A DNA stretch of 64,000 bases from positions 2,532 through 66,531 of the forward strand of contig DUTP01000003.1 of the NCBI GenBank assembly GCA_012842045.1, in the 5' to 3' direction. The notes beneath the pieces are model-generated. The model had not been told where the DNA came from and made no database searches. It saw only the letters and a list, made by a program, of their open reading frames with translations. The DNA is from Candidatus Dojkabacteria bacterium (GTDB taxonomy: Bacteria > Patescibacteriota > Dojkabacteria > SC72). The translations under genes were made by a program, and so were the position numbers. This document shows, one piece after another, positions 1 through 64,000 of this stretch; positions within the stretch are counted from its first letter, which is position 1, and each line of letters opens with the position of its first letter.

Positions 1-3000
1 CTCTCCGGACGATTAAATGAATTAGTACCTAAAACAGAAAATTTAGACATACTTGTTGGCTATTTTTACATAAGCGGTTTCTATCAGTTATATAAAAACC
101 TTGAAGAGGTAGATAAGATAAGGATTTTAATCGGACTTAATACAGAATCACAGGTGGTAGATGCTGTACAAGGTAATTTGGAAATACCTTTCGAATCAGC
201 AAAGAAAGTCAAGGACAGCATAAGTAAAAAATATATTGATGAAGTTGCAGCTGCAGATGACGATGTGAATGTAGAAGAAGGAATGTTGAAGTTTGTAGAG
301 TGGTTACAGAGTGGAAAGTTACAGATAAAGATTTATGACAAGGCACCTCTTCATGCAAAGCTATATATCTTCACATTTAATGAAGGACAATTAGATCCAG
401 GTAGGGTAATTACTGGGTCTAGTAATCTTACAAGATCTGGGTTAAAGGAAAACTTAGAATTTAATGTTGAGTTGAAGAATAGCAATGATTATAAATTTGC
501 ATTAGAGAACTTTAATGCTTTATGGGATGAAGCAATAGAACTTTCTGAAACCCTCAATGAAACTATAACTAAGAAGACTCACCTTAACGAAGAAATTACT
601 CCATATCAACTCTATCTTAAATTCCTCTATGAGTATTTTAGAGAAGATTTAACTGTAGACACAGAAATAGAAGACTATATTCCAGATGGATATTTAGAAC
701 TGGAGTATCAGAAACAGGCAGTAGTCAATGCAAAGAAGATAATAGAAGAGTACGGTGGTGTTTTCATCTCAGATGTTGTTGGTCTGGGCAAAACATACAT
801 CACGGCAAGATTGTTAAATGTTTTAGGAGGTAAGACATTGGTGATTGCATCTCCTGCATTGATTGCGAAAGATAATCCAGGCTCGTGGACTAATGTTTTG
901 ATGGACTTTGGCGTAAGAGGTTTTGAGTGTGAATCTGTTGGTATGTTAGAAAAAATTCTTGAGAGAGGTGTTGATAAGTTTGATAATGTTGTTATTGATG
1001 AATCTCATAATTTTAGAAATGAAGCGACACTGTCTTTTGAAAGACTTACAGAGATATGTAGAGGTAAAAAAGTTGTCTTGGTAAGTGCTACTCCGTTTAA
1101 TAACAAACCGAGTGATTTATTAGCGCAGATTAAGCTCTTCCAAAACAGCAGGAAAAGTACTATTCCAGGGGTACCCAATCTAGAGGCATACTTTTCTAGC
1201 CTAAAATCTAGAATAGGGCAGTTAAGTAGAAGAGATAATTATGAACAGTATATGGAAGTGGCGAAAAGCAATGCTCAAGATATTAGAAATAATATTTTGA
1301 AATATCTGATGGTAAGAAGGACTAGATCTGAGATAGAGAAATATTATAGTGATGATTTGAAAAAACAAGGATTGAAATTTCCAGAAGTACATGAACCGGA
1401 ACCGATATTCTATCAACTTGATAGTGAAGAGGAAGGTGCTTTTAACAAGACAATCTCTTTTATAGAGAATTTTAAGTATAGTCGTTACATCCCATTACTT
1501 TACTATACAGGAGAGTTGACTGAGCAAGAAAGGATTTCTCAGAGAAATATGCTTACATTCATGAAAATGCTTCTACTTAAGAGGTTTGAGAGTAGTGTGT
1601 TTGCATTTAAGAAAACACTCAAAAGATTTATTCGTTCATATGAGTTAATGATAAATCAGTTCGACCAAGGGAATGTATATGTAAGCAAAAAGAGAGCAAA
1701 CAAGGTTTTCCAATTGTTAGAGGAAAACAGGATAGAGGAACTAATGGATTTGATTGAGCAGGAGAAAGTAGAGTTTTATAAGAGTGAGGATTTCAATGAG
1801 AATTTCCGAAAGGATTTGGAGTATGATTTATCTCTTTTAAGAAATCTGGATGAAATATGGGAAAATATAGATAGAGATGTGAAGTTTGAAACTTTTGTTG
1901 AAAAATTAAAGTCAGATAAGATACTAAGTAATAATAAATTAATAATATTCACAGAATCTAAAGAAACAGCCAACTATCTGTCAGAAAAAATAGAGGAACG
2001 GCTAGGTGAAGAAAATCTTAACTATACTGGTGATTCAGCAACAGCTCTAAGAGCAGATGTGATTAAGAACTTTGATGCTAAAGCTCCTAAGAAGGAGAAT
2101 ATTTACAGAATTCTTGTTACAACTGAGGTATTAGCTGAGGGTGTAAACCTACATCAGTCTAATGTTGTTATTAACTATGATATCCCATGGAATCCAACAC
2201 GACTAATGCAAAGGGTTGGAAGAATAAATCGTGTTGATACAAAGTTCAAAGATATATATACATACAACATCTTCCCTTCTGTACAATCTAATGACATTCT
2301 TAAGTTAAAAGAGGCAGCAGAAGCTAAGATACAAATGTTCATAGAACTCTTAGGTAATGATGCAAGATTACTCACAGAAGGAGAGGAGATTAAATCAAAC
2401 GAATTGTTTGATAAGTTATCATCTAAAGAAACCATTATTGGTGAAACAGAAGAAGATAGTGAGCTTAAATATCTAACTGTTATTAAAGATATTCGAGATA
2501 AAAATGTAGAACTGTTTAGTCAGATTAAAAACTTACCTAAAAAATCTCGTTCTGCTCGAAGATTAGAACAACAATCAGGTAAACTTTTGACATATTTTAA
2601 GAAAGGGAAGCTTGATAAGTTTATCATCTCTGGTAGTAAAGAACCCCAAGAGTTAGGTTTTCTTGAAGCTATAAAACTATTTGAATGTAAAGAAGATACA
2701 AAGAGAGTAAATATTCCTTCTAGTTTCTACAAACAGATTAAAAAGAATAAGGAATACTTTGGAAGTATAACCTCAGAGGAAGGTGGGATGGTTCTTGAAA
2801 CTAGAACAGGAGCATTAGACAGGAAAATTCTAAAAAGATTAAATGCAAATACAGTAAAAAGATTTGATGGATTTACTGAAGAACAAGAGGAATATCTAGA
2901 GATTGTAAAGCAGAAAATTGATGAGGGTGCTTTACCTAAGAATTCTGCTAAAAGGATTTGGGGTAAAATGAAGAATATGGTGAAGCCATTAGAGATAGTT

Positions 3001-3111
3001 AGTTTACTTCAAAAAGAAATTTCACCAAACCTTCTTAAAGATACACATTCTCAAGCTAAAGAAAGTGTATCTAATGTCAAAGAAGTTATATTATCTGAGT
3101 ATTTTGAATAA
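1..3111 (+). CDS. PLD-family (HKD) nuclease domain fused to SNF2-like SF2 helicase; 5' end lies outside the window (restriction-subunit-like)
   Basis: Frame 1 is open from nt 1 (LSGRLNELVPKTENLDILVGYFYISGF..., no stop before 154), so the track start at 154 is an artefact. HKD motif HAKLYIF...GSSNLTRSG. Helicase motifs VGLGKTYIT (I), VIDESHNF (II), SATPFNN (III), QRVGRINR (VI). Stop TAA overlaps the downstream ATG (TAATG at 3109-3113). Confidence 0.8.
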   Translation, partial: LSGRLNELVPKTENLDILVGYFYISGFYQLYKNLEEVDKIRILIGLNTESQVVDAVQGNLEIPFESAKKVKDSISKKYIDEVAAADDDVNVEEGMLKFVEWLQSGKLQIKIYDKAPLHAKLYIFTFNEGQLDPGRVITGSSNLTRSGLKENLEFNVELKNSNDYKFALENFNALWDEAIELSETLNETITKKTHLNEEITPYQLYLKFLYEYFREDLTVDTEIEDYIPDGYLELEYQKQAVVNAKKIIEEYGGVFISDVVGLGKTYITARLLNVLGGKTLVIASPALIAKDNPGSWTNVLMDFGVRGFECESVGMLEKILERGVDKFDNVVIDESHNFRNEATLSFERLTEICRGKKVVLVSATPFNNKPSDLLAQIKLFQNSRKSTIPGVPNLEAYFSSLKSRIGQLSRRDNYEQYMEVAKSNAQDIRNNILKYLMVRRTRSEIEKYYSDDLKKQGLKFPEVHEPEPIFYQLDSEEEGAFNKTISFIENFKYSRYIPLLYYTGELTEQERISQRNMLTFMKMLLLKRFESSVFAFKKTLKRFIRSYELMINQFDQGNVYVSKKRANKVFQLLEENRIEELMDLIEQEKVEFYKSEDFNENFRKDLEYDLSLLRNLDEIWENIDRDVKFETFVEKLKSDKILSNNKLIIFTESKETANYLSEKIEERLGEENLNYTGDSATALRADVIKNFDAKAPKKENIYRILVTTEVLAEGVNLHQSNVVINYDIPWNPTRLMQRVGRINRVDTKFKDIYTYNIFPSVQSNDILKLKEAAEAKIQMFIELLGNDARLLTEGEEIKSNELFDKLSSKETIIGETEEDSELKYLTVIKDIRDKNVELFSQIKNLPKKSRSARRLEQQSGKLLTYFKKGKLDKFIISGSKEPQELGFLEAIKLFECKEDTKRVNIPSSFYKQIKKNKEYFGSITSEEGGMVLETRTGALDRKILKRLNANTVKRFDGFTEEQEEYLEIVKQKIDEGALPKNSAKRIWGKMKNMVKPLEIVSLLQKEISPNLLKDTHSQAKESVSNVKEVILSEYFE

Positions 3112-6100
3112 TGACAGAGCAAGAATCAAAGAAGCTCATAACAGAGACTTTTGAAAATGATTTTGATGAGGAGAGATTTAAAAGATTCATAGCTAATTTA
3201 CTAACAGAGTTTCAAGGTGTATCAAAACATACAGATAATCAATATGTCAAGGATGCATATAAACAATATATTGAATCATATGATGTAATAGGTAAATTCT
3301 CAGATTCGCAGAAGAAAACGGTAGATGTTTTAATTGTATATCTAAAGACAGAATCGACATTTACAGCACGAACCCGTCAGAGAAACTTTGCTTTAGATTA
3401 CTTAGAAAGCAAAGCTAAGGATGGTATTTTAATTGCATATGTTCATAAGAATAAAAAGGATTGGAGATTTTCATTTGTTAAATTGGAGAGTGATGTAATA
3501 CAGGATGAAGAAGGTAGAGTTAGGGATGTTTCAATCTTTACTGCTGCTAAAAGGTCATCTTTTCTAGTTGGTTCTAATGAGAATTCATATACTGCTAAAA
3601 AACAATTTTTACCTATTCTTCAGAAGGAAGAGAAACCAACATTTGAAGATATTGAGGAGGCCTTTAGTGTAGAGACAGTAACAAAAGAATTCTTTAATAA
3701 ATATAGAGAACTTTTCCATGATGTACACGAAGCGTTAGAGAAAGAAATTAAGAAGAAACCACATATAAAAGAAGAATTTGAAACAAAAGAGATTTCAACT
3801 GTGGACTTTGCAAAAAAGTTGTTAGGACAGATGGTTTTCCTCTACTTCCTACAAAAGAAGGGATGGTTTGGAGTTGCACCTAAAGAGGAGTGGGGTACAG
3901 GTCCGAAGAATTTCTTAAGAAAACTATTTGAGAGAAAGGATAATTATGGTGAGAATTTCTTTAATGATGTTTTAAAGCCACTCTTCTATGATGCACTAGC
4001 ACAGGATCGAGGACGAGATGCAATATACTCGAGACTTAATAATTGTAGAATGCCATTTCTTAATGGAGGACTTTTTGAACCAATGAGAGGGTATTCTTGG
4101 GAGACTACTGATATATTATTGCCAGATGAGCTTTTCTCAAACGAGGATAAAGAAGGAGAAGATGTTGGTACTGGTATTTTAGATGTGTTTGACAGGTACA
4201 ATTTTACTGTAAATGAGAGTAATCCATTGGAGAAAGAGGTTGCTGTTGATCCTGAAATGTTGGGTAAGGTGTTTGAAAATCTTTTGGATGTTAAAGACAG
4301 AAAAAGTAAAGGATCTTACTATACTCCTAGAGAGATAGTTCACTATATGTGTCAAGAATGTCTAATAAACTACCTTGAAACAGAAACAAAAGGAGAAATT
4401 CCTAGAGACGATATTGAGAACCTGTTACTTCATGGTGAGTCCATTATACAGAATGACTTTGTTACTTTAGAAAAACAAAGAGAAAAGGAAGAGAAAGGGT
4501 ATAAGTATTCTGGTGAATATAAGTTAAAACTTCCAGAGTCTATACGAAAGAATGCTAGAAAGATAGATGATTTACTTAAAGATGTTAAAGTTTGTGATCC
4601 AGCAGTAGGTTCTGGAGCATTTCCATTAGGAATGATAAACGAAATTGTTGGAGCAAGACGGGTGCTTCAGGTTTACTTAAGAGATAGACTTACTATATAT
4701 GATCTTAAGTATCATGCTATTGCTAATTCTATTCATGGCGTTGATTTAGATCCAGGAGCAGTAGATATTGCAAGACTTAGACTTTGGCTTTCTTTGGTAG
4801 TTGAGGAAGAGAATCCAAGACCTCTACCTAATCTTGAACACAGAATTATGCAGGGTAACAGTTTAATATCAGAATATGAAGGGATACCGCTTTTTAACAG
4901 AGAGCTTCTTTCTGAGTTTAATAAGGAGAAATTTGTACAGTTAGGTTTTATCTTTGGTTCTGGTATTAAGAAGAAGATGGAGGAGTTAGAAAGAAGTATT
5001 AAAATGTATGTAGGTACTTCACAAAGATCAGTTAAAGAGTCTTTGGGGGATAGAATAGATGAATTGAGGTGGGAATTGATAGAGGAGACATTAAAAGAGC
5101 AGAATAAGTTAGAAAAGGTAGATGAAATTCGGGAATTAAGAGAGAAGAGTATAAGACCTTTCTTTATATGGGAGTTAGAATTTAGTGAAGTATTTATGAA
5201 AAAGGGTGGTTTTGATATTGTTATTGGAAATCCTCCGTATGTTCAACTGCAGAAAAATCATGGGGAATTAGCTAAAATGTATGAAGATACTGGTTTTAAA
5301 ACATTTACAAGGACAGGTGATATTTATACCTTGTTTTATGAAAAAGGTAATGAAATCTTACATTCCAATGGATACTTGGCATACATTACATCTAATAAAT
5401 GGATGAGAGCTGGATACGGAGAGAAGCTGAGGAAATATTTATCAGAAGAAACAACACCTACTGTTTTAATTGATTTGGGGCCAAATATTTTCGAAACAGC
5501 TACTGTTGATACAAACATTTTAATTTTTAGGAAGGGCTTTTCCGACAAGAAATGTAGATCTTGTATTTTAAGGGAAAACTTTAAGAAAAGTGGTCTTTAT
5601 CTACATGAATATGTGAAGTCAAATAATATCTTACTTGATAAGTTTACTAGTGATAGTTGGTTAATACTTTCCCCTATAGAACGAAGTATTAAAGAGAAAA
5701 TAGAGAAATATGGAACTCCTTTAAAGGATTGGGATATAAAGATTTACAGAGGTATCCTTACAGGTTGTAATGAGGCATTTATTATCGATGGGAAAAAGAA
5801 GGATGAATTAATAAAACAAGATCCTAAATCTGCTGACATTATACGACCGATTTTGAGAGGAAGGGACATAAAAAGGTTTAGTTATGACTTTGCTGATTTA
5901 TATTTAATAAATACACATAATGGAATCGAACAAAAAGGAATACCTCCTGTAAAAATTGATAATTACCCTGCAGTTAAGAAACACTTAGATACTTATTATT
6001 CTAAGCTCAAAGAGAGGGATGATAAAGGAATAACACCATATAACCTTCGTAGCTGTGCTTATATGGAGGAATTTAATAAGCAGAAAATCGTCTATTCAGA

Positions 6101-6425
6101 GATAGTACAAAGTCCTCAGTTTTTTCTTGACAAAAGAGGAGAATTCTTTGTCGAAGCTACTAGCTTTTTAATAACTGGTGAACATTTAGACTACTTAGTA
6201 GATTGGTTAAACTCACCAACAATTGCATGGGTATTCAAACAATTCTATGCTGGTGGAGGGCTAGGGAAAAAGGGGTTCAGATACAAGAAGAAATTCTTAG
6301 AACAATTACCTATTCCAAAACCTAGAAATGATATGAAATATAAAAATACTAATAATTTGATAAAGGCTTATTTGGATCTAACTGACGAAGAGATAAATTT
6401 CATTTCCTCATCTGTTAATTTGTAA
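3111..6425 (+). CDS. gamma-class N6-adenine DNA methyltransferase, Eco57I/TaqI-like family, with C-terminal target-recognition domain (TRD-1, inside the invertible segment)
   Basis: Motifs GSYYTPREIV, CDPAVGSGAFPL (SAM-binding FxGxG), GNPPYVQLQ (NPPY catalytic motif). 1104 aa. The C-terminal ~195 aa are homologous to the convergent ORF 6368..6958. Confidence 0.85.
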   Translation: MTEQESKKLITETFENDFDEERFKRFIANLLTEFQGVSKHTDNQYVKDAYKQYIESYDVIGKFSDSQKKTVDVLIVYLKTESTFTARTRQRNFALDYLESKAKDGILIAYVHKNKKDWRFSFVKLESDVIQDEEGRVRDVSIFTAAKRSSFLVGSNENSYTAKKQFLPILQKEEKPTFEDIEEAFSVETVTKEFFNKYRELFHDVHEALEKEIKKKPHIKEEFETKEISTVDFAKKLLGQMVFLYFLQKKGWFGVAPKEEWGTGPKNFLRKLFERKDNYGENFFNDVLKPLFYDALAQDRGRDAIYSRLNNCRMPFLNGGLFEPMRGYSWETTDILLPDELFSNEDKEGEDVGTGILDVFDRYNFTVNESNPLEKEVAVDPEMLGKVFENLLDVKDRKSKGSYYTPREIVHYMCQECLINYLETETKGEIPRDDIENLLLHGESIIQNDFVTLEKQREKEEKGYKYSGEYKLKLPESIRKNARKIDDLLKDVKVCDPAVGSGAFPLGMINEIVGARRVLQVYLRDRLTIYDLKYHAIANSIHGVDLDPGAVDIARLRLWLSLVVEEENPRPLPNLEHRIMQGNSLISEYEGIPLFNRELLSEFNKEKFVQLGFIFGSGIKKKMEELERSIKMYVGTSQRSVKESLGDRIDELRWELIEETLKEQNKLEKVDEIRELREKSIRPFFIWELEFSEVFMKKGGFDIVIGNPPYVQLQKNHGELAKMYEDTGFKTFTRTGDIYTLFYEKGNEILHSNGYLAYITSNKWMRAGYGEKLRKYLSEETTPTVLIDLGPNIFETATVDTNILIFRKGFSDKKCRSCILRENFKKSGLYLHEYVKSNNILLDKFTSDSWLILSPIERSIKEKIEKYGTPLKDWDIKIYRGILTGCNEAFIIDGKKKDELIKQDPKSADIIRPILRGRDIKRFSYDFADLYLINTHNGIEQKGIPPVKIDNYPAVKKHLDTYYSKLKERDDKGITPYNLRSCAYMEEFNKQKIVYSEIVQSPQFFLDKRGEFFVEATSFLITGEHLDYLVDWLNSPTIAWVFKQFYAGGGLGKKGFRYKKKFLEQLPIPKPRNDMKYKNTNNLIKAYLDLTDEEINFISSSVNL
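5839..5866 (+). repeat. left inverted repeat (28 bp, ttatacgaccgattttgagaggaaggga) inside the methyltransferase gene
   Basis: Perfect reverse complement of 6945..6972. Encodes IRPILRGRD in both genes. Imperfect similarity continues ~30 nt inward. Confidence 0.85.
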
Positions 6426-6944
6426 AGTTTTTGAATGTCGTGTAAAGAGTGTTTTCTATTCTCAATATTTAATGGTATCGGAAGTAATAATAGACGATTA
6501 ACTTTTAATTCTCCTTCAATACCACCTCCCATATAAAAATGTCGTAAAGCAAAATAACAGACATCAGAGGTCAAAAAGCTTTCTAAAGGTATAATATTTG
6601 TACCTGTTATTATATTTCCAGGTGCTACTACCATATACTCTTTAGGCACTATTGAGAAAAATGCGCCTCCTGTCATTATTGCAGGGAAAGCTATTTTCTG
6701 CTTATTAAATTCCTCCCAATAACCTATACTATCTTGTGTCTCAAACCATTTGTTATTAGTTTTCTTTCTTGCATTATTTCCTTTAATTCCATAAACATTT
6801 TTCTTACCTGATTGTTCTAACTTCTCTTTTCCAAAAGTTAGAAGATAGTCTTTTACAGCTGGATAGTCATCGATGTTATAGTTTCTAGAAGGAAAAGTTG
6901 CGATTATCCATTTATCTGCAAACTCATAAGAATACCTCTTTATA
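5867..6944. other. putative invertible DNA segment (TRD shufflon) containing two convergent, homologous TRD-coding halves
   Basis: Bounded by perfect 28-bp inverted repeats. Midpoint (~6406) falls inside the 58-nt convergent overlap of the two TRD reading frames. The codon phase is preserved across the repeats, so inversion yields an in-frame fusion. Confidence 0.7.
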
Positions 6945-6958
6945 TCCCTTCCTCTCAA
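6368..6958 (-). other. promoterless alternative TRD cassette (TRD-2), inverted homolog of the methyltransferase C-terminus
   Basis: Begins LRGRDIKRYSYEFADKW (TTG, no ATG) matching ILRGRDIKRFSYDFADLY of the methyltransferase. Shares EEFNKQKI, GGG and LPIP motifs and the terminal LTDEE.FISSSV. Reading frame stays open upstream through the repeat (RPILRGRD). Confidence 0.75.
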
Positions 6959-6972
6959 AATCGGTCGTATAA
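6945..6972 (-). repeat. right inverted repeat (28 bp), partner of 5839..5866
   Basis: tcccttcctctcaaaatcggtcgtataa is the exact reverse complement of the left repeat. Confidence 0.85.
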
Positions 6973-7012
6973 ATACTACAATAAATGTATTAAATTATTA
7001 AAAAATACATAT

Positions 7013-7621
7013 ATGATTTACGGTTACATTAGAGTTAGTACAGATAAACAAACCTTAGAAAATCAAAGGTTTGAAATACATAATTTTTGTAAACAAAGAG
7101 GATTAGTAATCAATTCTTGGATAGAGGAAACAATATCTGGTACTAAAGGGGTGAATGAAAGAAAACTAGGAAGATTATTACACAAGCTTAAAAAAGAGGA
7201 TATACTAATCTGTTCTGAACTATCTCGTTTAGGGAGAAATATGTTTATGATTATGTCTATTCTAAACTACTGTATGGAGAATGAGATAGAGGTGTGGACA
7301 GTAAAGGATGGATATAGGTTAGGAATAGATATTAGTTCTAAAGTTCTAGCTTTTGCTTTTGGTTTAGCAGCAGAGATAGAAAGAAATTTAATTAGTCAGA
7401 GAACCAAAGAAGCTTTAGCAAGAAAAAGAGCAGAGGGAGTAATTCTTGGAAGACCTAAAGGTCGAAAGTCCTCATATTATAAATTAACAGGTAGAGATGC
7501 AAGTATTAAGAGGCTTTTAGATAAAAATTTACCAAAAACAAGTGTAGCTAAAATTCTTGGAGTACATAGAAATACACTAGATAGATATTTAAAAAATTCA
7601 TACAAATACTCTACGACTTAA
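7013..7621 (+). CDS. small serine recombinase, Hin/Gin/Pin-type DNA invertase (resolvase family) with C-terminal HTH
   Basis: N-terminal IYGYIRVSTDKQTLENQ (catalytic Ser motif). 202 aa. C-terminal KTSVAKILGVHRNTLDRYLK helix-turn-helix. Starts 40 bp after the right inverted repeat. Confidence 0.8.
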   Translation: MIYGYIRVSTDKQTLENQRFEIHNFCKQRGLVINSWIEETISGTKGVNERKLGRLLHKLKKEDILICSELSRLGRNMFMIMSILNYCMENEIEVWTVKDGYRLGIDISSKVLAFAFGLAAEIERNLISQRTKEALARKRAEGVILGRPKGRKSSYYKLTGRDASIKRLLDKNLPKTSVAKILGVHRNTLDRYLKNSYKYSTT

Positions 7622-7657
7622 TCTTGCCCTCCCTCTCCACACCCCATATAATAAACC

Positions 7658-8434
7658 ATGTCTAAACTAAAAAAATATCTTCCTCTTCTCCTACTACTAA
7701 TCATATGTATATCCATATACATATATATAACAAATAAAAAAACACCAGAACAAATATCATTTGAAAAGAAATACTCATTAGAACTAAAAGAATTAAAGAA
7801 AACATATAACATAGATAAATATATATATGATTGGAATAAGGATATAGAAGGATATAAACAAATAGATCAATTAGTAAACAAACCTAAATATCAATTAACT
7901 AGAGAAAAATCAGATGTAAATGTAATATGGACATTAAAAGATGAATATACACTAGAACTAAACTGTCCTAAAGAAGATATAGATAACATTGTATATGGAG
8001 ATCCTAAAGGTTGTAATCTGAAATATAACGGTAATGTAGTAGAAGATAATGTAAGGTATGAAGTATGGGAAGATGAAGGGAGTATAGAAGGGGAGGTAAG
8101 TATGGTCATATATTCATCTAGTAAATACGAATACCTAGTAGTAGGGAAATGGGAGAGTGGTTCTAAGGATAGTATAACCATCTACAGACTAGAAGATGGA
8201 AAAGCTGTTAAAATACCGTTTAACACTAAAGATAAAAAAGAAGATAGTTGGATAGTAGAACACCCCATGTCCCTCTGGTTGTATGACAACCAAGGTAAGA
8301 AGAAGTTAGTAACATCTATCCATGACCCATCTATGTCCCATATACAAGTATTTAGAATATGGAAACCTCAAGGCGATTCTTTCATATTAGAGCAAACAAT
8401 TGGTGATATACCATTAGAAAGCTTTAAGGATTAA
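7658..8434 (+). CDS. hypothetical membrane-anchored protein
   Basis: N-terminal hydrophobic segment LPLLLLLIICISIYIYI. No recognised domain. Confidence 0.4.
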   Translation: MSKLKKYLPLLLLLIICISIYIYITNKKTPEQISFEKKYSLELKELKKTYNIDKYIYDWNKDIEGYKQIDQLVNKPKYQLTREKSDVNVIWTLKDEYTLELNCPKEDIDNIVYGDPKGCNLKYNGNVVEDNVRYEVWEDEGSIEGEVSMVIYSSSKYEYLVVGKWESGSKDSITIYRLEDGKAVKIPFNTKDKKEDSWIVEHPMSLWLYDNQGKKKLVTSIHDPSMSHIQVFRIWKPQGDSFILEQTIGDIPLESFKD

Positions 8435-8681
8435 TAATTTATGCTATTAAAGTGACAGATAATACTCTTTTATCTTCTTTGCCATTAACTTTCTTCTTTC
8501 TACTAAGAAATCTTCATAATTTGATATATCTATGTTAAAGATACTCTCAACTATACAGAATTGACTAAAAACCCTTTATAATGGTATAATTAAAGGTTCT
8601 TAATGGATCTGATATCGATTTAATCAATATATCAGGAACAAATAAAAGTACATAGCATATATTGCGTAGAAGGAGGACTAA

Positions 8682-8939
8682 ATGTCTGTGAAAGATCCCA
8701 CAACTTGGGAAGAGTTACTGGAGGAGCTTGATGAGATGATTAAGCATTTTGGAACCATAAGTAAAAGGGTTGCCAGGCTATATATCATAGCGCAAACTTT
8801 ATCTGATACGGCAACTGAAAAACAGATGCAAAGAGTAGAGCATCTATGTAATGTAGATTCTAAGGAATTATGGAAATCTTTAAAGTTTCACCTAATCGGT
8901 ATACTCTTTTACATCCAACAAAGCTTCAAAAATAACTAA
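8682..8939 (+). CDS. hypothetical small protein
   Basis: 85-aa ORF preceded by GGAGG ribosome-binding site (gaaggaggactaaATG). Confidence 0.35.
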   Translation: MSVKDPTTWEELLEELDEMIKHFGTISKRVARLYIIAQTLSDTATEKQMQRVEHLCNVDSKELWKSLKFHLIGILFYIQQSFKNN

Positions 8940-9066
8940 GAAACTCTAAGTTCTATACATGGTATGATATGACCACCTCCTCAACTTGCAATTATGCTAT
9001 GTACTAGAACTCTTTTAGTTAAAATATAGTAGGAGATTACTCTCCTACCACATTTCTTTTTCTCTG

Positions 9067-10077
9067 TTAAATCTTGTATATCAAGTACTCAGCTGTCTCT
9101 TGAAGAGGACCGTACATAATCATTCTGTACAGGTTACTATCCTGAAGGTTCAACATATAGTAACGAACGATACTTGATCCCATTATCTCTTGCTTAATAT
9201 ATACAATGTCTAATCCCTGTCCATATTCATATGTACCACCCTTAGGATTACTCATAGCTCCAACTACCTTAACAACAGATCCATAAGTTCCTCCTAATGT
9301 ATGCTTTGGATTCATTACATCTTTAAGAAGCATGTAGTTTGATGGAGGAGTAGTTTCAGATGTACTTACTTCCCAATCCTCGTTTGGACGTTTAGAATAT
9401 ATTGTATATCGTGTTGGATATGTAGCATCCTGAACATCTTTTAAGATATATTCTTCTCTTGGCTTCTCACATGTATATGCTCCATTTTCTTCTAATGTAG
9501 CAATTTTACAACTCTGTTGTTTTCTTTCAGCTATCAAACCTTGGAAAATGAATGTCTCATTTGTACCGTGATATGATCCAAATTTATCTATACTTATGAT
9601 ACTATTTTGCATCTTATACTCTCCAATATTTTCCATATTCCTTATTGCCTGATCAAAGAACTGAACGAATTCTTTAATCCTATCATCAGGAATCTTCTGG
9701 CTAGGTTGTAGAGGGAATTTAAACTCTTCATCTTGTGCTAGTACCCAGTTATATACTGGTTTTATATCAGATTGTTTTTTGGAAGTATCAGTGGCTTTTG
9801 TAGTAGTGGTAGATTCAGTTTTCTCTGTAGGTATCTCCAAATCTTTTGTATCACTTAAAACTATTTCTGGTTCAGGAGCTATATCAGAAGCATCTACAAA
9901 GTCCTTGAGCTCTACAGTAGCAGCGATTTGCTGTTCTTTCTCCTTCTTCTCTGTTGGCTCAGAGGTGAGATTAATCTGATTGTTTTTGTAGAGATAAACA
10001 AAGAGTCCAGAGACTCCGATAAGGAGGAATAGTAGAACAATACTTACTATTCTCCAAATGTTGGGTTTGTTTTCCAT
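9067..10077 (-). CDS. hypothetical membrane-anchored/secreted protein
   Basis: N-terminal signal-anchor IWRIVSIVLLFLLIGVSGLFVYLY, followed by a Thr/Lys-rich linker. Confidence 0.4.
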   Translation of the reverse strand: MENKPNIWRIVSIVLLFLLIGVSGLFVYLYKNNQINLTSEPTEKKEKEQQIAATVELKDFVDASDIAPEPEIVLSDTKDLEIPTEKTESTTTTKATDTSKKQSDIKPVYNWVLAQDEEFKFPLQPSQKIPDDRIKEFVQFFDQAIRNMENIGEYKMQNSIISIDKFGSYHGTNETFIFQGLIAERKQQSCKIATLEENGAYTCEKPREEYILKDVQDATYPTRYTIYSKRPNEDWEVSTSETTPPSNYMLLKDVMNPKHTLGGTYGSVVKVVGAMSNPKGGTYEYGQGLDIVYIKQEIMGSSIVRYYMLNLQDSNLYRMIMYGPLQETAEYLIYKI

Positions 10078-10221
10078 ATATTACTCTTTAAAATTATATT
10101 TATACTAACCATAGTATATTAGGTAATGTTGAAAGTCAATTAGTTATGTTAGATAAAAATTGGTGATATTTAATATAATCACTGTACTGCAAACTCGTTT
10201 GTTATAGGGTATAATCATAGT

Positions 10222-11460
10222 ATGAAAGGTGAATTTCTTGACAGTGAAAACAATGAAGTAGAGAAGAATGGTGAAGGCAGTAGATTATCTGTATCTCAAT
10301 TTGAGAGTCTCATACCTGTTTTCGATGAATGTAAAAAGTTTGACAGTGAATTAGAAGTTTTACAACACTTAAAGAAAAAGGAAGTAGAAGAACTTGATAT
10401 TGAAGAGGTTAGAGATAATGCAAGAGCTTCAATACGTGGGACACAAATACACCAATTACAATATTTCTATCAACTCTTCTCCAGAGTGGAGAAATTAGGA
10501 AGAAAAATTACACTGGAGGATTTTAGTAGGACATTTCCAAACAAAGATAATTTATTTAAAGATAATCTGTATTACAATGCCCTATATACCATCTATAATC
10601 TAGTAGATAACACAGAGGATCCGTTAGAATTTTGGGAAGCTTGGAGATTAAATGGACATGATTTTACCCTACCAGAAGGTATTACAGCGTTAATACCTCC
10701 AGAGGAGATTAAAGAGATGTGGGAGAGAAGTGCAGTTACAAAGGATGATATCGATAAATTTAGTCAAAATGTCTGGAAGATAGATAGGGAGAAACTAGAT
10801 CCAGATAAAGCCCTACTTGTTAATGAAGCAATGTTTGTAACGAATACCTATTTAAAAAATGGTAATCTACAAGTACCTACCATGGTAGATGAACTTGTTG
10901 TTCCAAAAGAATTTCCTAATAAACCAATACAGTTAATTGATTACAAAACAGGTAAACAATTTAAAGAACCTAGTGATATAGATAAGTTACAGATATTCTT
11001 AATGATGACCTCTGTTTTGACAAATATATATTTCAAGGTTGAAGATATACAATGGAATCAAAGTATGTGGGAGATAGCACATGATAGTTTAAGATTACCA
11101 TTTATTCCCCCAAGAAAATATTTCAATGCCATTGCTATTGGGAAGATTACAGAGGAAGATATTTTCATGGAGAGTGATTTCTTTAGGAAATTAATATTTT
11201 TTAAGTATGTAAATCCTCTCACTCAGGAAAGTATTGAGGTTAATGCAAAGGATTTAGGTATTCATAGGGATGAGGGTATAGGTGATTTTCTAGCATCTCT
11301 TGATGATTTGAACAAATTCTATACTAAATACAAAAAAATACTCAAACACAAGGTTGGAAGGAGTACATTAGTACAATATTGGATACCAGAGTTAGGATAT
11401 GATGGTTTTAAGAAGGGTAATATCTTAAAGGAACAGATGCAGGCTGGGTTGGGGTTTTAA
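10222..11460 (+). CDS. hypothetical protein
   Basis: 412-aa ORF with no recognised motif. Confidence 0.4.
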   Translation: MKGEFLDSENNEVEKNGEGSRLSVSQFESLIPVFDECKKFDSELEVLQHLKKKEVEELDIEEVRDNARASIRGTQIHQLQYFYQLFSRVEKLGRKITLEDFSRTFPNKDNLFKDNLYYNALYTIYNLVDNTEDPLEFWEAWRLNGHDFTLPEGITALIPPEEIKEMWERSAVTKDDIDKFSQNVWKIDREKLDPDKALLVNEAMFVTNTYLKNGNLQVPTMVDELVVPKEFPNKPIQLIDYKTGKQFKEPSDIDKLQIFLMMTSVLTNIYFKVEDIQWNQSMWEIAHDSLRLPFIPPRKYFNAIAIGKITEEDIFMESDFFRKLIFFKYVNPLTQESIEVNAKDLGIHRDEGIGDFLASLDDLNKFYTKYKKILKHKVGRSTLVQYWIPELGYDGFKKGNILKEQMQAGLGF

Positions 11461-11496
11461 TCTACTACCTTCGACATAGATGATATAATTAAATAT

Positions 11497-12438
11497 ATGA
11501 TTAAAGATAACTTCAAAACAGCATCAGGACATAATTGGTTATCTGGTGAAAAGGTTAATGTAGAAGAGATAAAGAGATTCTTCATCTCAAAGAAAGTAGA
11601 TGTAAAAGAAATTAATGAAACAGGTAGATTTCTAAATATTATTGGTAATCTTAATACTCAAAAAGTATTTATCAAAGTATCAACCTCAGAAGGATTAAAT
11701 GAAAAACTTCTCAATGAAATATCTTGGCATGATGAATTAAAAAGAGTAGGAATAGATTTTTATATTACACCTCTCTTAGAGAATGGATATATTGATAATA
11801 CGTTGGTATATGCAATATATGAGTTTGTAGAAGGTAATACTTTAGATTCAATGATAGAGAAGATAGATAGTAAGATATTAAAAGATCTAGCTAATATTAA
11901 TATCAGTATTGATAGTATTAAAGATATTAATCTTTTTAAGAATCAACAAGAGAGAGAACATGCAGAGAAAGCAATTACTTCAATTAAGGATAAAGCTGCT
12001 CACTACTTTAAAATAGCAGAGAATTTTGCAAAAGAGAGTGGTGAGGATTTAACAAAGTTACTTGATATTGTTAAGAACTATGAGAAGATGGATGAGATGG
12101 GTTTGAATCATAATGATTTTACTCCAAGGAATATATTGTATAGTGATGGTAAATTGATATTAACTGATGGAGAATCTGCTAGTACAACATCTCCTAGATT
12201 CTATGATGTTGCTATTATGTACACCAGACTCTATCTCACATACAGCAGACCTGATTTAGCTGAGGAGTATCTTAATGAATTTATTAAACTTCTTCCTAAA
12301 GATTATCTAGATACTTTTAACTTTGCTTTTAAGACAATGTTAGCTAGTAGAACGATAGGGGGTTTTTGGGAAGCTACAACAGGTGGTGCAGATTTAGAAT
12401 ATTGTAAGATGTTAATGGAAGAAATCTTGAGTATGTAA
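11497..12438 (+). CDS. protein-kinase-like phosphotransferase (APH/choline-kinase-like fold)
   Basis: Catalytic-loop-like LNHNDFTPRNILY (HxDxxxxN) and LTDGESA (DFG-like). Confidence 0.45.
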   Translation: MIKDNFKTASGHNWLSGEKVNVEEIKRFFISKKVDVKEINETGRFLNIIGNLNTQKVFIKVSTSEGLNEKLLNEISWHDELKRVGIDFYITPLLENGYIDNTLVYAIYEFVEGNTLDSMIEKIDSKILKDLANINISIDSIKDINLFKNQQEREHAEKAITSIKDKAAHYFKIAENFAKESGEDLTKLLDIVKNYEKMDEMGLNHNDFTPRNILYSDGKLILTDGESASTTSPRFYDVAIMYTRLYLTYSRPDLAEEYLNEFIKLLPKDYLDTFNFAFKTMLASRTIGGFWEATTGGADLEYCKMLMEEILSM

Positions 12439-12441
12439 TAT

Positions 12442-12975
12442 CTATTTCTTCTTCCTTAGGTATTCTTTGAAAAGGAGAATTGCAGATAGATTAACAGTAT
12501 CTTCTGGTTTAAGGTTCTCTAAATACTCATCATATGGTTTAAGTACAACCTCAATATCTTCAATTTTAGAACCTTCCTTAAATACACACCCTTCTATTAA
12601 TACTGCATATTTAGGACTTGATATATATGCACCATCAAAAATTTTACCAAGTAATGTAGCTTTCTTTCCTACATATCCTGTTTCTTCAGTAAGTTCTCTC
12701 ATTGCACAATCTACTGCGTCTTCATCATTACTATCTAACCCTCCACCAGGGATATCTAAGAACTCTTTCATTGGACCTGGTCTAAACTCTCTTACAAGAA
12801 TAATCTGGTTGTCTTCTGTTAGTGCAATTATTGACGAAGAGCCATATATACTTCCACTAGTTTCATATTCCCATTGTTTACCATTCTTATCTACAAAAGT
12901 TCTTAGGATGACTTTTCTGTAGTTTTTGTATTTTACTTCTTCTTTTATTAATTTCATTGTTATGCTATCTCCCAA
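12442..12975 (-). CDS. Nudix hydrolase
   Basis: Nudix box GGGLDSNDEDAVDCAMRELTEETGY (Gx5Ex7REUxEExGU). Confidence 0.75.
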   Translation of the reverse strand: MGDSITMKLIKEEVKYKNYRKVILRTFVDKNGKQWEYETSGSIYGSSSIIALTEDNQIILVREFRPGPMKEFLDIPGGGLDSNDEDAVDCAMRELTEETGYVGKKATLLGKIFDGAYISSPKYAVLIEGCVFKEGSKIEDIEVVLKPYDEYLENLKPEDTVNLSAILLFKEYLRKKK

Positions 12976-13223
12976 TGAGATAATTTCTTATCTCTAAGTA
13001 CAATTAAAAATTGTTTATCAACATACTTCTCTTTTGTTTTATCATAATGATGAGCAAATACTTCATCTTCTGTTAATTCAGAAAGATGTCTTTTTGATAA
13101 ATCTTTATACTCTATACTAGCTCTTCCTAAGTAATATTGATTTTCCCAAAGAGCAATGAACCAATGATCTGTTTCAAAGAGAATTATTTGATTAGGGTAT
13201 GTGGGGTGTGTTTTGTAATTCAT
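12960..13223 (-). CDS. hypothetical protein (overlaps downstream Nudix gene by 16 nt)
   Basis: 87-aa ORF in an operon-like overlap with the flanking genes. Confidence 0.3.
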   Translation of the reverse strand: MNYKTHPTYPNQIILFETDHWFIALWENQYYLGRASIEYKDLSKRHLSELTEDEVFAHHYDKTKEKYVDKQFLIVLRDKKLSHWEIA

Positions 13224-14023
13224 AGTTCCTTCTTAAATATAATAACCCCTTCCTCTTCTTTCAAAACACCTCCCTTATCCTCTATGTACTCTAATATTTC
13301 ATTCTGTATATCTATTGGTATAGAAATCCAATCAATATTTAAATAAAACTCTACTAATGCTATTACTTCATCAAAGTTTTCTTCATATGGGAATCTAAGT
13401 TCTGATTCATTAAGTATTAATTCTGTATTACCTGATTGTTCTTTTAATATACCCAAAGCTTTGTTATAACTTCTTGGCTTCCAATCTTCAGGATATCTAC
13501 TAGGAACTAACATACTCTTAAATCTTTTCTTGAAATCTGTTACTTCATCTATACCTCTCTCTATCCATATTAAAGTACCTGAATCTTCTAAGAGTGAGAT
13601 AAGTTGTGATAGGAATATTGAATATTCATCTTCAGGAAAATGATATAGGTGTGATGCAAGAATAATATCAAATTTATTTTTGTTCTCTGCATGAAAATCT
13701 TCAAAAGTTTCATTTATAGCCTTACAATTACTGTATTGTTGTATATTTGTCTTTAGTGTTTTGAATAGATCCTTTGCTGGTTCTAAGAATGTAATTTCAA
13801 AATTATTTTCTTCAGGAAGAGATTGTAGAAGATATGATCCATCTCCAGAACCCACATCTAGAATTCTGTTCTGATTGTTCTTAAATCTAGAGAGTATTTT
13901 TTGAAGTTGTATCGTTGATGTATCTTTTTGAGTTGAGTATTTAAGATATATTTCATAGGGGATTAGTGTATTAGCTTTCTGTGTATATTGATGGTTAAGA
14001 GTAGATAGTTGTGGTTTCTTCAT
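13220..14023 (-). CDS. class I SAM-dependent methyltransferase
   Basis: Motif I ILDVGSGDGSY. 4-nt overlap with the downstream gene. Confidence 0.65.
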   Translation of the reverse strand: MKKPQLSTLNHQYTQKANTLIPYEIYLKYSTQKDTSTIQLQKILSRFKNNQNRILDVGSGDGSYLLQSLPEENNFEITFLEPAKDLFKTLKTNIQQYSNCKAINETFEDFHAENKNKFDIILASHLYHFPEDEYSIFLSQLISLLEDSGTLIWIERGIDEVTDFKKRFKSMLVPSRYPEDWKPRSYNKALGILKEQSGNTELILNESELRFPYEENFDEVIALVEFYLNIDWISIPIDIQNEILEYIEDKGGVLKEEEGVIIFKKEL

Positions 14024-14129
14024 TACATTGTAATGGTATAGGAAATTAGCTTAGATAGCAATTCTTTTTTGAGATATGTTGAAAATGTTGGTACATATAC
14101 GTTTTAGAAACAAAATGATATAATTACCT

Positions 14130-14780
14130 ATGGATAAGAGAGAAATAGCAATACTAAGCTATGAACATGATGCTTCTAGGGAGCCATATAGTTTAGAAGC
14201 ATTAGGAGAGGATTTTGAAATAGATGTCCCTCCTGAGAATGTTCTGATGGCTCTATCAGCACATCATGAAGCTCGGAAATTAATAGAGGAGGGTATAGGA
14301 GCATCAATTCTAACTGTTGGTGGGGCTGCAGCTTCAAATAAAAGAATAGTTGAAAGAATTAATGACATTACTCATTGTGAAGTTCCAGTTGAAGCAGATG
14401 ATTCTTCATACAGTCTTGCTTCAAATATAGAATCTCTTAAAGAGTACAAAAACCCATTTATTATAATATGCCAAAAGTTTGCTAAGTTAAGAACATATAT
14501 TCATAGTAAATATCATCTCGGGGGAGGTAATTTTGAAGTAAAGGATTGGGAAACATACTTAGAGAATCATCAGATGAGTAATTTTGAAAATAATCTAGTG
14601 GAGGAATTGAGTCAAATAAAACACATACCTTTACAAAGAAAACTAGTGGAAGGTATTCTTACTGTTTTAGCATACTTAGATCCAAAAGATGGTTTTACTT
14701 CAACTGTTGCTTTACTGAGGCAAAAATACAGAGAGCAAAATCCTAAAGATAACTTTTTTAACAAAATAGGTCTTAGTTAG
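14130..14780 (+). CDS. hypothetical protein
   Basis: 216-aa ORF. Confidence 0.35.
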   Translation: MDKREIAILSYEHDASREPYSLEALGEDFEIDVPPENVLMALSAHHEARKLIEEGIGASILTVGGAAASNKRIVERINDITHCEVPVEADDSSYSLASNIESLKEYKNPFIIICQKFAKLRTYIHSKYHLGGGNFEVKDWETYLENHQMSNFENNLVEELSQIKHIPLQRKLVEGILTVLAYLDPKDGFTSTVALLRQKYREQNPKDNFFNKIGLS

Positions 14781-14787
14781 AGAGACA

Positions 14788-14861
14788 CGGAATGGACGGG
14801 GGTCGAACCCGCAACCTTCGCAGTGACAGTGCGATGCTCTAACCAATTGAGCTACCACTCC
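14788..14861 (-). tRNA. tRNA-Asp (anticodon GTC)
   Basis: Reverse complement GGAGTGGTAGCTCAATTGGTTAGAGCATCGCACTGTCACTGCGAAGGTTGCGGGTTCGACCCCCGTCCATTCCG folds as a cloverleaf. Anticodon loop CTGTCAC. CCA not encoded. Confidence 0.85.
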
Positions 14862-14905
14862 ATATAGGTAGTAGAGAGTATATCAAAAGTGCTAGATAAT
14901 AACAA

Positions 14906-15526
14906 TTAGTTTGTATCATCAGACTCCATATAATCTTTCACAGGATCGACATCTTCATGTTTGATATTTCTATCACCAATTCTTCGTTTTGCATCTCTCA
15001 ATGCATCATAATTACGACTACCCATACCATCAGGCATGTAGTAGAAATTAAAGTTTTCTTCTTCTAAGCAAACAGGAACTATCATTTCGGATACAGAAAC
15101 CTTATTTGGATCTCCTTCTTTTCCATCAATTAATTTCTGAACTTTCTGAACGGTTCCTTCAAACACATTGTATATATTATTTAGATCTTCCATTTGCATG
15201 GATTGAAGCAGAAGTTCACGACGCATCTGTTCAAACTGTTTGTCAGTTTCACTCTTATGCTTTGTACGTGGCTTTAACAAGAGGAATAGGTGTTTACTCT
15301 CCTCATCGCTACTGCCTATCATAATGCAATATTCAGGATTTGTCTGTTTCTCCAACCATATTCTCTTGTTATCATCTAGAGGTATTTCTACCATGGCTTC
15401 ATTAAAGTTGTTCTCTATCCTTTGAGTTTCTGCCTCATACTTCCTTTGTTTCTCTACTGGTGAAGGTGGTGGAGGGAAAAGTGGAGCATAATCAGGGTCA
15501 TTATCATTTAATCTCTCTTCTATCAT
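14906..15526 (-). CDS. hypothetical protein
   Basis: 206-aa ORF. Confidence 0.35.
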   Translation of the reverse strand: MIEERLNDNDPDYAPLFPPPPSPVEKQRKYEAETQRIENNFNEAMVEIPLDDNKRIWLEKQTNPEYCIMIGSSDEESKHLFLLLKPRTKHKSETDKQFEQMRRELLLQSMQMEDLNNIYNVFEGTVQKVQKLIDGKEGDPNKVSVSEMIVPVCLEEENFNFYYMPDGMGSRNYDALRDAKRRIGDRNIKHEDVDPVKDYMESDDTN

Positions 15527-15547
15527 TATTATTAAAAATAAATTTAA

Positions 15548-15868
15548 TTAAATATGTTTTTGTATAGCTGCTCTATAAGATTCTTTTGCTTGAGCACCAA
15601 TTAATGTTTCTACTATTTCACCATTCTTAAAGATATGTATGCATGGAATACTCATAATTTCATACTCTTGTGCTAGCTCGCCCTGTTCATCAACATTAAC
15701 CTTACAAATCTTAACACCATCAAATTCACCAACTAAATCATCGATAATAGGACCAAGCATCTGACAAGGACCACACCAAGGAGCCCAGAAATCAACTAAT
15801 GCAACTCCCTCAAAATCTTTTACTTCTTTTTGAAATGTATCTTGTGTTAAATGTAATACTTCTTTCAT
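15548..15868 (-). CDS. trxA: thioredoxin
   Basis: Active-site WAPWCGPC. 106 aa. Confidence 0.9.
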   Translation of the reverse strand: MKEVLHLTQDTFQKEVKDFEGVALVDFWAPWCGPCQMLGPIIDDLVGEFDGVKICKVNVDEQGELAQEYEIMSIPCIHIFKNGEIVETLIGAQAKESYRAAIQKHI

Positions 15869-15946
15869 ATATTAAATTTCTAACAATTTAAAAAGACTGG
15901 GAATATAGGCTTTTTACGATATTCCTAGTATAATATACATTATACC

Positions 15947-17035
15947 ATGAATAGAATTGATATAAAAAATAAAAAGGAAGAAGCAATTAAAAAAGCCATT
16001 GAAGTTTTAAAAAATGGTGGTTTAATTGTATATCCAACAGAGACATGTTATGGATTAGGTGGTGATGCAACAAACCCAGAAGCTCTTAAGAAGATTATGC
16101 AGTACAAAAAGCTCAGGGGTTCTAAACCAATATCAATTGCAGTATCAGATAAAGAGATGGCTGAAGAATACGTAGAGCTTAATGAAATGGCTGAGAATCT
16201 TTACAAAAACTATCTACCAGGACCAATTACAGTAGTATCAATGAGTAAAGGTAATCTTGTTCCACCAGTAGTATCCCAACAAGGAGCAGTAGGTATTAGA
16301 TATCCAGACTATAACTTCACTCTAGAATTGATTAAAAAGTTTGGTAAACCAATTACTGCAACATCAGCAAATATGTCATATAGATCAGCACCGTACAGTA
16401 TTGACCAATTGATTAAAGATTTACCTAAGAAAAGTTTAGATTTAATAGATCTCTTTTTAGATGCAGGTGAGTTGCCTAAGAATCAACCATCTACTGTTCT
16501 AGACACTACATTGAACGAGCTTTCGGTATTAAGACAGGGGAAGATAGAGTTTGAGGATGCATTGGTTAAGAACAAGAAGATTTTGGAAGTAGAGACAAAG
16601 AGTGAGGAAGAGACAATTAAGTTTGCTAAAGATTTTGCAGATAAGTATCTTTCTTCAGATATTCCTACTGTTGTTGCACTAAGTGGAGAACTTGGGGCTG
16701 GTAAGACACAGTTTGCTAAGGGTGTTGGAGAGTCTCTTGGTGTTAATGAGATTGTAAATTCTCCAACATATACATTAATCAATGAGTATGGGTATGTGAG
16801 AGGTGGTAAGAAGAGAGTTTTTGCCCATATGGATACTTGGAGGTTAGAGGAGGGTGAGTTAGAGAAGTCTGGATTGATAGAGCATTTGGAGAATGGTGAT
16901 ATTGTGCTGATAGAGTGGGCGGATAAGTTTTTTCAAGAGATTTCTGCTTTGTGTGATAATATGGGTATAAGGATGTTTAAGGTTGTAATTAAATATATCT
17001 CTTTGGAGGAAAGGAGTATTGAGGTATATGAGTAA
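15947..17035 (+). CDS. fusion of threonylcarbamoyl-AMP synthase (TsaC/YrdC/Sua5 domain) and TsaE (YjeE P-loop ATPase)
   Basis: N-terminal KNGGLIVYPTETCYGLG (YrdC). C-terminal VVALSGELGAGKTQFAKG (TsaE Walker A). 362 aa. Confidence 0.7.
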   Translation: MNRIDIKNKKEEAIKKAIEVLKNGGLIVYPTETCYGLGGDATNPEALKKIMQYKKLRGSKPISIAVSDKEMAEEYVELNEMAENLYKNYLPGPITVVSMSKGNLVPPVVSQQGAVGIRYPDYNFTLELIKKFGKPITATSANMSYRSAPYSIDQLIKDLPKKSLDLIDLFLDAGELPKNQPSTVLDTTLNELSVLRQGKIEFEDALVKNKKILEVETKSEEETIKFAKDFADKYLSSDIPTVVALSGELGAGKTQFAKGVGESLGVNEIVNSPTYTLINEYGYVRGGKKRVFAHMDTWRLEEGELEKSGLIEHLENGDIVLIEWADKFFQEISALCDNMGIRMFKVVIKYISLEERSIEVYE

Positions 17036-18092
17036 AGATCCATTGATAATTGCATTTGATACTAGTTGTGATGATACTTCAGTGGCTGTTTTGAGAGGTC
17101 GTAGGGTACTTAGTTCTGTTGTTTCTTCCCAAGTAGAGATTCATGCTCAGTGGGGTGGTGTTGTGCCTGATATTGCTCGTAGGGAGCATGAGAAGAATAT
17201 ACCTTTGGTATATGAAGAAGCATTAAGGAAAGCTAAGGTTAGTATTGAGGATGTAGAGTATGTTGCTTGTACATATGGTCCAGGTTTAGCTATTGATTTA
17301 GAGGTTGGTTTAAAATTTGCACAGGATTTAGCAATTAAGTACAAAAAGCCATTTGTTCCAGTTAATCATATGGAAGGACATCTTCTTTCTGGTTTACTTT
17401 TGAATTCTAATGGTAATGGTTTAGTAAGGAGTAATGTTGAGTCTCTGTTTCCTGCTTTAGGTTTACTGATTTCAGGAAAGCATACTGAGTTGATATATGT
17501 TGAGAAGATTGGGAAATATGTGAAGTTAGGTGAGACATTGGATGATGCTGTTGGTGAGGCGTTTGATAAGGTGGGGAGGATGCTTAATTTTGGTTATCCA
17601 GGTGGTCCTACTCTTACAGAGTTTGCTAAGAAGGGAAAGAGAGGTAAGATTACTTTTACAATCCCTATGAAGCACTCTAACGATCTTAATTTTAGCTATT
17701 CTGGTGTGAAGACGGCTGCTTTGTACAAGACTAAGGAGTTGAGAGAGGAGTATGAGAGGGATAGTGAATGGGTGTATGATTTTTGTAGAGGTTTTCTTGA
17801 TATGATTATTGAATCTTTGGTTATTAAGCTAACAAAGGCTATTGAGAAGTATCCAGAGGTAAAAGGTTTGTTTGTAGGTGGAGGTGTGTTTAATAGTGAG
17901 GAGATATTAAGGAAGGTAGGTCAGGTTGCTAGAAAGAATGGTTTTAAATATGTATATCCTGAGAAGGAGTTTAGGGGTGATAATGCAGGTATGGTAGGTA
18001 TTGCTGCTTACTATGCTATTCTAAACAAGAAAGTCTTGGAGACTCCATCTAAGATTTTGAGTATAGATAGAGAACCAAGACTTTCTCTTTAG
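17019..18092 (+). CDS. tsaD: tRNA N6-adenosine threonylcarbamoyltransferase TsaD (Kae1/Qri7 family)
   Basis: IIAFDTSCDDTSVAVL, HMEGHLLS metal-binding motif, GGVFNS. Overlaps the tsaC-tsaE stop by 17 nt. Confidence 0.85.
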   Translation: MRYMSKDPLIIAFDTSCDDTSVAVLRGRRVLSSVVSSQVEIHAQWGGVVPDIARREHEKNIPLVYEEALRKAKVSIEDVEYVACTYGPGLAIDLEVGLKFAQDLAIKYKKPFVPVNHMEGHLLSGLLLNSNGNGLVRSNVESLFPALGLLISGKHTELIYVEKIGKYVKLGETLDDAVGEAFDKVGRMLNFGYPGGPTLTEFAKKGKRGKITFTIPMKHSNDLNFSYSGVKTAALYKTKELREEYERDSEWVYDFCRGFLDMIIESLVIKLTKAIEKYPEVKGLFVGGGVFNSEEILRKVGQVARKNGFKYVYPEKEFRGDNAGMVGIAAYYAILNKKVLETPSKILSIDREPRLSL

Positions 18093-18098
18093 ATTCTT

Positions 18099-19898
18099 TT
18101 ACCAATCACTAGTAGCAGACATCACTGCTGTTATTATGTTCTGTCCTTGATAACTTCCTGCCACAGTACCTGAAGGTACCTCAATTCCCCAGTAGGTATT
18201 CTTTTGTTGAGCAGTTGAAGAAATTGGCTTTTTGATTTTAAGTAGTACTGTTGCTGGTGAAGTTGAGAGAGAAGTTCCCGAACCGTATGCTGTTCCTGAA
18301 GTCATAGAGTATTGTTGTTTAGTTATGGAAATGGGTGTTCCTCCTGTACAACTAGGGTAGTTTGTACACATATTAGGCTTTGTAGAATCAACATGATGTG
18401 TTTGGTTTATACCTACATTTCCAGTAGCTCTTGTTGTAAGTGCTACTGTTAGAGACATATTAGCACCTGCACCCACATTACCATATGTTATATTATTTGG
18501 TGAAATACTAAAAGCGATAAGTTTCTTTACTTCTACTCCAGTTGTTGTCTGTGCATTGCCAGTTAGAGAACCACCATCTGTTGCTTTTACTGTTGCTAAC
18601 CAGTTTTCGCTTGCAAATTTAGAACCAGTATCTGTAGGGTCTGCATAGTACTGCATATTGGCAGTACAGTTATAAGTTGCTGTTCTACCACTACAGTTTG
18701 TTGTTGAACATGATAATTCAGGATAGCAGTAATTTCCATTCGGTGTAGCTGTGGCATCACATCCTGAGTAGCCAATACCTGACCTGTAGACATATGCTTT
18801 TACATTTGAAAGGGTACTACATCCGTTATCATCAGAAACTGTTGCTGTTATTGCTACTGGCTGTGTTGTTGATTCGGCTAGAGTGATTTCATTACTCCCT
18901 CCATGTAGTGAGACATCTGTAACTGTTGGTGCTACATTATTTACTGTAAAATGGGCATTTCTAGGTGTGTTACTTGCTAGTAAATTGAAATTATCTATAA
19001 CAAATGCATATGCATCGTTGGATCCTGCTGCATTAGGTTTTGGAACAGAATAAGAGCAGCTAGGATTTGCTGCTATCCCTTTATCTGGACTCCAACACCA
19101 CCTCTGAGATGGTCCTCCAGCACACTCTCCATTGGTTGGTGGGGTGTCTGATTTACATACTAGAAGTCTCACTCTACTTGTAGCATCAGGATTGTCTAAT
19201 AAATCAGGATCAGAAGGATTTAATGGTAATGGATCATCAGTATCTGAGGCTGTAGCTGTCCATGTTACTGTGGCTCCTGGATTAACAGTTGCAGATGATG
19301 GATCAATTGCTATTGCTGAGAATGTTGGAGGGTGGTTTACAAAGAAGGGTGAGCCAGAACCTCCTGTTCCTTGTGACATTGTACATTCAGAAGAAGCATT
19401 ATTATCACATACAAATGCATACCATGGATTTGACCAAGCATTACCAGGCACTGTCTGATATGAACAGCTTGCATCAGCTCCACTAGCTTGAGATGAGACA
19501 GGAGTAGCACAATATGGCGTTGCTCCTGCTGCACAACTAGGAGCATTTCCAGAAGTACCTTTTACTATAGCATTAGTAGAACAGACAATGAAATAGTAAG
19601 GCTCTCCATTCGGGTCTGTTGCATTAGCATTAAATGTTATAGTGGTACCAATAGCTGTTGGGTTAGTATCAGTACTAGTTGTAAATACTAAGGGGTCACT
19701 TGTGGGGACAGATTCTTCAGGACCAGTATTAAATGTAGGTGCACTATTCCCCACAGTAACATATGTAGAAATAGTTTCCACATCCCCTGTCTGAGCCTTA
19801 GCTTTAAAGATATATATAGTAGTTACTACTAAAATAGGTATTAATAGTAACAGGAATGTTTTTAGAAACTTCCCAGAAAAACCTTTTGTTTTCTTCAT
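18099..19898 (-). CDS. Cys-rich Thr/Ser-rich secreted surface protein, paralog A
   Basis: N-terminal signal-anchor. Conserved blocks VTVGNSAPTF, GEPYYFIVCSTN, WYAFVCDNNASSEC. C-terminus ...SATSDW. Paralogous to 21376..23109. Confidence 0.55.
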   Translation of the reverse strand: MKKTKGFSGKFLKTFLLLLIPILVVTTIYIFKAKAQTGDVETISTYVTVGNSAPTFNTGPEESVPTSDPLVFTTSTDTNPTAIGTTITFNANATDPNGEPYYFIVCSTNAIVKGTSGNAPSCAAGATPYCATPVSSQASGADASCSYQTVPGNAWSNPWYAFVCDNNASSECTMSQGTGGSGSPFFVNHPPTFSAIAIDPSSATVNPGATVTWTATASDTDDPLPLNPSDPDLLDNPDATSRVRLLVCKSDTPPTNGECAGGPSQRWCWSPDKGIAANPSCSYSVPKPNAAGSNDAYAFVIDNFNLLASNTPRNAHFTVNNVAPTVTDVSLHGGSNEITLAESTTQPVAITATVSDDNGCSTLSNVKAYVYRSGIGYSGCDATATPNGNYCYPELSCSTTNCSGRTATYNCTANMQYYADPTDTGSKFASENWLATVKATDGGSLTGNAQTTTGVEVKKLIAFSISPNNITYGNVGAGANMSLTVALTTRATGNVGINQTHHVDSTKPNMCTNYPSCTGGTPISITKQQYSMTSGTAYGSGTSLSTSPATVLLKIKKPISSTAQQKNTYWGIEVPSGTVAGSYQGQNIITAVMSATSDW

Positions 19899-19971
19899 AA
19901 TGCTTTTAAATTTGTATTAATTACAATAAGATACAACTGCCTCATAAAAGACAGTTGTATCCATTCTATTC

Positions 19972-21327
19972 CTAATTAACTTCCTTTCTATTAACAGACT
20001 TTATGATTGATTTACTAACCCAACCAGTAGTGCCATTTGGTAGTGAAACTTTATACCAACCAGCTGTTTCCTCAACTACAGTAAATGTCTCATCCTCTTT
20101 TGCTTCATATATAACTTTAGATGTTGTATCTGCTTTTGCATATACTGGGTATATTGTATCTCCTTGACTATCAACACTTTGGATGACATTAAGCATTGGT
20201 TGCTGTTTCTCCTTTATCATATCTTGTGTACCCTGTACTTCTTCCTTTCGATCTTTTACAATTGTTTCTTTAACTTCGATGCCAACAAGACTAGAAGCAA
20301 ACAAACCAACAAATACTAAGAATCCAAAACCTATTGAGAGCACTTGTCTTGTTGATGGTTTACTACCTAATGCGATAGAAGAAGTCTTTTCCTTCTCTTC
20401 TTCTGACTTATCTTTCCATAATTTGCTAATTAAGAAGTAGATTATCATTCCTGCTAGTATTGCTACGACAATCCATACTACATATGTCTTGTTGTCTTGT
20501 AAGAATTTAAATAAGGCAGGTGTAGTATCAACCTCTTCCTTCTCTGTTTTTGCTACTACAGGAGCTTCCTCCATAATTTTGAAAACCAGAAGATCTTTTC
20601 TTAGTGATTTAGCATTAAGAAAAACTTCTATTTCAATATAGTACTCTCCTAAGTCTAAGTCTGTGATGAATTGACCAGAGAGAACTTTTTGTTCATCTTC
20701 TTTTACAACACCTAAATTTGAAAGTTCATGCTCTTCCAATACATTGTTATTAGAATCCATAATAGTCACCTTTGCTGTAGGAGAAACATCTACATTACCC
20801 TCATTCTTAGCGGTAATATCTACTATAACAGGATGACCTTTTACGATATCATCGACCTCTATTAAAGTAATAGCTAAACTCTCAATATTCTCCTCTGTCA
20901 AGGTAAGGTCTCCATCTATCTTTAGCCCTTGTGCTATGGTAACTCCTTTCACTGCAGCATCAGAAGGATTGGCTTTAACTCTTAGAGAACCAGGATATTC
21001 TTTTAATTCTGCTGTTTCTGGTACTCTTACTTGAACCTTGAAAGTTTTAACTCTTTCTCCTTTCTCAAAAATGAATGTTCTACCAGGTGTGAAGACTAAC
21101 CAACTATTAGCTTCACCAAACTCTGGTTCTAAAACAATCATTATTTCATCTAAATTACCAGACCTCGAAAGTTTAAATTCTCGAGTATATGTTGAACCTG
21201 GTTTGAGATGCTTATTAATGATATCTGCAGGAGAAACACCAAAGCCTGCATTTACCAATGCTCCGCTTAGAGCAAGGAACATAACCCCTAGGGCTACTTT
21301 TTGTAAAATATTTTTTATGTTCTTCAT
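19972..21327 (-). CDS. secreted/membrane protein with C-terminal bacterial SH3 (SH3b) domain
   Basis: Signal peptide, internal TM segment YVVWIVVAILAGMIIYFLI, C-terminal GWYKVSLPNGTTGWVSKSII. Confidence 0.5.
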   Translation of the reverse strand: MKNIKNILQKVALGVMFLALSGALVNAGFGVSPADIINKHLKPGSTYTREFKLSRSGNLDEIMIVLEPEFGEANSWLVFTPGRTFIFEKGERVKTFKVQVRVPETAELKEYPGSLRVKANPSDAAVKGVTIAQGLKIDGDLTLTEENIESLAITLIEVDDIVKGHPVIVDITAKNEGNVDVSPTAKVTIMDSNNNVLEEHELSNLGVVKEDEQKVLSGQFITDLDLGEYYIEIEVFLNAKSLRKDLLVFKIMEEAPVVAKTEKEEVDTTPALFKFLQDNKTYVVWIVVAILAGMIIYFLISKLWKDKSEEEKEKTSSIALGSKPSTRQVLSIGFGFLVFVGLFASSLVGIEVKETIVKDRKEEVQGTQDMIKEKQQPMLNVIQSVDSQGDTIYPVYAKADTTSKVIYEAKEDETFTVVEETAGWYKVSLPNGTTGWVSKSIIKSVNRKEVN

Positions 21328-21375
21328 ATTGTTTTTAAATATATGTAAATATTAATTTATTTTGAATTTCTTCAA

Positions 21376-23109
21376 TTACCAATCACCAGTAGCACTCTTC
21401 TGTGCTGTTATTGTATTACTACCACTATATACACCTGTGGCTGTACCACCTGGGATGTTTATACCCCAGTATGTACTTGCTCCTGTAGGGCTTGTACTTA
21501 GTGGCTTTGGAATTTTTAATAGAACAGTAGCAGGACTTGTGCCTAAAACAAAGGCATTGGTTGTATCACTGTAAAGTATATTCGAAGTTAAAGCATATTT
21601 CTGATTGCTTACATAGATAGGTGTAAATCCACTTGCAGTTGAACATGTGTCGAAATCTGTACACATGTATTCAGAACCTGAATGGTCTTGATTTATTCCA
21701 GTATTGCCCGTAGGTGTTGTTGTTAAAACTTTGTCTAAGTATTCATTAGAATCCCCAGGTTCTAATTCGCCATAGTTGATAGTTCCTGTTATGCTAAAAC
21801 CAAGTAAGGAGTTAACTTCTACTCCTGTTCCTAAAACAAGATTACCAGTAGCAGTAGCTACATCAGTTGCATGTACATTTGCTAGCCAGTTGTCAGCTGT
21901 ATATGGAGTGTTTGCATCAGTAGGGTCTGCATGGAACTGCATAGAAACCTTACAAACATAGTTTGCAACACCGCTTGATTCTACACATGAGTTTTCCACT
22001 TGGTTACATGTAACCGGTGTATAACAATTGTTAGGATTGTGGTGTCCAATATTGGTGCATGTTACAGAGGATCTGTAAACATTGGCATATACACTTTGTA
22101 CATTTGAACAACCATTCTTATCAGTAACGGTTGCTTTTACATCAACATTTACAGTAGTGTTTTCTTCAAGTACGATGTTATTGCCATCGTTTAGTGTTAC
22201 ATTAGTTACTACTGGAGCCATATTATTTACAGTAAAAGTAGAGTTTGCTTCTTGTGATCCTCCAGATGCAGGTAAGTTGTGGGCATCTACAACATATACA
22301 TAGGCATCAAATGTCCCCGCTACATGTACTTCATCCATCTCGTATGAGCAGGTAGGATTTGATGCTGAAAGTTCACCTACACACCAACTCTCTCCAACAC
22401 AAGCTCCATTAGAAATTCCTCCACCGTTTGCTGCATCCTTTTTACAAACAACTAATTTTACCTGGTTGTTATCTGGGTCAGAGGCTGTTGCTGTCCATGT
22501 AACAGTTTCTCCTGGATTTTTAGGAGAGTTATTAGAAATTGCTGTAAATGTAGGAGCATGATTTACATAGAAAGGAGAGCTTGCATCTTCCCCTGTAAGT
22601 CCCTGATGTCCAGCAGAACATGCAGGTTGAGCATTATTATCACAAACAAATGCATACCATTCATTATTCCAGGAGTCTCCTGCTTTTGCTGTATACTGAC
22701 AAGTAGCTTGTTGTCCGCTAGCTGTCTCTATACTAGTACAGAGAGTATTAGCAGCAGAAGAACATGTACCTGGACCTGTTGTGTCAGGTTCAGTTATACT
22801 ATTTGTTCTACAGATAGTCATATAGTATGGTTCTCCATTACTATCCTCAGCATTTGCTTTGAAAGTGATAACTCCTCCGATTGCGGTTGGACTTGTGGTA
22901 CTACTTGCAGGAGATTCTACTGGTTCATAACCATCCATAAACTTAGGAGATGCATTTCCAACAGTAACCTCAGTAGGTATATCTACTGTTGTATATGCTC
23001 TTGTTTTGAATCCCTTAATTAAAAAAAAGGTGCATCCAAAGAGAGCAAGAACCACTAAGCTTCCAAGTGCGAAAATTCTTGTGGTAGAAAGGTTTTTAGT
23101 GTTTTTCAT
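21376..23109 (-). CDS. Cys-rich secreted surface protein, paralog B
   Basis: Same architecture and conserved blocks as paralog A (VTVGNASPKF, GEPYYMTICRTN, WYAFVCDNNAQPAC). C-terminus ...SATGDW. Confidence 0.55.
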   Translation of the reverse strand: MKNTKNLSTTRIFALGSLVVLALFGCTFFLIKGFKTRAYTTVDIPTEVTVGNASPKFMDGYEPVESPASSTTSPTAIGGVITFKANAEDSNGEPYYMTICRTNSITEPDTTGPGTCSSAANTLCTSIETASGQQATCQYTAKAGDSWNNEWYAFVCDNNAQPACSAGHQGLTGEDASSPFYVNHAPTFTAISNNSPKNPGETVTWTATASDPDNNQVKLVVCKKDAANGGGISNGACVGESWCVGELSASNPTCSYEMDEVHVAGTFDAYVYVVDAHNLPASGGSQEANSTFTVNNMAPVVTNVTLNDGNNIVLEENTTVNVDVKATVTDKNGCSNVQSVYANVYRSSVTCTNIGHHNPNNCYTPVTCNQVENSCVESSGVANYVCKVSMQFHADPTDANTPYTADNWLANVHATDVATATGNLVLGTGVEVNSLLGFSITGTINYGELEPGDSNEYLDKVLTTTPTGNTGINQDHSGSEYMCTDFDTCSTASGFTPIYVSNQKYALTSNILYSDTTNAFVLGTSPATVLLKIPKPLSTSPTGASTYWGINIPGGTATGVYSGSNTITAQKSATGDW

Positions 23110-23155
23110 ACATATACATTTAACTTAATCTATATAAACATTACATTAGTACTCT

Positions 23156-24448
23156 TTAAAAATCAACACCTTTGAGTAATTTTTCTATCTCTAACAATCT
23201 ATTATATTTTGCAACCCTCTCTCCTCTAACAGGTCCTCCAAATTTTGAGAACTTAGCAGGAGTAGCAACAACTAAATCTGCTATGAAAACATCTACAGTT
23301 TCTCCGCTTCTGTGTGAGACAATACTATCCATACCATTATCAGTAGCCATCCTTATAGCATCCAAGGTTTCTGTCACTGTTCCAATCTGATTAGGTTTCG
23401 CTAAAAGAGTATTGGCAGATTTCTCTTTAATACATTTTTCAATTCTCTTAACATTTGTAGTTAGTAAATCATCGCCAACAGTTCTTTTACCATCTTTACC
23501 AAAGTCAGCTGTGAATTTAGTCCATGTTTCCCAATCATCCTCATGGAAAGGATCTTCAACAGAGATAATTGGATATTTTGAGTACAATTCTTTTTGTTGT
23601 GCATACCACTCATCTGTGGTTAAAGGAGTCTTTCTTGCATTAAGTTTATACACTTTTTCATCCTCATCGTAGAATTCAGAAGATGCTACATCAATAGCTA
23701 AATTAAATTCACTACCTGGTTTAAATCCTGCTTTTTCAATTGCTTCAACCATTATTTGAAATGCTTCTTCATTACTTCCTTTTATCTCTTTTGGTGCAAA
23801 TGCTCCTTCGAAACCAACACCTATTGAGTAGTTTTTTTCGATAAGAATTTGTTCTAAATTTTTGTAAACCTTAACACCAGCTCTTAGTGACTCTGTAAAA
23901 CTTCCAAATCTCTCTATATTAGGTACAACCATATATTCCTGTATATCTGTTGCCCAGTCACCATGCTTTCCACCTTCTAGAACCAAAAGTAGTGGAGTAG
24001 GTAGTTGGAATTTGTCATTAGAATACTTATCTGCCCAATATATCATTCCTAGGTATTGATACATCTCTATTCCAAAGCTGTTAGCAACGGCTCTACAGAA
24101 TGCAATTGAACATGAAAGGATACTGTTTCCACCTAGTTTGGTCTTTAACTCTGTTCCATCTGCTTCTAAAAGAATTTGATCAAATTCTTCTTGATTCTCT
24201 ATTGTTCTATCTTTAAATAGAGGGGCGATAGTTTTGTTTACAATATCAACAGCTTTAAGTACTCCTTTGCCATCGTATCTTTTTTTATCACCATCTCTTA
24301 ACTCAAGTACCTCTGTTTTTCCAGTTGAAGCACCAGATGGTATAGAAGCCACCCCAGTTGTTCCATCTAGCAATTCTATGGTAGTTTCAATTGTAGGATT
24401 ACCATTAGAATCAAGTATTTCTCTTGCGTAAATCTTTTCTATCTTCAT
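23156..24448 (-). CDS. eno: enolase (phosphopyruvate hydratase)
   Basis: MKIEKIYAREILDSNGNPT..., SGASTGKTEVLELRDGD. Start trimmed to the internal Met at 24448; the track's 24523 start adds an implausible 25-aa leader. Confidence 0.9.
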   Translation of the reverse strand: MKIEKIYAREILDSNGNPTIETTIELLDGTTGVASIPSGASTGKTEVLELRDGDKKRYDGKGVLKAVDIVNKTIAPLFKDRTIENQEEFDQILLEADGTELKTKLGGNSILSCSIAFCRAVANSFGIEMYQYLGMIYWADKYSNDKFQLPTPLLLVLEGGKHGDWATDIQEYMVVPNIERFGSFTESLRAGVKVYKNLEQILIEKNYSIGVGFEGAFAPKEIKGSNEEAFQIMVEAIEKAGFKPGSEFNLAIDVASSEFYDEDEKVYKLNARKTPLTTDEWYAQQKELYSKYPIISVEDPFHEDDWETWTKFTADFGKDGKRTVGDDLLTTNVKRIEKCIKEKSANTLLAKPNQIGTVTETLDAIRMATDNGMDSIVSHRSGETVDVFIADLVVATPAKFSKFGGPVRGERVAKYNRLLEIEKLLKGVDF

Positions 24449-24580
24449 ATGCTGATCTATGTTTATGAACTTATTTTGAATCATTTTGAACCAAAACAGC
24501 AAACATTGCAAATTTAAAAACAACTCAATCTGGTTGAGTTTCTTTTTTCTCTTTGATAGAATTACAACATTCTACACTTA

Positions 24581-24666
24581 GCTGAGGTGGTGGAACTGGC
24601 AGACACGCTACCTTGAGGTGGTAGTGGGAGTTAAATCCCTTGCAGGTTCGATTCCTGTCCTCAGCA
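24581..24666 (+). tRNA. tRNA-Leu (anticodon GAG), long variable arm
   Basis: GCTGAGG...CCTCAGCA acceptor. Anticodon loop TTGAGGT. 19-nt variable arm. Confidence 0.85.
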
Positions 24667-24676
24667 TATGTGATAT

Positions 24677-24751
24677 GGACGACTAGCTCAGCTGGTCTAG
24701 AGCATCTCGTTTACACCGAGAGGGTCACAGGTTCGAATCCTGTGTCGTCCA
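24677..24751 (+). tRNA. tRNA-Val (anticodon TAC)
   Basis: GGACGAC...GTCGTCCA acceptor. Anticodon loop TTTACAC. Confidence 0.85.
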
Positions 24752-24819
24752 TTTTCTTTTATCTACAACAAATATTGTCATTGTTGACACAGCTTAATAC
24801 TCATACTATTATAGTTTAT

Positions 24820-25074
24820 ATGAGTATTAAAAGAGCAGGATTGTTAATAGGAGGGGCAGTGATACTGGGTATCATTGCAGGTATTCTCACAAAGAATGTA
24901 TTGATAGGTATCGTCTTTGTAATTCTTGTAGGAGGATTTGGGATGATGTGGAGATATATTCGAAGGAATGAAAGGATGGATACTGCAGAGAGAGAGCATA
25001 TTCCTGAACGTACAAGTCTCTTATCCCCAGAACCTCAGCAGGAAAAGAATGAACCTCCTGTAGAAAAAATGTAA
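24820..25074 (+). CDS. small hypothetical membrane protein
   Basis: MSIKRAGLLIGGAVILGIIAGIL... with two predicted TM segments. The track ORF 24640.. overlaps the two tRNAs and was trimmed to an internal Met. Confidence 0.35.
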   Translation: MSIKRAGLLIGGAVILGIIAGILTKNVLIGIVFVILVGGFGMMWRYIRRNERMDTAEREHIPERTSLLSPEPQQEKNEPPVEKM

Positions 25075-25154
25075 TATCTCTTACCGATTTTTAATGTAGG
25101 AGTTTTAGTTTTATTTCTCAAGTTAGATTTTTGATATAATAATCAACATAGTTT

Positions 25155-25228
25155 GGATGATTAGCTCAGCTGGTTAGAGCACTACATTCACATTGTAGGG
25201 GTCATTGGTTCGAATCCAATATCATCCA
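25155..25228 (+). tRNA. tRNA-Val (anticodon CAC)
   Basis: GGATGAT...ATCATCCA acceptor. Anticodon loop TTCACAT. Confidence 0.85.
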
Positions 25229-25897
25229 TTTTTCTTTTTTCTTTTTGATATAGCTTTGAAGAAAGAAAAGAAATACACCTAAAGCTAAACATGTTTCAGC
25301 TACCTCATAATCCTGTGGCATAAAACCATATTTGTTTCTGGATAACAGATTAATAAAAAGAGGAAAGAAGTAAAAGAAGTAATTCCACTCAGGTATAATA
25401 TGATTAAGTGTTTTCTTAAAAGCTTCTCTAATATTTGTTGATTTTTTAATCAATCTTTTCCCAATCCATGCAAAACAACCTATAAATCCTAATACTATAT
25501 AAATATATCCAATAATAGAGTGAATAGTATCTATATTATGAATATTCTGTTCTCCTTGTACATTTCGCTCCATAAGTTCTGTTGGTAAAGAGAGAATATT
25601 AGGTAAAAAAGGAATTCTCTCTCCCCAACTAATCTCCTCAAAAGCAATGAAGATAAGACCTAAGGTAAGAATAATATATATCACTAAGAGAAACCTGTTT
25701 TCTTTGTACTTAATTGCTAATAGTATTGTTAAAATACCAGAAAATAAGTAGAGAAAGAATTGTCCCCATTCTAAAAGATTGTCTTCAGCTCCTACTCTTT
25801 GGTATACAGGAAAACTAAAGCTCCTTAGTAAAAGCAGATAAATAATTAGGATTAAAGGTAAAATAAGTATAATAATTTTCCAAATGTTTTTCTTCAT
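25202..25897 (-). CDS. polytopic membrane protein, hypothetical
   Basis: Multiple hydrophobic helices. The last 9 codons overlap tRNA-Val on the opposite strand. Confidence 0.45.
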   Translation of the reverse strand: MKKNIWKIIILILPLILIIYLLLLRSFSFPVYQRVGAEDNLLEWGQFFLYLFSGILTILLAIKYKENRFLLVIYIILTLGLIFIAFEEISWGERIPFLPNILSLPTELMERNVQGEQNIHNIDTIHSIIGYIYIVLGFIGCFAWIGKRLIKKSTNIREAFKKTLNHIIPEWNYFFYFFPLFINLLSRNKYGFMPQDYEVAETCLALGVFLFFLQSYIKKKKEKWMILDSNQ

Positions 25898-25906
25898 AAA
25901 CTGCTT

Positions 25907-26392
25907 TTAAATTTCACTAGTACAGAAAGGACATTTCTTAGCATCTTTATCAATACTGGATTTACAGAAAGGACACTTTTTTGTTGTATTTTCATGTTTC
26001 TCCTGTTCATCTTTTTTGTGTTTCTTACTCAATTTGCTAATCCAGGAGATAATAATAAAGAGTGTAAATGAAGTTATTAGAAAAGATATTAAAGCATCTA
26101 TAAAATTACCATATGTAAATACTATTTCTCCTGCTTCTTGGGCTGCCTCAAGAGATTCATAATGATTTTGTCCTAAAACAAAATATCTATGACTAAAATC
26201 AATACCTGAGAGTAATTTAGCTAATGGAGGGTTAATAATATCTTTGATAAGAGATTCTACAACAGAGGTTATGGCTGAACCAATTATCATACCGATAGCA
26301 ATATCTATGACAGATCCTTTAAAAGCGAAATCTTTAAATCTTTCAGCAAATCCCTCAATTTTTTCTTTTATTGTTTTTCTCTTTTTTTTCAT
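25907..26392 (-). CDS. mscL: large-conductance mechanosensitive channel MscL with C-terminal CxxC zinc-ribbon extension
   Basis: FKDFAFKGSVIDIAIGMIIGSAITSVV...INPPLAKLL matches the MscL TM1 signature. C-terminal CPFCKSSIDKDAKKCPFC. Confidence 0.75.
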   Translation of the reverse strand: MKKKRKTIKEKIEGFAERFKDFAFKGSVIDIAIGMIIGSAITSVVESLIKDIINPPLAKLLSGIDFSHRYFVLGQNHYESLEAAQEAGEIVFTYGNFIDALISFLITSFTLFIIISWISKLSKKHKKDEQEKHENTTKKCPFCKSSIDKDAKKCPFCTSEI

Positions 26393-27602
26393 CGCTAATA
26401 TCTTTTATAAATTTAATAACAAGAAACAAAATAGTTGATAATGTTAACAGACTATACAAAATTATTTGATTTTGAACAACAATATCAATAGAAGAGTTTC
26501 TCAAAGTAAACAATATTATCTGTAGTACAGTTGCACAGAAGAGTATTAAAATGTAGGAATATGTATTGTTTGAGATAAAATAGTTGGCAATCATATATAC
26601 AATTGAATATCCAGTCATACATAATCCAAAAATCCCTAGATATTTAACAATACTTAGGTACTGTTCTCCAACAGAGAATTTTACAACCAATTCTCCAAAG
26701 AGGAAGAAGATAGCAGAAAGAACAACTCCTATAGCTAAAGATAAGGCTAGTGCTATTAATAAACTTCTTCTTTTTCGTTTAGCTTTTTCTTCATTGGTTA
26801 ATCTTGCAAACATAACAGAAGAGGTTATCACACATGCAAAATATACAATTTTCCCTAAGAGGGAGAGAGAAGAATATTCTGCTCTAAATGCTTCATTCAC
26901 TAATATCAAGTCTAATGTGAAGGGCATGGTGAGTAGTAGAAATGAGATACTCATTAGAAAAAATTCCTTCCAGTTCTGTCCTGCTATTTTCTTCTTTACT
27001 GTTTTGTATTGAAGCAAAGGAATTATTAAAACAGTAGTAGCAATTGTTGGTAGAGTGTTGGAAAGAATGAGCAAAGGAATATCTCCTCCTCTATTTATTG
27101 CAATTATGCCAACAAGAAACCTTAGTAATGTCTCACCTAGTAAGATAAAGTTAACTGTAATAACTTTTTCTTCTCCTAATAACAAACCTTTAGATACAGG
27201 GGAGATGAATGAGAAAATTAATGCGATTGCTAAATAAATCATATATTCAACAGGGAGAGATGCTATCTCTGCAATAGGATGTCTGAGTAAGAAGAAAATT
27301 CCTGCTACGACTACTCCTAATATTGAGAAGGAGATTAGAGTACTCCATTTGTATGTATTAAGGTCTTTATCTTTGTTTTGAGCAACTGTTTTAGTGACTA
27401 GAGATTGTACTGATGTACCGGCTATTTGTGATAGGTATATAATGCCAAGAGCAGCACTGAATGTCCCAAATATTACAGGTGATGTATATTTAGCTACTAG
27501 GATATTAAAAGCATAGTTTAAGAGACCAACTATTCCTCCTAGTACTGTTGTTAGGAATAGGTTTATTATAAATTTTCTTTCTTTACCTAACAATTTAGCC
27601 AT
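26355..27602 (-). CDS. polytopic membrane protein, oligosaccharide flippase (Wzx/MOP superfamily)-like
   Basis: 415 aa with ~12 predicted TM helices. Architecture only, no diagnostic motif. Confidence 0.4.
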   Translation of the reverse strand: MAKLLGKERKFIINLFLTTVLGGIVGLLNYAFNILVAKYTSPVIFGTFSAALGIIYLSQIAGTSVQSLVTKTVAQNKDKDLNTYKWSTLISFSILGVVVAGIFFLLRHPIAEIASLPVEYMIYLAIALIFSFISPVSKGLLLGEEKVITVNFILLGETLLRFLVGIIAINRGGDIPLLILSNTLPTIATTVLIIPLLQYKTVKKKIAGQNWKEFFLMSISFLLLTMPFTLDLILVNEAFRAEYSSLSLLGKIVYFACVITSSVMFARLTNEEKAKRKRRSLLIALALSLAIGVVLSAIFFLFGELVVKFSVGEQYLSIVKYLGIFGLCMTGYSIVYMIANYFISNNTYSYILILFCATVLQIILFTLRNSSIDIVVQNQIILYSLLTLSTILFLVIKFIKDISDEKKEKNNKRKN

Positions 27603-27646
27603 ATTTGTTGTTATAATAAAGTATTAATATGTAACATTTTATCATT

Positions 27647-28780
27647 ATGTCAGATTCTTTACTAGTAATTATTGCATTGGTTGGAGGTGTACTCTTGGGA
27701 GTAGGTATTTCTTTTCTTTTTAAAAGGGGAAGCAAGAAAGCAACTGAAGAGATGGAGGATAGTATTAGTAACAAACTAAATGAGTTACTTCCTGATGTTT
27801 TGAGTAAGGCTAATGAAGATTTAGTAAGGATGGCGAATGAGAAACTTTCTTCAGAGACAAAGCAAAACAGGGTAGATTTAGAGAATAAGCGAGAGGAGAT
27901 TACTAGGATAGTAAAGGAGATGGAGAAATATATGAAAGGGGCAGAGAAAGAGAGGATTGATACATACTCGGCTCTTAAAACTTCTGTTGATGAGAGTAGA
28001 AAGATTACAGAGCAACTATCTGTTAGTACAGAAGGTTTGAAGAAGGTTCTGTCTGATAATCAAGTTAGAGGTCAGTTTGGTGAGCAGGTAGCAGAAGATC
28101 TTCTTAAGATGGCAGGTTTTGTAAAAGGTGTAGATTATGAATTTAACAAACAGCAGGAAGGTACAAAGACTAGACCTGATTTTTCTGTATTTCTTCCTGA
28201 TGGGACAAGAATTAATGTTGATTCTAAATTTCCATATGCCAATTTACAAAAAATGTCCGAAACTGATGATAAGGGGATGAAGTTAGCATATATGAAAGAT
28301 TTTGAAAAAGATGTTAGAGAGAAGATTAAACAGGTAACATCTAGAGACTATATTAGTCCTGAGGATAATACCGTAGATTTTGTTATTCTTTTTATTCCAA
28401 ACGAGATGATCTTTTCATATATTTATGACAAGATGCCAGAGATTTGTCAGGAAGCAGTAGAGAAGAGGGTGGTCTTGGCTGGTCCTTTTAGTTTTACAGC
28501 TATGTTAAGGATGATTAGGCAGTCATATGAGAATTTTAGAGTACAGAAGAATATTCATAATATAATTGGTCATGTAAAAGAGTTTGAGAAAGAATTTGGT
28601 GTCTTTTCAGAAGCATTTTATAAAATAGGGGACAGATTAGATAGCTTACATAAGCAATATACTGATGTTAGTACTACAAGATTTAGACAGCTAGAGAGGA
28701 AAATAGATAAAGTTAAGTTAGAGGGTCTGGATAAACAACAAACAGAACAACTACTCGTAGACATAAAAAAAGAGGAATAG
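27647..28780 (+). CDS. rmuC: DNA recombination protein RmuC-like
   Basis: N-terminal TM, long coiled-coil, C-terminal DFVILFIPNEMIFSYI block typical of RmuC. Confidence 0.55.
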   Translation: MSDSLLVIIALVGGVLLGVGISFLFKRGSKKATEEMEDSISNKLNELLPDVLSKANEDLVRMANEKLSSETKQNRVDLENKREEITRIVKEMEKYMKGAEKERIDTYSALKTSVDESRKITEQLSVSTEGLKKVLSDNQVRGQFGEQVAEDLLKMAGFVKGVDYEFNKQQEGTKTRPDFSVFLPDGTRINVDSKFPYANLQKMSETDDKGMKLAYMKDFEKDVREKIKQVTSRDYISPEDNTVDFVILFIPNEMIFSYIYDKMPEICQEAVEKRVVLAGPFSFTAMLRMIRQSYENFRVQKNIHNIIGHVKEFEKEFGVFSEAFYKIGDRLDSLHKQYTDVSTTRFRQLERKIDKVKLEGLDKQQTEQLLVDIKKEE

Positions 28781-28797
28781 TGATATTCCTCTTTTTC
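28766..28797. terminator. bidirectional intrinsic terminator
   Basis: aaaaAGAGGAATagtgatATTCCTCTttttt: 8-bp stem, 6-nt loop, A-tract and T-tract on either side, between convergent genes. Confidence 0.6.
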
Positions 28798-28834
28798 ATT
28801 GACCTACTTACTTACTAGTTTATTACTTTGTTAC

Positions 28835-29470
28835 TTATTTATTTGCAGGTTTAGCTTTACCCCAAGCTAAGATTCCCCAAAGAACAATTGCTCCAATAGG
28901 AATTAATGTTAAGAGTCCTAGTAACTTCTCATGTCCTAATTTCTCACAAATCTTTATTGTAACAATTACTGTAAGTACCATGATTACTACTGAACCAACA
29001 ATTGGAATTAGTCCTAGAAGTAATAGCCAAGGGTTTTGTTCACCTAATTGGAATTTGAGTACTAAGTTTAGTATAGGTACCCATGCAAACCATGACTTTG
29101 GATGTCCTAATTTGTCAGCAACCTTTTTAAGTGTAATTGCACTGTAAATATATGTTGCTAAGGAAATTATTATAGCTGTAATATAGATACCAGCAAAGGC
29201 GAGTGCAGAAGCTCCTCCTATTAAACCGAGCAAAGGTCCTGAGATATCTTCTATATTACTATCACTAATTTCTTCTTTTAAATTTTCTAATGATACTTCT
29301 GTAGAATCTATAAGTTTACCATTCTCATACGTATCAAACATTTGGTCAAAATCAAAATCTTCTTCATATTCTATCTCGCCAATACTTTGGGCAAAAGTGC
29401 TTTCTGTATACACAAAAGGTATAAAGAGGATAAGCATAACTGCTAGTAAAATGTTTTTTACTTTCTTCAT
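28835..29470 (-). CDS. hypothetical membrane protein with signal peptide
   Basis: Signal peptide plus 3-4 C-terminal TM helices. Confidence 0.4.
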   Translation of the reverse strand: MKKVKNILLAVMLILFIPFVYTESTFAQSIGEIEYEEDFDFDQMFDTYENGKLIDSTEVSLENLKEEISDSNIEDISGPLLGLIGGASALAFAGIYITAIIISLATYIYSAITLKKVADKLGHPKSWFAWVPILNLVLKFQLGEQNPWLLLLGLIPIVGSVVIMVLTVIVTIKICEKLGHEKLLGLLTLIPIGAIVLWGILAWGKAKPANK

Positions 29471-29556
29471 ATATTAAAAAATAAAATTATATTCTTCATA
29501 TTCTAATGTATTTTGAAAAGTATGACAATATTTAAATAATATGCTAGATTGTATAT

Positions 29557-30144
29557 ATGAAAGAAGAATTTACAGTTATAGAAGGGAAGAGACCATTACT
29601 TCTCTCTGCACCACACAACTCTTTACATAAGAGGCCCAATCTTAGTGGTAGATATAGACAAGCTGAGGAATTTACAGGTGAGATAGTAAAAGAAGTTTGT
29701 GCTTTAACTGGTGCATGGGGTATATATCTATCCAAAAATATTGATTATGACCCTAGCTATTTCCCATTAGTTAGAAATCCATACAAAAAAGCAGTCAAGA
29801 GAATCTGTGAAGGAAATGATATTAAATATTTTATCGATATCCACGGAATGGCACTTGATAGTCATTTAGATTTTGCTTTTTACTATCCTTTAGGGTTTAG
29901 GAATTCAAAAAATCTAACATCATTATTAGAAGCAAATTTAGCAAAAGGGAAACTAGATGGTTGTAGTACAGTTGTGTATAATTTTCCTGAATCTTCGAGG
30001 GAAAGTCTTGGAGAATTTCTTGCTTCGAAACTTAGAATACCTTCCTCACAGATTGAGATAGCGAGATATATTCGAGAAGAAAAAGAACTTAGAGAAGTGT
30101 TTGTAAAAAATCTTGCAGATGTAATTACTAAATATTTTGTATAA
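29557..30144 (+). CDS. hypothetical protein, possibly N-formylglutamate amidohydrolase-like
   Basis: LLLSAPHNSLH ... YFIDIHGM resembles the FGase-family metal-binding blocks. Weak. Confidence 0.3.
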   Translation: MKEEFTVIEGKRPLLLSAPHNSLHKRPNLSGRYRQAEEFTGEIVKEVCALTGAWGIYLSKNIDYDPSYFPLVRNPYKKAVKRICEGNDIKYFIDIHGMALDSHLDFAFYYPLGFRNSKNLTSLLEANLAKGKLDGCSTVVYNFPESSRESLGEFLASKLRIPSSQIEIARYIREEKELREVFVKNLADVITKYFV

Positions 30145-30241
30145 AGAAATTAACCGTTAATTAAATATTTCTCCATCACTCTTTACTCTCAAGTCCCTCT
30201 CTGTTATCCTTAAACATATCTAAATTGACTACCCTATAAAA

Positions 30242-31261
30242 ATGGCAGAAGAAAAGAAAAGTACGGCAAAAACAGCTGTTGAGTCTCCTAAGAAAAAAGC
30301 AATTGATATAGCTGTCTCTCAGATTGAGAAGCAGTTTGGTAAAGGCTCCATTATGAAACTAGGAGATGAGAAAAAAATAGATATTGATGTGATCCCAACA
30401 GGTGCTCTTTCATTGGATTTAGCACTAGGCATAGGAGGTGTTCCTAAAGGTAGAATTGTTGAAATTTACGGCCCTGAATCTTCTGGTAAGACAACTTTGG
30501 CTTTACATATTTTGGCAGAAGCTCAAAAGAAGGGTGAAGCAGTCGCTTTCATTGATGCAGAGCATGCTTTTGATCCTGTATATGCTAAGAACATAGGTCT
30601 TGATATTGATAATCTTTACATCTCACAGCCAGATTTTGGAGAGCAAGCATTAGAGATTCTTGAAACTTTAGTTAGATCTGCAGCTTTTGGTGTAATTGTA
30701 GTTGACTCTGTAGCAGCATTGACACCAAGAGCAGAGATAGAAGGAGATATGGGAGATAGTCATATGGGTCTTCAAGCTAGGTTAATGTCCCAAGCTCTTA
30801 GGAAGATAACAGCTGTTGCTAGTAAGAGTGGAACAACAATTATTTTCCTCAATCAGTTGAGAATGAAGATTGGAATAATGTTTGGTAATCCTGAGACAAC
30901 AACTGGTGGTAATGCTTTGAAGTTCTACTCCTCAATTAGAATGGATATTAGACAGAAGGACAAAATTATGAAAGATGGTGTAGTGATAGGTCATTCTAGA
31001 AGAGTTAAAGTTGTGAAGAACAAGATGGCACCTCCTTTCAAAGAAGCTACATTTAATATGATATATCCAATGGGTATTGATAAAGAGAGTAGTATTTTAG
31101 ATGCTGCTATAGAATTAGGAATTGTAGAGAAATCTGGTTCTTGGATGAAGTATGGAAATGAACAGTTAGCACAAGGTCGAGATGCAGTTATAGACCTTCT
31201 AAAAACAGAAAAAAAGCTTTGTGCAAAGATAGAGAAGGATGTAAGAGCTACAATGAAATGA
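30242..31261 (+). CDS. recA: recombinase RecA
   Basis: [13 protein letters not shown] Walker A plus RecA core. 339 aa. Ends in TGA. Confidence 0.95.
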
Positions 31262-31938
31262 AAATAAGTGCTCTATCAACTCAGAAAAAAGACAGTAACA
31301 GAGTAAATATGTTTCTTGATGGAGAGTTTGCATGTGGTATCTCTGTCAACACTATAGCTAAATATAATCTGTTTGTAGATAAGGAGATAACTTCTGATGA
31401 ATATCAAGAAATTTTGCTTTCAGATTTAGAAGAAAGACTTTTTAACAGAGCTGCAAACTATTTAAACAGGGCAATTAAAAGTAAGAGACAGGTAAAAACA
31501 TATATCAATACTTTGTTGATAAAAAAGAAAGGAAAATGGTTTTCTCATCTTGAGAATGAACAACAGAGAGGTTTAGTAGATAAGGTTCTTGCAAAACTAG
31601 AGGAATATTCTTACATTAATGACGGAGAGTATGCGGAGCAATTTATCCTCTCCAGAATTAAAAACAAACCAAGAGGAAAAGAAGTTTTACTCTCAGAGTT
31701 ATTATCCAAAGGTATATCTAAAGAATTAGCACAGGAGAAACTAGACCTTTTAGTTGAAGATGAATATGCTATGTTAGAACAAGCGTATAGAAAAAAGTTC
31801 AAAGATGCAAAACTACAAAAAGATGATAGGAAGAAGATAGACTATTTACTTAGGAAAGGCTTTAATTGGAGTTTAATTGAAACATTCATAGAAAATGAGT
31901 CTGAGAAGTATGGGAGAGTGGATACTCCCAGAAGGTAA
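31258..31938 (+). CDS. recX: RecX-like regulatory protein
   Basis: ATGA overlap with the recA stop. Repeated helical modules (...[15 protein letters not shown]). Confidence 0.5.
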
Positions 31939-33616
31939 AATTGAGGGTGATATTCTTAACTATCTTCTTAAGAAAAGAGGTATAGAAGATGTTGGAGGAT
32001 ATCTCTCTCCTTCTCTTAAGGATATTCCTTCATCCTCGAAACTTCATGATAGCGAAAGGGCTGCAAAAGAAATTCTCTCATCTGTTAAAAATGGAGAGAA
32101 GATTATCATTCATGGTGATTTTGACAGTGATGGTATATGTGCTAGCTCAATACTTTGGGAATTTCTCTACAGAGACCTAGCAACTTTCCTGGGACAAAAG
32201 ATAGATGTAATCCCATATATTCCTAGTAGGATAGAAGAGGGGTATGGTTTAACAGAAGACTCTCTCAACTCAGTACTTGAGCTCGGAGGGAAACTTTTAA
32301 TCTCTGTTGATTGTGGTGTTAGGGATGAGAAACTAATCAAAAAATATATGAAGGGTGGTGAAGGAAAGCAACCTTTGAAGATAGTTGTAACTGATCATCA
32401 CCAACCACCAGAAGATTTAAGTGAGGATTTAGAATATCCATTAGTACATCAGATGTATCCTAATCATGAATATCCATATACTCAAATATGTGGAACAGCA
32501 GTTGCATTTCTTCTAATACAAGAGATAAAAAAACAGGTTGGCATGGATTTTGAATTAACTCCAGAGACTAGGGGTTTAGATCTAATTGCTATGGCAACAA
32601 TTACAGATATAATGCCTCTGGTAGGGATAAACAGGATATTTGTTAAATATGGATTAGAACAGATTAGAAAAAGAAGTAGAAAAGGTTTAAACCATCTATG
32701 TCTAAGAGCTGGTCTTAATCCTGAAGATGTAAATTCATATCATCTAGGGTATGTTCTAGGTCCTAGAATCAATGCTGCAGGAAGAATAGGTTCTCCTCTA
32801 GATGCTGTTAAACTACTAGTTAGTAATGATGACAAACTATGTCAAGATATAGCAGAGGAATTAGAGAAACTTAATTTTGAAAGACAACAGTTAACTACAA
32901 ATACAAAGGAAGAGGCATTGGTTTTGATAGGGGATGTTTCTAAAAATAACGCTATTTTTGTTCTTGGTAGTGAATGGCATGATGGAATCATTGGTCTTGT
33001 TGCTGGAAAACTACAAGAAGAGTATCACAGACCTGTTATTGTAGCTACTGAGAACACAGATACTGTAAAAGGGTCTGCAAGGAGTATCTCTGGCTTTAAT
33101 ATTACTGAAGCATTAGGAGAGTTATCAAAATATTTAGAAAGATATGGCGGTCATGAATTAGCTGCTGGTTTTACTGCCAAAAAAGATTTAGTTAATGAAT
33201 TTAAAGAAGAATTCATTAAGTTTGCAAACAAACAGATTAAGAAAGAACAACTAATATCAAGAACAGAAGTAGATTTACTACTTAACACGAGTAATATTAC
33301 TAAAAAACTTGTTGAACAACTCTCATTACTTGAACCATTAGGCTTTAAAAATCCAAAACCAATAATATGTTTACAAGATTTGGTAATTGTAACTAAAACA
33401 GTTATGGGTACAGAGAAGAATCATCTAAAACTTCTTGTTAAAGGTGATGGTATAGATTTACTTCAGTTAGTTCTTTTCAATGTTGAAGATGATATTGATG
33501 TTTTAGAGAAAGATACGGTAATTGATGTAATAGGGTATCCAGATATCAATGTTTGGAATAATGTTGAGAGTATACAGTTTAAAGTGAAGGAGTGGAGGTT
33601 TACAGAGGAGAACTAG
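31895..33616 (+). CDS. recJ: single-stranded-DNA-specific exonuclease RecJ
   Basis: DHH motifs IIIHGDFDSDGICASSIL, VVTDHHQPP, and DHHA1 GGHELAAGF. Confidence 0.85.
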   Translation: MSLRSMGEWILPEGKIEGDILNYLLKKRGIEDVGGYLSPSLKDIPSSSKLHDSERAAKEILSSVKNGEKIIIHGDFDSDGICASSILWEFLYRDLATFLGQKIDVIPYIPSRIEEGYGLTEDSLNSVLELGGKLLISVDCGVRDEKLIKKYMKGGEGKQPLKIVVTDHHQPPEDLSEDLEYPLVHQMYPNHEYPYTQICGTAVAFLLIQEIKKQVGMDFELTPETRGLDLIAMATITDIMPLVGINRIFVKYGLEQIRKRSRKGLNHLCLRAGLNPEDVNSYHLGYVLGPRINAAGRIGSPLDAVKLLVSNDDKLCQDIAEELEKLNFERQQLTTNTKEEALVLIGDVSKNNAIFVLGSEWHDGIIGLVAGKLQEEYHRPVIVATENTDTVKGSARSISGFNITEALGELSKYLERYGGHELAAGFTAKKDLVNEFKEEFIKFANKQIKKEQLISRTEVDLLLNTSNITKKLVEQLSLLEPLGFKNPKPIICLQDLVIVTKTVMGTEKNHLKLLVKGDGIDLLQLVLFNVEDDIDVLEKDTVIDVIGYPDINVWNNVESIQFKVKEWRFTEEN

Positions 33617-34989
33617 TTTTTCTTTTTCTCTTCTTTTGGGATCTTTGCTATTAACTTTCCTAACCTATTTGGTGTATTAGGTAGATATGTAGACTCTAAA
33701 ACAGAGTGAAGATCTAATAGCTTCATTAAGAATCTCTCTGTTCCCATCCCAAAACCACCGTGTGGAGGACAACCATACTTAAAGTAATCAAAATATTCCT
33801 CAAGTTCTTCTAAGTGTATACCTCTCTCTTCTGCATTCTTTCTTAACTCTTCATATCTATGCTCTCTTTGTGAACCAGTAGTTATTTCAAGCCCTTTCCA
33901 GAAAAGATCAAAACCTAAGGCTAGGGTAGGGTTCTCTGGATTCTTCATATGATAGAAAGCTCTCTGTCTATGGGGATAATCAATCATAAATACAAATTCA
34001 GAACCTGTTTCTTCTAAAGCAATCTCTCCAATAGCTCTCTCTTCCTCTGGTGAGAAATCTCCCTCATCTTTACTTGGAATACCTTTTGTCTTTAGTTTCT
34101 CTTTTGCTTCTTTTACTGTCCAGTATGGGAAATCACCCTCAGGTACAACAACATCTACACCAAAAACCTCTTTAATCTCATCTCCAAAATTCTCTTTTAC
34201 AGCTTTTAATCCAGCCTTAATCATCTCTTGCTCAAAATGACAAACATCTTTGTATGAATCAATGTATGATAGTTCAACATCAAAGCTAGTATATTCAGTT
34301 AGGTGTCTTGTTGTAAATGATTTCTCTGCTCTAAATACTGGTCCAATACTAACAACTCTCTCAATATCAGCAGCCATTGCCATCTGTTTATGAAACTGTG
34401 GAGATTGTGCTAAATATGCTTTTCTATCAAAATATTTAACTTCAAATACATTTGCACCACCTTCACTAGCAGCACTAATCATTTTAGGAGGATATATCTC
34501 TTCACAACCATTTTTAATACAAAACTCTCTCATTGCTTCAATTGCAACAGTAGACACCTCTATCATCAAATGATTCTTTTTTGATCTAAGGTCTATCCAT
34601 CTGTAGTCAAGCCTTTGATCAAGTGCAGTAAGATTATCAGAATATTCTCCTTCAATTACGATGGGTAGTGGTGTTTCTGCAAGGGAATCAATTATGATGT
34701 CTTTGATCTCAACCTCATATCCCACAGCTACTTGTTTAGCTTCATTTACAACTCCTTTAATATCAACGATTGATTCATGGGTTAAACTTTTAACCTTACT
34801 AAAGAGTTCTTCTCCATTACCAACCCAACAAACAGCTTGAACAATCCCTGTTTTATCTCGAACAAGGAGGAAAATTATTTTTCCTTGGTCTCTAATAGTG
34901 TCAACTCTTCCTCTGATTCTTACTTCTTGACCTATATTGTTTTTTAAGTCTCCTATTAAAAATCTTTTCATATTCTGGCAATTATACAC
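33613..34989 (-). CDS. class II aminoacyl-tRNA synthetase, archaeal/eukaryotic-type AspRS (AsnRS not excluded)
   Basis: Motif 2 FRAEKSFTTRHLTEYTSFD. Motif 3 GGFGMGTERFLM. N-terminal OB fold. 458 aa. Confidence 0.75.
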   Translation of the reverse strand: MYNCQNMKRFLIGDLKNNIGQEVRIRGRVDTIRDQGKIIFLLVRDKTGIVQAVCWVGNGEELFSKVKSLTHESIVDIKGVVNEAKQVAVGYEVEIKDIIIDSLAETPLPIVIEGEYSDNLTALDQRLDYRWIDLRSKKNHLMIEVSTVAIEAMREFCIKNGCEEIYPPKMISAASEGGANVFEVKYFDRKAYLAQSPQFHKQMAMAADIERVVSIGPVFRAEKSFTTRHLTEYTSFDVELSYIDSYKDVCHFEQEMIKAGLKAVKENFGDEIKEVFGVDVVVPEGDFPYWTVKEAKEKLKTKGIPSKDEGDFSPEEERAIGEIALEETGSEFVFMIDYPHRQRAFYHMKNPENPTLALGFDLFWKGLEITTGSQREHRYEELRKNAEERGIHLEELEEYFDYFKYGCPPHGGFGMGTERFLMKLLDLHSVLESTYLPNTPNRLGKLIAKIPKEEKKKN

Positions 34990-34999
34990 CCAAACTTAT

Positions 35000-36349
35000 T
35001 TAGAAAAAAGTGTCTTTTTTCTCGACTTCTTCTTCAGGTGGTGGGGTAGATACTCTCTTATTCTGTATATTATCATAATCAATTGCGGGGTAGTAAATGT
35101 CAAAATCTCCTTTCATACCATCGGCAAATTCTGCTTCTCCTGAGAAAAGGTAAACAGGAACAAGAAATTCTTGTTCCTCTGGGGTTTCGTAGTATACAAT
35201 CCTAACATTCTCTGTGATTGTAAATCTCTTAACATTTTTTTGCATGTACTCAGAAACAAAATCGCCATCTTTTTCATAAAGATATACAATTTTCCCTTCT
35301 CCTGCCATTACCTTGTCAAGAGCAGCTTGTGTAGTTATTAATGGGTATGTACCACAACTATCTGGGAATACTGGCCAGTATGTAAAATCTATTTGATACA
35401 AAGATCTAAGATTAGATTGTAACTTACTTTCTTTGTTCTCAGGTCCAATATATACACTAATATTAGTGTCTTGTATGCGAGGCAGAGTTACCAAAGCATC
35501 GAATGTATATATATCAACTTTCTTGTCATTAATAGTTGTGGCAACCTTTGTTGGTTCTTTTCCAACAGCTTTAATCATTTCTTTAACCATCTCTTCAGCA
35601 CCAACAAGATTAGAACTAATTGTTATCATTGATTTCTCTCTTCTAAAGTTTACCCTTATCAAATCTGCTTGAGATAGAGAAGCTGCTTTGCGATATGTTC
35701 CATCTGAATTGATTCGAATATATGTAATACCAATACTGTCTTCTGATGTGTTCTGCATAGTATCATCAAGTTTGCCAAGTGAACTTAGAATACTTCTTGC
35801 TCTGGTCTTTGCTGTTGCTTCATCAGGTAAGGTTCCACCGTAATGGTCTGAAACCATTCTCATCTGTTGAACATCAGTTTCTAACCTAAAGTTCATATTC
35901 CTTTTGTAAACAGTTAGCCTTCTTTTATTCACAGGATCTCTCCATACATATACATCTTGGTCGTCTCCAGTCATTTTCTCTTTATCAAACCCTAGTCTAG
36001 CAGCAATATTTTCTGCCTCAAACAATGCTTGAGAGGATTGTGTTTTAAGATCATATTTATATACGTTAATAATGGATGGTAGAGTATTAACCTTCCCTGT
36101 GTCTGTATTGACACTAAAGAGGGCTTCAGATGCAGGGTCTATCTCTAAAGATGGTATGTCTAATAGTGCTTTCTCCAAGAATTCTTCTTTTGTATCCGTA
36201 CAAGCGTAGTTTGGAATTAGGTACTCTTCTGGAGGTTTGATTTTTTTAGGCCAGAAAATGATAGACAGGGTGATACCGACGATAAGGATTGCAATTATCG
36301 CTATCACACCTAATCTTCTTGTCCAGAAAGACGCCTCTGTTAATGTCAT
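35000..36349 (-). CDS. hypothetical membrane-anchored protein
   Basis: N-terminal TM VIAIIAILIVGITLSIIFW. 449 aa. Confidence 0.4.
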   Translation of the reverse strand: MTLTEASFWTRRLGVIAIIAILIVGITLSIIFWPKKIKPPEEYLIPNYACTDTKEEFLEKALLDIPSLEIDPASEALFSVNTDTGKVNTLPSIINVYKYDLKTQSSQALFEAENIAARLGFDKEKMTGDDQDVYVWRDPVNKRRLTVYKRNMNFRLETDVQQMRMVSDHYGGTLPDEATAKTRARSILSSLGKLDDTMQNTSEDSIGITYIRINSDGTYRKAASLSQADLIRVNFRREKSMITISSNLVGAEEMVKEMIKAVGKEPTKVATTINDKKVDIYTFDALVTLPRIQDTNISVYIGPENKESKLQSNLRSLYQIDFTYWPVFPDSCGTYPLITTQAALDKVMAGEGKIVYLYEKDGDFVSEYMQKNVKRFTITENVRIVYYETPEEQEFLVPVYLFSGEAEFADGMKGDFDIYYPAIDYDNIQNKRVSTPPPEEEVEKKDTFF

Positions 36350-36365
36350 GATATAATCTTACCAT

Positions 36366-38072
36366 ATGAGAACAAAAGATGAAAATATTAAGATAGCTAA
36401 ATTACTTTTTCCTGATGTAAAGGAAAAAGTAGATGATATTTTTAAAAAGTATCCAAAAAGGAATCTAGAAGAAGGAGCAATGGTTCTAAGATTTGCTCCA
36501 AGTCCAACAGGTTTCTTACACACAGGGTCGGTATATACAAGTATGGTTGGAGTAAAGTTAGCAAAACAGAGCAATGGAATTGCAATTTTAAGAATAGAGG
36601 ACACAGATAAGAAGAGGGAGGTGGAAGGTGGTATTTCTTTGATTGTTAACGGACTTAAAGGTTTTGGTATTGAATTTGATGAAGGTCCAATTAATGAAAC
36701 AGAACAAGTTGGTGAATATGGTCCATATATCCAAAGTCAAAGATTAGATATCTACAAAGTCTTTGCAAAAGATATGGTAGAGAAAGGTACCGCATATCCT
36801 TGTTTCATTACAGACGAGGAATTAGCAGAGATTAGAGAGAAGCAAGAAGAATTAGGAGTTAGAACAGGTTACTACGGTGATTGGGCTAAGTGGAGAAACG
36901 CAACTGTTGAGGAGATTGAAAAAGAAATCAAAGAAGGAAAATCTTTTGTAATTAGATTGTATTCTACTGGTGATATAGATAAGTCATTTGAAATGACAGA
37001 TAGGATTAAGGGTAGGTTTACACTTAGAGAGAATGATATGGATATTGTTTTACTTAAATCTGATGGTTTTCCTACATATCATTTTGCTCATCCAATTGAT
37101 GATACTTTAATGGGTATAACCTTAGTTATCAGAACAGAGGAGTGGTTTGCATCTGTTCCAATTCACTATGAACTTTTCCAAAAGTTAGGATTTAAACAGA
37201 TAGAGTATGCACATCCAGCACCTTTAATGAAGTTAGATAATGAAGGAAAGAGTAAGAGAAAGCTAAGTAAAAGGAAAGATCCTGAAGCAGATGTACAGTA
37301 TTACATAGAGAATGGTTATCCAAATGAAGCCATTATTGAATATTTCCTTACACTAGCAAATTCAAACTTCTATGATTGGAGGATTCAGAATTCCAATATA
37401 GATACTAATGAATTCCAATTGAAGTTAGAGAAGTTTAACAAGGCTGGAGCACTGTTTGATATTGTTAAGCTTGAAGATATTTGTAAGGATTACATTGCAA
37501 CTCTCTCTGCAGAAGAAATATATGGCAGGTCTCTTAATTGGGCAAGGGAATACGATGAGGAAGTAGCTAAGATATTAGAGGAGAACCAGGAATATTGTAT
37601 TAATATCTTTAATATTGAAAGAAGTGGACAGAAGATTAGAAAGGATATGGTTAAGTTTAAGGATAGTAAGGAACAATTAAGAATATTTTTTGACAGATTC
37701 TTTGATGAGGATAGCTATGAGGATATATCAAGTAGAGTAAGTAAGGATGTTCAGAAGGAGATAGTGCAGAAGTATATAAATATATATAACCCTGATGATG
37801 ATAGTACTGTTTGGTTTGATAATGTTAAGAAGTTAGGTGAGGAATTAGGTTTTTGTTCGGATAGGAAGGAGTATGAGACTAACAGAGAGAAATATAAGGG
37901 TACAGTAGGGGATATAGCTATGGTTCTTAGAGTAGCTATTACTAAAAAGACACAGAGTCCTGATCTTTATCAGGTTATGAATGTTTTAGGTAAAGAAAAA
38001 GTGGTTCAGAGATTGGAGAAGTATGCTGGGGAGATTTTGAAACAGAGAGAGTCCCATTGCCTTTTACCATAA
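36366..38072 (+). CDS. gltX: glutamyl-tRNA synthetase
   Basis: HIGH-region FAPSPTGFLHTGSV. KMSKS as KLSKRK. Confidence 0.85.
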   Translation: MRTKDENIKIAKLLFPDVKEKVDDIFKKYPKRNLEEGAMVLRFAPSPTGFLHTGSVYTSMVGVKLAKQSNGIAILRIEDTDKKREVEGGISLIVNGLKGFGIEFDEGPINETEQVGEYGPYIQSQRLDIYKVFAKDMVEKGTAYPCFITDEELAEIREKQEELGVRTGYYGDWAKWRNATVEEIEKEIKEGKSFVIRLYSTGDIDKSFEMTDRIKGRFTLRENDMDIVLLKSDGFPTYHFAHPIDDTLMGITLVIRTEEWFASVPIHYELFQKLGFKQIEYAHPAPLMKLDNEGKSKRKLSKRKDPEADVQYYIENGYPNEAIIEYFLTLANSNFYDWRIQNSNIDTNEFQLKLEKFNKAGALFDIVKLEDICKDYIATLSAEEIYGRSLNWAREYDEEVAKILEENQEYCINIFNIERSGQKIRKDMVKFKDSKEQLRIFFDRFFDEDSYEDISSRVSKDVQKEIVQKYINIYNPDDDSTVWFDNVKKLGEELGFCSDRKEYETNREKYKGTVGDIAMVLRVAITKKTQSPDLYQVMNVLGKEKVVQRLEKYAGEILKQRESHCLLP

Positions 38073-38179
38073 AAGGGGGTTCTCTCTCAGTTCTTAATTA
38101 TACCATTTTTTGTGCTTTAATCGCAAATTGAATTTTGTCTCATTACAACATATCTTTGTGATATAATGAATACTGATAC

Positions 38180-38250
38180 TGCCGGATCGTCTAATGGTAG
38201 GACGACGGTCTCTGGAACCGTTAATCCTAGTTCGAATCTAGGTCCGGCAA
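38180..38250 (+). tRNA. tRNA-Gln (anticodon CTG)
   Basis: TGCCGGA...TCCGGCAA with U1-A72 pair. Anticodon loop CTCTGGA. Confidence 0.75.
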
Positions 38251-38275
38251 TATATTACTTTTAAAAACAAAAGTT

Positions 38276-38959
38276 ATGACAGAGAAATATGTACAAGATA
38301 GTTTCCCAGGATTTTTTGATGATCAAGTTAAGGAGAGTCAGGCAGAAGTCCAAAAAGAGTATACAGTTCAAGTTTCTGAGCAAGAGTATATACCTGAATT
38401 TAGTAGCACACAGGATTTCTATGAAAGTCCTAAAGGTCTACGAGTACAACATAACCCCTACAGTAGAAACTATCTTGCTCTTCTTGAAAAGAATCCTTTA
38501 GGAGATATTGTACAAAAGCCTGGTTTCTTACCAATTCTTAAAGAACAAATAGAATGTGTTAGAGCTATTGGAGGGAATAGTCTTGATTATACTAAACCTA
38601 TTCCAACTGCAGGTGAGTTTGCCAAAGAAGGCAATTCCTTTGTTGGTTTATACAGAAATGGATTTAGGGGTGGGATACCAGGAGGAGATGGGGAAATTTT
38701 TAGAGCAAACACAGAGTGTCATCTGATTCAAACTTCCTTTGATGAGAGAGGTAGAAAAACAATCAAAGTGATTAAACTTTCTATGCCTTCCTATGGAGCG
38801 AAAGAGGTAGATAGTATGTTTTTTGTTACAATTGGGAAACAAAGCAAAGCTAAGTCGAATTCTGAACTACAAAAGAGAATTATGGAATTTGAGGAGAATC
38901 CTAGATCTGCAAAACCAGGAACTTTACACACACTATTTCAAGAGTTAGAAAATTTGTAA
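38276..38959 (+). CDS. hypothetical protein
   Basis: 227-aa ORF. Confidence 0.35.
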   Translation: MTEKYVQDSFPGFFDDQVKESQAEVQKEYTVQVSEQEYIPEFSSTQDFYESPKGLRVQHNPYSRNYLALLEKNPLGDIVQKPGFLPILKEQIECVRAIGGNSLDYTKPIPTAGEFAKEGNSFVGLYRNGFRGGIPGGDGEIFRANTECHLIQTSFDERGRKTIKVIKLSMPSYGAKEVDSMFFVTIGKQSKAKSNSELQKRIMEFEENPRSAKPGTLHTLFQELENL

Positions 38960-39190
38960 GAAAACATATACAGAAGAAAATGATAGGGTATGAGTTTGTT
39001 GATGTATTCTTTTACCTTTTTAGAATGGCAGGAAGAACAGGTATTGATATGGATAAATGTTTTCAAGAGAAATACAAGAAATTAGAAGAGAAATATTACA
39101 TAGGATCAGATCCAACAGCTCAACATGAGAAGTATAGGAAAGAGGGGAAGAATAAATTGTATGAATAATTGTTAAAGCCAACCCTTTCTA

Positions 39191-39422
39191 TGATATAATC
39201 AACCAACACATTGACCCAGCTATCACTGGTGAGTGAGGAAAGAAAGATATATTAATAAATATATTTAGTAGAATCCTAAACCTATACCAGGTTCTAAGAG
39301 AATATTAGAAATAGTATTCTAAAATAGGGTGGTACCGCGATACATTCGCCCCTTGTAGATATTAAAAGATATACAACTCTAAAACATATTGTATAACTCT
39401 TTTAGTAAATACAAGGGGTTTT
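39191..39422 (+). promoter_or_regulatory. T-box riboswitch leader (promoter, specifier region, T-box, terminator) upstream of ileS
   Basis: Extended -10 TGaTATAAT at 39191-39199. Canonical T-box AATAGGGTGGTACCGCG at 39323-39339. Terminator CCCCTTGTA...TACAAGGGG + TTTTTT at 39349-39426. AUCA in the candidate specifier region (gcuAUCAcugg). Confidence 0.55.
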
Positions 39423-39472
39423 TTGTTAGTATATATTTTAGAAAATAAAAAATAAATTAAATAAAAGATTGT

Positions 39473-42364
39473 ATGAGTAAAAACCTTAAACCAGTAAAAC
39501 CAAACCAAGACTTTGTACAGATGGAAAAAGACATTATGAAGTTCTGGGAAGATAATGATATTGAAAAGAAATATGTTGAAAGAAATAGAGGTGCAGAAAA
39601 ACATTTCTCCTTCATAGATGGACCAATTACTGCAAACAATCCAATGGGAGTACATCATGCATGGGGAAGAACATACAAAGATATTGTACAGAGATTTAAG
39701 AACATGCAAGGGTTTGAGCAAAGGTTTCAAAATGGTTTTGATTGTCAAGGGCTCTGGGTTGAGGTAGGTGTGGAGAGAGAGTTAGGTTTTAACAGTAAGA
39801 AGGATATTCAGGATTACGGTCTAGACAACTTCACAAACCAATGTATGGCTAGGGTAAACAAATTTTCTGGTATTCAAACAGAACAATCTAAGAGATTAGG
39901 AATGTTCATGGATTGGGAGAACAGCTACTATACAATGTCTAAGACAAATAACTTGTATATTTGGAAATTTCTTCAACTCTGTCATGAGAAGGGACTTTTG
40001 TACAAAGATAGGTCAGCAACAACATGGTGTCCAAGATGTGAGACGGGTCTCTCACAACATGAACAAGCTGATGGATACAAAGAGATAGCAGATAAATCGG
40101 TGTATGTATTCTTTAAGTTAAAAAATAATGATAAAAAAGAGGAATATGTCTTAGCATGGACAACAACACCATGGACTCTCTCATCTAATGTCCTTTTGGC
40201 TGTAAATCCAGAATTAGGATATGTAAAGACAGAGATTGATGGTAAGACAGTATATTTAGGTGCAGATAGTGCTAAACGATTAGGTTTGAATGATGTTGAA
40301 GAGATAGATATTAAGGATTTAATTGGTAAAGAGTATGAATCTCTACTTGATATTCCTGCACAGAAGGGTATTAAGCATAGCATTGTTGAGTGGGATTTAG
40401 TTGATTCAAAGACAGGGTCAGGTGTTGTACATATTGCACCGGGTTGTGGTCAGGAAGACTTTGAATTAGGACAAGAGTTAGGTGCAGATATAATCTCTCC
40501 TCTTGATTCCACAGGTCATTTTACAGAAGGTTTTGGATTCTTAGATGGTAAATATGCACATGATGTAGCAGATGAGGTAATTGAGGATCTAAAGAAACAA
40601 GGTCTTTTGTACAAAACAGAGGACTTTACTCACAGCTATCCTCACTGTTGGAGATGTAATACAAAGTGTTTGTTTAAGTTAGAAGATAACTGGTTCATTG
40701 ATGTACTAAAGATTAAAGATGAACTTAAGGAGGCAGCAAAAGATGTTAAATGGTTACCAGACTATGCAGGTAAGAGAATGCAAGGTTGGTTAGATAGTAT
40801 GGGGAATTGGATGATTAGTAGAAAAAGATTCTACGGTTTAGCCCTTCCTTTCTATGAATGTGAAAAGTGTGGTCATCTTCATGTAGTAGGTAGTTTGGAG
40901 GAATTAAAGGAGTTAGCAGTAAAGCCAGAGTTAGTAGAGAAACTTCATGATGTTCATAGACCTTGGATTGATGAAATTGAGATTAAATGTCCTAAGTGTG
41001 GTGAGAGTGTAAAGAGAGTAACAGATGTAGGAGACTGTTGGCTTGATGCAGGAGTAGTACCTTTCTCTACACTTGCATATCTTGATGACAAGAAATATTG
41101 GGAGAAATGGTTCCCAGCAGAATTAGTAATTGAGATGATAGAGCAGATTAGGTTGTGGTTCTACTCAATGCTTGTGTTTGGTGTTGTGTTTGAAAAGAAA
41201 GCACCATACAAAGAAGTAATGTGTTTTGCAGAGGTTAGAGATGAGAAGAATGAGAAGATGAGTAAGACTAAACCTAACTATGTAAAGTTTGATGATGCTG
41301 CAGACAAGATGGGTTCTGATATTTTAAGATGGAACTATGCTACAGCATCTATCGGTTCGAATATGAGGTTTGGATGGGGAACTTTGGAAGAAGTGAGGAG
41401 AAGATTCTACATTCAGCTTTGGAATTCATACAACTACTTTGTTACATATGCTAAGTTACATGATTGGGATTGGAAGAAATATGATGTCAAGAAACTAACA
41501 CATTTGATGGATAAATGGATGGTAGCTAAAACAAATGATTTAGTATTTAAGGTTAACAAGTGTTTAGATGAATACAATATGGCTACTGCATCAAGAGATA
41601 TTGAGGAGTATTGTAAAGATCTCTCACAATGGTATATCAGAAGGTCAAGGAACAGATTTAAGAGTGGAGATAGTGATGCCATTGGTACACTTCACTACAG
41701 TCTAGTCACTCTTTCTAAACTTCTAGCTCCATTTACACCATTCATAGCAGAGGAGATGTATCAGAATCTTGTTGTGAATATTGGTTTGAAGAGTGTAGAG
41801 TCTGTACATTTAGAGGATTATCCAACAGTTGATGAAGATGAGATTGATTCTAAGATACTTGAGAATATGCAAAGAGTTAGAGATATTGCGTCAAATGGTT
41901 TGAAGGTGAGAGAGAATGTTAGATTAAATCTAAGACAACCTCTCTCTAAAGCTTTTGTGAATATTAAAGATGAGGAATTAAGAAAGATTGTTAAAGAAGA
42001 GATTAATGTTAAGGAGATATTCTTCTCAGAGAAAGCTGAGAAAGGAGAAGGAATGAACACAGAAGGTGAGGGTAGTGATTTTGTTACAATTGATTGTAAT
42101 TTGACAGATGAATTAAAGAATGAGGCTTTTGTTAATGAATTTATGAGAAGATACAAGGATTTAAGAAAGAAGAAAGGTTTAAAGGTTGATGATATGGTAA
42201 CTCTTCATATTAAGATAGAGGAGAAGGATACAAAGAATCTTATCCAAAAGTATGTTGATGAGAACTTGCCAGAGTTCCATGCAAAGAGTGTTGAGATGAA
42301 TAATGTAACAACAGATGAAGAGATAGAGGTGATGGGTGTGAAGATAGGGGTAGGGATGAGTTAA
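39473..42364 (+). CDS. ileS: isoleucyl-tRNA synthetase (class I, zinc-containing C-terminus)
   Basis: FSFIDGPITANNPMGVHHAWG (degenerate HIGH), GFDCQGLW, editing-domain TTTPWTL, KMSKTKPN, CxxC clusters. 963 aa. Confidence 0.75.
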   Translation: MSKNLKPVKPNQDFVQMEKDIMKFWEDNDIEKKYVERNRGAEKHFSFIDGPITANNPMGVHHAWGRTYKDIVQRFKNMQGFEQRFQNGFDCQGLWVEVGVERELGFNSKKDIQDYGLDNFTNQCMARVNKFSGIQTEQSKRLGMFMDWENSYYTMSKTNNLYIWKFLQLCHEKGLLYKDRSATTWCPRCETGLSQHEQADGYKEIADKSVYVFFKLKNNDKKEEYVLAWTTTPWTLSSNVLLAVNPELGYVKTEIDGKTVYLGADSAKRLGLNDVEEIDIKDLIGKEYESLLDIPAQKGIKHSIVEWDLVDSKTGSGVVHIAPGCGQEDFELGQELGADIISPLDSTGHFTEGFGFLDGKYAHDVADEVIEDLKKQGLLYKTEDFTHSYPHCWRCNTKCLFKLEDNWFIDVLKIKDELKEAAKDVKWLPDYAGKRMQGWLDSMGNWMISRKRFYGLALPFYECEKCGHLHVVGSLEELKELAVKPELVEKLHDVHRPWIDEIEIKCPKCGESVKRVTDVGDCWLDAGVVPFSTLAYLDDKKYWEKWFPAELVIEMIEQIRLWFYSMLVFGVVFEKKAPYKEVMCFAEVRDEKNEKMSKTKPNYVKFDDAADKMGSDILRWNYATASIGSNMRFGWGTLEEVRRRFYIQLWNSYNYFVTYAKLHDWDWKKYDVKKLTHLMDKWMVAKTNDLVFKVNKCLDEYNMATASRDIEEYCKDLSQWYIRRSRNRFKSGDSDAIGTLHYSLVTLSKLLAPFTPFIAEEMYQNLVVNIGLKSVESVHLEDYPTVDEDEIDSKILENMQRVRDIASNGLKVRENVRLNLRQPLSKAFVNIKDEELRKIVKEEINVKEIFFSEKAEKGEGMNTEGEGSDFVTIDCNLTDELKNEAFVNEFMRRYKDLRKKKGLKVDDMVTLHIKIEEKDTKNLIQKYVDENLPEFHAKSVEMNNVTTDEEIEVMGVKIGVGMS

Positions 42365-42377
42365 AAAGATATTCTGC

Positions 42378-42417
42378 GGGTATATCGGAAGTTGAGATGT
42401 ATATTATGATATACCCA
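42378..42417. terminator. possible bidirectional terminator hairpin between convergent genes
   Basis: GGGTATATC ...22 nt... GATATACCC. No strong U-tract. Confidence 0.25.
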
Positions 42418-42437
42418 CAGGCTCAAAAAGATTGATG

Positions 42438-42869
42438 TTAACAACTTTTATATATACGACTTATTGCTGGTATATAGAATATAACAGTTTGTAAGATGCC
42501 TATAATGGCAGATATGCGGATATAGGAACAACAAGATAGAGCGGCAAGAAGACTAAGACCACAATTTATTCCCATGGCCATAAAACTACCTAAAGTTTCT
42601 AAAGGATGTGCATCAACAAGGACTGAGTCTTCAATGAGAAAAAATATGAGTGACACAAATATCATTGTCACATTTCCTATAATTGGGTGTGTTAGTGTTA
42701 TTCCGGAAAGTTTGTATTGTTCATGATTTATATAACAATTTACAAATCCGGCGACAATACCTAGGCAAAATATTGTCAAAATAAAAACATAAGAGAATTT
42801 CTTATCTTTCTCCATTTTTCCTCCTTCTGTTAATAACAAACTCATCAATCTTTTGTAAAAGAGCATCAT
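42438..42869 (-). CDS. small hypothetical membrane protein
   Basis: 143 aa with 3-4 TM helices. Confidence 0.35.
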   Translation of the reverse strand: MMLFYKRLMSLLLTEGGKMEKDKKFSYVFILTIFCLGIVAGFVNCYINHEQYKLSGITLTHPIIGNVTMIFVSLIFFLIEDSVLVDAHPLETLGSFMAMGINCGLSLLAALSCCSYIRISAIIGILQTVIFYIPAISRIYKSC

Positions 42870-42934
42870 ATTATACCATACTATAGGTCTAAGGCGCTAA
42901 TTTGTTTTCGAAAAATGAGATAAATAAGTAGAAC

Positions 42935-43459
42935 CTAATCCTTAACAACCTCTGTTTCAATACCAGTAATCTTTGTAAACTCTTGTGTAGCTTTCTCTAA
43001 GGTAGTACCACTCGCTACTGCTAATTCTCCTACAATATTCTTAATAGCAGATTCTAATTGTTTCTCAATACTAATAGGGATTAATCTACCTTCTTTCTCT
43101 CGATGTTTTTTAACAAAGTTACAAAACTGCAATATCTTTATAGTATCCTCTATATTTGCACTCTCTTCCAATTCTTTAAAGGTACTCAACATCATATTAA
43201 AATCTTTCACTTTTGGATCAACAGTAGGAGTCTTTTTTAATACTTTAATCTTCTCTTTTATCTCTTTAGCTGGTAAAACTGGTCTAATCCCCAATTTCTC
43301 GATATTCTCTACGGGAGTAGAGATACTAAGAAGGCTAGTAATTAATTCAAATTCAAAATACTTCTTTTTTTCTCCACCAAACTCAATCTCTTTCTCATTT
43401 CTAATCCAACCTGCACCATGTAATGGGTAAAAAACTTTTGAACCAACTTTCAAATTCAT
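42935..43459 (-). CDS. carD: CarD/CdnL-family RNA-polymerase-binding transcription factor
   Basis: N-terminal LKVGSKVFYPLHGAGWI matches the CarD_CdnL_TRCF domain signature (F.VGD.VVYP.HGAG). Confidence 0.65.
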   Translation of the reverse strand: MNLKVGSKVFYPLHGAGWIRNEKEIEFGGEKKKYFEFELITSLLSISTPVENIEKLGIRPVLPAKEIKEKIKVLKKTPTVDPKVKDFNMMLSTFKELEESANIEDTIKILQFCNFVKKHREKEGRLIPISIEKQLESAIKNIVGELAVASGTTLEKATQEFTKITGIETEVVKD

Positions 43460-43480
43460 AAAGGAAGTTTAATATATTAA

Positions 43481-44551
43481 TTGTTACATTATACCATAGA
43501 AATGATATACTTTGGTATGAATATTCTTTTGATTGGAGGCGGTACGGGAAGTACCGTTGTTTTAGAAGGGTTAAAGAAGAGAAGGGATCTCAAACTTTCT
43601 GTCATAGTGGGTATGATGGATGATGGAGGAAGCAATGCAGTTATGAGAGATGAGTTTGGTTTACTACCTCTTAGTGATGTGAGGAAGTCACTTCTTGCAT
43701 TGTATGATAGTGGGAATAATGAGGTTTTGAGAAAGTTGTTTCTTTATAGATTTGCATCTGGAGAGGGTATTAAGGGACATACTTTAGGAAATCTTCTAAT
43801 GGTTGCAATGACAGATATTCTTGGTAGTGAGATGGAAGCTATTGAGATGTTTAAAACAATGTTTGGAATTACAGGAGAGATTATTCCTGTAACTTTGGAT
43901 GATGTTAGATTGGTAGCAAAGTATCCTGATGGGAGTGTAATAGAAGGGGAGCATCTTATTGATGAACCTGAGAGTGATATGAATGTGTCCTCGATTACTT
44001 TAAAACCTAGTGCAAAAGCTACGAAACAAGCACTAGATGCTATTAAAAAAGCAGACTATATTCTTTTTGGTCCTGGTGATCTTTATACAACAACTCTACC
44101 TAATTTAGTTGTGAAGGGTATTAAAGAGGAATTAATTAGATCTAAGGCAAAACTTATATACATATCAAATCTAATTAGTAAGAAAGGACAAACTAGGAAA
44201 AGATCCCATTCTCAGTGTGTTGATATTATTACTGAGTATATAGGGAGGGATTTAGATTATGTATTAATTAATAATGGTAAGATTCCACAGACAGCATACA
44301 GAAGATATGTTAAAAAAGGTGAACATATTATGGAAGATGACCTTACTGATGTAAACTTTAGTGGGGAAATAATTAGGGAAGATTTAGTGGCTACAGAACC
44401 CATTAAGAGAGAGAAAGGGGACACTCTAGAAAGAAGTCTTGTTAGGCATGATAGTGATAAGTTGGCAAATGTACTCTATGATATCTTTGTTTCTAAGAAA
44501 GGACCTCTCTTGAAATGGTTGAATAAATTACTGTCATACTACAAGGATTAG
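43481..44551 (+). CDS. YvcK/CofD-family protein (UPF0052, gluconeogenesis factor-like)
   Basis: NILLIGGGTGSTVVLEGLKK N-terminal signature. 356 aa. Confidence 0.6.
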   Translation: MLHYTIEMIYFGMNILLIGGGTGSTVVLEGLKKRRDLKLSVIVGMMDDGGSNAVMRDEFGLLPLSDVRKSLLALYDSGNNEVLRKLFLYRFASGEGIKGHTLGNLLMVAMTDILGSEMEAIEMFKTMFGITGEIIPVTLDDVRLVAKYPDGSVIEGEHLIDEPESDMNVSSITLKPSAKATKQALDAIKKADYILFGPGDLYTTTLPNLVVKGIKEELIRSKAKLIYISNLISKKGQTRKRSHSQCVDIITEYIGRDLDYVLINNGKIPQTAYRRYVKKGEHIMEDDLTDVNFSGEIIREDLVATEPIKREKGDTLERSLVRHDSDKLANVLYDIFVSKKGPLLKWLNKLLSYYKD

Positions 44552-44553
44552 TT

Positions 44554-45150
44554 TTACATCCCTATTACATTCATAACACCTTGAACTTTCCTGCCCCACG
44601 CTTCTGCATTTGGAGGGCAGTACCATCTAGCCATTAATTGAGGTGTTTTTAAACCTTTAGAATAATATTTAGCAATACCAGCAGATACTTTCCATATTCC
44701 ATCTGTCCAGTTGTTAAAACCTCTTTTACCCCATCCCCAAGCATTGTAGGGTTTAAAGTTCTTTTTCCCTCCACCAGATTCGACTATAGATATGGCAGCT
44801 ACAATTCTGTAATCTATACCGTAATGATCTGCTGCTTTTATAAACTCATGTGCGAACTCTGATAAAGGAGATCTTCTTTTTGCTAGATAATTTCTTACTT
44901 TTACAATTCTTACATCTTCTGCAGGATTAATTTTTTCTTCAGAAGCTACTATTATTTCTTCCATCTCGATAGAATCCATTAAACCCTCTGCATTAAATCG
45001 AGTATATGTAGAACCAGTATTTTCAGTTAAATCTCCATAGAACTTTGAAACAGGTATCCTCTGAGATACTGAAGCAAATATAATCCCTAGGAATATGATA
45101 GCACTAATTACGCTTAGTAACTTTCTGCTTTTTAACCACATGGAACTCAT
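44554..45150 (-). CDS. secreted peptidoglycan hydrolase-like protein (glucosaminidase/lysozyme-like)
   Basis: Signal-anchor. IVAAISIVESGGG ... NAWGWG block. Confidence 0.35.
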   Translation of the reverse strand: MSSMWLKSRKLLSVISAIIFLGIIFASVSQRIPVSKFYGDLTENTGSTYTRFNAEGLMDSIEMEEIIVASEEKINPAEDVRIVKVRNYLAKRRSPLSEFAHEFIKAADHYGIDYRIVAAISIVESGGGKKNFKPYNAWGWGKRGFNNWTDGIWKVSAGIAKYYSKGLKTPQLMARWYCPPNAEAWGRKVQGVMNVIGM

Positions 45151-45256
45151 TTGTAATAATAAATAATGTTAGGCAGTTCCTACTACTATTATACCATTAT
45201 TCAACCCATAGTTGCAAGGAAGTGTGGAATCCTCCTATTTGTGGTAAGATGCACCT

Positions 45257-47002
45257 ATGATTAATCATGATTTTTCTAGATTAGAACTGAATATAGAAGG
45301 GGGAAAAGAGAAGGGGAGGAGACCTAGGAGAAGAAATTTAGAGATGGGTTCTGTAAAGGTGTTTAGTAAGAGAGTATTACTCTCTTTATTTTTACTTGCT
45401 TCTTTTTTTGTAATAGTTTTTCTGTTTTTTTCAGATAGAGATGCTTTTCTTGCTAGTTCTAGGTATTTATTTAGTTTAAAGAGAAAATCATATATTTATG
45501 ATACTTTTACCATATCTTTTGAGAAAGAAGTACCAGAAGAGTTTAAGAATTTGTTTGTTGATGGTTTGAAAGACATTGAGTTTAACGGGAAGAATAGATT
45601 TGCTTTTAAAGATAAGGGAGGAGATTTTGTTATTTCTTTAGAAGAAGGGGAAGGCAAAGAGGTTGTGTATAGTAAAGATTTTATTCCAGTCGGACACCTC
45701 TATTCATTAACAACAAATATCGGTAAGGAGGATTTAGGAAATAAGAATGTGTATATGTTGGATGGTGATTTAAAGGATTTCTTAGAGAAGCAGTATGGGA
45801 TGTCTGTAAGTGTTTTAGATAGTAGAGAAAAATTAGTTTCGAAGCTTGCTGAGAGTGATAATAATATTGCTTTAGTGAGTTTTGGTACTCTTGGCTATGA
45901 TTTGAAGGTAATACCTTTTGATGGTAAGTACTATTTGGATAATAGGGAAGGAGGTATTGCTCTGAGATTTTACTCTTCTGTAAAAGATGAAGATGCTTTT
46001 ATCTTGCCTGTTATGACTAGACATATTGATTCTTCTGATGGTTCTTTTGATAGTGAGAGGCTGGCTAAAGTTAATATGGGTGGTGTTGTTGCTATTTCAA
46101 GAAATTTAGCTAGGAAGATGATTAATGTTGGAAGTAATACTTATCCAGCAGATGGTATTGGGAAGTTTTTGGCTGATGCAGATCTGACTCATGTTTCTAA
46201 TGAGGCTTCTTTTGTTCCTGGTTGTACTCCTACTGCTAGTATGACTTTTTGTACTAAACCTGAGCATATTGAGGTACTAAAGCTTAGTGGGGTAGATATT
46301 GTAGAGCTTACAGGGAATCATAATAATGATTATGGGAGTAAGTATAGTGCTAGTACTATAAAAACTTACAAGGATTTGGGGTGGAGGTATTTTGGTGGTG
46401 GACTAGATAGTGAGGATGCTAGTAAGATTCTGTATGAGGAAGTTAAGGGTAGTAAGATAGCTTTTCTTGGTTACAATTATTATGATAGTGTGCTTAATAA
46501 TTATGGTCCGTTGGCAGGAAAGGGAAAATCTGGAGCAAATGCATATAGTGAGGAGAAGGTAAAAAAGGATATTGCTGAGGCAAAAAAGAATGCTGATATA
46601 GTTATTGTTAGCTTTCAATTCCAGGAGTGTTATTGTTATCCTGATGGTGATGTTATTTATCCAATTTGTTACAAACCACTTAGTTCTCCTGACCAGAAGG
46701 GTGTTTTTAGAAAAGCTATTGATTTGGGTGCGAATATAGTTGTTGGTACACAGGCTCACCAGCCTCAGACTTATGAGTTGTATAATGATGGTGTTATTTT
46801 CTATGGTTTAGGTAATCTTTTCTTTGATCAGTATATATGGATTGGTACTAGACAGGGACTTGTACTTACGCATTATTTTTATGAGGGAAAGCATATTCAG
46901 ACAAAGGTGGTACCGATATATATGGGTAAGGATTTTAAGGTTAATCTTGCTACTAAAGAACAAGGAGACTTACTATTGAAATTACTTAAAGAAGCGAGGT
47001 AA
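45257..47002 (+). CDS. CapA/PgsA-family metallophosphoesterase (poly-gamma-glutamate capsule biosynthesis-like)
   Basis: DIVIVSFQFQEC ... GANIVVGTQAHQPQ matches CapA blocks. N-terminal TM. Confidence 0.6.
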   Translation: MINHDFSRLELNIEGGKEKGRRPRRRNLEMGSVKVFSKRVLLSLFLLASFFVIVFLFFSDRDAFLASSRYLFSLKRKSYIYDTFTISFEKEVPEEFKNLFVDGLKDIEFNGKNRFAFKDKGGDFVISLEEGEGKEVVYSKDFIPVGHLYSLTTNIGKEDLGNKNVYMLDGDLKDFLEKQYGMSVSVLDSREKLVSKLAESDNNIALVSFGTLGYDLKVIPFDGKYYLDNREGGIALRFYSSVKDEDAFILPVMTRHIDSSDGSFDSERLAKVNMGGVVAISRNLARKMINVGSNTYPADGIGKFLADADLTHVSNEASFVPGCTPTASMTFCTKPEHIEVLKLSGVDIVELTGNHNNDYGSKYSASTIKTYKDLGWRYFGGGLDSEDASKILYEEVKGSKIAFLGYNYYDSVLNNYGPLAGKGKSGANAYSEEKVKKDIAEAKKNADIVIVSFQFQECYCYPDGDVIYPICYKPLSSPDQKGVFRKAIDLGANIVVGTQAHQPQTYELYNDGVIFYGLGNLFFDQYIWIGTRQGLVLTHYFYEGKHIQTKVVPIYMGKDFKVNLATKEQGDLLLKLLKEAR

Positions 47003-47003
47003 G

Positions 47004-50000
47004 TTAGTTAATGGAGTTACCTTTTATTCTAATAAAGACACCCTCGCTATTACCTATTTTAATTTCATCCCCAAAAATATTATTTTCATTATCTTTTACT
47101 GTATACAAGAAATGACTCTTTGGCATACTCCATTGTGCGATTTGATGCATTAAGTTAAATTCTTGGTCATTTAATATGTCTTGTGCAGTTTTGTTAGTAT
47201 CTGAAGATAATGTCTTTGATGGTATTAGATGCCAACCACTTCTTAAATCTTCAATCTTAAGAGGAATGGGTATTGCAGCTCCTTTAACTGTGAATTTGAA
47301 GTCTAATCTTGCTTTTGATAGAACTAAGTATGTATTTCCACTGATTAGTGGGAAGTCTGGTCCAAATATTTTGTATAGACCAGTTTCACTATCCTTTTCT
47401 AGTTGTACTATTTTAACCCAGCTTCCATTCTGAAAAAGAGCAACTGTGGTGACCCTGTTATCAGACATGTTTATCAATTCATGTGCTGTTGTCGGGGCAG
47501 AACTCTGCTCTCCAATCACATATACAGGATTGATGAAGTTGTATCCTTCACTTATCTTATACTCTTTTGTGTTAAGGCTACAGTAATCGATTGCTATTTC
47601 TCTTCTTATCTCTCCAGGTATCTCCTTGCAGATGTATGGTTTTAATTTGGATAAAGTCTCATTGTTGTCATTGTAACAACATATGTTTGGAGTCTCTATG
47701 ACTCTTCCATCTGTGGTGCATGTTTTACCTATCTTAACATCTTTGTCCTCTATACCACTTCCTTCTGGATATATGCAAATACAGCCAGATTCGTTTTCAC
47801 AATCCCTATCTTCATCTGTTATATATAATTTTTCCTTACCGTATGTGTTCTTAGGTTCAATACTGCCATCTCTTTTACATACATCCTTATTAGTTACTAC
47901 CGCCCAATCAGGTTCTCTAGATATTTCGTCCCACTGGCATATACAATTGTTTCTATCGTTGCAATGCAGATCATTGTCCAAGGGTATATGAAGTATCGTT
48001 CTGATAATTTGAGGGTCAGGTAATGGTGTACAGGCTTCTCCCTGTTTAACTACCAGTTCTGTATTTGCCTCATCTGAGTACATGCAGATACAACCTTTTT
48101 CATTTTCACATACCATATATCTATCGCCCATTTGAATTTCTTCTTTACCGTATCTGTCAACAGGTACAACATCTCCTGGAGGGATTGCTAAACATACATA
48201 TTTATTTTCAACATCTTTCTGTATTCTTGGATCTACTTCGAGCCAGTAGCATATACATCCTTTTCTGTTGTTACAATGTTGGTCTTCATCTGTAATATAG
48301 AGTATGGTTTTTCCATCTCCTCTGATTATTGTACCATCTTTGCCACAGAAATCTCCCAGCTCTACTCTCTCTGTTCTTTCTGGAGGACCTGGATATATAC
48401 ATATACAACCATTTTCATTTTCGCATATAACATCAGTATCCCCTATAATTATGTCTTCTGGGTCATCTTCACTTTCTTTACATTTCTTCCCACATGGTAC
48501 TTCTTTTAAGTATCCTTTATATTCCTCACCATCTTTACTTCTAAAACACTCACAACCACCACCATCCCAACATGTTTCTCCTATGATAATATCTGCCTTA
48601 CCTGGTGGATCTTCAGAACAGTCCTTGTTTCCACCATCACTCTCACTTGGTGGCCCGAATCGACTCCCAGGACCTCCTGGACCTCCACCACCTTTGGTTG
48701 TACCTTTACACACTTCTTCTGAGCTAAACCATTCCATACCTTCATCATCTAGTTGATGACAACGAGTACGAGTGTTTTTTGTTTCTTCACATCCATCATC
48801 TCCCCAATCTGCTGTTCCCCAACATTTATACCAAGGGCCTCCATCAAGACAGTATTCATTTCTTCTAACTTTGAATGGGCCTACAACTTTTAGACCTCCT
48901 ATTACAACAGTACATTCACAACCAGTTATATGTTGACAAAGATGTTCTTCAGACCAAGGATCCATTTGTGGGTGAATGTATACTGTTTTCTCCTCTAATC
49001 CTTCCTCCGTGTATTCTGATTCTCCACCACTCAGCATTTTATCTAGATTGATGGAAGCATTACTATAATTACATGCGTTATGATCTGCGGGAATTAATGA
49101 ATATCCACTATAATAATCTTGAGAACTGCCTATATTTATATAATTTTCAACACCTTCTGTTGTTTTTTCTGCTCCACCAAATAAATATAAAGGACTAAGT
49201 GGCATTTCACTCTGTGCAGTTATTATAGCGTAATGATAATTAGTCTTAGTCCAGTATTTTAACCCATCAAAAAGGGAGCCATCACATCCTGATTTGTATT
49301 TTGCACCCCACTTAGCGTTTGTTTCTATTTTTTCACCCATTAAACGAACGACGTCATCAGAGATTATATCTCTTCTCTTTTTTTTGTCTGTAACCTCCTC
49401 CATATCTAAGAACTCTTGTTCTGATATTGTTCCACCACAATTTGCATAAAGAGTTCCCATCTTAGCAAGCTTTATGAACCAGTCTAATTGATCTTTAAAA
49501 TTTACATAGAGGTCATCTAATCCCGGATCGACACCAAAATCGTGAGTATTATTTGCATTTATTGCTACGTAATTACTGCCAGCAGTTTCTTGGTACCACA
49601 TTGTCAGAGCAAACCATGGGTTTACACCAGATTCCATACTTGTACAGTAAACATCATTGAAACATATTTCTACATAGTTAGCCTTACTATCTGAGTTCTC
49701 TCTTCCGTAATGTCTATCTGCAATAGCTTTTAACCATCCCCAAGAGTAATAAGATCCTGCATAACTCACTACGAAAGCTTCATTATTTATTTCTATACCA
49801 GTTAAACAGTTTGCAGGAAGTTTAAGTCGTTCACCTGGAGTTTGAGCACTACCATCAGCATAAACTCTTCTAACCAACATACTGTTTAATTTCTCTCTTA
49901 ATATCTCTTTAGTACTAATCTGTGCATACTCCTGTTTTGTATACTTTTTCCCCTGAGAGTCAAACGCATATGATCCAACATACCAAGAGTTAATCATAAT

Positions 50001-50492
50001 CTTCTCGCCATCTTCACTAGTCATGAGTAATAACTTATCAAATGTAGCTGTTCCTGTGGTAACAGTAGGCATTGTAATATTGTCTTTTACTTTTGGAGTT
50101 TTAAAAGAGTATCCATCTCTCCACATCTTTCTGTTTGAGATAATATGAAATTCATACTCTGTATCAGGTTTTAATTCTCCTATTCGACCAATATAAAGGT
50201 TTGTTTTTGTTAAATTATCATCAAAAACAAATAAATTTTCAGATACAAATTGAAGAGCCTCTGTAGATCCTTTCTCTCTGTAAGTTAATAACTGTAGACG
50301 ATCTTCACTTGTTTTCCAGAATACCTCAGCACTATTAGGTGAAATATTTGCAACTACAACATCAAATGGTTTCTCTTTAGCTATCTCAATTAGTTTTACA
50401 TTCTCAATAAATATTAATATACCACCAACAATTAGAGATATTGCAAAAATATATTTTAAAGCAAAAAATATTTTTTTCTTTGTTGTGTTCAT
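47004..50492 (-). CDS. giant secreted protein (1162 aa): signal-anchor, FN3-like domain, Gly/Pro-rich linker, tandem Cys-rich 'GCIC' repeats
   Basis: N-terminal TM. FN3-like PFDVVVANISPNSAEVFWKTSE...YEFHI. GGGGPGGPGSRFGPP. At least 5 repeats of [IL]xDEDxxCxNxxGCIC[IMQY][YW]. Confidence 0.6.
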   Translation of the reverse strand: MNTTKKKIFFALKYIFAISLIVGGILIFIENVKLIEIAKEKPFDVVVANISPNSAEVFWKTSEDRLQLLTYREKGSTEALQFVSENLFVFDDNLTKTNLYIGRIGELKPDTEYEFHIISNRKMWRDGYSFKTPKVKDNITMPTVTTGTATFDKLLLMTSEDGEKIMINSWYVGSYAFDSQGKKYTKQEYAQISTKEILREKLNSMLVRRVYADGSAQTPGERLKLPANCLTGIEINNEAFVVSYAGSYYSWGWLKAIADRHYGRENSDSKANYVEICFNDVYCTSMESGVNPWFALTMWYQETAGSNYVAINANNTHDFGVDPGLDDLYVNFKDQLDWFIKLAKMGTLYANCGGTISEQEFLDMEEVTDKKKRRDIISDDVVRLMGEKIETNAKWGAKYKSGCDGSLFDGLKYWTKTNYHYAIITAQSEMPLSPLYLFGGAEKTTEGVENYINIGSSQDYYSGYSLIPADHNACNYSNASINLDKMLSGGESEYTEEGLEEKTVYIHPQMDPWSEEHLCQHITGCECTVVIGGLKVVGPFKVRRNEYCLDGGPWYKCWGTADWGDDGCEETKNTRTRCHQLDDEGMEWFSSEEVCKGTTKGGGGPGGPGSRFGPPSESDGGNKDCSEDPPGKADIIIGETCWDGGGCECFRSKDGEEYKGYLKEVPCGKKCKESEDDPEDIIIGDTDVICENENGCICIYPGPPERTERVELGDFCGKDGTIIRGDGKTILYITDEDQHCNNRKGCICYWLEVDPRIQKDVENKYVCLAIPPGDVVPVDRYGKEEIQMGDRYMVCENEKGCICMYSDEANTELVVKQGEACTPLPDPQIIRTILHIPLDNDLHCNDRNNCICQWDEISREPDWAVVTNKDVCKRDGSIEPKNTYGKEKLYITDEDRDCENESGCICIYPEGSGIEDKDVKIGKTCTTDGRVIETPNICCYNDNNETLSKLKPYICKEIPGEIRREIAIDYCSLNTKEYKISEGYNFINPVYVIGEQSSAPTTAHELINMSDNRVTTVALFQNGSWVKIVQLEKDSETGLYKIFGPDFPLISGNTYLVLSKARLDFKFTVKGAAIPIPLKIEDLRSGWHLIPSKTLSSDTNKTAQDILNDQEFNLMHQIAQWSMPKSHFLYTVKDNENNIFGDEIKIGNSEGVFIRIKGNSIN

Positions 50493-50753
50493 TAATTAAT
50501 AATAGCAGATTTTAAAAATGTTGTGTATGTTATGTTATAGATATTATAATTTGTTAAGATATATAGCAAATCTTTTATTGGGGAATATTAATGATAGATT
50601 TAAAGCTATACAAAATGATATTAGCCCAGGAAGCTAAAGTTATGTATTCTCTCTAGCATCGAATGAAGAGAGGGTAAGTATAGCTACATTTGCAAGAAGA
50701 GTTGGTAGAAGTTCAGAACCCGTTTTTTCTTATCTATATGGGTAAAGAATAAC

Positions 50754-51098
50754 CTATTTACACATTTTAATAGGTTCGATAAGACATTCTTTGTCTCTCG
50801 TGGTTGTAAATGTTCCACATCTCTCTCTTATCTTGTTAGTATCAGTACAAGTTAGACCTTTACCACAAATTTTTGCAACATCAGTACCACATCTTCTTCC
50901 TTTTCTTAGATACTTTACACATCTATATTGGTTAGAATCTCCTATTTGTTTACACACAGAACCGTATCTACAGTCAGTTGATTTGGGGTTGCAAATCTCC
51001 CATAACTTTTTCTTTTTATAATTACTTAGGAGAAATAATACTAGAACACTAATTAAGACTACAATTACTAACATAATGACATATTTATACTTCTTCAT
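50754..51098 (-). CDS. small secreted cysteine-rich protein (10 Cys)
   Basis: Signal-anchor VIMLVIVVLISVLVLFLL, then CNPKSTDCRYGSVCKQ...RCV...RCGTDVAKICGKGLTCT...RCG...ECL...MCK. Confidence 0.5.
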   Translation of the reverse strand: MKKYKYVIMLVIVVLISVLVLFLLSNYKKKKLWEICNPKSTDCRYGSVCKQIGDSNQYRCVKYLRKGRRCGTDVAKICGKGLTCTDTNKIRERCGTFTTTRDKECLIEPIKMCK

Positions 51099-51374
51099 TG
51101 TTGATATATTATCTCATAGGTATGGGAAATGCAAAACTCCGCGACCTTCGTCGTGTGCGAACTTATTATATACAAACTATCTATGGAGAACAAGAATAGC
51201 TAGAAATGTTGTTTTAACAGAGAAGAAAATGAGTATAACTATTTAGTCTTATTCTTAACTATAAAACATTAAGTTTAATAGTATGTGTTAGTTATTCCCA
51301 GATAAATATCAGTGTAGACAGTTATAAGATGGTTTGCTAGAGTACTTACAAGAATTATTTTAATTATTTTTAAA

Positions 51375-52556
51375 ATGGAAGAAAGTACAGATTGGTATGA
51401 CGAAGTAACTAAAGAATTAGATGACTTAGTACATAAAGGACAGGTTTATGCACAAAATCCAGTTAATTTTATACATGCAGACTGTTGGTGTGGTTCTAAT
51501 AAAAAATATAAAGATTGTCACTACAAGCAAATTGATATGGCACCAATGACCAAGGAAGATTGTCGTCTCATATTTAAAAAATATAGAAGAAAGAGTTATT
51601 CTTGTTTGTTTAATGGTTGTTCAGAAAAATCAATAAAGTCTCATTCTATTCCTTCTAGTTGGTTGTCATCTATTATAGATTCAGATAATTTTGTTTATAA
51701 TTTCCCACTAAATCTTTTTAATAGTTCTCCAGAAGAGCCTTTTGAAGTAGAGAAACTTGGGGTTTTTGAGAGTTCAACTTTTAAGGGGTTTTGTTTGGAA
51801 CATGATTCAAAATTGTTTGAAAAGATAGAAAAAGAAGGAGGTTGGGAACTAACCGATGAAAACTGTTTGCTACTTTACTACAGAAGTGTATGTTATGAAC
51901 TTTTTGCCAAATGTAGAGCAATGAGTATTTTAGAAGAAGTGAGGGGAGATATTAGTATGGGAAAAGACCCTGTTTCTCAAGTATGCATATTTGAAGTACT
52001 ATGTGGGAGAATCTTGGGAATGAAAAAAGCGGTTGAAGATTTAAGTGTTTTGAAAGATAAAATAGAGCAATATATCAAAGAAAAAGATTTCAGTGTCGTT
52101 TCTTATACATATATCCCCATAGAGAGTCCAATAAACATAATGGCTAGTGGAATTCATCATCCAGAACAGACATTTGAAGGAAGAGATTTGCAGAATCTGG
52201 CAGAAGATAATTTGATGAATATGTCCTGTATTGTAGGGCAGAATGGGGAGGAGGAATTTGTTTTATTCATAAGCATAGATGAGAATGATGAAAGAGCTGC
52301 AAGATTTCATAAGGATTTATTAACTTGTGATAATTTAGGTAATCGCATAGTAATTTATCTTCTTGAGACAACTGAAAATTTGTTTTGGAGAATTTCTGAT
52401 TGGGATCATTTAACAAATACTCAAAAAGACAAGGTGTATAGTATCTTAGGAGGTTCAGTTAATAGTGATATCTTGGAATACTCAAAAGAGGATTTTATTA
52501 CTGGTATAGAATCCTTTGCTACAAAGGACTCTAAAATACAACAAAAGATTGTTTAA
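51375..52556 (+). CDS. hypothetical protein with N-terminal SEC-C metal-binding motif
   Basis: CWCGSNKKYKDCHY matches the SEC-C motif (CxCGSxxKYKxCH). Confidence 0.5.
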   Translation: MEESTDWYDEVTKELDDLVHKGQVYAQNPVNFIHADCWCGSNKKYKDCHYKQIDMAPMTKEDCRLIFKKYRRKSYSCLFNGCSEKSIKSHSIPSSWLSSIIDSDNFVYNFPLNLFNSSPEEPFEVEKLGVFESSTFKGFCLEHDSKLFEKIEKEGGWELTDENCLLLYYRSVCYELFAKCRAMSILEEVRGDISMGKDPVSQVCIFEVLCGRILGMKKAVEDLSVLKDKIEQYIKEKDFSVVSYTYIPIESPINIMASGIHHPEQTFEGRDLQNLAEDNLMNMSCIVGQNGEEEFVLFISIDENDERAARFHKDLLTCDNLGNRIVIYLLETTENLFWRISDWDHLTNTQKDKVYSILGGSVNSDILEYSKEDFITGIESFATKDSKIQQKIV

Positions 52557-52606
52557 TTCAGAGATGTTGTTATTTTTTTAGTTGAGCATTCTTTTGTTTT
52601 CTGTTC

Positions 52607-53107
52607 TTACCTTTCTTTGTGTCCTATCTTTTCCTCTGTCAAATCTTTGGAAATTTCTTTCTTTATTTCTTTTTTGGTTTTAAATAATTTATACAGTAGA
52701 ATAAATACAAGAATAGATGGTCTACCACCTCCAAACAGAGATAAAAGAACTATAATTATTGAATAAATAATTAGAAAGGTAATAATTCTTTTTATTTTGC
52801 CTGTGTCAGTATCACCTATCTTTCTCATTCGTATTCCACTAACAAGCATAGGTATAAAGAAAATTATAATTAACAAAGCAGCTAGTATAGAACTTCCTTT
52901 TATAAAGAGCATATATAAAGGTAAGATTACAATCTGGATAATAGAATAACCTATTGTAAGATTAGCAAGACTAAGGATGCTTTTCTTAATTGTGTCTTGA
53001 GTAGTAGATTGGGTAATCTTCTTCTTAGAGGTGGGTTTGTCATTCTCATCTAGATGTAAGATGTGTGTTATCCCATCTTTCTCTATCTTCACATCTCTGT
53101 TTTCCAT
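52607..53107 (-). CDS. small hypothetical membrane protein
   Basis: 166 aa with ~3 TM helices. Start codon lies inside the repeated sequence of the structured leader. Confidence 0.45.
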   Translation of the reverse strand: MENRDVKIEKDGITHILHLDENDKPTSKKKITQSTTQDTIKKSILSLANLTIGYSIIQIVILPLYMLFIKGSSILAALLIIIFFIPMLVSGIRMRKIGDTDTGKIKRIITFLIIYSIIIVLLSLFGGGRPSILVFILLYKLFKTKKEIKKEISKDLTEEKIGHKER

Positions 53108-53266
53108 TGGTGTGGTTTTTAAATTTTAGCTGTCTTCTAGAGACCACAAATGGTCTCCCGCTCACCGACAGTCCCTTTCGGAACCATCCATAAACCTTTC
53201 GGCTTATGACCACACCAATGGCTAGCGAGACAGAAGACCATCTCTGCATTGGTGTGGTTTTTGTGC
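53104..53266 (-). ncRNA. GC-rich structured RNA element with mutually exclusive pairings (riboswitch/attenuator-like; strand uncertain)
   Basis: ~50% GC island in a 33% GC genome. Direct repeats ccattggtgtggttttt (53104-53120) and cattggtgtggttttt (53247-53262). The intervening gaccacaccaatgg (53208-53221) can pair with either copy. GAAA-capped hairpins lie between. Confidence 0.4.
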
Positions 53267-53561
53267 CATACCTACAAAAGTAGGGTTAGGCTATTCAATT
53301 GTTCCAGATTATAGCATTTTCTTTAGAAAAAAGTACAAAAAAACAAATAATAAACATATGCTGTAAAACACAACCAAAACCCTCGCCCCAACTTGCTTTT
53401 GATTATTTCCATGTTAAACAAAAATCTTGGAGAATCTTGGAATATGTTGGAAAATGTTGGTATATGTGAACTGGGTGAAATAACAGCTTTTAAGGGGTTG
53501 TAAGGCTGTTTAAACAGTTGATTACAAGCAAGCGGTGTGTTTATATGTTAAAATCTATTGA

Positions 53562-53795
53562 ATGAAAAGATTTGGTAAATCTTCTAAAAAAGAAAAGGAA
53601 GATTTTGGACTAAGAGGGTTCTTTAAGGCTGTTAAAGACATACTAGATAATCCTCAATTCACAATACGATATTCAAAAGGTAAAAAAGACATAACAGGAC
53701 ATGCTTATACAGAAGCTTCAGTAGGTGATGACCTGAATGTTGAGCATACACCAAAAGGAGAAACAAAAAGTAAAGTTATAAAAGTAGATAAATGA
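53562..53795 (+). CDS. small basic protein translationally coupled to the serine recombinase (possible directionality factor/accessory)
   Basis: 77 aa. ATGA overlap with the recombinase start at 53792. Confidence 0.35.
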   Translation: MKRFGKSSKKEKEDFGLRGFFKAVKDILDNPQFTIRYSKGKKDITGHAYTEASVGDDLNVEHTPKGETKSKVIKVDK

Positions 53796-55387
53796 ACAAT
53801 GCAGACACCAAGAAAATTAAGGTGTTGGCATATCTAAGGAAATCAACAGAAGATAACAAAGAGGGGGAGGCTAGAAGGCAAAAAAATTCAATAGAGTATC
53901 AAAGAGAGGTAGTAAAAGAAATTGCTGAGAGAAACAATTTGGAAATTGTACGATATTTTGAAGATAGTAAAACTGGGTATAAAGCTTTTCAAAGAGAAGG
54001 GTTTGATAAGATGTTAGAATTCTTCAGAGAACAAAAACATGAAGGTGTTGTCAAAGGGATAGTTTGTTCTGAACATAACAGATTAGCTAGAAATTTTGGA
54101 GATGGAGGGTTTTTGTTGTGGTATTTACAAGATGGGTTAATAAACACCATATATACATATGACAAGATCTTCACCAATTCAGCTAGTGACCAGATGATGT
54201 TGGCTATAAACTTTGCTATGTCAAAACATTCTAGCGATGAAACAAGTTGGAGAACAAAAAGAACATGGAGTCATAGAGCACATACAGAAGGACAACCACC
54301 AAATCAGCATTTAGCAGGATATAAATATACAGGTGAAAAAGGGAAGAGATTTTGGACAGTTGACAAAAAGAATGCTCCTATCGTCAAAGAAATGTTTGAG
54401 AGGTTTGCAACAGGTGAGTATACAGTAAGTGAAATTTTTGATTATGCTGTATCAGAAGGTTTAACAAGTCCTAAAAGCAAGAAAACATATGATTCAGAGA
54501 AATCAATAAGAGGGCTATTAAAGAAAAAAGAATATACAGGAATATTTATGTATGAAGGTGAGGAAATAAAAGGGAAGTATCCACCTCTTATTAGCTCCGA
54601 ACTATTTTACAAGGTGCAAGAAGTGTTGTCGGGAACAGCACATCCTAAGACACAAGGCAAGAATGAATATGCTTATACTGGCTTAGTAAAGTGTGGTGTT
54701 TGTGGTGGGAATATGTCTGGGACTATTAGAAAAGGAATAACATATTACAGATGTCTTCATCGTTATGAACCTTGTAAGAGTAATAAAGGACAACGACCTT
54801 CTTATCTAAGAGAAACTCTTATAGATGAAGAAATTACTGAACTGTTACTAAAGATTCAGGTTTCTGACAAACAGTTTAATAAGCTAATTCCTTATGTATC
54901 TGACTTTTTTGAAGATGAGAAGTCTAAATACAGATATGAGATAATTCAACTCAAGGGCAAGCTTACAGAGGCACAAAGAAATTTAGATTTTTACAATAAA
55001 GAGTTATTCACAATAAAAAGAGTTCCCGAAAAGGAAAGAGATAAAGATTGGTTAATGGATAAAGAAGGTTTAGAAGGGCTTAGAGAAAATGCTCATCAAG
55101 AAAAAGAGATGTATGAGAGACAGATTTCTAAAGCGGAAAACTTAAAAGATACAGTTCCAACTTTAATGTTTAATTTCCTTAAGGGAATAAAAATTGTTGG
55201 TAGTAGATTTAAAACAGCTTCACCCTCTAATAAGCGACAGATTGTAGATACTCTTTGCGCGAACTTTAAGTGGAATGGCAAAGAACTAAGCTGGGAGTGG
55301 AAAAAACCATACCACCTACTTACAAATTCTAATGAAAAAAGAAGATGGCTCCGCGACCAGGACTCGAACCTGGAACCGAACGGTTAA
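53792..55387 (+). CDS. large serine recombinase (phage-integrase type)
   Basis: N-terminal resolvase domain KVLAYLRKSTEDN. Recombinase domain. Zinc ribbon CGVCGGNMSG...YYRCLHRYEPC. Coiled-coil. The last 14 codons run into tRNA-Asn on the opposite strand. Confidence 0.8.
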   Translation: MNNADTKKIKVLAYLRKSTEDNKEGEARRQKNSIEYQREVVKEIAERNNLEIVRYFEDSKTGYKAFQREGFDKMLEFFREQKHEGVVKGIVCSEHNRLARNFGDGGFLLWYLQDGLINTIYTYDKIFTNSASDQMMLAINFAMSKHSSDETSWRTKRTWSHRAHTEGQPPNQHLAGYKYTGEKGKRFWTVDKKNAPIVKEMFERFATGEYTVSEIFDYAVSEGLTSPKSKKTYDSEKSIRGLLKKKEYTGIFMYEGEEIKGKYPPLISSELFYKVQEVLSGTAHPKTQGKNEYAYTGLVKCGVCGGNMSGTIRKGITYYRCLHRYEPCKSNKGQRPSYLRETLIDEEITELLLKIQVSDKQFNKLIPYVSDFFEDEKSKYRYEIIQLKGKLTEAQRNLDFYNKELFTIKRVPEKERDKDWLMDKEGLEGLRENAHQEKEMYERQISKAENLKDTVPTLMFNFLKGIKIVGSRFKTASPSNKRQIVDTLCANFKWNGKELSWEWKKPYHLLTNSNEKRRWLRDQDSNLEPNG

Positions 55388-55420
55388 CAGCCGTTTGCTC
55401 TACCATTGAGCTATCGCGGA
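55346..55420 (-). tRNA. tRNA-Asn (anticodon GTT), CCA encoded
   Basis: Reverse complement TCCGCGATAGCTCAATGGTAGAGCAAACGGCTGTTAACCGTTCGGTTCCAGGTTCGAGTCCTGGTCGCGGAGCCA. Confidence 0.85.
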
Positions 55421-55527
55421 TTAACAGTACCCATTATATCCCTCACTTTAATTTTCTGCAATAGTGAGTATACAGAGAAGATGTTTTAGTATAAAATGGA
55501 TATATATAATATTAGATATAATATTCT

Positions 55528-56097
55528 ATGAAGTTAGAAGATGTAAGGTTTACATTCCTAGGTATGGATTCTAGTGAAGCAATGAAGAACTATGCTTTAG
55601 AGAAACTTTCTAAAAGAGAAGACCTTTTAGAAAATGCAATTTCTTTAGAGGTAGCTTTTAAAGAACAAGTGACTAATAGGGGGACTAAGGAAGATTTTAG
55701 AGTAGATATTTCAGTAGATTTACCAGAAACACCAATTAGAGTAACAGAGAGAGGTGAGGATATGTATGCTAATATTGATTTTGCAGTAGATACATTAGTA
55801 AGAAGATTAACAAGGTATTCAGATAGGAAGGAGCACTGGAGTGGTGGTAAATCATGGGAGGTGTTAGATGCTAAAGAACCAGAAGAAGAACATATAGATG
55901 ATTATTCTGATTATGTACCAAAGATTGCAAAAAGAAAAAAGATAGAAGATATGTCTCCACTAGAGGAGGGTGAGGCAATTGAAAGGATGGAGATGTTAGG
56001 TTATGACTCATATCTTTTTAGAAGTAACAAGACAGATAAGATATCTCTGGTATACAAAAGAAAGGATGGTTCTTACGGTATTGTAGAACCTGCTTAA
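55528..56097 (+). CDS. hpf: ribosome hibernation promoting factor (long HPF/RaiA family)
   Basis: MKLEDVRFTFLGMDSSEAMKNYALEKLSKRE N-terminal domain plus C-terminal dimerisation domain. Confidence 0.7.
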   Translation: MKLEDVRFTFLGMDSSEAMKNYALEKLSKREDLLENAISLEVAFKEQVTNRGTKEDFRVDISVDLPETPIRVTERGEDMYANIDFAVDTLVRRLTRYSDRKEHWSGGKSWEVLDAKEPEEEHIDDYSDYVPKIAKRKKIEDMSPLEEGEAIERMEMLGYDSYLFRSNKTDKISLVYKRKDGSYGIVEPA

Positions 56098-56107
56098 TTG
56101 TTAAAAA

Positions 56108-56135
56108 ATATCAGGGAATTTTACTTCCCTGATAT
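56108..56135. terminator. bidirectional terminator hairpin
   Basis: ATATCAGGGAA ttttac TTCCCTGATAT: 11-bp stem, between convergent genes. Confidence 0.45.
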
Positions 56136-56160
56136 TCTTAATCGTATTTACTAAACCTTA

Positions 56161-57018
56161 TTACTTCTTCTTTGTTAGTAGATTTCTAATGATTGTTAAG
56201 AAACCATACTTTGGTTGTTCAATACTATTATCTTGGACAACATACTCCTCTTTCTTTCCACTTAACCATTCTGCCTGTTTTTCTTGTACTTTTGTTGTAA
56301 TAAATCTAGCCTTAGTTTCATCTTTGTATTTCTCATAATCCAATTTTTCACCTTCTTTAAGTGCTGCTGCCTCTGTTGGGAATAGCATAGTGCCATACTG
56401 GTCAAAGAATGCTTTTAGTTCTTCTTCGGTATAGGTAATGCTAGGACCGATAACTTTATCATATAGAGCTTGTACTTCAATTTGATCCTTAATTTCCTCT
56501 TCTGTAATATTACTTGCTGTAAGAGCAGCTTCGTATGCTTCTTGTCCACCAATTCTCTGGATAATACTATCTAATTCTTTCTGTATATCCTCTTTAGATA
56601 CAGTAACCTTTGCTTTCTTACTTTCCTGTTTAATGATTTCATCATTAATCAATGTTTGAGCAATAGAAGAGCCATAGTATTTTTCAAGAAGATCATGCCA
56701 TTTATGTTTTGATATTCTTTTCCCATTAACAACTGCTACACTGTAACTGTTATTTAGGTACTGTACTCCTAGGTCTGCAAGAGCAAGAATACCTATTATT
56801 ACTATTACAAAGACAACAACCTTTGTAACCAGTTTTAAGATTGGATTGTCAGCAATCTTCTTTATCTCCACCTTTTTCTTGACAACCTTTTCTACCTTTT
56901 TAACTGTAGTCTTAGGCTTAGTAGTTGCCTTTTTTACAGTCTTTGTTGGAGACTTAGCAGTACTCTTTTTGGGCATGCTTTTTGTTTTTGTTGTAGTACT
57001 TTTTTTCGTTCTAGCCAT
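56161..57018 (-). CDS. membrane-anchored protein with Lys-rich histone-like N-terminus and SurA/PpiD-like chaperone region
   Basis: KKSTTTKTKSMPKKSTAKSPTKTVKK... then TM VVFVIVIIGILALA. No PPIase signature seen. Confidence 0.35.
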   Translation of the reverse strand: MARTKKSTTTKTKSMPKKSTAKSPTKTVKKATTKPKTTVKKVEKVVKKKVEIKKIADNPILKLVTKVVVFVIVIIGILALADLGVQYLNNSYSVAVVNGKRISKHKWHDLLEKYYGSSIAQTLINDEIIKQESKKAKVTVSKEDIQKELDSIIQRIGGQEAYEAALTASNITEEEIKDQIEVQALYDKVIGPSITYTEEELKAFFDQYGTMLFPTEAAALKEGEKLDYEKYKDETKARFITTKVQEKQAEWLSGKKEEYVVQDNSIEQPKYGFLTIIRNLLTKKK

Positions 57019-57100
57019 TTATATATATGTTAAATAAATTATATTATGTCTAACAGTTTATCAAAATTATGGGGAGTTAGCAAAGTGTAGGGGAGGAGTT

Positions 57101-58432
57101 TTATCTTAAATGTAAGTATAAAGAGGCTTCTCCATTACCATGATCGACTATTACATATTTTCCTCCACAAGCATCTGTTTGAACTTTTGTTACCTTCCCA
57201 TCTTTTATAGGGGTTATAGGTGTACCTTCTCCATTGAGTTTTCCTACATATCCTGCTGGTATAGGTGGAAAGTTATAACAAACAACTGCTTTCTTAAGAG
57301 TGTATTCTCCACCACTTAAACTCCCTACCATATCTATTGCATAATGAGAGTTTGCACTATTGTAATTCTGTGTAAGAATAGCTCCTTCACCTAAAGGAAC
57401 TCTTGCACTACCATTGTACAGTTTTCCATAAATTGTACCCCCACGGAAATATCCCAGACCAATAGGGTCTACTCTTTTTCCATTTTTCCAAAGTTCAAAG
57501 TGTAGGTGTGATCCATAACTGTATCCTGTATGTCCTTGATATCCTAATACTGACTTTCCAGCTTTCACAGGAGTATTAGCAGGTATAATACCTGATTGGA
57601 AATTTTCCATAGCCAATGCTGACAGTAGGTTTGTTGCTGCACTTTCTCGGTCGATTAGAACTTTAAGTTCTGCTGCTAATCTTACTTCACGTGTTTTTAC
57701 TTGCGAGAGCAGTGATTCTCTTTCTTTCTGTTGGGCTTTTAAGGATAACTTTTGTTCTCCTAATTCAACTCTTTCTTCTTCAACCTTTTCTCTCTTGGTT
57801 TCAACTTCTTCTTTTTTATCATTTAAGATATTTTCTTCTTGAGTTAAAGCTATTGTTTTTGCTGTGTGTTTACCTAAGATTGCTCTGTCTTGTGTTCTTG
57901 TCGTCCTTAAGTATTTTACTCGCCTAAGTATGTCTGAAATGTTCTTAAAATCAAGTAAATACTCAAATTGGTTAACAAATGAGTACTTATACATTTCTGT
58001 TATTCTCTCATTTACAGTATTACTTAAAACTCCAACTTCTAATTTTAAAACTGAAATTGCATCTTCCTTCTCTTTAATCTCTTTCTCTAAGATATTAATC
58101 TCGATATCGGTAGCAGATATTTCCAATTGTAACTTTTTTATTTCATTTTCAGTCTGTTCTATCAAGGTGTTGGTATACAGGATCTTTTCCTCTAAAGATA
58201 GTTTTTGATATTCAACTCCTTGTAGTTCTTTTTGTACACGGTTTTTCTGTGTTGTGATTTTTGTTAACTCATTTTGTAGGTAATAGTAGCACTCCAATGA
58301 ATTGGGATCCATATTTGCAGGACACTTAATTTGTGCTAGTACCCTCTTTTGTCCAAACCCAGCCAAAAATCCAAACAAAACAACAGTTAGGAATATTACT
58401 CCAATTGTAATAACTAACCTCCTTCTCTTCAT
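57101..58432 (-). CDS. M23 (LytM) family peptidase with N-terminal coiled-coil (EnvC-like)
   Basis: HTGYSYGSHLHFELWKNGKRVDP (HxH). C-terminal DHGNGEASLYLHLR. Long coiled-coil. Confidence 0.7.
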   Translation of the reverse strand: MKRRRLVITIGVIFLTVVLFGFLAGFGQKRVLAQIKCPANMDPNSLECYYYLQNELTKITTQKNRVQKELQGVEYQKLSLEEKILYTNTLIEQTENEIKKLQLEISATDIEINILEKEIKEKEDAISVLKLEVGVLSNTVNERITEMYKYSFVNQFEYLLDFKNISDILRRVKYLRTTRTQDRAILGKHTAKTIALTQEENILNDKKEEVETKREKVEEERVELGEQKLSLKAQQKERESLLSQVKTREVRLAAELKVLIDRESAATNLLSALAMENFQSGIIPANTPVKAGKSVLGYQGHTGYSYGSHLHFELWKNGKRVDPIGLGYFRGGTIYGKLYNGSARVPLGEGAILTQNYNSANSHYAIDMVGSLSGGEYTLKKAVVCYNFPPIPAGYVGKLNGEGTPITPIKDGKVTKVQTDACGGKYVIVDHGNGEASLYLHLR

Positions 58433-58440
58433 ATCAATAA

Positions 58441-59367
58441 CTAATCTAAATATTTTCTAACAGCACTTAAACTACTAAAAACACCAATACCAACACCAAA
58501 TAATATATGTACAATATAATAGGCTAATACGAATACAATATTAATAGGTTTTATAAAAGACAAACCAATATCTCTTAATAATTGATTTAACCAGAATGCA
58601 ACCTCCGCATCCTTCATCAAATTAAATAATATTAATTGGGAAGGTACTAATATTATAGTAGCAGCTATAGCTCCCCCAGCAACACCATAAAAGATACCTT
58701 CTAATATGTAAGGTAATCTAATATGCTTATTTGAGCCACCAACCAACTTCATAACCTTAATCTCTTCTTTATGTGAATTGATATTAAAACCAATTGTAAT
58801 CCTTATTAAGAAGAAAGCTATTACTAACAAACCTCCTATTAAGAACGAGGAAGAAATCTTAATAGCAAAGGATATTGTTTTAAGATTATTAACAACATCT
58901 TTAAAGTACATAATCTCATCTATCTGTGAATTAGTCTCTTTCTGTTTGTTAATATCTTCTATAACTTCAAGTAGAGCATCTACAGACTTAGCTCTAATCT
59001 CAAGGCTAGGAGGTAGAGAATCTGCTGTAACTGTAGCTAAAAGATCTTGATTATCTGCAAAATCCTCTTTATATATCTCTAAAGCATCCTCTTGTGATAT
59101 ATATTCAATACTCTCTATTACTTCTGGATTATTTAGTCCCTCTTTAATCTTAAGTATATCTTGTTCTCTAGTATCTCTTTTGAAAAAAACTATTACCTGT
59201 GCTCTCTTTTCATAGTAATCAATTCCTTTTTGTGCAATTATCCCTACACTTATAAAGAAAGAAGAAACTACTAACACTGTAGCAAAAACAAGTGTAGTAG
59301 ATATGGTGAGAAACTTATTTCTCTTCATATTCTTTTTTGTTGATTCTAATAATTTTTTCCAATCCAT
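58441..59367 (-). CDS. ftsX: cell-division permease-like protein FtsX
   Basis: N-terminal TM, large periplasmic loop, three C-terminal TMs. Immediately downstream of ftsE. Confidence 0.75.
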   Translation of the reverse strand: MDWKKLLESTKKNMKRNKFLTISTTLVFATVLVVSSFFISVGIIAQKGIDYYEKRAQVIVFFKRDTREQDILKIKEGLNNPEVIESIEYISQEDALEIYKEDFADNQDLLATVTADSLPPSLEIRAKSVDALLEVIEDINKQKETNSQIDEIMYFKDVVNNLKTISFAIKISSSFLIGGLLVIAFFLIRITIGFNINSHKEEIKVMKLVGGSNKHIRLPYILEGIFYGVAGGAIAATIILVPSQLILFNLMKDAEVAFWLNQLLRDIGLSFIKPINIVFVLAYYIVHILFGVGIGVFSSLSAVRKYLD

Positions 59368-59368
59368 A

Positions 59369-60364
59369 TTATTTTTTCTGTTTTTTATTTAAATATTCAG
59401 TTAAGAAATCTTCAAGTTTATCTCTCTGTGCTCCTTTAATATCTAAGTTATCTAAGTCTTCTTCTGTTAAATTAAAGATAAGGTTAATAGTTGTTATTTG
59501 AGCATTCAAGAGTTTTTCTAAAACCTCTTTATCTAATCCATCCATATCTTTATCATACTTTACTTTGTTCGCTTTCTTTTCCAATCCCTCATTAGCTTCA
59601 TCTCCTATTTTAATATTTGGATCTATCTTCTTTACTTCTGGTTTCTCAACTTTCTCTTTTGGCTTTTTAAGAGTATCGTAATTACCTTTACTGTCAGAAA
59701 CAATCTTTCCTTCTTCCATTCTAATAACTCTGGTTTTCATCTTGTTTACCATTTCTCTGTCGTGTGTAATTACCATTACTGTAGTTCCTGCCTTATTTAT
59801 ACTATTCAATATATCTAAGATTTGAAAGGAACTATCAGGATCAAGATTACCTGTTGGTTCGTCTGCGACTAAAAAGTCAGGATTATTAGCCAATGCTCTT
59901 GCAATAGCACCTCTTTGTTGTTCACCACCTGAGAGTTGTTGTGGAAAGAGATTCCTTCTGTCTTGTAACTTAACTAATTCTAAAAGATAATCCGTTGTTT
60001 CTTTAATCTCTTTCTCTTGCTTACCTAAAATCTCTAGAGCAAAGTTAATATTCTCCTCTAATGTCTTACCCTCAAGCAATTTTATATCTTGAAATACAAT
60101 ACCTAATCTCTGTCTATATGTAGGAAGAAGTTTGTTTGGTAATTGAGGTACATCTATTTTATCAAAGATAATCTGACCAGATGTTGGTAATTCCTCCCTA
60201 ATCAATAATCTTAGAAGGGTAGTTTTACCTGCTCCAGATGGTCCTACCAAGAACGAGAATTCCCCTTTATCGAGGGAGAAAGATACATCCTCTAGGGCTG
60301 TGATTTTGTCTGAATATTTTTTTGTTACTTTATCAAATATTACCATGGCAGTTTCCTGTTCCAT
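59369..60364 (-). CDS. ftsE: cell-division ABC ATPase FtsE with ~100-aa C-terminal extension
   Basis: GPSGAGKTT, LSGGEQQRGAIARAL, DEPTGNLD. Extension is Lys/Glu-rich. Confidence 0.8.
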   Translation of the reverse strand: MEQETAMVIFDKVTKKYSDKITALEDVSFSLDKGEFSFLVGPSGAGKTTLLRLLIREELPTSGQIIFDKIDVPQLPNKLLPTYRQRLGIVFQDIKLLEGKTLEENINFALEILGKQEKEIKETTDYLLELVKLQDRRNLFPQQLSGGEQQRGAIARALANNPDFLVADEPTGNLDPDSSFQILDILNSINKAGTTVMVITHDREMVNKMKTRVIRMEEGKIVSDSKGNYDTLKKPKEKVEKPEVKKIDPNIKIGDEANEGLEKKANKVKYDKDMDGLDKEVLEKLLNAQITTINLIFNLTEEDLDNLDIKGAQRDKLEDFLTEYLNKKQKK

Positions 60365-60377
60365 ACTATATCATATA

Positions 60378-61463
60378 TTACTCTATTCTAACTTGCGCTT
60401 CAAGAAATTTGTCTAAATTCCCATCCAGTACATCTTCAGGATTGTTAGATTGTATATCTGTTCTCAAATCTTTAACCATTTTGTATGGATGAAGTATGTA
60501 ATTTCTGATCTGGTTTCCCCATCCTGCTATTTTGTAATCACCTTTGATATCAGATAGTTTTTGTAATTTCTCCTCATCTTTAATTCTCCATAATTTCCCT
60601 TTTAAGATATTCATTGCATTCTCTCTGTTTTGAGCTTGGCTCCTTTGGGTTGAACAATTAACAACGATTCCAGTAGGGATATGAGTTATCTGGACTGCAG
60701 ATGATGTTTTGTTAACATTCTGTCCTCCCGGACCTCCAGACTTTACAGCTTTGAATTCAATATCAGTATCAGGTATCTCTAATTTTTCTTCTTCTTTTTC
60801 AAAAAGGGGTATAACTTCCACTCCAGCAAATGTTGTTTGTCTTAAACCTTGTGCATTGTATGGTGATATTCTAACTAATCTGTGAACTCCGTGTTCTTTC
60901 TTAAGAAATCCAAAAGCCAATGGAGCTCTAACCTCTATACTTACAGTCACAAGTCCCACCTCTGTACCTTTAGTCATCTCAGTTACTTTGTAATTCCAAC
61001 CTTGTTTTTCAAAAAACATTGTATACATTCTAAAAAGCATCTGAGTCCAATCGTTAGCTTCTGTCCCTCCCTGTCCTGCATGTATTGTTACTACAGCAGG
61101 GTAGGAGTCATATTCTCCAGATAGAAATCTTCTTAGAGAAAATTTCTCTAGTTGTTCCTTAAGTTTTTCAAATTCACCAATCAGTTGATTCTGTTCGTCT
61201 TTGTTCTCTATGGAAGAGAAAAGATCTGAGAGTGAGTTGATGTTCTCTTCTAGTTTTTCAATAGTTTCAATATCATTCTTTAGGTATGATATTTTATCCA
61301 TTACCTCTCTTGCATACTCTGCATCTTTCCAGAAGTTTTTATCAAGGCTTTCTTTTTCAAAAGAGAGTAATGTTTCTTTCTGCTTTGGAATATCTAAAGC
61401 TGACAGGACTTCTTTGATTTCTAGTTGTAATTTTTCTATATCCTTTTTACTTAAATCTTCCAT
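60378..61463 (-). CDS. prfB: peptide chain release factor 2
   Basis: GGQ motif SGGPGGQNVNKTSSAVQITHIPTGIVV. SPF-region GVHRLVRISPYNAQGLRQTTF. Uninterrupted ORF. Confidence 0.8.
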   Translation of the reverse strand: MEDLSKKDIEKLQLEIKEVLSALDIPKQKETLLSFEKESLDKNFWKDAEYAREVMDKISYLKNDIETIEKLEENINSLSDLFSSIENKDEQNQLIGEFEKLKEQLEKFSLRRFLSGEYDSYPAVVTIHAGQGGTEANDWTQMLFRMYTMFFEKQGWNYKVTEMTKGTEVGLVTVSIEVRAPLAFGFLKKEHGVHRLVRISPYNAQGLRQTTFAGVEVIPLFEKEEEKLEIPDTDIEFKAVKSGGPGGQNVNKTSSAVQITHIPTGIVVNCSTQRSQAQNRENAMNILKGKLWRIKDEEKLQKLSDIKGDYKIAGWGNQIRNYILHPYKMVKDLRTDIQSNNPEDVLDGNLDKFLEAQVRIE

Positions 61464-61511
61464 TCGTGTTATATTATATTCAACTTAAGATTATATATCT
61501 ACAAACTGCCC

Positions 61512-63206
61512 ATGCTTGATTTTTTAGGTATCAAAAAAAATGGTAAAAATGGTGAGGAGGAAGCCAAAACAAGGCAAGATGGATTTACTAATGGGCACAA
61601 CAATCTTTTGGATATTAGAAGATTTGTTACATTAATAATATTGGATGGTTTTGGTGTGTTTCCAGATGCAGAAGGAAATGCTGTCTGGGCTGCTAAGACA
61701 CCTTTCCTTGATACATTGTGGACACAAGGGAGGTCTACTTTGCTTCATGCTTCAGGAACTCATGTTGGTTTACCTGGTGAAGATGCAGGTAACTCTGAGG
61801 TAGGTCACCTTAATATCGGTTCTGGTCAAGTGGTATATCAAACACTTCCTAGAATTAATGATGCAATTAAAGCACATGAGTTAGAGAATAATCCTGTGGT
61901 TAAACAGATGTTTACATTTCTTAGGAAGTATAAAGGTAGATTACACCTTACAGGTGTACTTAGTCCTGCTGGTGTTCATGGACATATTAAACATCTGTTT
62001 TCAATATTGGATTTGTGTGCAGCAAAAGGGATTGACCCTTGTATTCATGTTATGTTAGATGGTAGAGATACAGGACCCACAGAAGGTCTTCTCTATGTAG
62101 AAAAGTTGTTGGCTAAAATTAGAGAGGTTGGTGTTGGTGAAATAGGGTCAATAATGGGTAGGTTCTATGGTATGGATAGAGATAGTAGATGGGAAAGAGT
62201 TAAGTTAGCATATGATGCTTTTGTTGGACTCTCGGAGGAAACATTTACAGACCCAATTAAAGTTGTAAAGGATGCTTACAGTAAAGGAGAGTATGACCAG
62301 TTCTTTAAACCAAGAATAAGAGTGGATGAGAAAGGAGAACCTGTAGGTATTGTTAAATCACACGATGCAGTACTCTTCTGGAATTTTCGTGAGGACAGGG
62401 CAAGAGAGTTAACCAAAGCTTTTGTACTGAAAGATTTTCCACATTTTACTAGAAGAAACTATCCAGAAGATATCTACTTTGCAACTATGACAGGTTATGA
62501 AGAAAATCTGCCTGCAAATGTAATTTTCCCACCTTTACGAATTAAAAAACCTCTTGCAAAGTACTTATCAGAAAATGGTAAGAGGCAATTACATGTTTCT
62601 GAAACAGAAAAGTATATGCATGTAACATATTTCTTTAATGGTGGTTATGAGGAAGCTCATCCAGGAGAAACTTTCTTTAATATTCCTTCACAAAGAGTAG
62701 ACAGCTATGCAAAGGTACCTGAAATGAGTGCATATATCATTAGAGATGAAGTTGTAAACAAGATTAAGAAAATAGATACACATCCTTTAGATTTCATTGT
62801 TCTAAACTTTGCAAATCCCGATATGTTAGGACATACAGGAAACTTTAAGGCTGCCGTAAGGGGAAATAGTATTGTAGATACCTGCTGCGCGGATATTGCA
62901 AAAGCAACCATAGAAATGGGAGGTTCTTTAATGGTAACTGCAGACCATGGAAACTGTGAGACAATGATAAACAGGGTGACAAAAGAGATAGATATTGCAC
63001 ATACTAACAATCCAGTTCCTCTTGTAATTGCAAATAGTATGAAGGAGATTGAGCCAATTGCTGGTACTCCTCAAATTAAGATAGGTACGGGACCAAATGC
63101 TAGGACTACAGGAATTTTGGCTGATATTGCTCCTACAGTTCTAGGTCTTTTAGGTATGGGTACTCCATCCAGTATGACTGGTGTGGACTTAAGGTCTATG
63201 CTTTAG
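61512..63206 (+). CDS. gpmI: 2,3-bisphosphoglycerate-independent phosphoglycerate mutase
   Basis: ILDGFGVFPDAEGNAVWAAKTPFLDTL, DGRDTGP, TADHGN blocks. Confidence 0.85.
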   Translation: MLDFLGIKKNGKNGEEEAKTRQDGFTNGHNNLLDIRRFVTLIILDGFGVFPDAEGNAVWAAKTPFLDTLWTQGRSTLLHASGTHVGLPGEDAGNSEVGHLNIGSGQVVYQTLPRINDAIKAHELENNPVVKQMFTFLRKYKGRLHLTGVLSPAGVHGHIKHLFSILDLCAAKGIDPCIHVMLDGRDTGPTEGLLYVEKLLAKIREVGVGEIGSIMGRFYGMDRDSRWERVKLAYDAFVGLSEETFTDPIKVVKDAYSKGEYDQFFKPRIRVDEKGEPVGIVKSHDAVLFWNFREDRARELTKAFVLKDFPHFTRRNYPEDIYFATMTGYEENLPANVIFPPLRIKKPLAKYLSENGKRQLHVSETEKYMHVTYFFNGGYEEAHPGETFFNIPSQRVDSYAKVPEMSAYIIRDEVVNKIKKIDTHPLDFIVLNFANPDMLGHTGNFKAAVRGNSIVDTCCADIAKATIEMGGSLMVTADHGNCETMINRVTKEIDIAHTNNPVPLVIANSMKEIEPIAGTPQIKIGTGPNARTTGILADIAPTVLGLLGMGTPSSMTGVDLRSML

Positions 63207-64000
63207 AGGAAAAAAGATAGTAGTACTACAATTCCTAGTAGAATTCTGTAAATACCAAAAAAGGTTAGCCAATTTTTCTTCTTAAATCTTTCAATTAGTT
63301 TTAAAGATAGGAAACCAAAGAGGAAAGTTGTTATCAATATTACAATAGTATTTATCCGAAATGGTTCTCCTACAGTATTTAGCAGCATATTTCTTTCCTT
63401 AAAGTTTTGAAAAAGAAATAAAGTAAATGAACCTAGTAATATTGGAATGCTTAATACAAAAGAAAATTTAAGTGCAATATACTTGGGAAGTCCTACTAGA
63501 ATCCCTGTGATAGTAGTGATTGCAGACCTTGAGGTTCCAGGAATTAATGCTAGAGCTTGTGAAAACCCAACAGCTAAGGCTTGTTTTAGAGATATATCCT
63601 CTACTGTTTGTAGTTTTTCTCCTTTTATCATAGTGGTTTCTTTTTTCTCTAAAACGATCATGACAATTCCCCAAATAATTAGTGATATGCCAATAATCCA
63701 ATCTGCTCGGAGATGTCTTGAGATTATATCTTCGAAGAGAAAGCCAATTACTCCTGCAGGTATTGTTGCTATTAGAATCTTTCCATAGAAAGCAAGTTTC
63801 TTTTTAGAAAAAAAGTTTTTAAAGAGTTGTTTCCTTAAAAAAAATATAACTGCAATTGTAGTACCTAAGTGAAAAAGGATTAGTAAAGAGGAGGTAGTAT
63901 TAATGTTTAAAATATTTCCCAAAAGCAACATATGGGCGGAGCTGGAGATGGGTAGTAGTTCTGTTATACCTTGGATAACCCCTATACCTATTAACTTTAA
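63203..64000 (-). CDS. uppP: undecaprenyl-diphosphate phosphatase (UppP/BacA); start lies beyond the window end
   Basis: GTSRSAITTITGILVGL. Frame stays open to nt 64000, encoding ...GVIQGITELLPISSSAHM. Confidence 0.8.
   Translation of the reverse strand, partial: LKLIGIGVIQGITELLPISSSAHMLLLGNILNINTTSSLLILFHLGTTIAVIFFLRKQLFKNFFSKKKLAFYGKILIATIPAGVIGFLFEDIISRHLRADWIIGISLIIWGIVMIVLEKKETTMIKGEKLQTVEDISLKQALAVGFSQALALIPGTSRSAITTITGILVGLPKYIALKFSFVLSIPILLGSFTLFLFQNFKERNMLLNTVGEPFRINTIVILITTFLFGFLSLKLIERFKKKNWLTFFGIYRILLGIVVLLSFFL

What the first reader, a model, noticed from the sequence alone, without database searches (positions are those of the whole stretch)
1..7621. Phase-variable restriction-modification-like module: PLD-nuclease/SNF2 helicase + Eco57I-family methyltransferase whose target-recognition domain (TRD) sits in an invertible shufflon served by a serine invertase
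The last ~195 codons of the 1104-aa N6-adenine methyltransferase lie inside a 1078-bp segment (5867..6944) bounded by perfect 28-bp inverted repeats (5839..5866 and 6945..6972). The same segment carries, on the opposite strand, a divergent homologous TRD (6368..6958) with no ATG and no promoter. The repeats are nucleotide-identical, including wobble positions, across the conserved RPILRGRD codons. The codon phase is preserved across them, so inversion would fuse TRD-2 in frame to the methyltransferase core. A Hin/Gin-type invertase gene starts 40 bp beyond the right repeat. The upstream partner is a PLD-nuclease/SNF2-helicase ORF coupled by TAATG, i.e. a split Type ISP/Type III-like ATP-dependent restriction activity whose specificity would switch with the methyltransferase TRD. 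I do not recognise this combination (split PLD-helicase + gamma-methyltransferase + inversion-switched TRD + serine invertase) as a described system.
Basis: partly seen in the sequence, partly recalled or inferred. Interest (0 to 1): 0.92.

Follow-up and report, generated by a model that had tools for sequence, protein, structure and literature searches.

The report
Invertible specificity switch in a restriction-modification methyltransferase
A small-genome (candidate phyla radiation) bacterium carries a two-gene DNA-defence module whose methyltransferase swaps its DNA-recognition tail among four versions by flipping two nested DNA segments; the switch is real and seen in nature, but this kind of system was already catalogued in 2023.

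Summary
Exact 28-bp inverted repeats (5839-5866 / 6945-6972) bracket the 3' end of a 1104-aa Eco57I-family N6-adenine methyltransferase, a silent antisense TRD copy (36% identical), and a serine invertase gene starting 40 bp beyond.

These split each TRD into halves, so four in-frame alleles are possible (1104, 1100, 1110, 1114 aa). All four arrangements occur in metagenome contigs 92-99% identical to the window, so inversion happens in nature.

The invertase is an Mpi-family member. The upstream PLD + SNF2-like helicase gene runs off the window edge, overlaps the methyltransferase by TAATG, and sits upstream in 33 of 51 related genome loci.

The claim that the combination is undescribed is wrong. 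Milman et al. 2023 (NAR) confirmed with long reads programmed inversions in a Cj0031-like methyltransferase with an upstream PLD+SNF helicase gene in Bacteroides ovatus.

Three points may be new:
- The host is Dojkabacteria-like (Patescibacteria).
- The invertase and repeat core are conserved across phyla on otherwise divergent methyltransferases.
- The C-terminal cassette is mosaic.

Restriction by the PLD-helicase is inferred, not shown.

The parts
1..3111 (+). PLD (single HKD motif: LHAKLYIF...GSSNLT) + SF2/SNF2-like helicase gene, 5'-truncated by the window edge (first 17 codons missing). Presumed translocase-nuclease partner.
   Evidence: Frame open from base 1. Full-length 1053 aa in L067. 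Pfam PLDc_2, RE_NgoFVII, ResIII, Helicase_C. PADLOC 'HKD+Snf2' 135 bits, DrmD-like 106 bits. Helicase motifs GLGKT, DESH, SAT and QRVGRINR read in the translation.
3109..3113 (+). TAATG stop/start overlap coupling the helicase-nuclease gene to the methyltransferase gene
3111..6425 (+). Eco57I-family gamma-class N6-adenine DNA methyltransferase, 1104 aa, in arrangement A1-B1. SAM motif DPAVGSGAF at nt 4596-4622; catalytic NPPY at nt 5229-5240.
   Evidence: Pfam Eco57I/N6_Mtase/TaqI_C. PADLOC REase_MTase_IIG 887 bits. Invariant motifs in a 40-sequence alignment. AF2 model pLDDT 81.8 resembling CamA, PglX/BrxX, MmeI and BpuSI.
3111..3650 (+). N-terminal ~180-aa alpha/beta domain of the methyltransferase. 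Weakly restriction-endonuclease-like fold with no conserved (D/E)xK lysine. Co-occurs with the PLD-helicase partner.
5839..5866 (+). Outer inverted repeat, left arm (28 nt, codes IIRPILRGRD)
5867..6064 (+). TRD half A1 (N-terminal half of the expressed TRD)
6065..6088 (+). Inner inverted repeat, left arm (24 nt, GGAGGAATTTAATAAGCAGAAAAT, codes EEFNKQKI)
6089..6692 (.). Inner invertible segment carrying TRD half B1 (6089-6425, +) and TRD half B2 (6368-6692, -), tail to tail with a 58-nt overlap
   Evidence: Found inverted at 99.2% identity in L067. State reconstructions.
6693..6716 (-). Inner inverted repeat, right arm
6717..6944 (-). TRD half A2 (N-terminal half of the silent TRD)
6368..6958 (-). 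Silent TRD-2 (A2-B2) as currently arranged, with no start codon of its own. It becomes the methyltransferase C-terminus after outer inversion.
   Evidence: 36% identity to TRD-1. PADLOC IIG model positions 925-1104. In-frame 1110-aa fusion.
6945..6972 (-). Outer inverted repeat, right arm
7013..7621 (+). Mpi-family serine DNA invertase (202 aa; catalytic YIRVST motif; C-terminal HTH)
   Evidence: NCBIfam NF009949 330 bits > cutoff 272. Pfam Resolvase 6e-34 + HTH_7. 56-72% identical orthologues beside inverted TRDs in many phyla.

Best explanation
This is a phase-variable, two-gene restriction-modification-like module in a Dojkabacteria-like (Patescibacteria) chromosome.

The components are as follows.
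- The methyltransferase is an Eco57I/Cj0031/MmeI-like gamma-class N6A enzyme that reads its DNA target with a C-terminal TaqI_C-type TRD.
- The last ~190 codons are built from two exchangeable halves (A and B).
- A second, promoterless A2-B2 copy lies antisense.
- The adjacent Mpi-family serine invertase recombines two nested pairs of short exact inverted repeats that lie inside conserved codons: 28 bp at RPILRGRD and 24 bp at EEFNKQKI.

Outer inversion swaps A and B together. Inner inversion swaps B alone. The population therefore cycles among four full-length alleles: A1B1, A1B2, A2B2 and A2B1.

The presumed consequence is up to four methylation specificities, and with them the target set of the translationally coupled PLD + SNF2-like protein. 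That protein most likely acts as the ATP-driven translocase-nuclease on unmodified sites recognised by the methyltransferase.

Status of each step:
- Shown: the anatomy, the in-frame alleles, and the natural occurrence of all four arrangements.
- Inferred: that the invertase catalyses both inversions, that the alleles differ in specificity, and that the PLD-helicase restricts DNA.
For: Anatomy. All four simulated states give intact ORFs of 1104, 1100, 1110 and 1114 aa.

Natural variants in contigs 92-99% identical to the window:
- State A1B1: L068 and L081.
- State A1B2: L067 (2449 nt colinear, protein P0002), L105 and L101.
- State A2B1: L092, all 1031 nt colinear at 98.7%.
- A2B2-type junction (invertase flank | outer repeat | A1-B1): L095. 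The same contig carries the A1B1 junction at its other end, which implies a mixed population.

Invertase: Mpi-family above the curated cutoff. Orthologues 56-72% identical (63-72% in all but Helicobacter L064) sit next to inverted TRDs in Planctomycetota, Myxococcota, Bacteroidota, Verrucomicrobiota, Bacillota, Cloacimonadota and Campylobacterota.

Recombination sites: repeats recur at the same two or three codon motifs in these loci. They share a nucleotide core, (C/G)GATTTT-N6-CAGA(A/G), that falls in different reading frames (SDF = AGC GAT TTT; RPIL = CGA CCG ATT TTG; EDF = GAG GAT TTT). That argues for DNA-level selection, i.e. a recombinase site.

Partnership with the PLD-helicase:
- TAATG overlap.
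- The gene lies on the same strand immediately upstream in 33 of 51 genome loci.
- The methyltransferase N-domain co-occurs with it in 18 of 19 loci.
- HKD, helicase, SAM and NPPY motifs are intact.

Precedent: long-read-confirmed inversions in the same architecture in B. ovatus (PMC9881135).
Against: - No reads from the source sample were available, so switching within this very strain is not shown. The variants come from related strains and samples.
- Mixed-junction contigs could in principle be assembly chimeras, although the repeats (24-29 nt) are short enough that reads and the longer assembly k-mers should normally span them.
- No methylome or restriction data exist for any member with the PLD-helicase partner, as far as the searched literature shows.
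- The window's own repeat arms fit the shared core only imperfectly: the outer has AAGG instead of CAGA, and the inner has GGAATTT instead of CGATTTT.
- Whether half-TRD swaps change specificity is untested for TaqI_C-type TRDs.
Confidence: 0.75

Rival explanations
1. The methyltransferase is itself a complete Type IIG/IIL enzyme, with an N-terminal PD-(D/E)XK nuclease that cuts near its site without ATP. The PLD-helicase is then an independent or accessory defence protein, for example Type IV-like or DISARM DrmD/DrmC-like.
Confidence: 0.12
2. The module is mainly an epigenetic phasevarion. The switching methyltransferase reprograms gene expression, and there is no restriction function.
For: Phase-variable methyltransferases, including the Type IIG Cj0031, alter gene expression (PMC4889913, listed). 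Genome-wide epigenetic phase variation by inverted repeats in methyltransferase genes is reported to be common in gut bacteria (PMC11741434).
Against: A nuclease-helicase gene with intact motifs is translationally coupled and is conserved upstream in 33 of 51 loci across many phyla. That is hard to explain without a DNA-targeting effector role. The two roles are not mutually exclusive.
Confidence: 0.08
3. Only the outer inversion is invertase-catalysed. The inner 24-bp exchange arises by RecA-type homologous recombination or gene conversion between the homologous TRDs.
For: In pneumococcal SpnD39III, some hsdS inversions proceed without the dedicated recombinase (own knowledge, not checked here). 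The window's inner and outer repeats share only 13 of 24 aligned positions (hand alignment).
Against: 24 bp of identity is very short for homologous recombination. Inner repeats at the same F-x-KQKI codons recur beside the same invertase family in many phyla. They share the CGATTTT-N6-CAGA core with the other repeat classes, in a different reading frame from the RPILRGRD class.
Confidence: 0.12
4. It is a reduced BREX- or DISARM-type defence system that blocks phage without classical cleavage.
For: There are weak similarities to PglX (NCBIfam 90 bits; PDB 8c45) and DrmMI (105 bits) for the methyltransferase, and to DrmD (NCBIfam 128 bits) for the helicase.
Against: All these scores are far below the curated cutoffs (PglX 500, DrmD 610). 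No PglZ, BrxC, DrmA or DrmB is present in the flanks: D-Ala-D-Ala ligase lies upstream in L067, and nine downstream ORFs give no such hits.
Confidence: 0.05
5. The repeats are a relic or a coincidence of coding for conserved motifs, and the locus no longer inverts.
For: Both repeats lie in conserved peptide motifs, so some similarity is expected from coding alone.
Against: Identity is exact at wobble positions and ends abruptly, with 0 expected by chance. All four arrangements are found among near-identical contigs. The invertase is intact.
Confidence: 0.02

Closest known systems
Programmed inversions in Cj0031-like Type II RM enzymes with an adjacent PLD + SNF helicase gene (Milman, Yelin & Kishony, NAR 2023, PMC9881135; Bacteroides ovatus CP083813.1 5322008-5329826; also CP044495.1)
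   Same: Same gene architecture: a PLD+SNF2-type helicase CDS immediately upstream of an Eco57I-domain methyltransferase whose coding sequence is rearranged by inverted repeats. Mpi-family serine invertases are enriched as neighbours. Variants coexist in sequencing data.
   Different: The host phylum here is Patescibacteria, which is not among the phyla that paper lists. I could not fetch CP083813.1 to measure identity or compare the number and position of repeats. That paper gives no biochemical mechanism either.
Type I hsdS shufflons (e.g. S. pneumoniae SpnD39III, Bacteroides fragilis, Mycoplasma pulmonis)
   Same: Nested inverted repeats inside specificity-domain coding sequence exchange half-specificity modules between an expressed and a silent copy. 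This gives several methylation and restriction specificities from one locus.
   Different: There the switched gene is a separate S subunit with two TRDs of a Type I (HsdR/M/S) enzyme, usually served by tyrosine recombinases. Here the TRD is the C-terminus of the methyltransferase itself, the recombinase is a serine invertase, and the motor-nuclease is a PLD-SNF2 protein rather than HsdR.
BREX type 1 PglX inversions (Lacticaseibacillus rhamnosus/casei; PMC9881135)
   Same: An Eco57I-type N6A methyltransferase of a defence system is diversified by nested inversions with a nearby recombinase.
   Different: PglX switches an internal segment, needs two inversions between functional forms, and works with BrxA/B/C, PglZ and BrxL. 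Here every single inversion gives a full-length allele, and no BREX genes are present.
Type IIG/IIL enzymes (MmeI, BpuSI, DrdV, Cj0031)
   Same: Domain order: N-terminal domain, helical linker, gamma-class methyltransferase, C-terminal TRD. The best PADLOC model and structural matches belong to this group.
   Different: Those are single-chain, ATP-independent nuclease-methyltransferases with a PD-(D/E)XK catalytic motif. Here the catalytic lysine is not conserved, and a separate PLD-helicase gene is coupled.
ATP-dependent PLD restriction enzymes NgoAVII/CglI and Type ISP/Type III enzymes
   Same: The concept of an NTP-driven SF2 motor combined with a nuclease that acts on sites defined by a sequence-specific module. 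There is a Pfam RE_NgoFVII PLD match.
   Different: - NgoAVII/CglI: the PLD is fused to a B3-like DNA-binding domain, the ATPase is separate, and the methyltransferase is a separate m5C enzyme.
- Type ISP: a single chain with an Mrr-type nuclease.
- Type III: a beta-class Mod with an internal TRD, and Res with a PD-(D/E)XK nuclease.
Mpi, master DNA invertase of Bacteroides fragilis
   Same: Same NCBIfam equivalog family (330 bits, cutoff 272). A small serine invertase acting on short inverted repeats.
   Different: Mpi flips many promoter invertons genome-wide. Here the sites are intragenic and local: the two repeat sequences occur nowhere else in the 64-kb window.

Membership tests
Inversion-switched Eco57I/Cj0031-like methyltransferase with PLD+SNF helicase neighbour (Milman et al. 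2023 class b) | Eco57I-domain Type II/IIG-like methyltransferase CDS overlapped by inverted repeats with a silent alternative segment | tested here: met
Inversion-switched Eco57I/Cj0031-like methyltransferase with PLD+SNF helicase neighbour (Milman et al. 2023 class b) | Immediately adjacent CDS with PLD and SNF2-type helicase domains | tested here: met
   conserved in 33 of 51 loci
Inversion-switched Eco57I/Cj0031-like methyltransferase with PLD+SNF helicase neighbour (Milman et al. 2023 class b) | Coexisting orientation variants in sequence data | tested here: met
   All four states are seen among near-identical metagenome contigs, plus mixed-junction contigs. Not tested in reads of the source sample.
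Inversion-switched Eco57I/Cj0031-like methyltransferase with PLD+SNF helicase neighbour (Milman et al. 2023 class b) | Sequence homology to the published B. ovatus locus / Cj0031 | not testable with these tools
   CP083813.1 is not in the accessible collections. Bacteroidota loci L035, L039 and L042 with the same architecture are ~32-37% identical in the methyltransferase core.
Mpi-family serine DNA invertase | Score above the NCBIfam NF009949 curated cutoff; resolvase catalytic domain with Ser nucleophile + C-terminal HTH | tested here: met
   330.3 bits vs 272. Pfam Resolvase + HTH_7. YIRVST motif.
Type IIG/IIL restriction-modification enzyme (MmeI/BpuSI/Cj0031 type) | Gamma-class N6A methyltransferase with C-terminal TRD in one chain | tested here: met
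Type IIG/IIL restriction-modification enzyme (MmeI/BpuSI/Cj0031 type) | N-terminal PD-(D/E)XK endonuclease domain with catalytic D...(D/E)xK | tested here: inconclusive
Type ISP restriction-modification enzyme (LlaGI type) | Single polypeptide: Mrr-family nuclease - SF2 helicase - methyltransferase - TRD | tested here: not met
   Two separate genes, and the nuclease is PLD/HKD rather than Mrr.
Type III restriction-modification system | Beta-class Mod with internal TRD plus Res (SF2 helicase with C-terminal PD-(D/E)XK nuclease) | tested here: not met
   The methyltransferase has gamma-class motif order (SAM motif at aa 496-504 before NPPY at 707-710) with a C-terminal TRD. The nuclease is an N-terminal PLD.
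Type I restriction-modification hsdS shufflon | Separate HsdS, HsdM and HsdR genes, with inversions within hsdS | tested here: not met
   No HsdS/HsdR. The hsdM model scores 19.6 bits against a cutoff of 243.
Class 1 DISARM | Core DrmA (helicase) + DrmB (DUF1998) + DrmC (PLD), with DrmD and DrmMI | tested here: not met
   DrmD 128 bits vs cutoff 610. No DrmA/DrmB in the flanks.
BREX type 1 | PglX together with PglZ, BrxC, BrxA/B and BrxL | tested here: not met
   PglX model 90 bits vs cutoff 500. No PglZ/BrxC among the neighbours.

The most novel reading that the evidence does not exclude
Two linked readings are not excluded.

1. The PLD-SNF2 + methyltransferase pair may be a distinct, still uncharacterised ATP-dependent restriction class. 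In it, the methyltransferase's N-terminal nuclease-like domain would be catalytically dead and serve to dock a PLD translocase-nuclease.

2. The C-terminal TRD shufflon together with its Mpi-type invertase may be a horizontally mobile 'specificity-switch cassette' that grafts onto unrelated methyltransferase scaffolds across at least eight phyla, including ultra-small Patescibacteria. The cassette would keep its recombination core, (C/G)GATTTT-N6-CAGA, conserved at the DNA level in different reading frames.

Observations consistent with the second reading:
- The invertase is 56-72% identical across phyla (63-72% in all but one locus).
- An exact 23-nt site is shared with ~35 contigs, mostly labelled human gut metagenome, whose methyltransferase cores are only 30-34% identical.
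- The window protein is ~85% identical to Dojkabacteria and Saccharibacteria relatives up to about aa 700, then 25-50% identical.
Probability: 0.3. Interest if true: 0.65.

Novelty: new member of a known kind. Interest (0 to 1): 0.45.

Why it matters
This locus is a clean and compact natural example of the switch. It has two genes plus an invertase, two nested sites and four in-frame alleles, and every allele is seen in metagenomes.

Phase-variable specificity lets a clonal population hedge against phages that have acquired the current methylation pattern, and it can also reprogram gene expression epigenetically. Finding such a switch in a Dojkabacteria-like Patescibacterium, with a genome under about 1 Mb, suggests that even strongly reduced episymbiont-type genomes keep diversity-generating defence.

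The comparative data give three things that can be tested directly:
- A candidate Mpi-family core site.
- A defined set of chimeric TRDs for mapping which half reads which bases.
- A hypothesis for the role of the PLD-SNF2 partner, which has no published biochemistry in the literature searched.

Tried and rejected
- Pfam on the silent TRD gave no hit. PADLOC and BLASTP were needed to show homology.
- The sigma-70 promoter and terminator scan of 5500-7800 was at background and says nothing about the silence of TRD-2.
- A literature search for 'Eco57I + SNF2 + PLD + defense' returned nothing. The 2026 BREX-diversity paper (PMC12839542) mentions PLD only in passing and has nothing on inversions.
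- I considered a Saccharibacteria origin because L056 is so labelled and is 98-99% identical. IleRS points instead to Dojkabacteria/WS6: named hits are 57-70% identical, and there is a 98% hit on a 763-kb contig. I therefore report 'Patescibacteria, Dojkabacteria-like'.
- I looked for a third, more upstream repeat class (GAGCGATTTT..., ~230 nt before RPILRGRD) that is present in many relatives. It is absent from the window.
- I looked for further copies of either repeat elsewhere in the window, as would be expected for a 'master' invertase. There are none, even with 3 mismatches.
- The Mpi consensus recalled from memory (ARACGTWCGT) matches the outer repeat at only 6 of 10 positions, so it was not used as evidence.

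Full report
**1. Observation**

- The 28-mer TTATACGACCGATTTTGAGAGGAAGGGA is present at 5839-5866 (+) and as an exact reverse complement at 6945-6972. It has no other match in the 64 kb, even allowing three mismatches, and none is expected in 100 shuffles.
- Exact identity ends sharply at both ends of the 28-mer. Weaker complementarity (83% over 70 nt) continues inward because both arms encode RGRDIKR(F/Y)SY.
- The methyltransferase ORF (3111-6425, 1104 aa) has Pfam Eco57I (2e-41), N6_Mtase and a TaqI_C specificity domain at aa 913-1068. Its SAM motif (DPAVGSGAF, aa 496-504) and catalytic NPPY (aa 707-710) are invariant in a 40-sequence alignment.
- The antisense ORF 6368-6958 is a divergent TRD. 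It is 36% identical to TRD-1 (E 3e-26) and matches the C-terminal 180 positions of the same PADLOC Type IIG model.
- Simulated inversion of 5867-6944 gives an in-frame 1110-aa protein.
- A 202-aa serine recombinase gene starts 40 nt past the right repeat.
- The upstream ORF overlaps the methyltransferase start by TAATG at 3109-3113.

Two corrections apply. First, the upstream ORF is open from base 1 and lacks its first 17 codons in the window; its full length is 1053 aa in a near-identical contig. Second, a nested repeat pair was missed, as described next.

**2. A nested second switch and four alleles**

The repeat finder reported a 30-nt, 93% complementary pair inside the segment. Its exact core is 24 nt, GGAGGAATTTAATAAGCAGAAAAT, at 6065-6088 and 6693-6716 (0 expected by chance). 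It encodes EEFNKQKI in both TRD copies, so each TRD is split into an N-terminal half (A1 5867-6064; A2 6717-6944, minus strand) and a C-terminal half (B1 6089-6425; B2 6368-6692, minus strand).

Reconstructing all combinations gives four uninterrupted ORFs:

| State | Allele | Length (aa) |
|---|---|---|
| S1 | A1B1 | 1104 |
| S2 | A1B2 | 1100 |
| S3 | A2B2 | 1110 |
| S4 | A2B1 | 1114 |

**3. Evidence that inversion happens**

The protein search returned P0001 (98% identical, the same arrangement as the window) and P0002 (1100 aa). P0002's C-terminus is exactly A1 joined to B2 at EEFNKQKI. In its contig L067 (JGI 3300010351), window 6065-6722 maps inverted at 99.2% identity while both flanks are colinear.

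A metagenome scan with the outer-repeat 23-mer found 43 contigs. Five are 90-99% identical to the window. Aligning these, plus L067 and L068, to the four reconstructed states gave:

| State or junction | Contigs | Detail |
|---|---|---|
| S1 (A1B1) | window, L068, L081 | colinear with the window |
| S2 (A1B2) | L067, L105, L101 | 2449 nt and 1942 nt colinear; L101 has a divergent B allele |
| S4 (A2B1) | L092 | whole 1031-nt contig colinear at 98.7% |
| S3-type junction | L095 nt 1-664 | invertase flank, outer repeat, A1-B1 |

L095 carries the S1 junction at its other end. This is a hairpin-type contig, as expected when both orientations are present in one sample.

All four arrangements therefore exist among close relatives. 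Reads from the source sample were not available, so switching within this exact strain remains an inference.

**4. The recombinase and its probable site**

The recombinase scores 330 bits against NCBIfam NF009949, 'master DNA invertase Mpi family' (cutoff 272). It has the resolvase catalytic domain with YIRVST and a C-terminal HTH.

Orthologues 56-72% identical (63-72% in all but Helicobacter L064) lie next to inverted extra TRDs in loci from Planctomycetota, Myxococcota, Bacteroidota, Verrucomicrobiota, Bacillota, Cloacimonadota and Campylobacterota, and in about 35 contigs that are mostly labelled human gut metagenome.

In these loci exact inverted repeats recur at up to three fixed places: an upstream SDF...RQ motif, RPILRGRD, and (E/D)(E/D)F-x-KQKI. 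The three classes share the nucleotide core (C/G)GATTTT-N6-CAGA(A/G). In L034 all three read CGATTTT-N6-CAGA. GATTTT is codon-aligned in two classes (AGC GAT TTT; GAG GAT TTT) and frame-shifted in the third (CGA CCG ATT TTG). Conservation of a DNA word across reading frames suggests selection on the DNA itself, so I propose this core as the invertase site.

The N6 spacers differ between classes. By inference, that would keep recombination within cognate pairs. The window's arms match the core imperfectly: the outer is CGATTTT-GAGAGG-AAGG and the inner is GGAATTT-AATAAG-CAGA.

**5. The partner gene and the likely effector mechanism**

The upstream protein has one HKD-type PLD motif (Pfam PLDc_2 and RE_NgoFVII) and an SF2 helicase core (ResIII and Helicase_C above cutoff; SNF2-rel_dom just below). 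Its best PADLOC models are 'HKD+Snf2' (135 bits) and DrmD (106 bits). Motifs I, II, III and VI are intact.

A homologous gene lies on the same strand immediately upstream of the methyltransferase in 33 of 51 genome loci with enough flank. Six of those also carry the invertase, giving the complete architecture in Myxococcales, Verrucomicrobia, Bacteroidota (L035 and Fermentimonas L042), Bacillota and Cloacimonadales (L034 checked by Pfam).

The full-length methyltransferase AF2 model (pLDDT 81.8) resembles CamA and BseCI in the methyltransferase + TRD part. Over about 970-1060 alignment columns it resembles PglX/BrxX and MmeI. The profile search against PDB agrees.

This domain co-occurs with the PLD-helicase in 18 of 19 loci. 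Relatives without the helicase carry other N-terminal domains, such as DUF7149 + DUF7814 in the gut locus L109.

My reading, which is inference, is as follows. The methyltransferase supplies recognition and modification. Its nuclease-like N-domain is probably degenerate and may dock the partner. The PLD-SNF2 protein supplies ATP-driven translocation and cleavage. This is analogous to, but not a member of, the Type I, III, ISP or NgoAVII/CglI systems. No BREX or DISARM core genes are nearby.

**6. Mosaic origin**

Compared with its closest relatives (Dojkabacteria and Saccharibacteria MAGs), the methyltransferase is about 85% identical up to roughly aa 700 and then 25-50% identical. Those relatives have no invertase and no detectable TRD similarity.

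Conversely, aa 831-917 are only 38% identical to those relatives but 49-75% identical to invertase-bearing loci whose catalytic cores are just 27-46% identical. The exact 23-nt outer-repeat word is shared with gut-metagenome loci whose cores are 30-34% identical.

This pattern is consistent with lateral acquisition of a C-terminal TRD + invertase cassette. Strong site-driven constraint is an alternative explanation.

**7. Host and context**

The window is chromosomal: it carries IleRS, a Sua5-TsaE fusion, iPGM and six tRNAs, with GC about 33% throughout. The named relatives of its IleRS are Candidatus Dojkabacteria/WS6 at 57-70% identity, and a 98% match sits on a 763-kb contig. The host is therefore a Patescibacteria (CPR), Dojkabacteria-like organism.

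**8. Comparison with the literature**

Milman, Yelin & Kishony (NAR 2023, PMC9881135) report the following:
- Eco57I-domain methylases are 16-fold enriched as targets of predicted programmed inversions.
- Mpi-family invertases are 16-fold enriched as their neighbours.
- Table 3 lists long-read-confirmed inversions in 'Type II RM enzyme, homologous to Cj0031' with an immediately upstream PLD + SNF helicase CDS (B. ovatus CP083813.1; also CP044495.1).
- Homologues bearing repeats occur in three phyla.

A 2025 preprint (PMC11741434) reports thousands of putative epigenetic phase variations, including inverted repeats within methyltransferase genes next to invertases. The combination is therefore described at the genomic level. 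I found no biochemical characterisation.

**9. Verdict**

This is a new member of a known kind.

The added value lies in the four naturally observed states, the candidate invertase core, the cassette mosaicism and the CPR host.

Interest is 0.45.

Noticed in passing
window 6368-6425 (palindrome 6379-6417): The two TRD copies overlap tail to tail by 58 nt. The same DNA encodes LTDEEINFISSSV on the plus strand and LTDEEMKFISSSV on the minus strand, as an imperfect palindrome (28 of 39 positions self-complementary). In relative L015 the equivalent C-terminal motif forms a separate 35-nt inverted-repeat pair instead.
   Followed up: partly
L069-L111 (about 35 contigs, mostly labelled human gut metagenome), e.g. 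L109 637-5959: The exact 23-nt outer-repeat word TTATACGACCGATTTTGAGAGGA occurs in contigs whose methyltransferase cores are only 30-34% identical to the window's. In L109, the one checked by Pfam, the N-terminus is different (DUF7149 + DUF7814) and there is no PLD-helicase. These contigs often carry a 63-71% identical Mpi-type invertase and inverted TRDs. The same switch module therefore sits on a different scaffold.
   Followed up: partly
L015, L026, L030, L034, L041, L057, L069, L083, L088, L111: Many relatives have a third, outermost repeat class (GAGCGATTTTnTnnnnCAnnA, ~230 nt upstream of RPILRGRD). It makes a larger shufflon that also moves methyltransferase aa ~833-901. Several gut contigs show the invertase directly abutting that fragment (e.g. 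L070 8147-8967), i.e. the flipped state. The window lacks this class.
   Followed up: partly
window 3111-6425 vs P0003/P0005/P0009: There is a mosaic breakpoint in the methyltransferase. Identity to the nearest relatives is ~85% up to about aa 700, then 25-50%. The C-terminal part is closer to invertase-bearing loci from other phyla.
   Followed up: partly
window 53792-55387 (+) and 55346-55420 (-): A 531-aa large serine recombinase (Resolvase + Recombinase + Zn_ribbon_recom) ends overlapping a tRNA-Asn gene. This may be the edge of an integrated element.
   Followed up: no
window 53167-53292 (-): Rfam LOOT RNA match (74.5 bits, gathering score 46.4), just upstream of the large serine recombinase region.
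   Followed up: no
window 15947-17035 (+): A Sua5/YrdC-TsaE fusion protein, i.e. two t6A-synthesis components in one 362-aa ORF.
   Followed up: no
window 13220-14023 (-): A 267-aa class I SAM methyltransferase with a weak PADLOC mad2 (MADS system) hit (47 bits). This is probably generic methyltransferase-fold similarity.
   Followed up: no
L056 (CAYPAR010000051.1): A 4.7-kb contig 98-99% identical to the window's PLD-helicase gene is labelled 'Candidatus Saccharibacteria'. It ends 143 codons into the methyltransferase. The window's IleRS points to Dojkabacteria, so the label or the binning may be loose.
   Followed up: partly
window 7658-8434 (+): A 258-aa ORF with an N-terminal hydrophobic segment lies directly after the invertase. 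It has no hit in Pfam, PADLOC or NCBIfam, and it is present with the locus in L081 and L105.
   Followed up: no

Follow-up and report, generated by a model that had tools for sequence, protein, structure and literature searches.

A conserved PLD–helicase and methyltransferase gene pair with an invertible TRD cassette in Candidatus Dojkabacteria

Introduction

Type ISP restriction–modification enzymes, such as LlaGI and LlaBIII, comprise a nuclease, an SF2 dsDNA translocase, a gamma-class N6-adenine methyltransferase and a TRD, and the one TRD governs both activities. Each is a single polypeptide, and its nuclease is of the Mrr/PD-(D/E)xK type. SauUSI (Type IV, PDB 7CLG) carries an N-terminal single-HKD PLD domain and an SF2 helicase-like motor on the same chain; it targets modified cytosine, has its own DUF3427 reader and has no partner methyltransferase. 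In class 1 DISARM (DrmA, DrmB, DrmC PLD, DrmD SNF2 and DrmMI), an Eco57I-like adenine methyltransferase accompanies a PLD nuclease and an SNF2 helicase.

Among characterised systems with a PLD-helicase effector, MANTIS (Gao_RL, Gao_29; BREX-related type 2) is the closest (bioRxiv 10.64898/2026.09.23.753747). Its effector joins an N-terminal HKD/PLD nuclease and an SF2 Swi2/Snf2-like ATPase in one fusion protein, for which a SauUSI-like translocating dimer has been proposed, and methylation and restriction both take their specificity from an N6-adenine methyltransferase encoded by a separate gene. MANTIS also requires MtsA, a DUF499 AAA+ ATPase, and MtsB (DUF3780/3870), and its cleavage could not be reconstituted in vitro. 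The literature on MtsD, BfiI and SauUSI, including the same study, describes PLD dimers with one active site.

In Type I hsdS shufflons (the SpnD39III ivr locus, Bacteroides fragilis Type I), site-specific inversion between repeats within the specificity-coding sequence swaps half-specificity modules with silent copies to generate several alleles, and the recombinase gene is adjacent. A Cj0031-like Type II gene that undergoes programmed inversions next to a PLD and SNF helicase gene has already been tabulated by Milman, Yelin and Kishony (NAR 2023, PMC9881135), with loci in Bacteroides ovatus CP083813.1 (5322008–5329826) and in CP044495.1. There, inversions target a long Eco57I/Cj0031-like methyltransferase gene next to a PLD (cd09178) and SNF helicase (cd18793) gene, and the table gives this context only, without mechanism, specificity data or a family survey.

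Here we describe a related locus in a 64,000-nt stretch of a Candidatus Dojkabacteria contig (the window). Unlike Type ISP enzymes, it encodes two polypeptides and a PLD nuclease; unlike class 1 DISARM, it has PLD and SNF2 fused and lacks DrmA and DrmB (DUF1998); and unlike SauUSI, its helicase pairs with a methyltransferase-TRD. MtsA and MtsB of MANTIS are both missing from the locus, and whereas MtsC belongs to the alpha class and has a central TRD, the window methyltransferase belongs to the gamma class and has its TRD at the C-terminus. In contrast to hsdS shufflons, where variation falls in a separate two-TRD S subunit, this locus varies a C-terminal segment of about 190 aa of the methyltransferase itself, and the silent cassette and the expressed one overlap at their tails. 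It shares the gene pair and the inversion phenomenon with the loci in PMC9881135, with B. ovatus compared by description, and differs from them in its CPR host, its Mpi-type serine invertase, and its two nested repeat pairs yielding four alleles.

Results

Table 1. Features of the locus, in window coordinates
Feature	Position	Strand	Details
PLD(HKD)-Swi2/Snf2 helicase-nuclease subunit gene	1–3111	+	5′ end lacks 17 codons; full length 1053 aa
Single-HKD PLD nuclease domain	37–525	+	HxK in HAKLYIF, nt 352–372; GSxN in GSSNLT, nt 415–432
Swi2/Snf2 ATPase core	781–2235	+	Pfam, motifs, Foldseek matches to Swi2/Snf2 translocases; Walker A GLGKT 781–795, DESH 997–1008, SATP 1084–1095, motif VI QRVGRINR 2209–2232; Helicase_C region 1897–2235
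TAATG stop/start overlap, helicase to methyltransferase	3109–3113	+	TAA 3109–3111, ATG 3111–3113; sequence read, ORF coordinates
Gamma-class N6-adenine methyltransferase-TRD gene	3111–6425	+	state A1-A2, 1104 aa
Family-specific N-terminal alpha/beta domain, methyltransferase aa 1–175	3111–3635	+	AF2 model
Methyltransferase catalytic region	4596–5240	+	motif I DPAVGSGAF 4596–4622; motif IV NPPY 5229–5240
Outer inverted repeat, left arm	5839–5908	+	repeat pair I1; perfect 28-nt core TTATACGACCGATTTTGAGAGGAAGGGA at 5839–5866; encodes IRPILRGRD
Half-cassette A1 (first variable TRD part, about aa 920–983)	5867–6058	+	in-silico inversions, database proteins
Inner inverted repeat, left arm, TTATATGGAGGAATTTAATAAGCAGAAAAT	6059–6088	+	repeat pair I2, 30 nt, 93% complementary; encodes YMEEFNKQKI
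Half-cassette A2 (second variable part and C-terminus of expressed TRD)	6089–6425	+	in-silico inversions
Silent half-cassette B2	6368–6692	−	expressed in P0122, P0251, P0253
Inner inverted repeat, right arm	6693–6722	−	repeat search
Silent half-cassette B1	6723–6944	−	expressed in P0247, P0253
Outer inverted repeat, right arm	6903–6972	−	perfect core 6945–6972
Mpi-family serine DNA invertase gene	7013–7621	+	202 aa; catalytic Ser in YIRVSTDKQ

The helicase-nuclease and methyltransferase subunits

The helicase ORF is open in frame 1 from the first base of the window (Table 1). Extension of the contig upstream places the full-length gene at L001:6840–10001 and supplies the 17 residues beyond the window edge, MPTNQISEFITNKDGNT. 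Pfam matches to PLDc_2 (aa 13–175 against model positions 10–132 of 132, E 1.2e-11), RE_NgoFVII PLD, ResIII/SNF2-rel_dom and Helicase_C (E 1.5e-20), together with intact motifs, bear out the fused PLD–SNF2 helicase proposed in the initial annotation. That annotation also held that the window edge truncates the N-terminus and removes a first HKD motif; the truncation is real, but the PLD domain has one HKD motif only, and nothing catalytic is therefore lost. The catalytic H, K and N of the PLD domain, whose absence would have spoken against the assignment, are invariant in 36 homologues (H135, K137 and G156-S-S-N159, full-length numbering), as are GLGKT, DExH and QRxGR among helicase homologues, and all catalytic motifs of the subunit are intact here. 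By Foldseek, the AF2 model (pLDDT 82) best matches RapA, CSB, Chd1 and ISW1 in the PDB, and it matches SauUSI (7clg) over the whole chain with an E of 3e-12. A Pfam search did not find the DUF3427 reader of SauUSI in the helicase; its C-terminal segment of about 250 aa could carry a DNA reader of its own.

The methyltransferase is identical to HHX99311.1 from a Candidatus Dojkabacteria MAG (identity to P0241). It matches Eco57I (E 2e-41), N6_Mtase and TaqI_C in Pfam, and its PDB relatives are CamA, BseCI and PglX/BrxX. Motif I precedes motif IV and the TRD is C-terminal, which defines the gamma order. The N-terminal domain occurs in 2798 cluster representatives, always at the N-terminus of proteins of about 1050–1300 aa, and has the invariant residues R87, R91, N92, W118, S121, R148, S150, E157 and T161. 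We infer that the helicase subunit may dock on this domain.

A different reading is that two independent enzymes lie side by side, a self-sufficient Type IIG restriction–modification enzyme with a cryptic N-terminal nuclease and a SauUSI-like Type IV PLD-helicase that would attack modified foreign DNA. The best PADLOC model for the methyltransferase, REase_MTase_IIG (887 bits), and the structural match of the helicase to SauUSI point in this direction, as does the alpha-beta-beta-beta-alpha-beta order of the N-terminal domain, which loosely resembles a PD-(D/E)xK core. However, no conserved (D/E)xK motif was found across 118 methyltransferase homologues, aa 1–422 have no Pfam match, the profile of aa 1–262 has no PDB sequence match, and the N-terminal AF2 model, a confident one (pLDDT 82.5), has no Foldseek match in the PDB with E < 0.01. 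Within the reach of these searches, the earlier description of the methyltransferase as nuclease-less is thus correct. In addition, the helicase lacks the SauUSI reader, and the pair's strict adjacency, often with stop and start codons close together, and its correlated divergence in 51 loci, described below, favour one functional unit. We regard two separate enzymes as very unlikely.

Conservation of the gene pair and its neighbourhood

The stop codon of the helicase gene and the start codon of the methyltransferase gene have one base in common. The initial annotation took this overlap to indicate 1:1 coupling, but stoichiometry is not readable from it, and the overlap varies among loci, with gaps of about 10–25 nt or inserted genes elsewhere. 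What recurs is the pair itself: in 73 of 81 loci the two genes are neighbours in the same orientation, helicase first, the remaining loci ending at contig ends, across many bacterial phyla and in the archaeon Methanoperedens. Searches from the methyltransferase side again found the helicase upstream, in Dehalococcoides and other loci. Furthermore, the pairwise identity matrices of the two proteins correlate (Mantel r 0.57, 0/999 permutations, 51 loci). These comparisons indicate that the pair is a conserved, co-inherited and, by all appearances, functionally linked two-gene module.

The neighbourhood, judged by its gene content, is a defence island with RM-like operon ecology. Specifically, Fic, AbiEii, Bro-N/ORF6N and Schlafen-AlbA_2 genes lie between the pair in some loci, while OLD/ABC ATPase, AAA_13, pAgo, ApeA and UvrD genes lie directly downstream in others. 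In this genome, a fused PARIS AriAB gene is located directly upstream on the opposite strand.

Alternatively, the locus could represent a multi-gene BREX-related, DISARM or MANTIS system, as a fragment of it or as a minimal relative, and depend on partners encoded elsewhere, for example a DUF499/BrxC-like ATPase or a YprA/DrmAB helicase; we judge this distinctly unlikely. A Swi2/Snf2 helicase and PglX-like methyltransferase pair is common to DISARM class 1, ARMADA, BREX type 3 and BR, and the MANTIS methyltransferase depends on MtsA and MtsB. Models for DrmD and DrmMI give significant partial matches to the pair, and these, PglX and 'phospholipD_antiphage' all match below threshold, but every curated NCBIfam cutoff is missed by a wide margin (DrmD, 127 bits against 610; MtsD-type, 137 bits against 1100 for the helicase). 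DUF499, DUF3780, DUF1998, PglZ or another conserved third gene is absent within 10 kb in 81 loci, any other gene cluster occurring in at most 9 of them; the pair is thus not DISARM, BREX or MANTIS. Housekeeping genes or the opposite-strand PARIS gene flank the pair in this genome, upstream extension revealed no DISARM, BREX or MANTIS partner genes, and a sister strain (L003) keeps both genes despite a different upstream flank. The difference in methyltransferase class from MANTIS argues in the same direction. When compared with known systems, the helicase–methyltransferase system fell outside Type ISP, Type IIG, DISARM and MANTIS alike.

A model for restriction and modification

We consider it probable that the locus encodes a two-subunit, ATP-dependent restriction–modification module into which a four-state specificity switch is built. 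By analogy, the pair most likely resembles a split Type ISP or Type III enzyme with a SauUSI-like PLD motor. The split Type ISP-like arrangement suggested by the initial annotation, in which a methyltransferase-TRD subunit directs a translocating PLD nuclease, appears reasonable as a functional analogy because the pair is linked, the DISARM, BREX and MANTIS partners are absent and the PLD residues are invariant.

In the proposed mechanism, the C-terminal TaqI_C-type TRD would read a short DNA target and the methyltransferase would mark host DNA, while the helicase-nuclease, by analogy with BfiI, SauUSI and MtsD, would dimerise via its PLD domain, with the two domains forming a single active site. 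Since the helicase has no recognisable target reader, it is presumably recruited by the methyltransferase-TRD at unmethylated sites, possibly through the conserved N-terminal domain. The recruited helicase-nuclease would then translocate, hydrolysing ATP, and cut foreign DNA. Physical coupling of the two subunits and cleavage of unmethylated DNA are thus predicted features of the module; a literature search found no experiment on this helicase–methyltransferase family. A two-protein system is possibly an oversimplification, because the MANTIS methyltransferase needs two more proteins and cleavage there could not be reconstituted in vitro.

An invertible TRD cassette with four natural states

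The best-documented property of the locus is an invertible TRD cassette with an adjacent invertase gene. A silent inverted TRD cassette (6368–6972, minus strand) is 36% identical to methyltransferase aa 915–1102, and the 3′ end of its B2 half is antisense to the 3′ end of A2, with an overlap at 6368–6425. The invertase matches Resolvase (E 5.7e-34) and HTH_7 in Pfam, and exceeds the cutoff of NCBIfam NF009949, 'master DNA invertase Mpi family' (330 bits against 272).

Two nested repeat pairs allow four alleles, A1A2, A1B2, B1B2 and B1A2, and in-silico inversions predict methyltransferases of 1104, 1100, 1110 and 1114 aa. Public environmental assemblies demonstrate the exact structure and natural existence of all four states, each from different assemblies: P0247 agrees with B1A2 over all 1114 aa (0 differences), P0253 corresponds to B1B2, and P0122 and P0251 correspond to A1B2. 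Inversions are also observed at the DNA level, with the crossover at the outer repeat in L086 and L087 and at the inner repeat in L003. In L086, the A1 segment is moved and inverted; this locus is 99.8% identical to the window and therefore represents the same strain in another state.

The Mpi-family invertase at the locus probably catalyses these inversions. It would recombine the nested repeats 5839–5866/6945–6972 and 6059–6088/6693–6722, swapping TRD half-cassettes with the silent opposite-strand copies, and such switching is expected to change the recognised DNA sequence. As one subunit would set the specificity of both modification and restriction, specificity could change in one step. 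A switch of this kind with an active nuclease should, however, expose the chromosome, unmethylated at the new sites, to self-restriction, which counts against the model.

The locus may alternatively act mainly as a phasevarion, altering the genome-wide m6A pattern and gene expression, with the helicase-nuclease contributing little. The four TRD alleles in natural populations would fit this reading, and phase-variable Type I, Type III and Type IIG methyltransferases, Cj0031 among those cited, are well documented as regulators. On the other hand, the motifs of the nuclease and the ATPase are intact in this locus and do not vary within the family, the locus sits in a defence island, and only about 2 of 41 representative loci have an invertible cassette, so that the core function of the pair is independent of switching. 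We therefore consider a mainly regulatory role unlikely, although it is compatible with the restriction model and the two are not mutually exclusive.

The functional unit extends to 7621; the initial annotation, ending at 6425, had overlooked the invertible TRD cassette and the invertase.

A PLD-Swi2/Snf2 gene is coupled to a gamma-class methyltransferase gene

The plus strand of the window is open in frame 1 from its first base to the end of the helicase-nuclease gene, and the product matches, in Pfam, PLDc_2 (aa 13-175), the NgoFVII PLD domain, the ResIII/SNF2-related domain and Helicase_C. The methyltransferase ORF overlaps the stop of the helicase gene by a single base (TAATG), and its product matches Eco57I, N6_Mtase and TaqI_C in Pfam and the PADLOC model REase_MTase_IIG at 887 bits. 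Motif I lies ahead of NPPY and the TRD is C-terminal, and the order is therefore that of a gamma-class enzyme. These domains and motifs, together with the overlapping ORFs, confirm the observation made in the initial annotation, a PLD-helicase ORF coupled to a gamma methyltransferase, and the families it had named for searching (PLDc_2, SNF2_N/ResIII, Helicase_C, Eco57I) are all represented. Its description of the methyltransferase as nuclease-less also appears to hold: a PD-(D/E)xK domain was detected in neither protein.

All catalytic signatures of the PLD and the ATPase are intact in the window, and 36 homologues show no variation in the PLD H, K and N residues or in the ATPase motifs; the PLD catalytic residues, on which the initial reading had been made to depend, are thus present. 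The same reading placed a first HKD motif beyond the window edge, which proved incorrect. The full helicase gene has 1053 codons on the contig of GCA_036836175.1, so the window lacks only 17 residues, which rules out a first HKD motif or another domain upstream of it. In addition, the PLDc_2 alignment spans model positions 10-132 of 132, and the PLD is a single-HKD domain of the Nuc/BfiI/SauUSI kind.

The AF2 model of the helicase-nuclease (pLDDT 82) has its best structural matches in bacterial RapA and eukaryotic Swi2/Snf2 remodellers, which are dsDNA translocases and not strand-separating helicases. The model also matches SauUSI (7clg), a restriction enzyme of PLD-helicase type, with E 3e-12 over 834-910 alignment columns. 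More than 7900 homologues of the helicase were found at E<=1e-10, many of them ~1060 aa long and 50-54% identical, from Elusimicrobia, Planctomycetes, Dehalococcoidia, Nitrospirae, Bacteroidales, CPR groups and Methanoperedens. Relatives in the plasmid collection are all distant, at no more than 33.5% identity. The methyltransferase family is of similar breadth. Its residues 1-175 form a conserved alpha/beta domain (AF2 model, pLDDT 82.5) with invariant R87, R91, N92, W118, S121, R148, S150, E157 and T161, and 2798 representatives of 50%-identity clusters carry it, in every case at the N-terminus of a protein of ~1050-1300 aa.

The best PADLOC model for the helicase, 'C3a139 HKD+Snf2', goes back to a compilation of accessory gene clusters of type III CRISPR systems; this assignment was rejected, as a CRISPR-cas context is absent here. 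At one related locus (L085), the helicase gene has 922 codons, no PLD domain is called and an IS (DDE_3 transposase and HTH) lies just upstream, and insertion of this element may have removed the nuclease domain.

Coordinates of features of the module, its surroundings and related loci (window numbering unless a locus is named)
Feature	Position	Strand	Remark
Helicase-nuclease gene	1-3111	+	
PLD HxK motif (HAKLYIF)	352-372	+	motif read
PLD GSxN motif	415-432	+	motif read
Walker A GLGKT	781-795	+	motif read
DESH motif	997-1008	+	motif read
Motif VI QRVGRINR	2209-2232	+	motif read
Methyltransferase gene	3111-6425	+	
Methyltransferase motif I	4596-4622	+	
Methyltransferase NPPY	5229-5240	+	
Outer inverted-repeat pair	5839-5908 / 6903-6972		perfect 28-nt core; repeat search
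Inner inverted-repeat pair	6059-6088 / 6693-6722		30 nt, 93% complementary; repeat search
Silent TRD cassette ORF	6368-6958	-	
Antisense overlap of cassettes	6368-6425		
Serine recombinase gene	7013-7621		202 aa; begins 41 bases past outer repeat
Five ORFs downstream of invertase	7658-12438		258, 85, 336, 412, 313 aa
tRNA gene	14788-14861	-	
Three-tRNA-gene cluster	24581-25228	+	
tRNA gene	38180-38250	+	
LOOT RNA (Rfam RF03000)	53167-53292	-	
tRNA gene	55349-55420	-	
AriAB-like gene	L001:4836-6521	-	window's source contig
Helicase gene with no PLD domain called	L085:4006-8001		
Defence genes after methyltransferase	L072:9915-11942; L028:17695-19101; L078:9761-11140; L019:16629-18713; L083:17353-19617		
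Locus with inverted TaqI_C cassette	L052:16522-19956		gammaproteobacterial MAG
Locus with inverted TaqI_C ORF	L084:4196-12224		Dehalococcoides mccartyi MAG

The two genes form a conserved core

We surveyed 81 loci, comprising 80 fetched from databases (one genome per species) and the window's own source contig. The two-gene architecture, which the initial annotation had singled out for a survey of related genomes, recurs: the methyltransferase gene lies 3' of the helicase gene, on the same strand, in 73 of the 81 loci, the rest being cut by contig ends. Clustering of ORFs of at least 70 aa from the 81 loci yielded no conserved third gene, any other gene cluster being present in at most nine loci, and the genes directly upstream of, between and downstream of the pair are only variable defence or hitchhiker genes. 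In addition, helicase and methyltransferase pairwise identities correlate (Mantel r 0.57, 0/999 permutations, 51 loci), and when the methyltransferase is taken as the starting point, the helicase is once more found upstream. Adjacency, the scarcity of other clusters, the correlated identities and the reverse look-ups therefore define a core of two genes.

Genes for Fic, AbiEii, Bro-N/ORF6N and Schlafen-AlbA_2 proteins lie between helicase and methyltransferase in some loci, while OLD/ABC ATPases, AAA_13, pAgo, ApeA, UvrD or a C5 methyltransferase lie directly downstream in others, a flora typical of restriction operons and defence islands. Specifically, pAgo (Piwi), ApeA (HEPN, twice), OLD-family ATPase-TOPRIM and AAA_13 genes, unrelated to one another, begin within a few bases of the methyltransferase stop in other genomes, suggesting operonic 'backup' effectors that ride on the two-gene core.

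An invertible TRD switches among four states

A silent TRD cassette, its repeats and an invertase, all missed by the initial annotation, accompany the pair. A minus-strand ORF matches the C-terminal part of PADLOC Type IIG models and is 36% identical to methyltransferase residues 915-1102. The TRD end is thus present a second time, as a silent copy placed tail to tail with the expressed one. Two pairs of inverted repeats bracket the two cassettes and subdivide them into expressed (A1, A2) and silent (B1, B2) half-cassettes. The neighbouring serine recombinase matches Resolvase and a C-terminal HTH_7 in Pfam, carries the active-site motif YIRVSTDKQ, and passes the NCBIfam model NF009949 (Mpi 'master DNA invertase') over residues 1-198 with 330 bits against a cutoff of 272. 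A search of the window with a motif taken from the two repeat pairs themselves, and hence a weak one, found a single additional site, which has no partner and differs by one mismatch.

The 3' ends of the expressed and silent cassettes overlap antisense by 58 nt. This near-palindromic stretch encodes the protein ends LTDEEINFISSSVNL on the plus strand and LTDEEMKFISSSVRSK on the minus strand, each followed by a stop, and the LTDEE codons within it read SSSV in reverse complement. A bidirectional terminator at the palindromic overlap (6378-6419) was considered; its RNA fold is no more stable than that of shuffled sequence (z = 0.02), so there is no obvious terminator.

We simulated inversion of the window sequence at either repeat pair, outer or inner, and at the two together, and predicted the resulting methyltransferases. 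The window itself is in state A1A2 (1104 aa), and the inversions give A1B2 (1100 aa), B1B2 (1110 aa) and B1A2 (1114 aa). The 90%-identity clusters around the window methyltransferase include proteins of exactly the four predicted lengths. In particular, database protein P0247 shows zero differences from predicted B1A2 over 1114 residues, while P0253 corresponds to B1B2 and P0122 and P0251 to A1B2, with differences confined to strain polymorphisms in the constant part. At the DNA level, the inner segment (6065-6722) alone is inverted in the sister-strain locus L003 and the whole outer segment in L087, whereas in L086, 99.8% identical to the window and thus of the same strain, the A1 and B1 half-cassettes are exchanged with the inner segment in its original orientation. 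The matched products and the rearranged contigs, drawn from separate assemblies and not from long reads of one culture, thus demonstrate inversions whose junctions fall within the repeats. Inversion by itself is nearly certain; the adjacent invertase presumably catalyses it, and the recognised sequence would change upon inversion.

TRD inversion is an occasional add-on to the family, an inverted TRD copy being present in 2 of the 41 representative loci with enough downstream sequence, and it has evolved together with more than one kind of recombinase. A gammaproteobacterial MAG (L052) has its own, independent switch: the silent TaqI_C cassette, inverted and ~1.5-2.3 kb past the methyltransferase stop, adjoins a tyrosine recombinase gene (Phage_integrase), and a MazF toxin gene lies in between. 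A Dehalococcoides mccartyi MAG (L084) carries a PLD-helicase gene, an NYN-domain gene, the methyltransferase gene and a 300-aa inverted TaqI_C ORF at the contig end, probably another invertible TRD.

The pair resembles several known systems and belongs to none

A Type ISP enzyme consists of one chain and carries an Mrr-type nuclease, and a Type IIG enzyme needs its nuclease in the same chain. Here, nuclease and helicase are separated by a stop codon from methyltransferase and TRD, which Type ISP joins in one polypeptide; two ORFs are also the arrangement in 73 of the 81 loci. The nuclease is PLDc_2/HKD instead of Mrr-like PD-(D/E)xK. The initial description as 'split Type ISP-like' is plausible as a likeness of function, not of membership. 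The gamma methyltransferase and C-terminal TRD in one chain are shared with Type IIG (Eco57I / MmeI / Cj0031 type), but the N-terminal PD-(D/E)xK endonuclease of that chain was not found. Likewise, the suggested likeness to Type III Res functions extends to the two-subunit logic; in Type III, however, Mod is beta-class with a central TRD and Res has a C-terminal PD-(D/E)xK, whereas the enzyme here is a gamma-class methyltransferase whose TRD is C-terminal, and the PLD is N-terminal.

DISARM needs DrmA and DrmB. The likeness to class 1 DISARM noted initially holds for the shared Swi2/Snf2 helicase and methyltransferase module, but DrmA (YprA-like helicase) and DrmB (DUF1998) are both absent within 10 kb in the window's source contig and the sister-strain locus. 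The curated models for DrmD (NF038317, 127 bits against a cutoff of 610; NF038318, 60 against 950), PglX (NF033452, 90 against 500) and the MtsD-like 'phospholipD_antiphage' protein (equivalog NF042964, 137 against 1100) are all missed by wide margins, and the BREX proteins PglZ and BrxC are absent from the flanks.

MANTIS (Gao_RL / BREX-related type 2) has an effector with an HKD nuclease N-terminal to a Swi2/Snf2 helicase, as does the protein here with its RapA-like fold. MANTIS needs a DUF499 ATPase and a DUF3780 protein and uses an alpha-class methyltransferase (bioRxiv 10.64898/2026.09.23.753747). Neither MtsA (DUF499 AAA+ ATPase) nor MtsB (DUF3780/3870) is in the flanks or a recurrent neighbour in the 81 loci, and where MtsC is alpha-class with a central TRD, the order here is motif I, motif IV and then a C-terminal TRD. 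By analogy, the pair would share its mode of action with Type ISP enzymes, Type III enzymes and MANTIS, and it belongs to none of them. It is best seen as a minimal form of the Swi2/Snf2-helicase and PglX-like-methyltransferase module of DISARM class 1, ARMADA, BREX type 3 and BR systems, with the nuclease fused directly to the helicase.

The module has already been glimpsed in the literature. A table of programmed inversions in Milman et al. 2023 (PMC9881135) lists, for Bacteroides ovatus, a Cj0031-like Type II gene next to one for a PLD+SNF helicase, and homologues from three phyla. This entry is the closest precedent, and its features, inverted repeats over the methyltransferase CDS, a neighbouring PLD+SNF helicase CDS and variants, are all found here. 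A search of the literature for a named or characterised system of this kind returned only the entries of that table.

A model for a switchable two-subunit restriction enzyme

The module is real, intact and widespread, with a demonstrably active four-state switch; a restriction-modification role is predicted from sequence. In our model, the methyltransferase-TRD subunit would recognise a short site, methylate the host's own DNA and, at unmethylated sites, recruit the PLD-Swi2/Snf2 subunit, which would pair through its PLD domains into a dimer with a single active site, translocate with ATP hydrolysis and cut. A PLD dimer with one active site is described for BfiI, SauUSI and MtsD (bioRxiv 10.64898/2026.09.23.753747). 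Because one subunit would set both methylation and restriction, a single DNA inversion would retarget both. We regard this overall model, a two-subunit, methylation-guided, ATP-dependent restriction-modification system with a TRD switch, as rather probable. More tentatively, the pair could represent a widespread, unclassified class of ATP-dependent restriction enzyme, in which a dimeric SauUSI-like PLD-Swi2/Snf2 motor is aimed in trans at unmethylated sites by the gamma-methyltransferase-TRD via the N-terminal domain, a 'split Type ISP' with an HKD nuclease, and in which, in Dojkabacteria, a combinatorial four-state switch lets each half-cassette set part of the recognition sequence.

If the proteins work in this way, they would constitute the smallest known translocating, methylation-guided restriction enzyme built round a PLD nuclease, and a simpler system to set beside MANTIS, DISARM and ARMADA when their effector steps are studied. 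Current resources file the pair as Type IIG because only the methyltransferase is recognised. The family is large and probably under-annotated as plain 'Type IIG' and 'helicase-related protein', so defence-system censuses may misclassify it. The four states also amount to a natural set of chimeras with which base recognition could be assigned to parts of a TaqI_C-type TRD. The switch further shows that phase-variable immunity or epigenetics is something a CPR bacterium, assembled here on a 753-kb contig, invests in. It also raises the question of how a cell survives a specificity switch with an active nuclease present.

Genomic setting of the module

The exact methyltransferase protein (HHX99311.1) is encoded on a 752,854-bp contig of the Candidatus Dojkabacteria MAG GCA_036836175.1, which is identical to the window over the 16.4 kb compared, and also on JGI and ENA metagenome contigs. 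Upstream extension, as the initial annotation had proposed, was done on the window's source contig, and no DISARM, BREX or MANTIS partner lies in the flanks there or in the sister strain. Instead, just upstream of window base 1, the opposite strand encodes a 561-aa DUF4435 protein, a full-length match to the PADLOC fused PARIS AriAB model (315 bits), which forms a small defence island in this CPR genome together with the restriction module. Beyond it lie mnmA and sufBD, and on the downstream side of the module genes for CPR hypothetical proteins and housekeeping genes.

In the sister strain (L003), from another Dojkabacteria lineage, both genes are present, 97% identical in DNA, beside a different upstream flank (L003:1-2700 against L001:1-6943): 5.7 kb (sufBD, mnmA, AriAB) of the source contig (L001) is swapped for 1.4 kb (ddl), and the AriAB-like gene is absent. 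The flanking ABC-transporter gene is only 82% identical, and the difference between module and flank suggests that the module was recently exchanged horizontally or that a variable island occupies this position.

The five ORFs downstream of the invertase gave no Pfam or PADLOC match except weak ones, ferritin-like (E 0.0096) for the 85-aa ORF and APH and PD-T4-6 for the 313-aa ORF, and none recurs beside the system in other genomes. Elsewhere, the window holds several tRNA genes, three of them clustered, and a LOOT RNA, a full-length match scoring 74.5 bits against a gathering score of 46.4.

Follow-up and report, generated by a model that had tools for sequence, protein, structure and literature searches.

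The locus described here lies near the start of a 64,000-nucleotide stretch of a Candidatus Dojkabacteria contig, which is referred to in its entirety as the window. Its genes and features are as follows:

154..3111, plus strand: predicted PLD (HKD) nuclease and SNF2/SF2 helicase in one protein of 985 aa; the stop codon overlaps the start of the methylase gene
3111..6425, plus strand: methylase gene for a predicted N6-adenine methyltransferase of 1104 aa with a C-terminal TaqI_C target-recognition domain (TRD); current allele A1B1
5839..5908, plus strand: left arm of the outer repeat, IR1; exact 28-nt core at 5839-5866, encoding RPILRGRD
6059..6088, plus strand: left arm of the inner repeat, IR2; exact 24-nt core at 6065-6088, encoding EEFNKQKI; crossover site of the inversion in contig L001
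6368..6425, both strands: convergent overlap of 58 nt including both stops, each stop lying over a Tyr codon of the partner
6378..6418, both strands: period-3 quasi-palindromic core; its center base, 6398, is the wobble base of an Asn/Lys codon, and L-T-D-E-E-I/M-N/K-F-I-S-S-S-V is read both ways
6693..6722, minus strand: right arm of IR2; exact core at 6693-6716
6903..6972, minus strand: right arm of IR1; exact core at 6945-6972
6976..6368, minus strand: promoterless inverted TRD cassette, with half-cassettes A2 (6944-6717) and B2 (6692-6368); 38% amino acid identity to the expressed TRD
7013..7621, plus strand: predicted serine DNA invertase of the Mpi family, 202 aa; Pfam Resolvase and HTH_7

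The methylase contains the Pfam domains Eco57I, N6_Mtase and TaqI_C (residues 913-1068), its best PADLOC model is REase_MTase_IIG ('Type IIG restriction enzyme-methyltransferase', 887 bits), and by both resources it is full length, with the catalytic domain and the C-terminal TRD present. An AF2 model of the protein has a pLDDT of 82.8, and the nearest solved structures are CamA, BseCI and PglX. As judged from these matches, it is an Eco57I/Type IIG-like (Cj0031/Eco57I-family) adenine methyltransferase. Two other assignments were rejected: BREX-1 PglX (NF033452 at 90 bits versus a cut-off of 500, with a PLD-helicase and an invertase as neighbors) and Class 1 DISARM (DrmD model at 128 bits versus a cut-off of 610, only partial DrmMI matches, and no drmA/B/C in positions 1-14000). 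The upstream partner carries Pfam PLDc_2, RE_NgoFVII, Helicase_C and ResIII domains and corresponds to 'HKD+Snf2' C3a139 in PADLOC (E 1e-39). The invertase passes the cut-off of the NCBIfam model NF009949, 'master DNA invertase Mpi family' (330 bits, cut-off 272), and carries the catalytic-Ser motif YIRVSTDKQ; the open reading frame that follows this neighborhood has no family match in Pfam or PADLOC. A contig from an uncultured Saccharibacteria MAG (L058) carries methylase residues 1-143 at 99% identity. Judged by this match and a LOOT RNA in the window, the host would probably belong to the Saccharibacteria (CPR), whereas the contig is recorded as Candidatus Dojkabacteria.

The silent cassette matches methylase residues 911-1102 at 38% identity and has no N-terminal part. 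From 6976 its frame stays open until the stop codon at 6370..6368, which is TTA on the plus strand, and reads ...RPILRGRDIKRYSYEF...KLYKLTDEEMKFISSSVRSK before the stop, running on without interruption from the TRD-like sequence RPILRGRDIKRY..., so that the minus frame is indeed in phase with the second TRD, as an earlier note on this DNA had it. The inverted repeats sit within both copies as exact cores of 28 nt (IR1) and 24 nt (IR2), and between the repeats the two copies share only about 38% protein identity. Upon re-translation, the plus-strand frame 3111..6425 ends in ...AYLDLTDEEINFISSSVNL (in a longer view, ...KAYLDLTDEEINFISSSVNL), and the tails within the overlap are ...LTDEEINFISSSVNL on the plus strand and ...LTDEEMKFISSSVRSK on the minus strand, each followed by its stop. 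Methyltransferase and inverted cassette do terminate inside each other, and the same 58 nt encode nearly the same tail in both directions, as had been claimed.

The geometry of the overlap is that of a palindrome interrupted at every third base. At distances 1-19 from position 6398, each of the 13 pairs that involve codon positions 1 and 2 is complementary, while five of six wobble pairs are mismatched; the two frames have their third positions on shared base pairs. When the arms of the window are aligned with each other, 12 of 13 wobble positions disagree, and the two tails are identical at 12 of 13 residues in the core, compared to 38% identity for the remainder of the TRDs. The period-3 pattern GANGANGANATNAANTTNATNTCNTCNTC occurs once in the window and in none of 100 dinucleotide shuffles (two mismatches allowed). 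The overlap is thus confirmed as an observation and lies far beyond chance. Its placement at the middle of the invertible segment also holds, with a refinement: the midpoint of about 6406 given in the earlier note is that of the outer repeat pair, whereas the inner pair has its midpoint at 6390.5 and the palindrome is centered on 6398.

Natural inverted forms of the locus exist. Contig L001, from a JGI metagenome, follows the window up to position 6088, continues with 6716->6059 in reversed orientation (99.2% identity), and rejoins the order of the window from 6693. The methylase encoded on it (P0002, 1100 aa) ends with the tail that is silent in the window, ...LTDEEMKFISSSVRSK in the short view and ...KLYKLTDEEMKFISSSVRSK in the longer, which bears out the expectation that the other tail is expressed after inversion; two further contigs (L002 and L073) have the arrangement of the window. 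The segment is therefore invertible, as proposed, but the inversion documented in this lineage, seen in one of about five contigs and the only one seen there, uses the inner pair (6065-6088 / 6693-6716) and not the outer one. In two contigs from one study with flanks that are 99.9% identical (L071 and L077), the IR1-IR2 segments are exchanged while the orientation of the inner segment is kept. An exchange of the A segments with the center unmoved requires inversions at both repeat pairs in these relatives, from which use of IR1 by the window's lineage is inferred as well. Metagenome contigs could in principle be chimeric; however, the breakpoints fall cleanly within exact repeats. Inversion at IR2 would swap the B half and inversion at IR1 the whole TRD. 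Given two nested repeat pairs, each able to invert, four TRD alleles would be possible: A1B1, A1B2, A2B1 and A2B2. By its gene content and repeats, the locus belongs to a known kind, the programmed-inversion TRD shufflons, here in nested form and with a Cj0031/Eco57I-type methylase and a PLD-SNF2 partner.

Scanning a metagenome collection with the period-3 pattern yielded 11 matches, eight of which lie in a methylase gene context: three from the window's own species (L073, L074, L078) and five from other loci. The latter (L070, L071/L077, L076, L079) have the same arrangement and, where the contig is long enough, the full set of PLD-helicase, methylase, inverted cassette and serine invertase, whose identities to the window proteins are 37-39% for the methylase, about 24% for the helicase and 65-66% for the invertase. 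The three remaining matches (L069, L072, L075) have no similarity to any locus protein and were treated as chance or remnants. Homologues of the L077 methylase often end in ..E[IM]x[FL]ISSS.., and every locus fetched for such homologues (L080/L081, L082, L083, L084, L087) has convergent frames that overlap by 49-85 nt with the register unchanged. The center thus recurs, in the register of the window, in 10 distinct loci, some with methylases that are only 30-37% identical, and so is conserved in related loci, a point that the earlier note had proposed to check. In nine distinct centers compared at distances 1-14, complementarity holds for 87 of the 90 position-1/2 pairs and for 15 of the 45 wobble pairs, where random wobble complementarity in AT-rich DNA is estimated at ~1/4 to 1/3; the wobble bases vary among loci. 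Between the cores of the window and L070, the differences are confined to wobble sites and one synonymous first position of a Leu codon. All 20 stops of the ten loci lie over a Tyr (11) or His/Gln (9) codon of the partner just upstream of L-T or F-T, a position that determines the length of the overlap. By these comparisons the overlap is neither incidental nor specific to one lineage.

The window-type center was found in none of 66 GTDB loci retrieved by methylase similarity. An inverted cassette is absent from the closest backbone relatives (L003, L004), and contigs with a 74% identical methylase (P0004) end about 130 nt past the gene. Tail-to-tail cassettes are present in 10 other loci of the GTDB sample; together with the window, seven of these 11 overlap at their 3' ends, by 58 nt in the window and by 17, 17, 17, 8, 8 and 6 nt in the others, and the rest are separated by 1-295 nt, the longest spacer being that of L017. 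The three 17-nt overlaps have the sequence TTATTGAnnnTCAATAA and encode IExQ followed by the stop on both strands, in a phase that differs from that of the window. Cassette ends thus appear to tend to be pushed together, which fits the association between short distance of target CDSs and active inversion reported by Milman, Yelin & Kishony (2023, NAR, PMC9881135).

Why both strands should spell one peptide can be approached from the protein family. A C-terminal motif is present in 185 of 240 homologues, consisting of L (82%), T (61%), any residue, E (65%), E (96%), I (58%), any residue, [ILFY] and [IV], and is followed by variable residues; most members have 7-10 residues after LTxEE, and the window tails have 10 and 11. 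The AF2 model places helices at 1080-1087 and 1092-1103, and LTDEEI.FI is the C-terminal helix of the family. Both cassettes of the window carry the conserved L-T-x-E-E-I-x-F-I.

The account that we favor takes the overlap to be the 3'-to-3' junction of alternative C-terminal half-cassettes, B1 on the plus strand and B2 on the minus strand, inside a nested, invertase-driven shufflon that would switch the TRD of a Type IIG-like methylase paired with a PLD-SNF2 nuclease-helicase. Each cassette would have to end in the helix motif L-T-x-E-E-I-x-(F/L/I)-I, and the two motif copies lie antisense to each other, with wobble facing wobble, codon position 1 facing position 2, and the codon after Ile/Met at the center. 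Read antisense in this phase, GAN (Asp/Glu) becomes TCN (Ser), ACN (Thr) becomes GTN (Val), ATN remains ATN, and AAN becomes TTN. The wobble-on-wobble phase thus means that L-T-D-E-E-I-N on one strand forces F-I-S-S-S-V on the other, and vice versa; every Ser codon in the tails is TCN, as the antisense reading predicts. The N/K difference follows from the single central base, which makes the codon AAT (Asn) in one direction and AAA (Lys) in the other; the I/M difference arises because Phe requires TTY, so that the opposite codon is ATR, which is Ile (ATA) or Met (ATG). A stop in this phase permits only a TA- or CA- codon opposite, and each reading frame stops opposite the partner's Tyr (TAY) or His/Gln (CAN) codon just upstream of L-T; both window stops lie over the partner's Tyr within a conserved ..(L)Y.LT.. 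stretch. The 'same peptide' can thus be traced to one constrained family motif and its own antisense rather than to two independently designed tails.

Purifying selection on both proteins, each expressed in turn after inversion, would hold this arrangement in place. Because an indel or a position-1/2 change would damage both tails, the overlap would be locked, and the conservation of the register in 10 loci with wobble bases free to vary argues for constraint at the protein level on both strands. The wobble pattern, on this comparison of loci, is the signature of purifying selection on both proteins and not of DNA homogenization, and no constraint is visible beyond the two reading frames. Building on the observed frames, palindrome geometry, natural inversions, conservation and wobble pattern, we assign a probability of about 0.8 to the whole account, that is, a shufflon half-cassette junction with an antisense motif and purifying selection on both alternately expressed proteins.

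Other explanations of the symmetry fare worse, in differing degrees. Gene conversion between the arms, which the earlier note presumed to maintain the center, could be suspected from the 12/13 identity of the core against 38% for the rest of the TRDs, except that such high amino acid identity follows automatically when two constrained copies of a motif overlap symmetrically. Conversion would also homogenize synonymous positions: the true recombination repeats of these loci are identical at wobble positions too (the 28- and 24-nt cores of the window; in L076, a repeat of 324 nt at 99% and one of 33 nt at 100%), unlike the center, which is identical at synonymous positions in no locus, has mismatched arms at 12 of the 13 wobble positions aligned for the window, and has wobble complementarity at chance level in all loci (15/45, versus 87/90 for positions 1 and 2). 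Gene conversion is therefore excluded for practical purposes, and the presumption does not stand. Less probable still is that the minus frame is a product of chance or ORF calling, open by accident and never made into protein. Long spurious antisense reading frames are common in AT-rich genomes, but this one is continuous with a TaqI_C-like cassette, is fused to the methylase in P0002, recurs as an arrangement in 10 loci, and has a pattern absent from 100 shuffles.

A palindrome that acts as a DNA or RNA element and codes by coincidence, either as a bidirectional terminator hairpin or as a dyad-symmetric site for the invertase or an accessory factor, also has much to overcome and is improbable. 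The center is dyad-symmetric, sits at the middle of the invertible segment and lies at an operon end that has no other terminator-like site, and a scan of 5600-7700 for terminator-like sites (GC-rich stem plus T run) found none. However, a mismatch at every third base leaves stem segments of only 2 bp, the RNA fold of -7.2 kcal/mol (z +0.32) is equaled or bettered by 117 of 200 shuffles, wobble complementarity over the nine loci is about that of chance, and by-eye comparison reveals no evident similarity of the center to IR1 or IR2, for which reason a third recombination site there was rejected. Somewhat better placed, although still unlikely, is the idea that the overlap is itself adaptive, with compaction raising switching efficiency or convergent transcription coupling the methylase to the cassette/invertase transcript. 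Overlapping 3' ends in seven of 11 tail-to-tail loci, the shorter CDS distance in actively inverting loci (reported in PMC9881135), the position of the cassette directly after the invertase gene on the same strand in L077, L076 and L082, and the register kept across 10 loci would all accord with it. Yet little is gained by saving roughly 60 nt in an invertible segment of 650-1100 nt, L017 manages with 295 nt between its cassettes, and the co-transcription version does not apply in the window, where the invertase is on the other strand from the cassette.

As to origin, we infer that the palindrome as DNA serves no separate function and that the cassettes became compacted since short distances between repeats favor inversion. 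In the clade of the window, compaction would have reached the conserved motif itself, as was possible because antisense in the wobble-on-wobble phase contains no stop and yields tolerated residues. Equally, an inverted duplication might have folded back at a natural quasi-palindrome, ATnAAnTTnAT (I-N/K-F-I). The SSSV segment was at first a candidate for a disordered, unconstrained tail, its residues being variable in the family alignment, but that description was dropped in view of the AF2 model, in which SSSV lies inside the terminal helix with a pLDDT of about 88. The predicted helix suggests that the tail may matter structurally rather than being passive read-through, and the strict register over methylases that are 30-37% identical could reflect a positive function of the overlap. 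It is a doubtful, if slightly more open, proposition that selection, and not a frozen accident, made the self-antisense C-terminal motif a design principle of the shufflons in this clade. Were that so, one inversion would be enough to replace the recognition domain, the C-terminal helix would stay constant and functional, the invertible segment would be as short as possible, and in loci with the cassette after the invertase the shared center might couple methylase and invertase expression by convergent transcription.

Type I hsdS shufflons and related epigenetic invertons, such as the Streptococcus pneumoniae SpnD39III ivr/cod locus, the Mycoplasma pulmonis hsd loci and those of Bacteroides, resemble the window locus in that site-specific inversion between repeats within coding sequence shuffles half-TRDs and yields several methylation specificities from one locus, with nested repeats and combinatorial alleles. 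They differ in having a separate specificity subunit with two TRDs and a recombinase that is mostly of the tyrosine type, and their silent genes are not known to share coding nucleotides. Conserved antiparallel overlapping genes of prokaryotes are alike in another respect, that both frames are under purifying selection and the third positions coincide; here, too, diverged relatives share the register, and substitutions are synonymous or conservative in both frames. In contrast to such genes, the products in the window are paralogous ends of the same protein that would be used alternately and not simultaneously, and the overlap is symmetric, so that the peptide is its own antisense.

The closest parallels are found in the work of Milman and colleagues (PMC9881135), in which long reads confirm programmed inversion at a Cj0031-type Type II enzyme that has a PLD+SNF CDS next to it (for example, in Bacteroides ovatus CP083813.1) and Eco57I-domain methylases are among the most enriched inversion targets. 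Such Cj0031-type Type II(G) loci, named for C. jejuni, share several features with the window: an Eco57I-domain methylase is paired with a PLD-SNF2 protein, part of its 3' end is present as an inverted copy, the coding sequence contains inverted repeats, a recombinase gene is adjacent, and alternative orientations occur in natural sequences. They differ in that the cassettes of the window have 58 nt in common, from which the conserved tail is read on either strand; in the passages of PMC9881135 found by term searches neither overlapping cassette ends nor a dual-coded C-terminus is mentioned, and 'palindrom' and 'convergent' each occur zero times. The same paper discusses, for PglX loci, the problem of varying an internal region while keeping a constant C-terminus. 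The inversion loci of BREX type 1 PglX in Lacticaseibacillus rhamnosus and Brevibacterium casei involve a related methylase superfamily, but L. rhamnosus requires two nested inversions and B. casei splits the protein, whereas one inversion suffices in the window locus since either strand encodes the constant C-terminus at its center. The window locus thus offers a third solution to this problem of programmed inversion.

No earlier description of overlapping or dual-coded cassette ends was found in the literature and, within the literature searched, the conserved self-antisense C-terminus seems not to have been described before, although the switching system itself is of a known kind. The locus appears to be a natural example of long-lived antiparallel dual coding in bacteria in which the frames are used in turn, and the second half of each peptide is explained by the genetic code itself. 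Current understanding of how phase-variable restriction-modification works is left unchanged, and the overlap is an explainable curiosity rather than a new biological principle. In practical terms, GANGANGANATNAANTTNATNTCNTCNTC provides a compact signature with which such shufflons can be found directly in metagenomes, and annotators may take the convergent overlaps of 49-85 nt at these loci as real and not as ORF-calling errors.

The methylase may also carry a record of exchange. Over residues 1-830 it shares 59-90% identity with a group whose tails are ordinary (e.g., ...LTKEEIELVEKSTKS) and whose examined loci are without a cassette, and only 16-36% with the L077 clade. For residues 831-992 and for the tail, on the other hand, the L077 clade is at least as close (44-63% and 36-45%). 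By these identities, the window methylase is a mosaic, which, together with the 65% identical invertase, suggests that a TRD-plus-invertase module, dual-coded center included, moved between methylase backbones. As a separate observation, a LOOT RNA is also present in the window.

On sequence comparison with the homologues P0003-P0015 and P0121-P0202, the window methylase (3111-6425) is a mosaic. Its N-terminal 830 residues belong with one backbone group at 59-90% identity. Over the TRD region and tail it is closer to another clade, with which its backbone shares only 16-36% identity. The window invertase is 65% identical to the invertase of that second clade. A fragment in a Cloacimonadales genome (L051 10468-10779, minus strand, ETQDSIGYWEEFNRQKI...) encodes almost the same peptide as the silent A2/IR2 region of the window (outer cassette half and inner inverted repeat), so TRD modules seem to be shared across phyla. 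About 2 kb of unrelated sequence separates this fragment from the L051 methylase.

In three related loci the invertase gene is followed directly, on the same strand, by the "silent" cassette ORF:

L077 7187-8547, invertase-cassette tandem
L076 9599-11120, invertase-cassette tandem
L082 6587-8069, invertase-cassette tandem

The two ORFs overlap by 4 nt or are separated by 1 nt, and the cassette could be co-transcribed with the invertase, or even translated; in the window, by contrast, the invertase lies on the other strand from the cassette. A further relative was present in two samples (L080 6593-10141 and L081; ENA ERZ27297755 and ERZ28633307). Here the helicase body is on the opposite strand and forms an in-frame fusion with the silent TRD cassette (...RAVELME/RFGTPLKDWDIKISRG...FISSSVR-stop), while the final ~89 helicase residues are still in place upstream of the methylase. 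This arrangement looks like a large inversion of the helicase 3' end, methylase and cassettes; such a change might turn restriction off.

Dual-coded junctions of a second, shorter class are present between the cassettes of other family members, two of them Bacteroidota MAGs (L037 and L059) and one labelled only "bacterium" (L028):

L028 7615-7631, 17-nt overlap
L037 8113-8129, 17-nt overlap
L059 7684-7700, 17-nt overlap

The overlap sequence is TTATTGAnnnTCAATAA in L028 and L059 and TCATTGAnnnTCAATAA in L037, and both strands encode I-E/D-x-Q/R-stop, in a phase that differs from that of the window overlap. A Planctomycetaceae locus (L017 7890-8270) provides a counterpart of the window arrangement without overlap: both cassettes end in the identical peptide LSKEEIEFIESL and stop, encoded by an inverted repeat that is exact even at wobble positions, with a 295-nt spacer between the copies.

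One match to the degenerate period-3 pattern of the dual-coded centre (L072 14115-14143, LIEEEIKFISSSII / IIEEEMNLISSSIN) falls within ORFs of 33-36 aa on a 60-kb contig, with no methylase context around it. It may represent a remnant, or simply have matched by chance. Both contigs encoding P0004, the 74%-identical methylase (L085 and L086), end ~130 nt past its stop codon, perhaps because the assembly broke at a repeat or invertible segment.

Elsewhere, the window carries an RNA element:

53167-53292, minus strand, LOOT RNA (Rfam RF03000), score 74.5 bits (gathering score 46.4)
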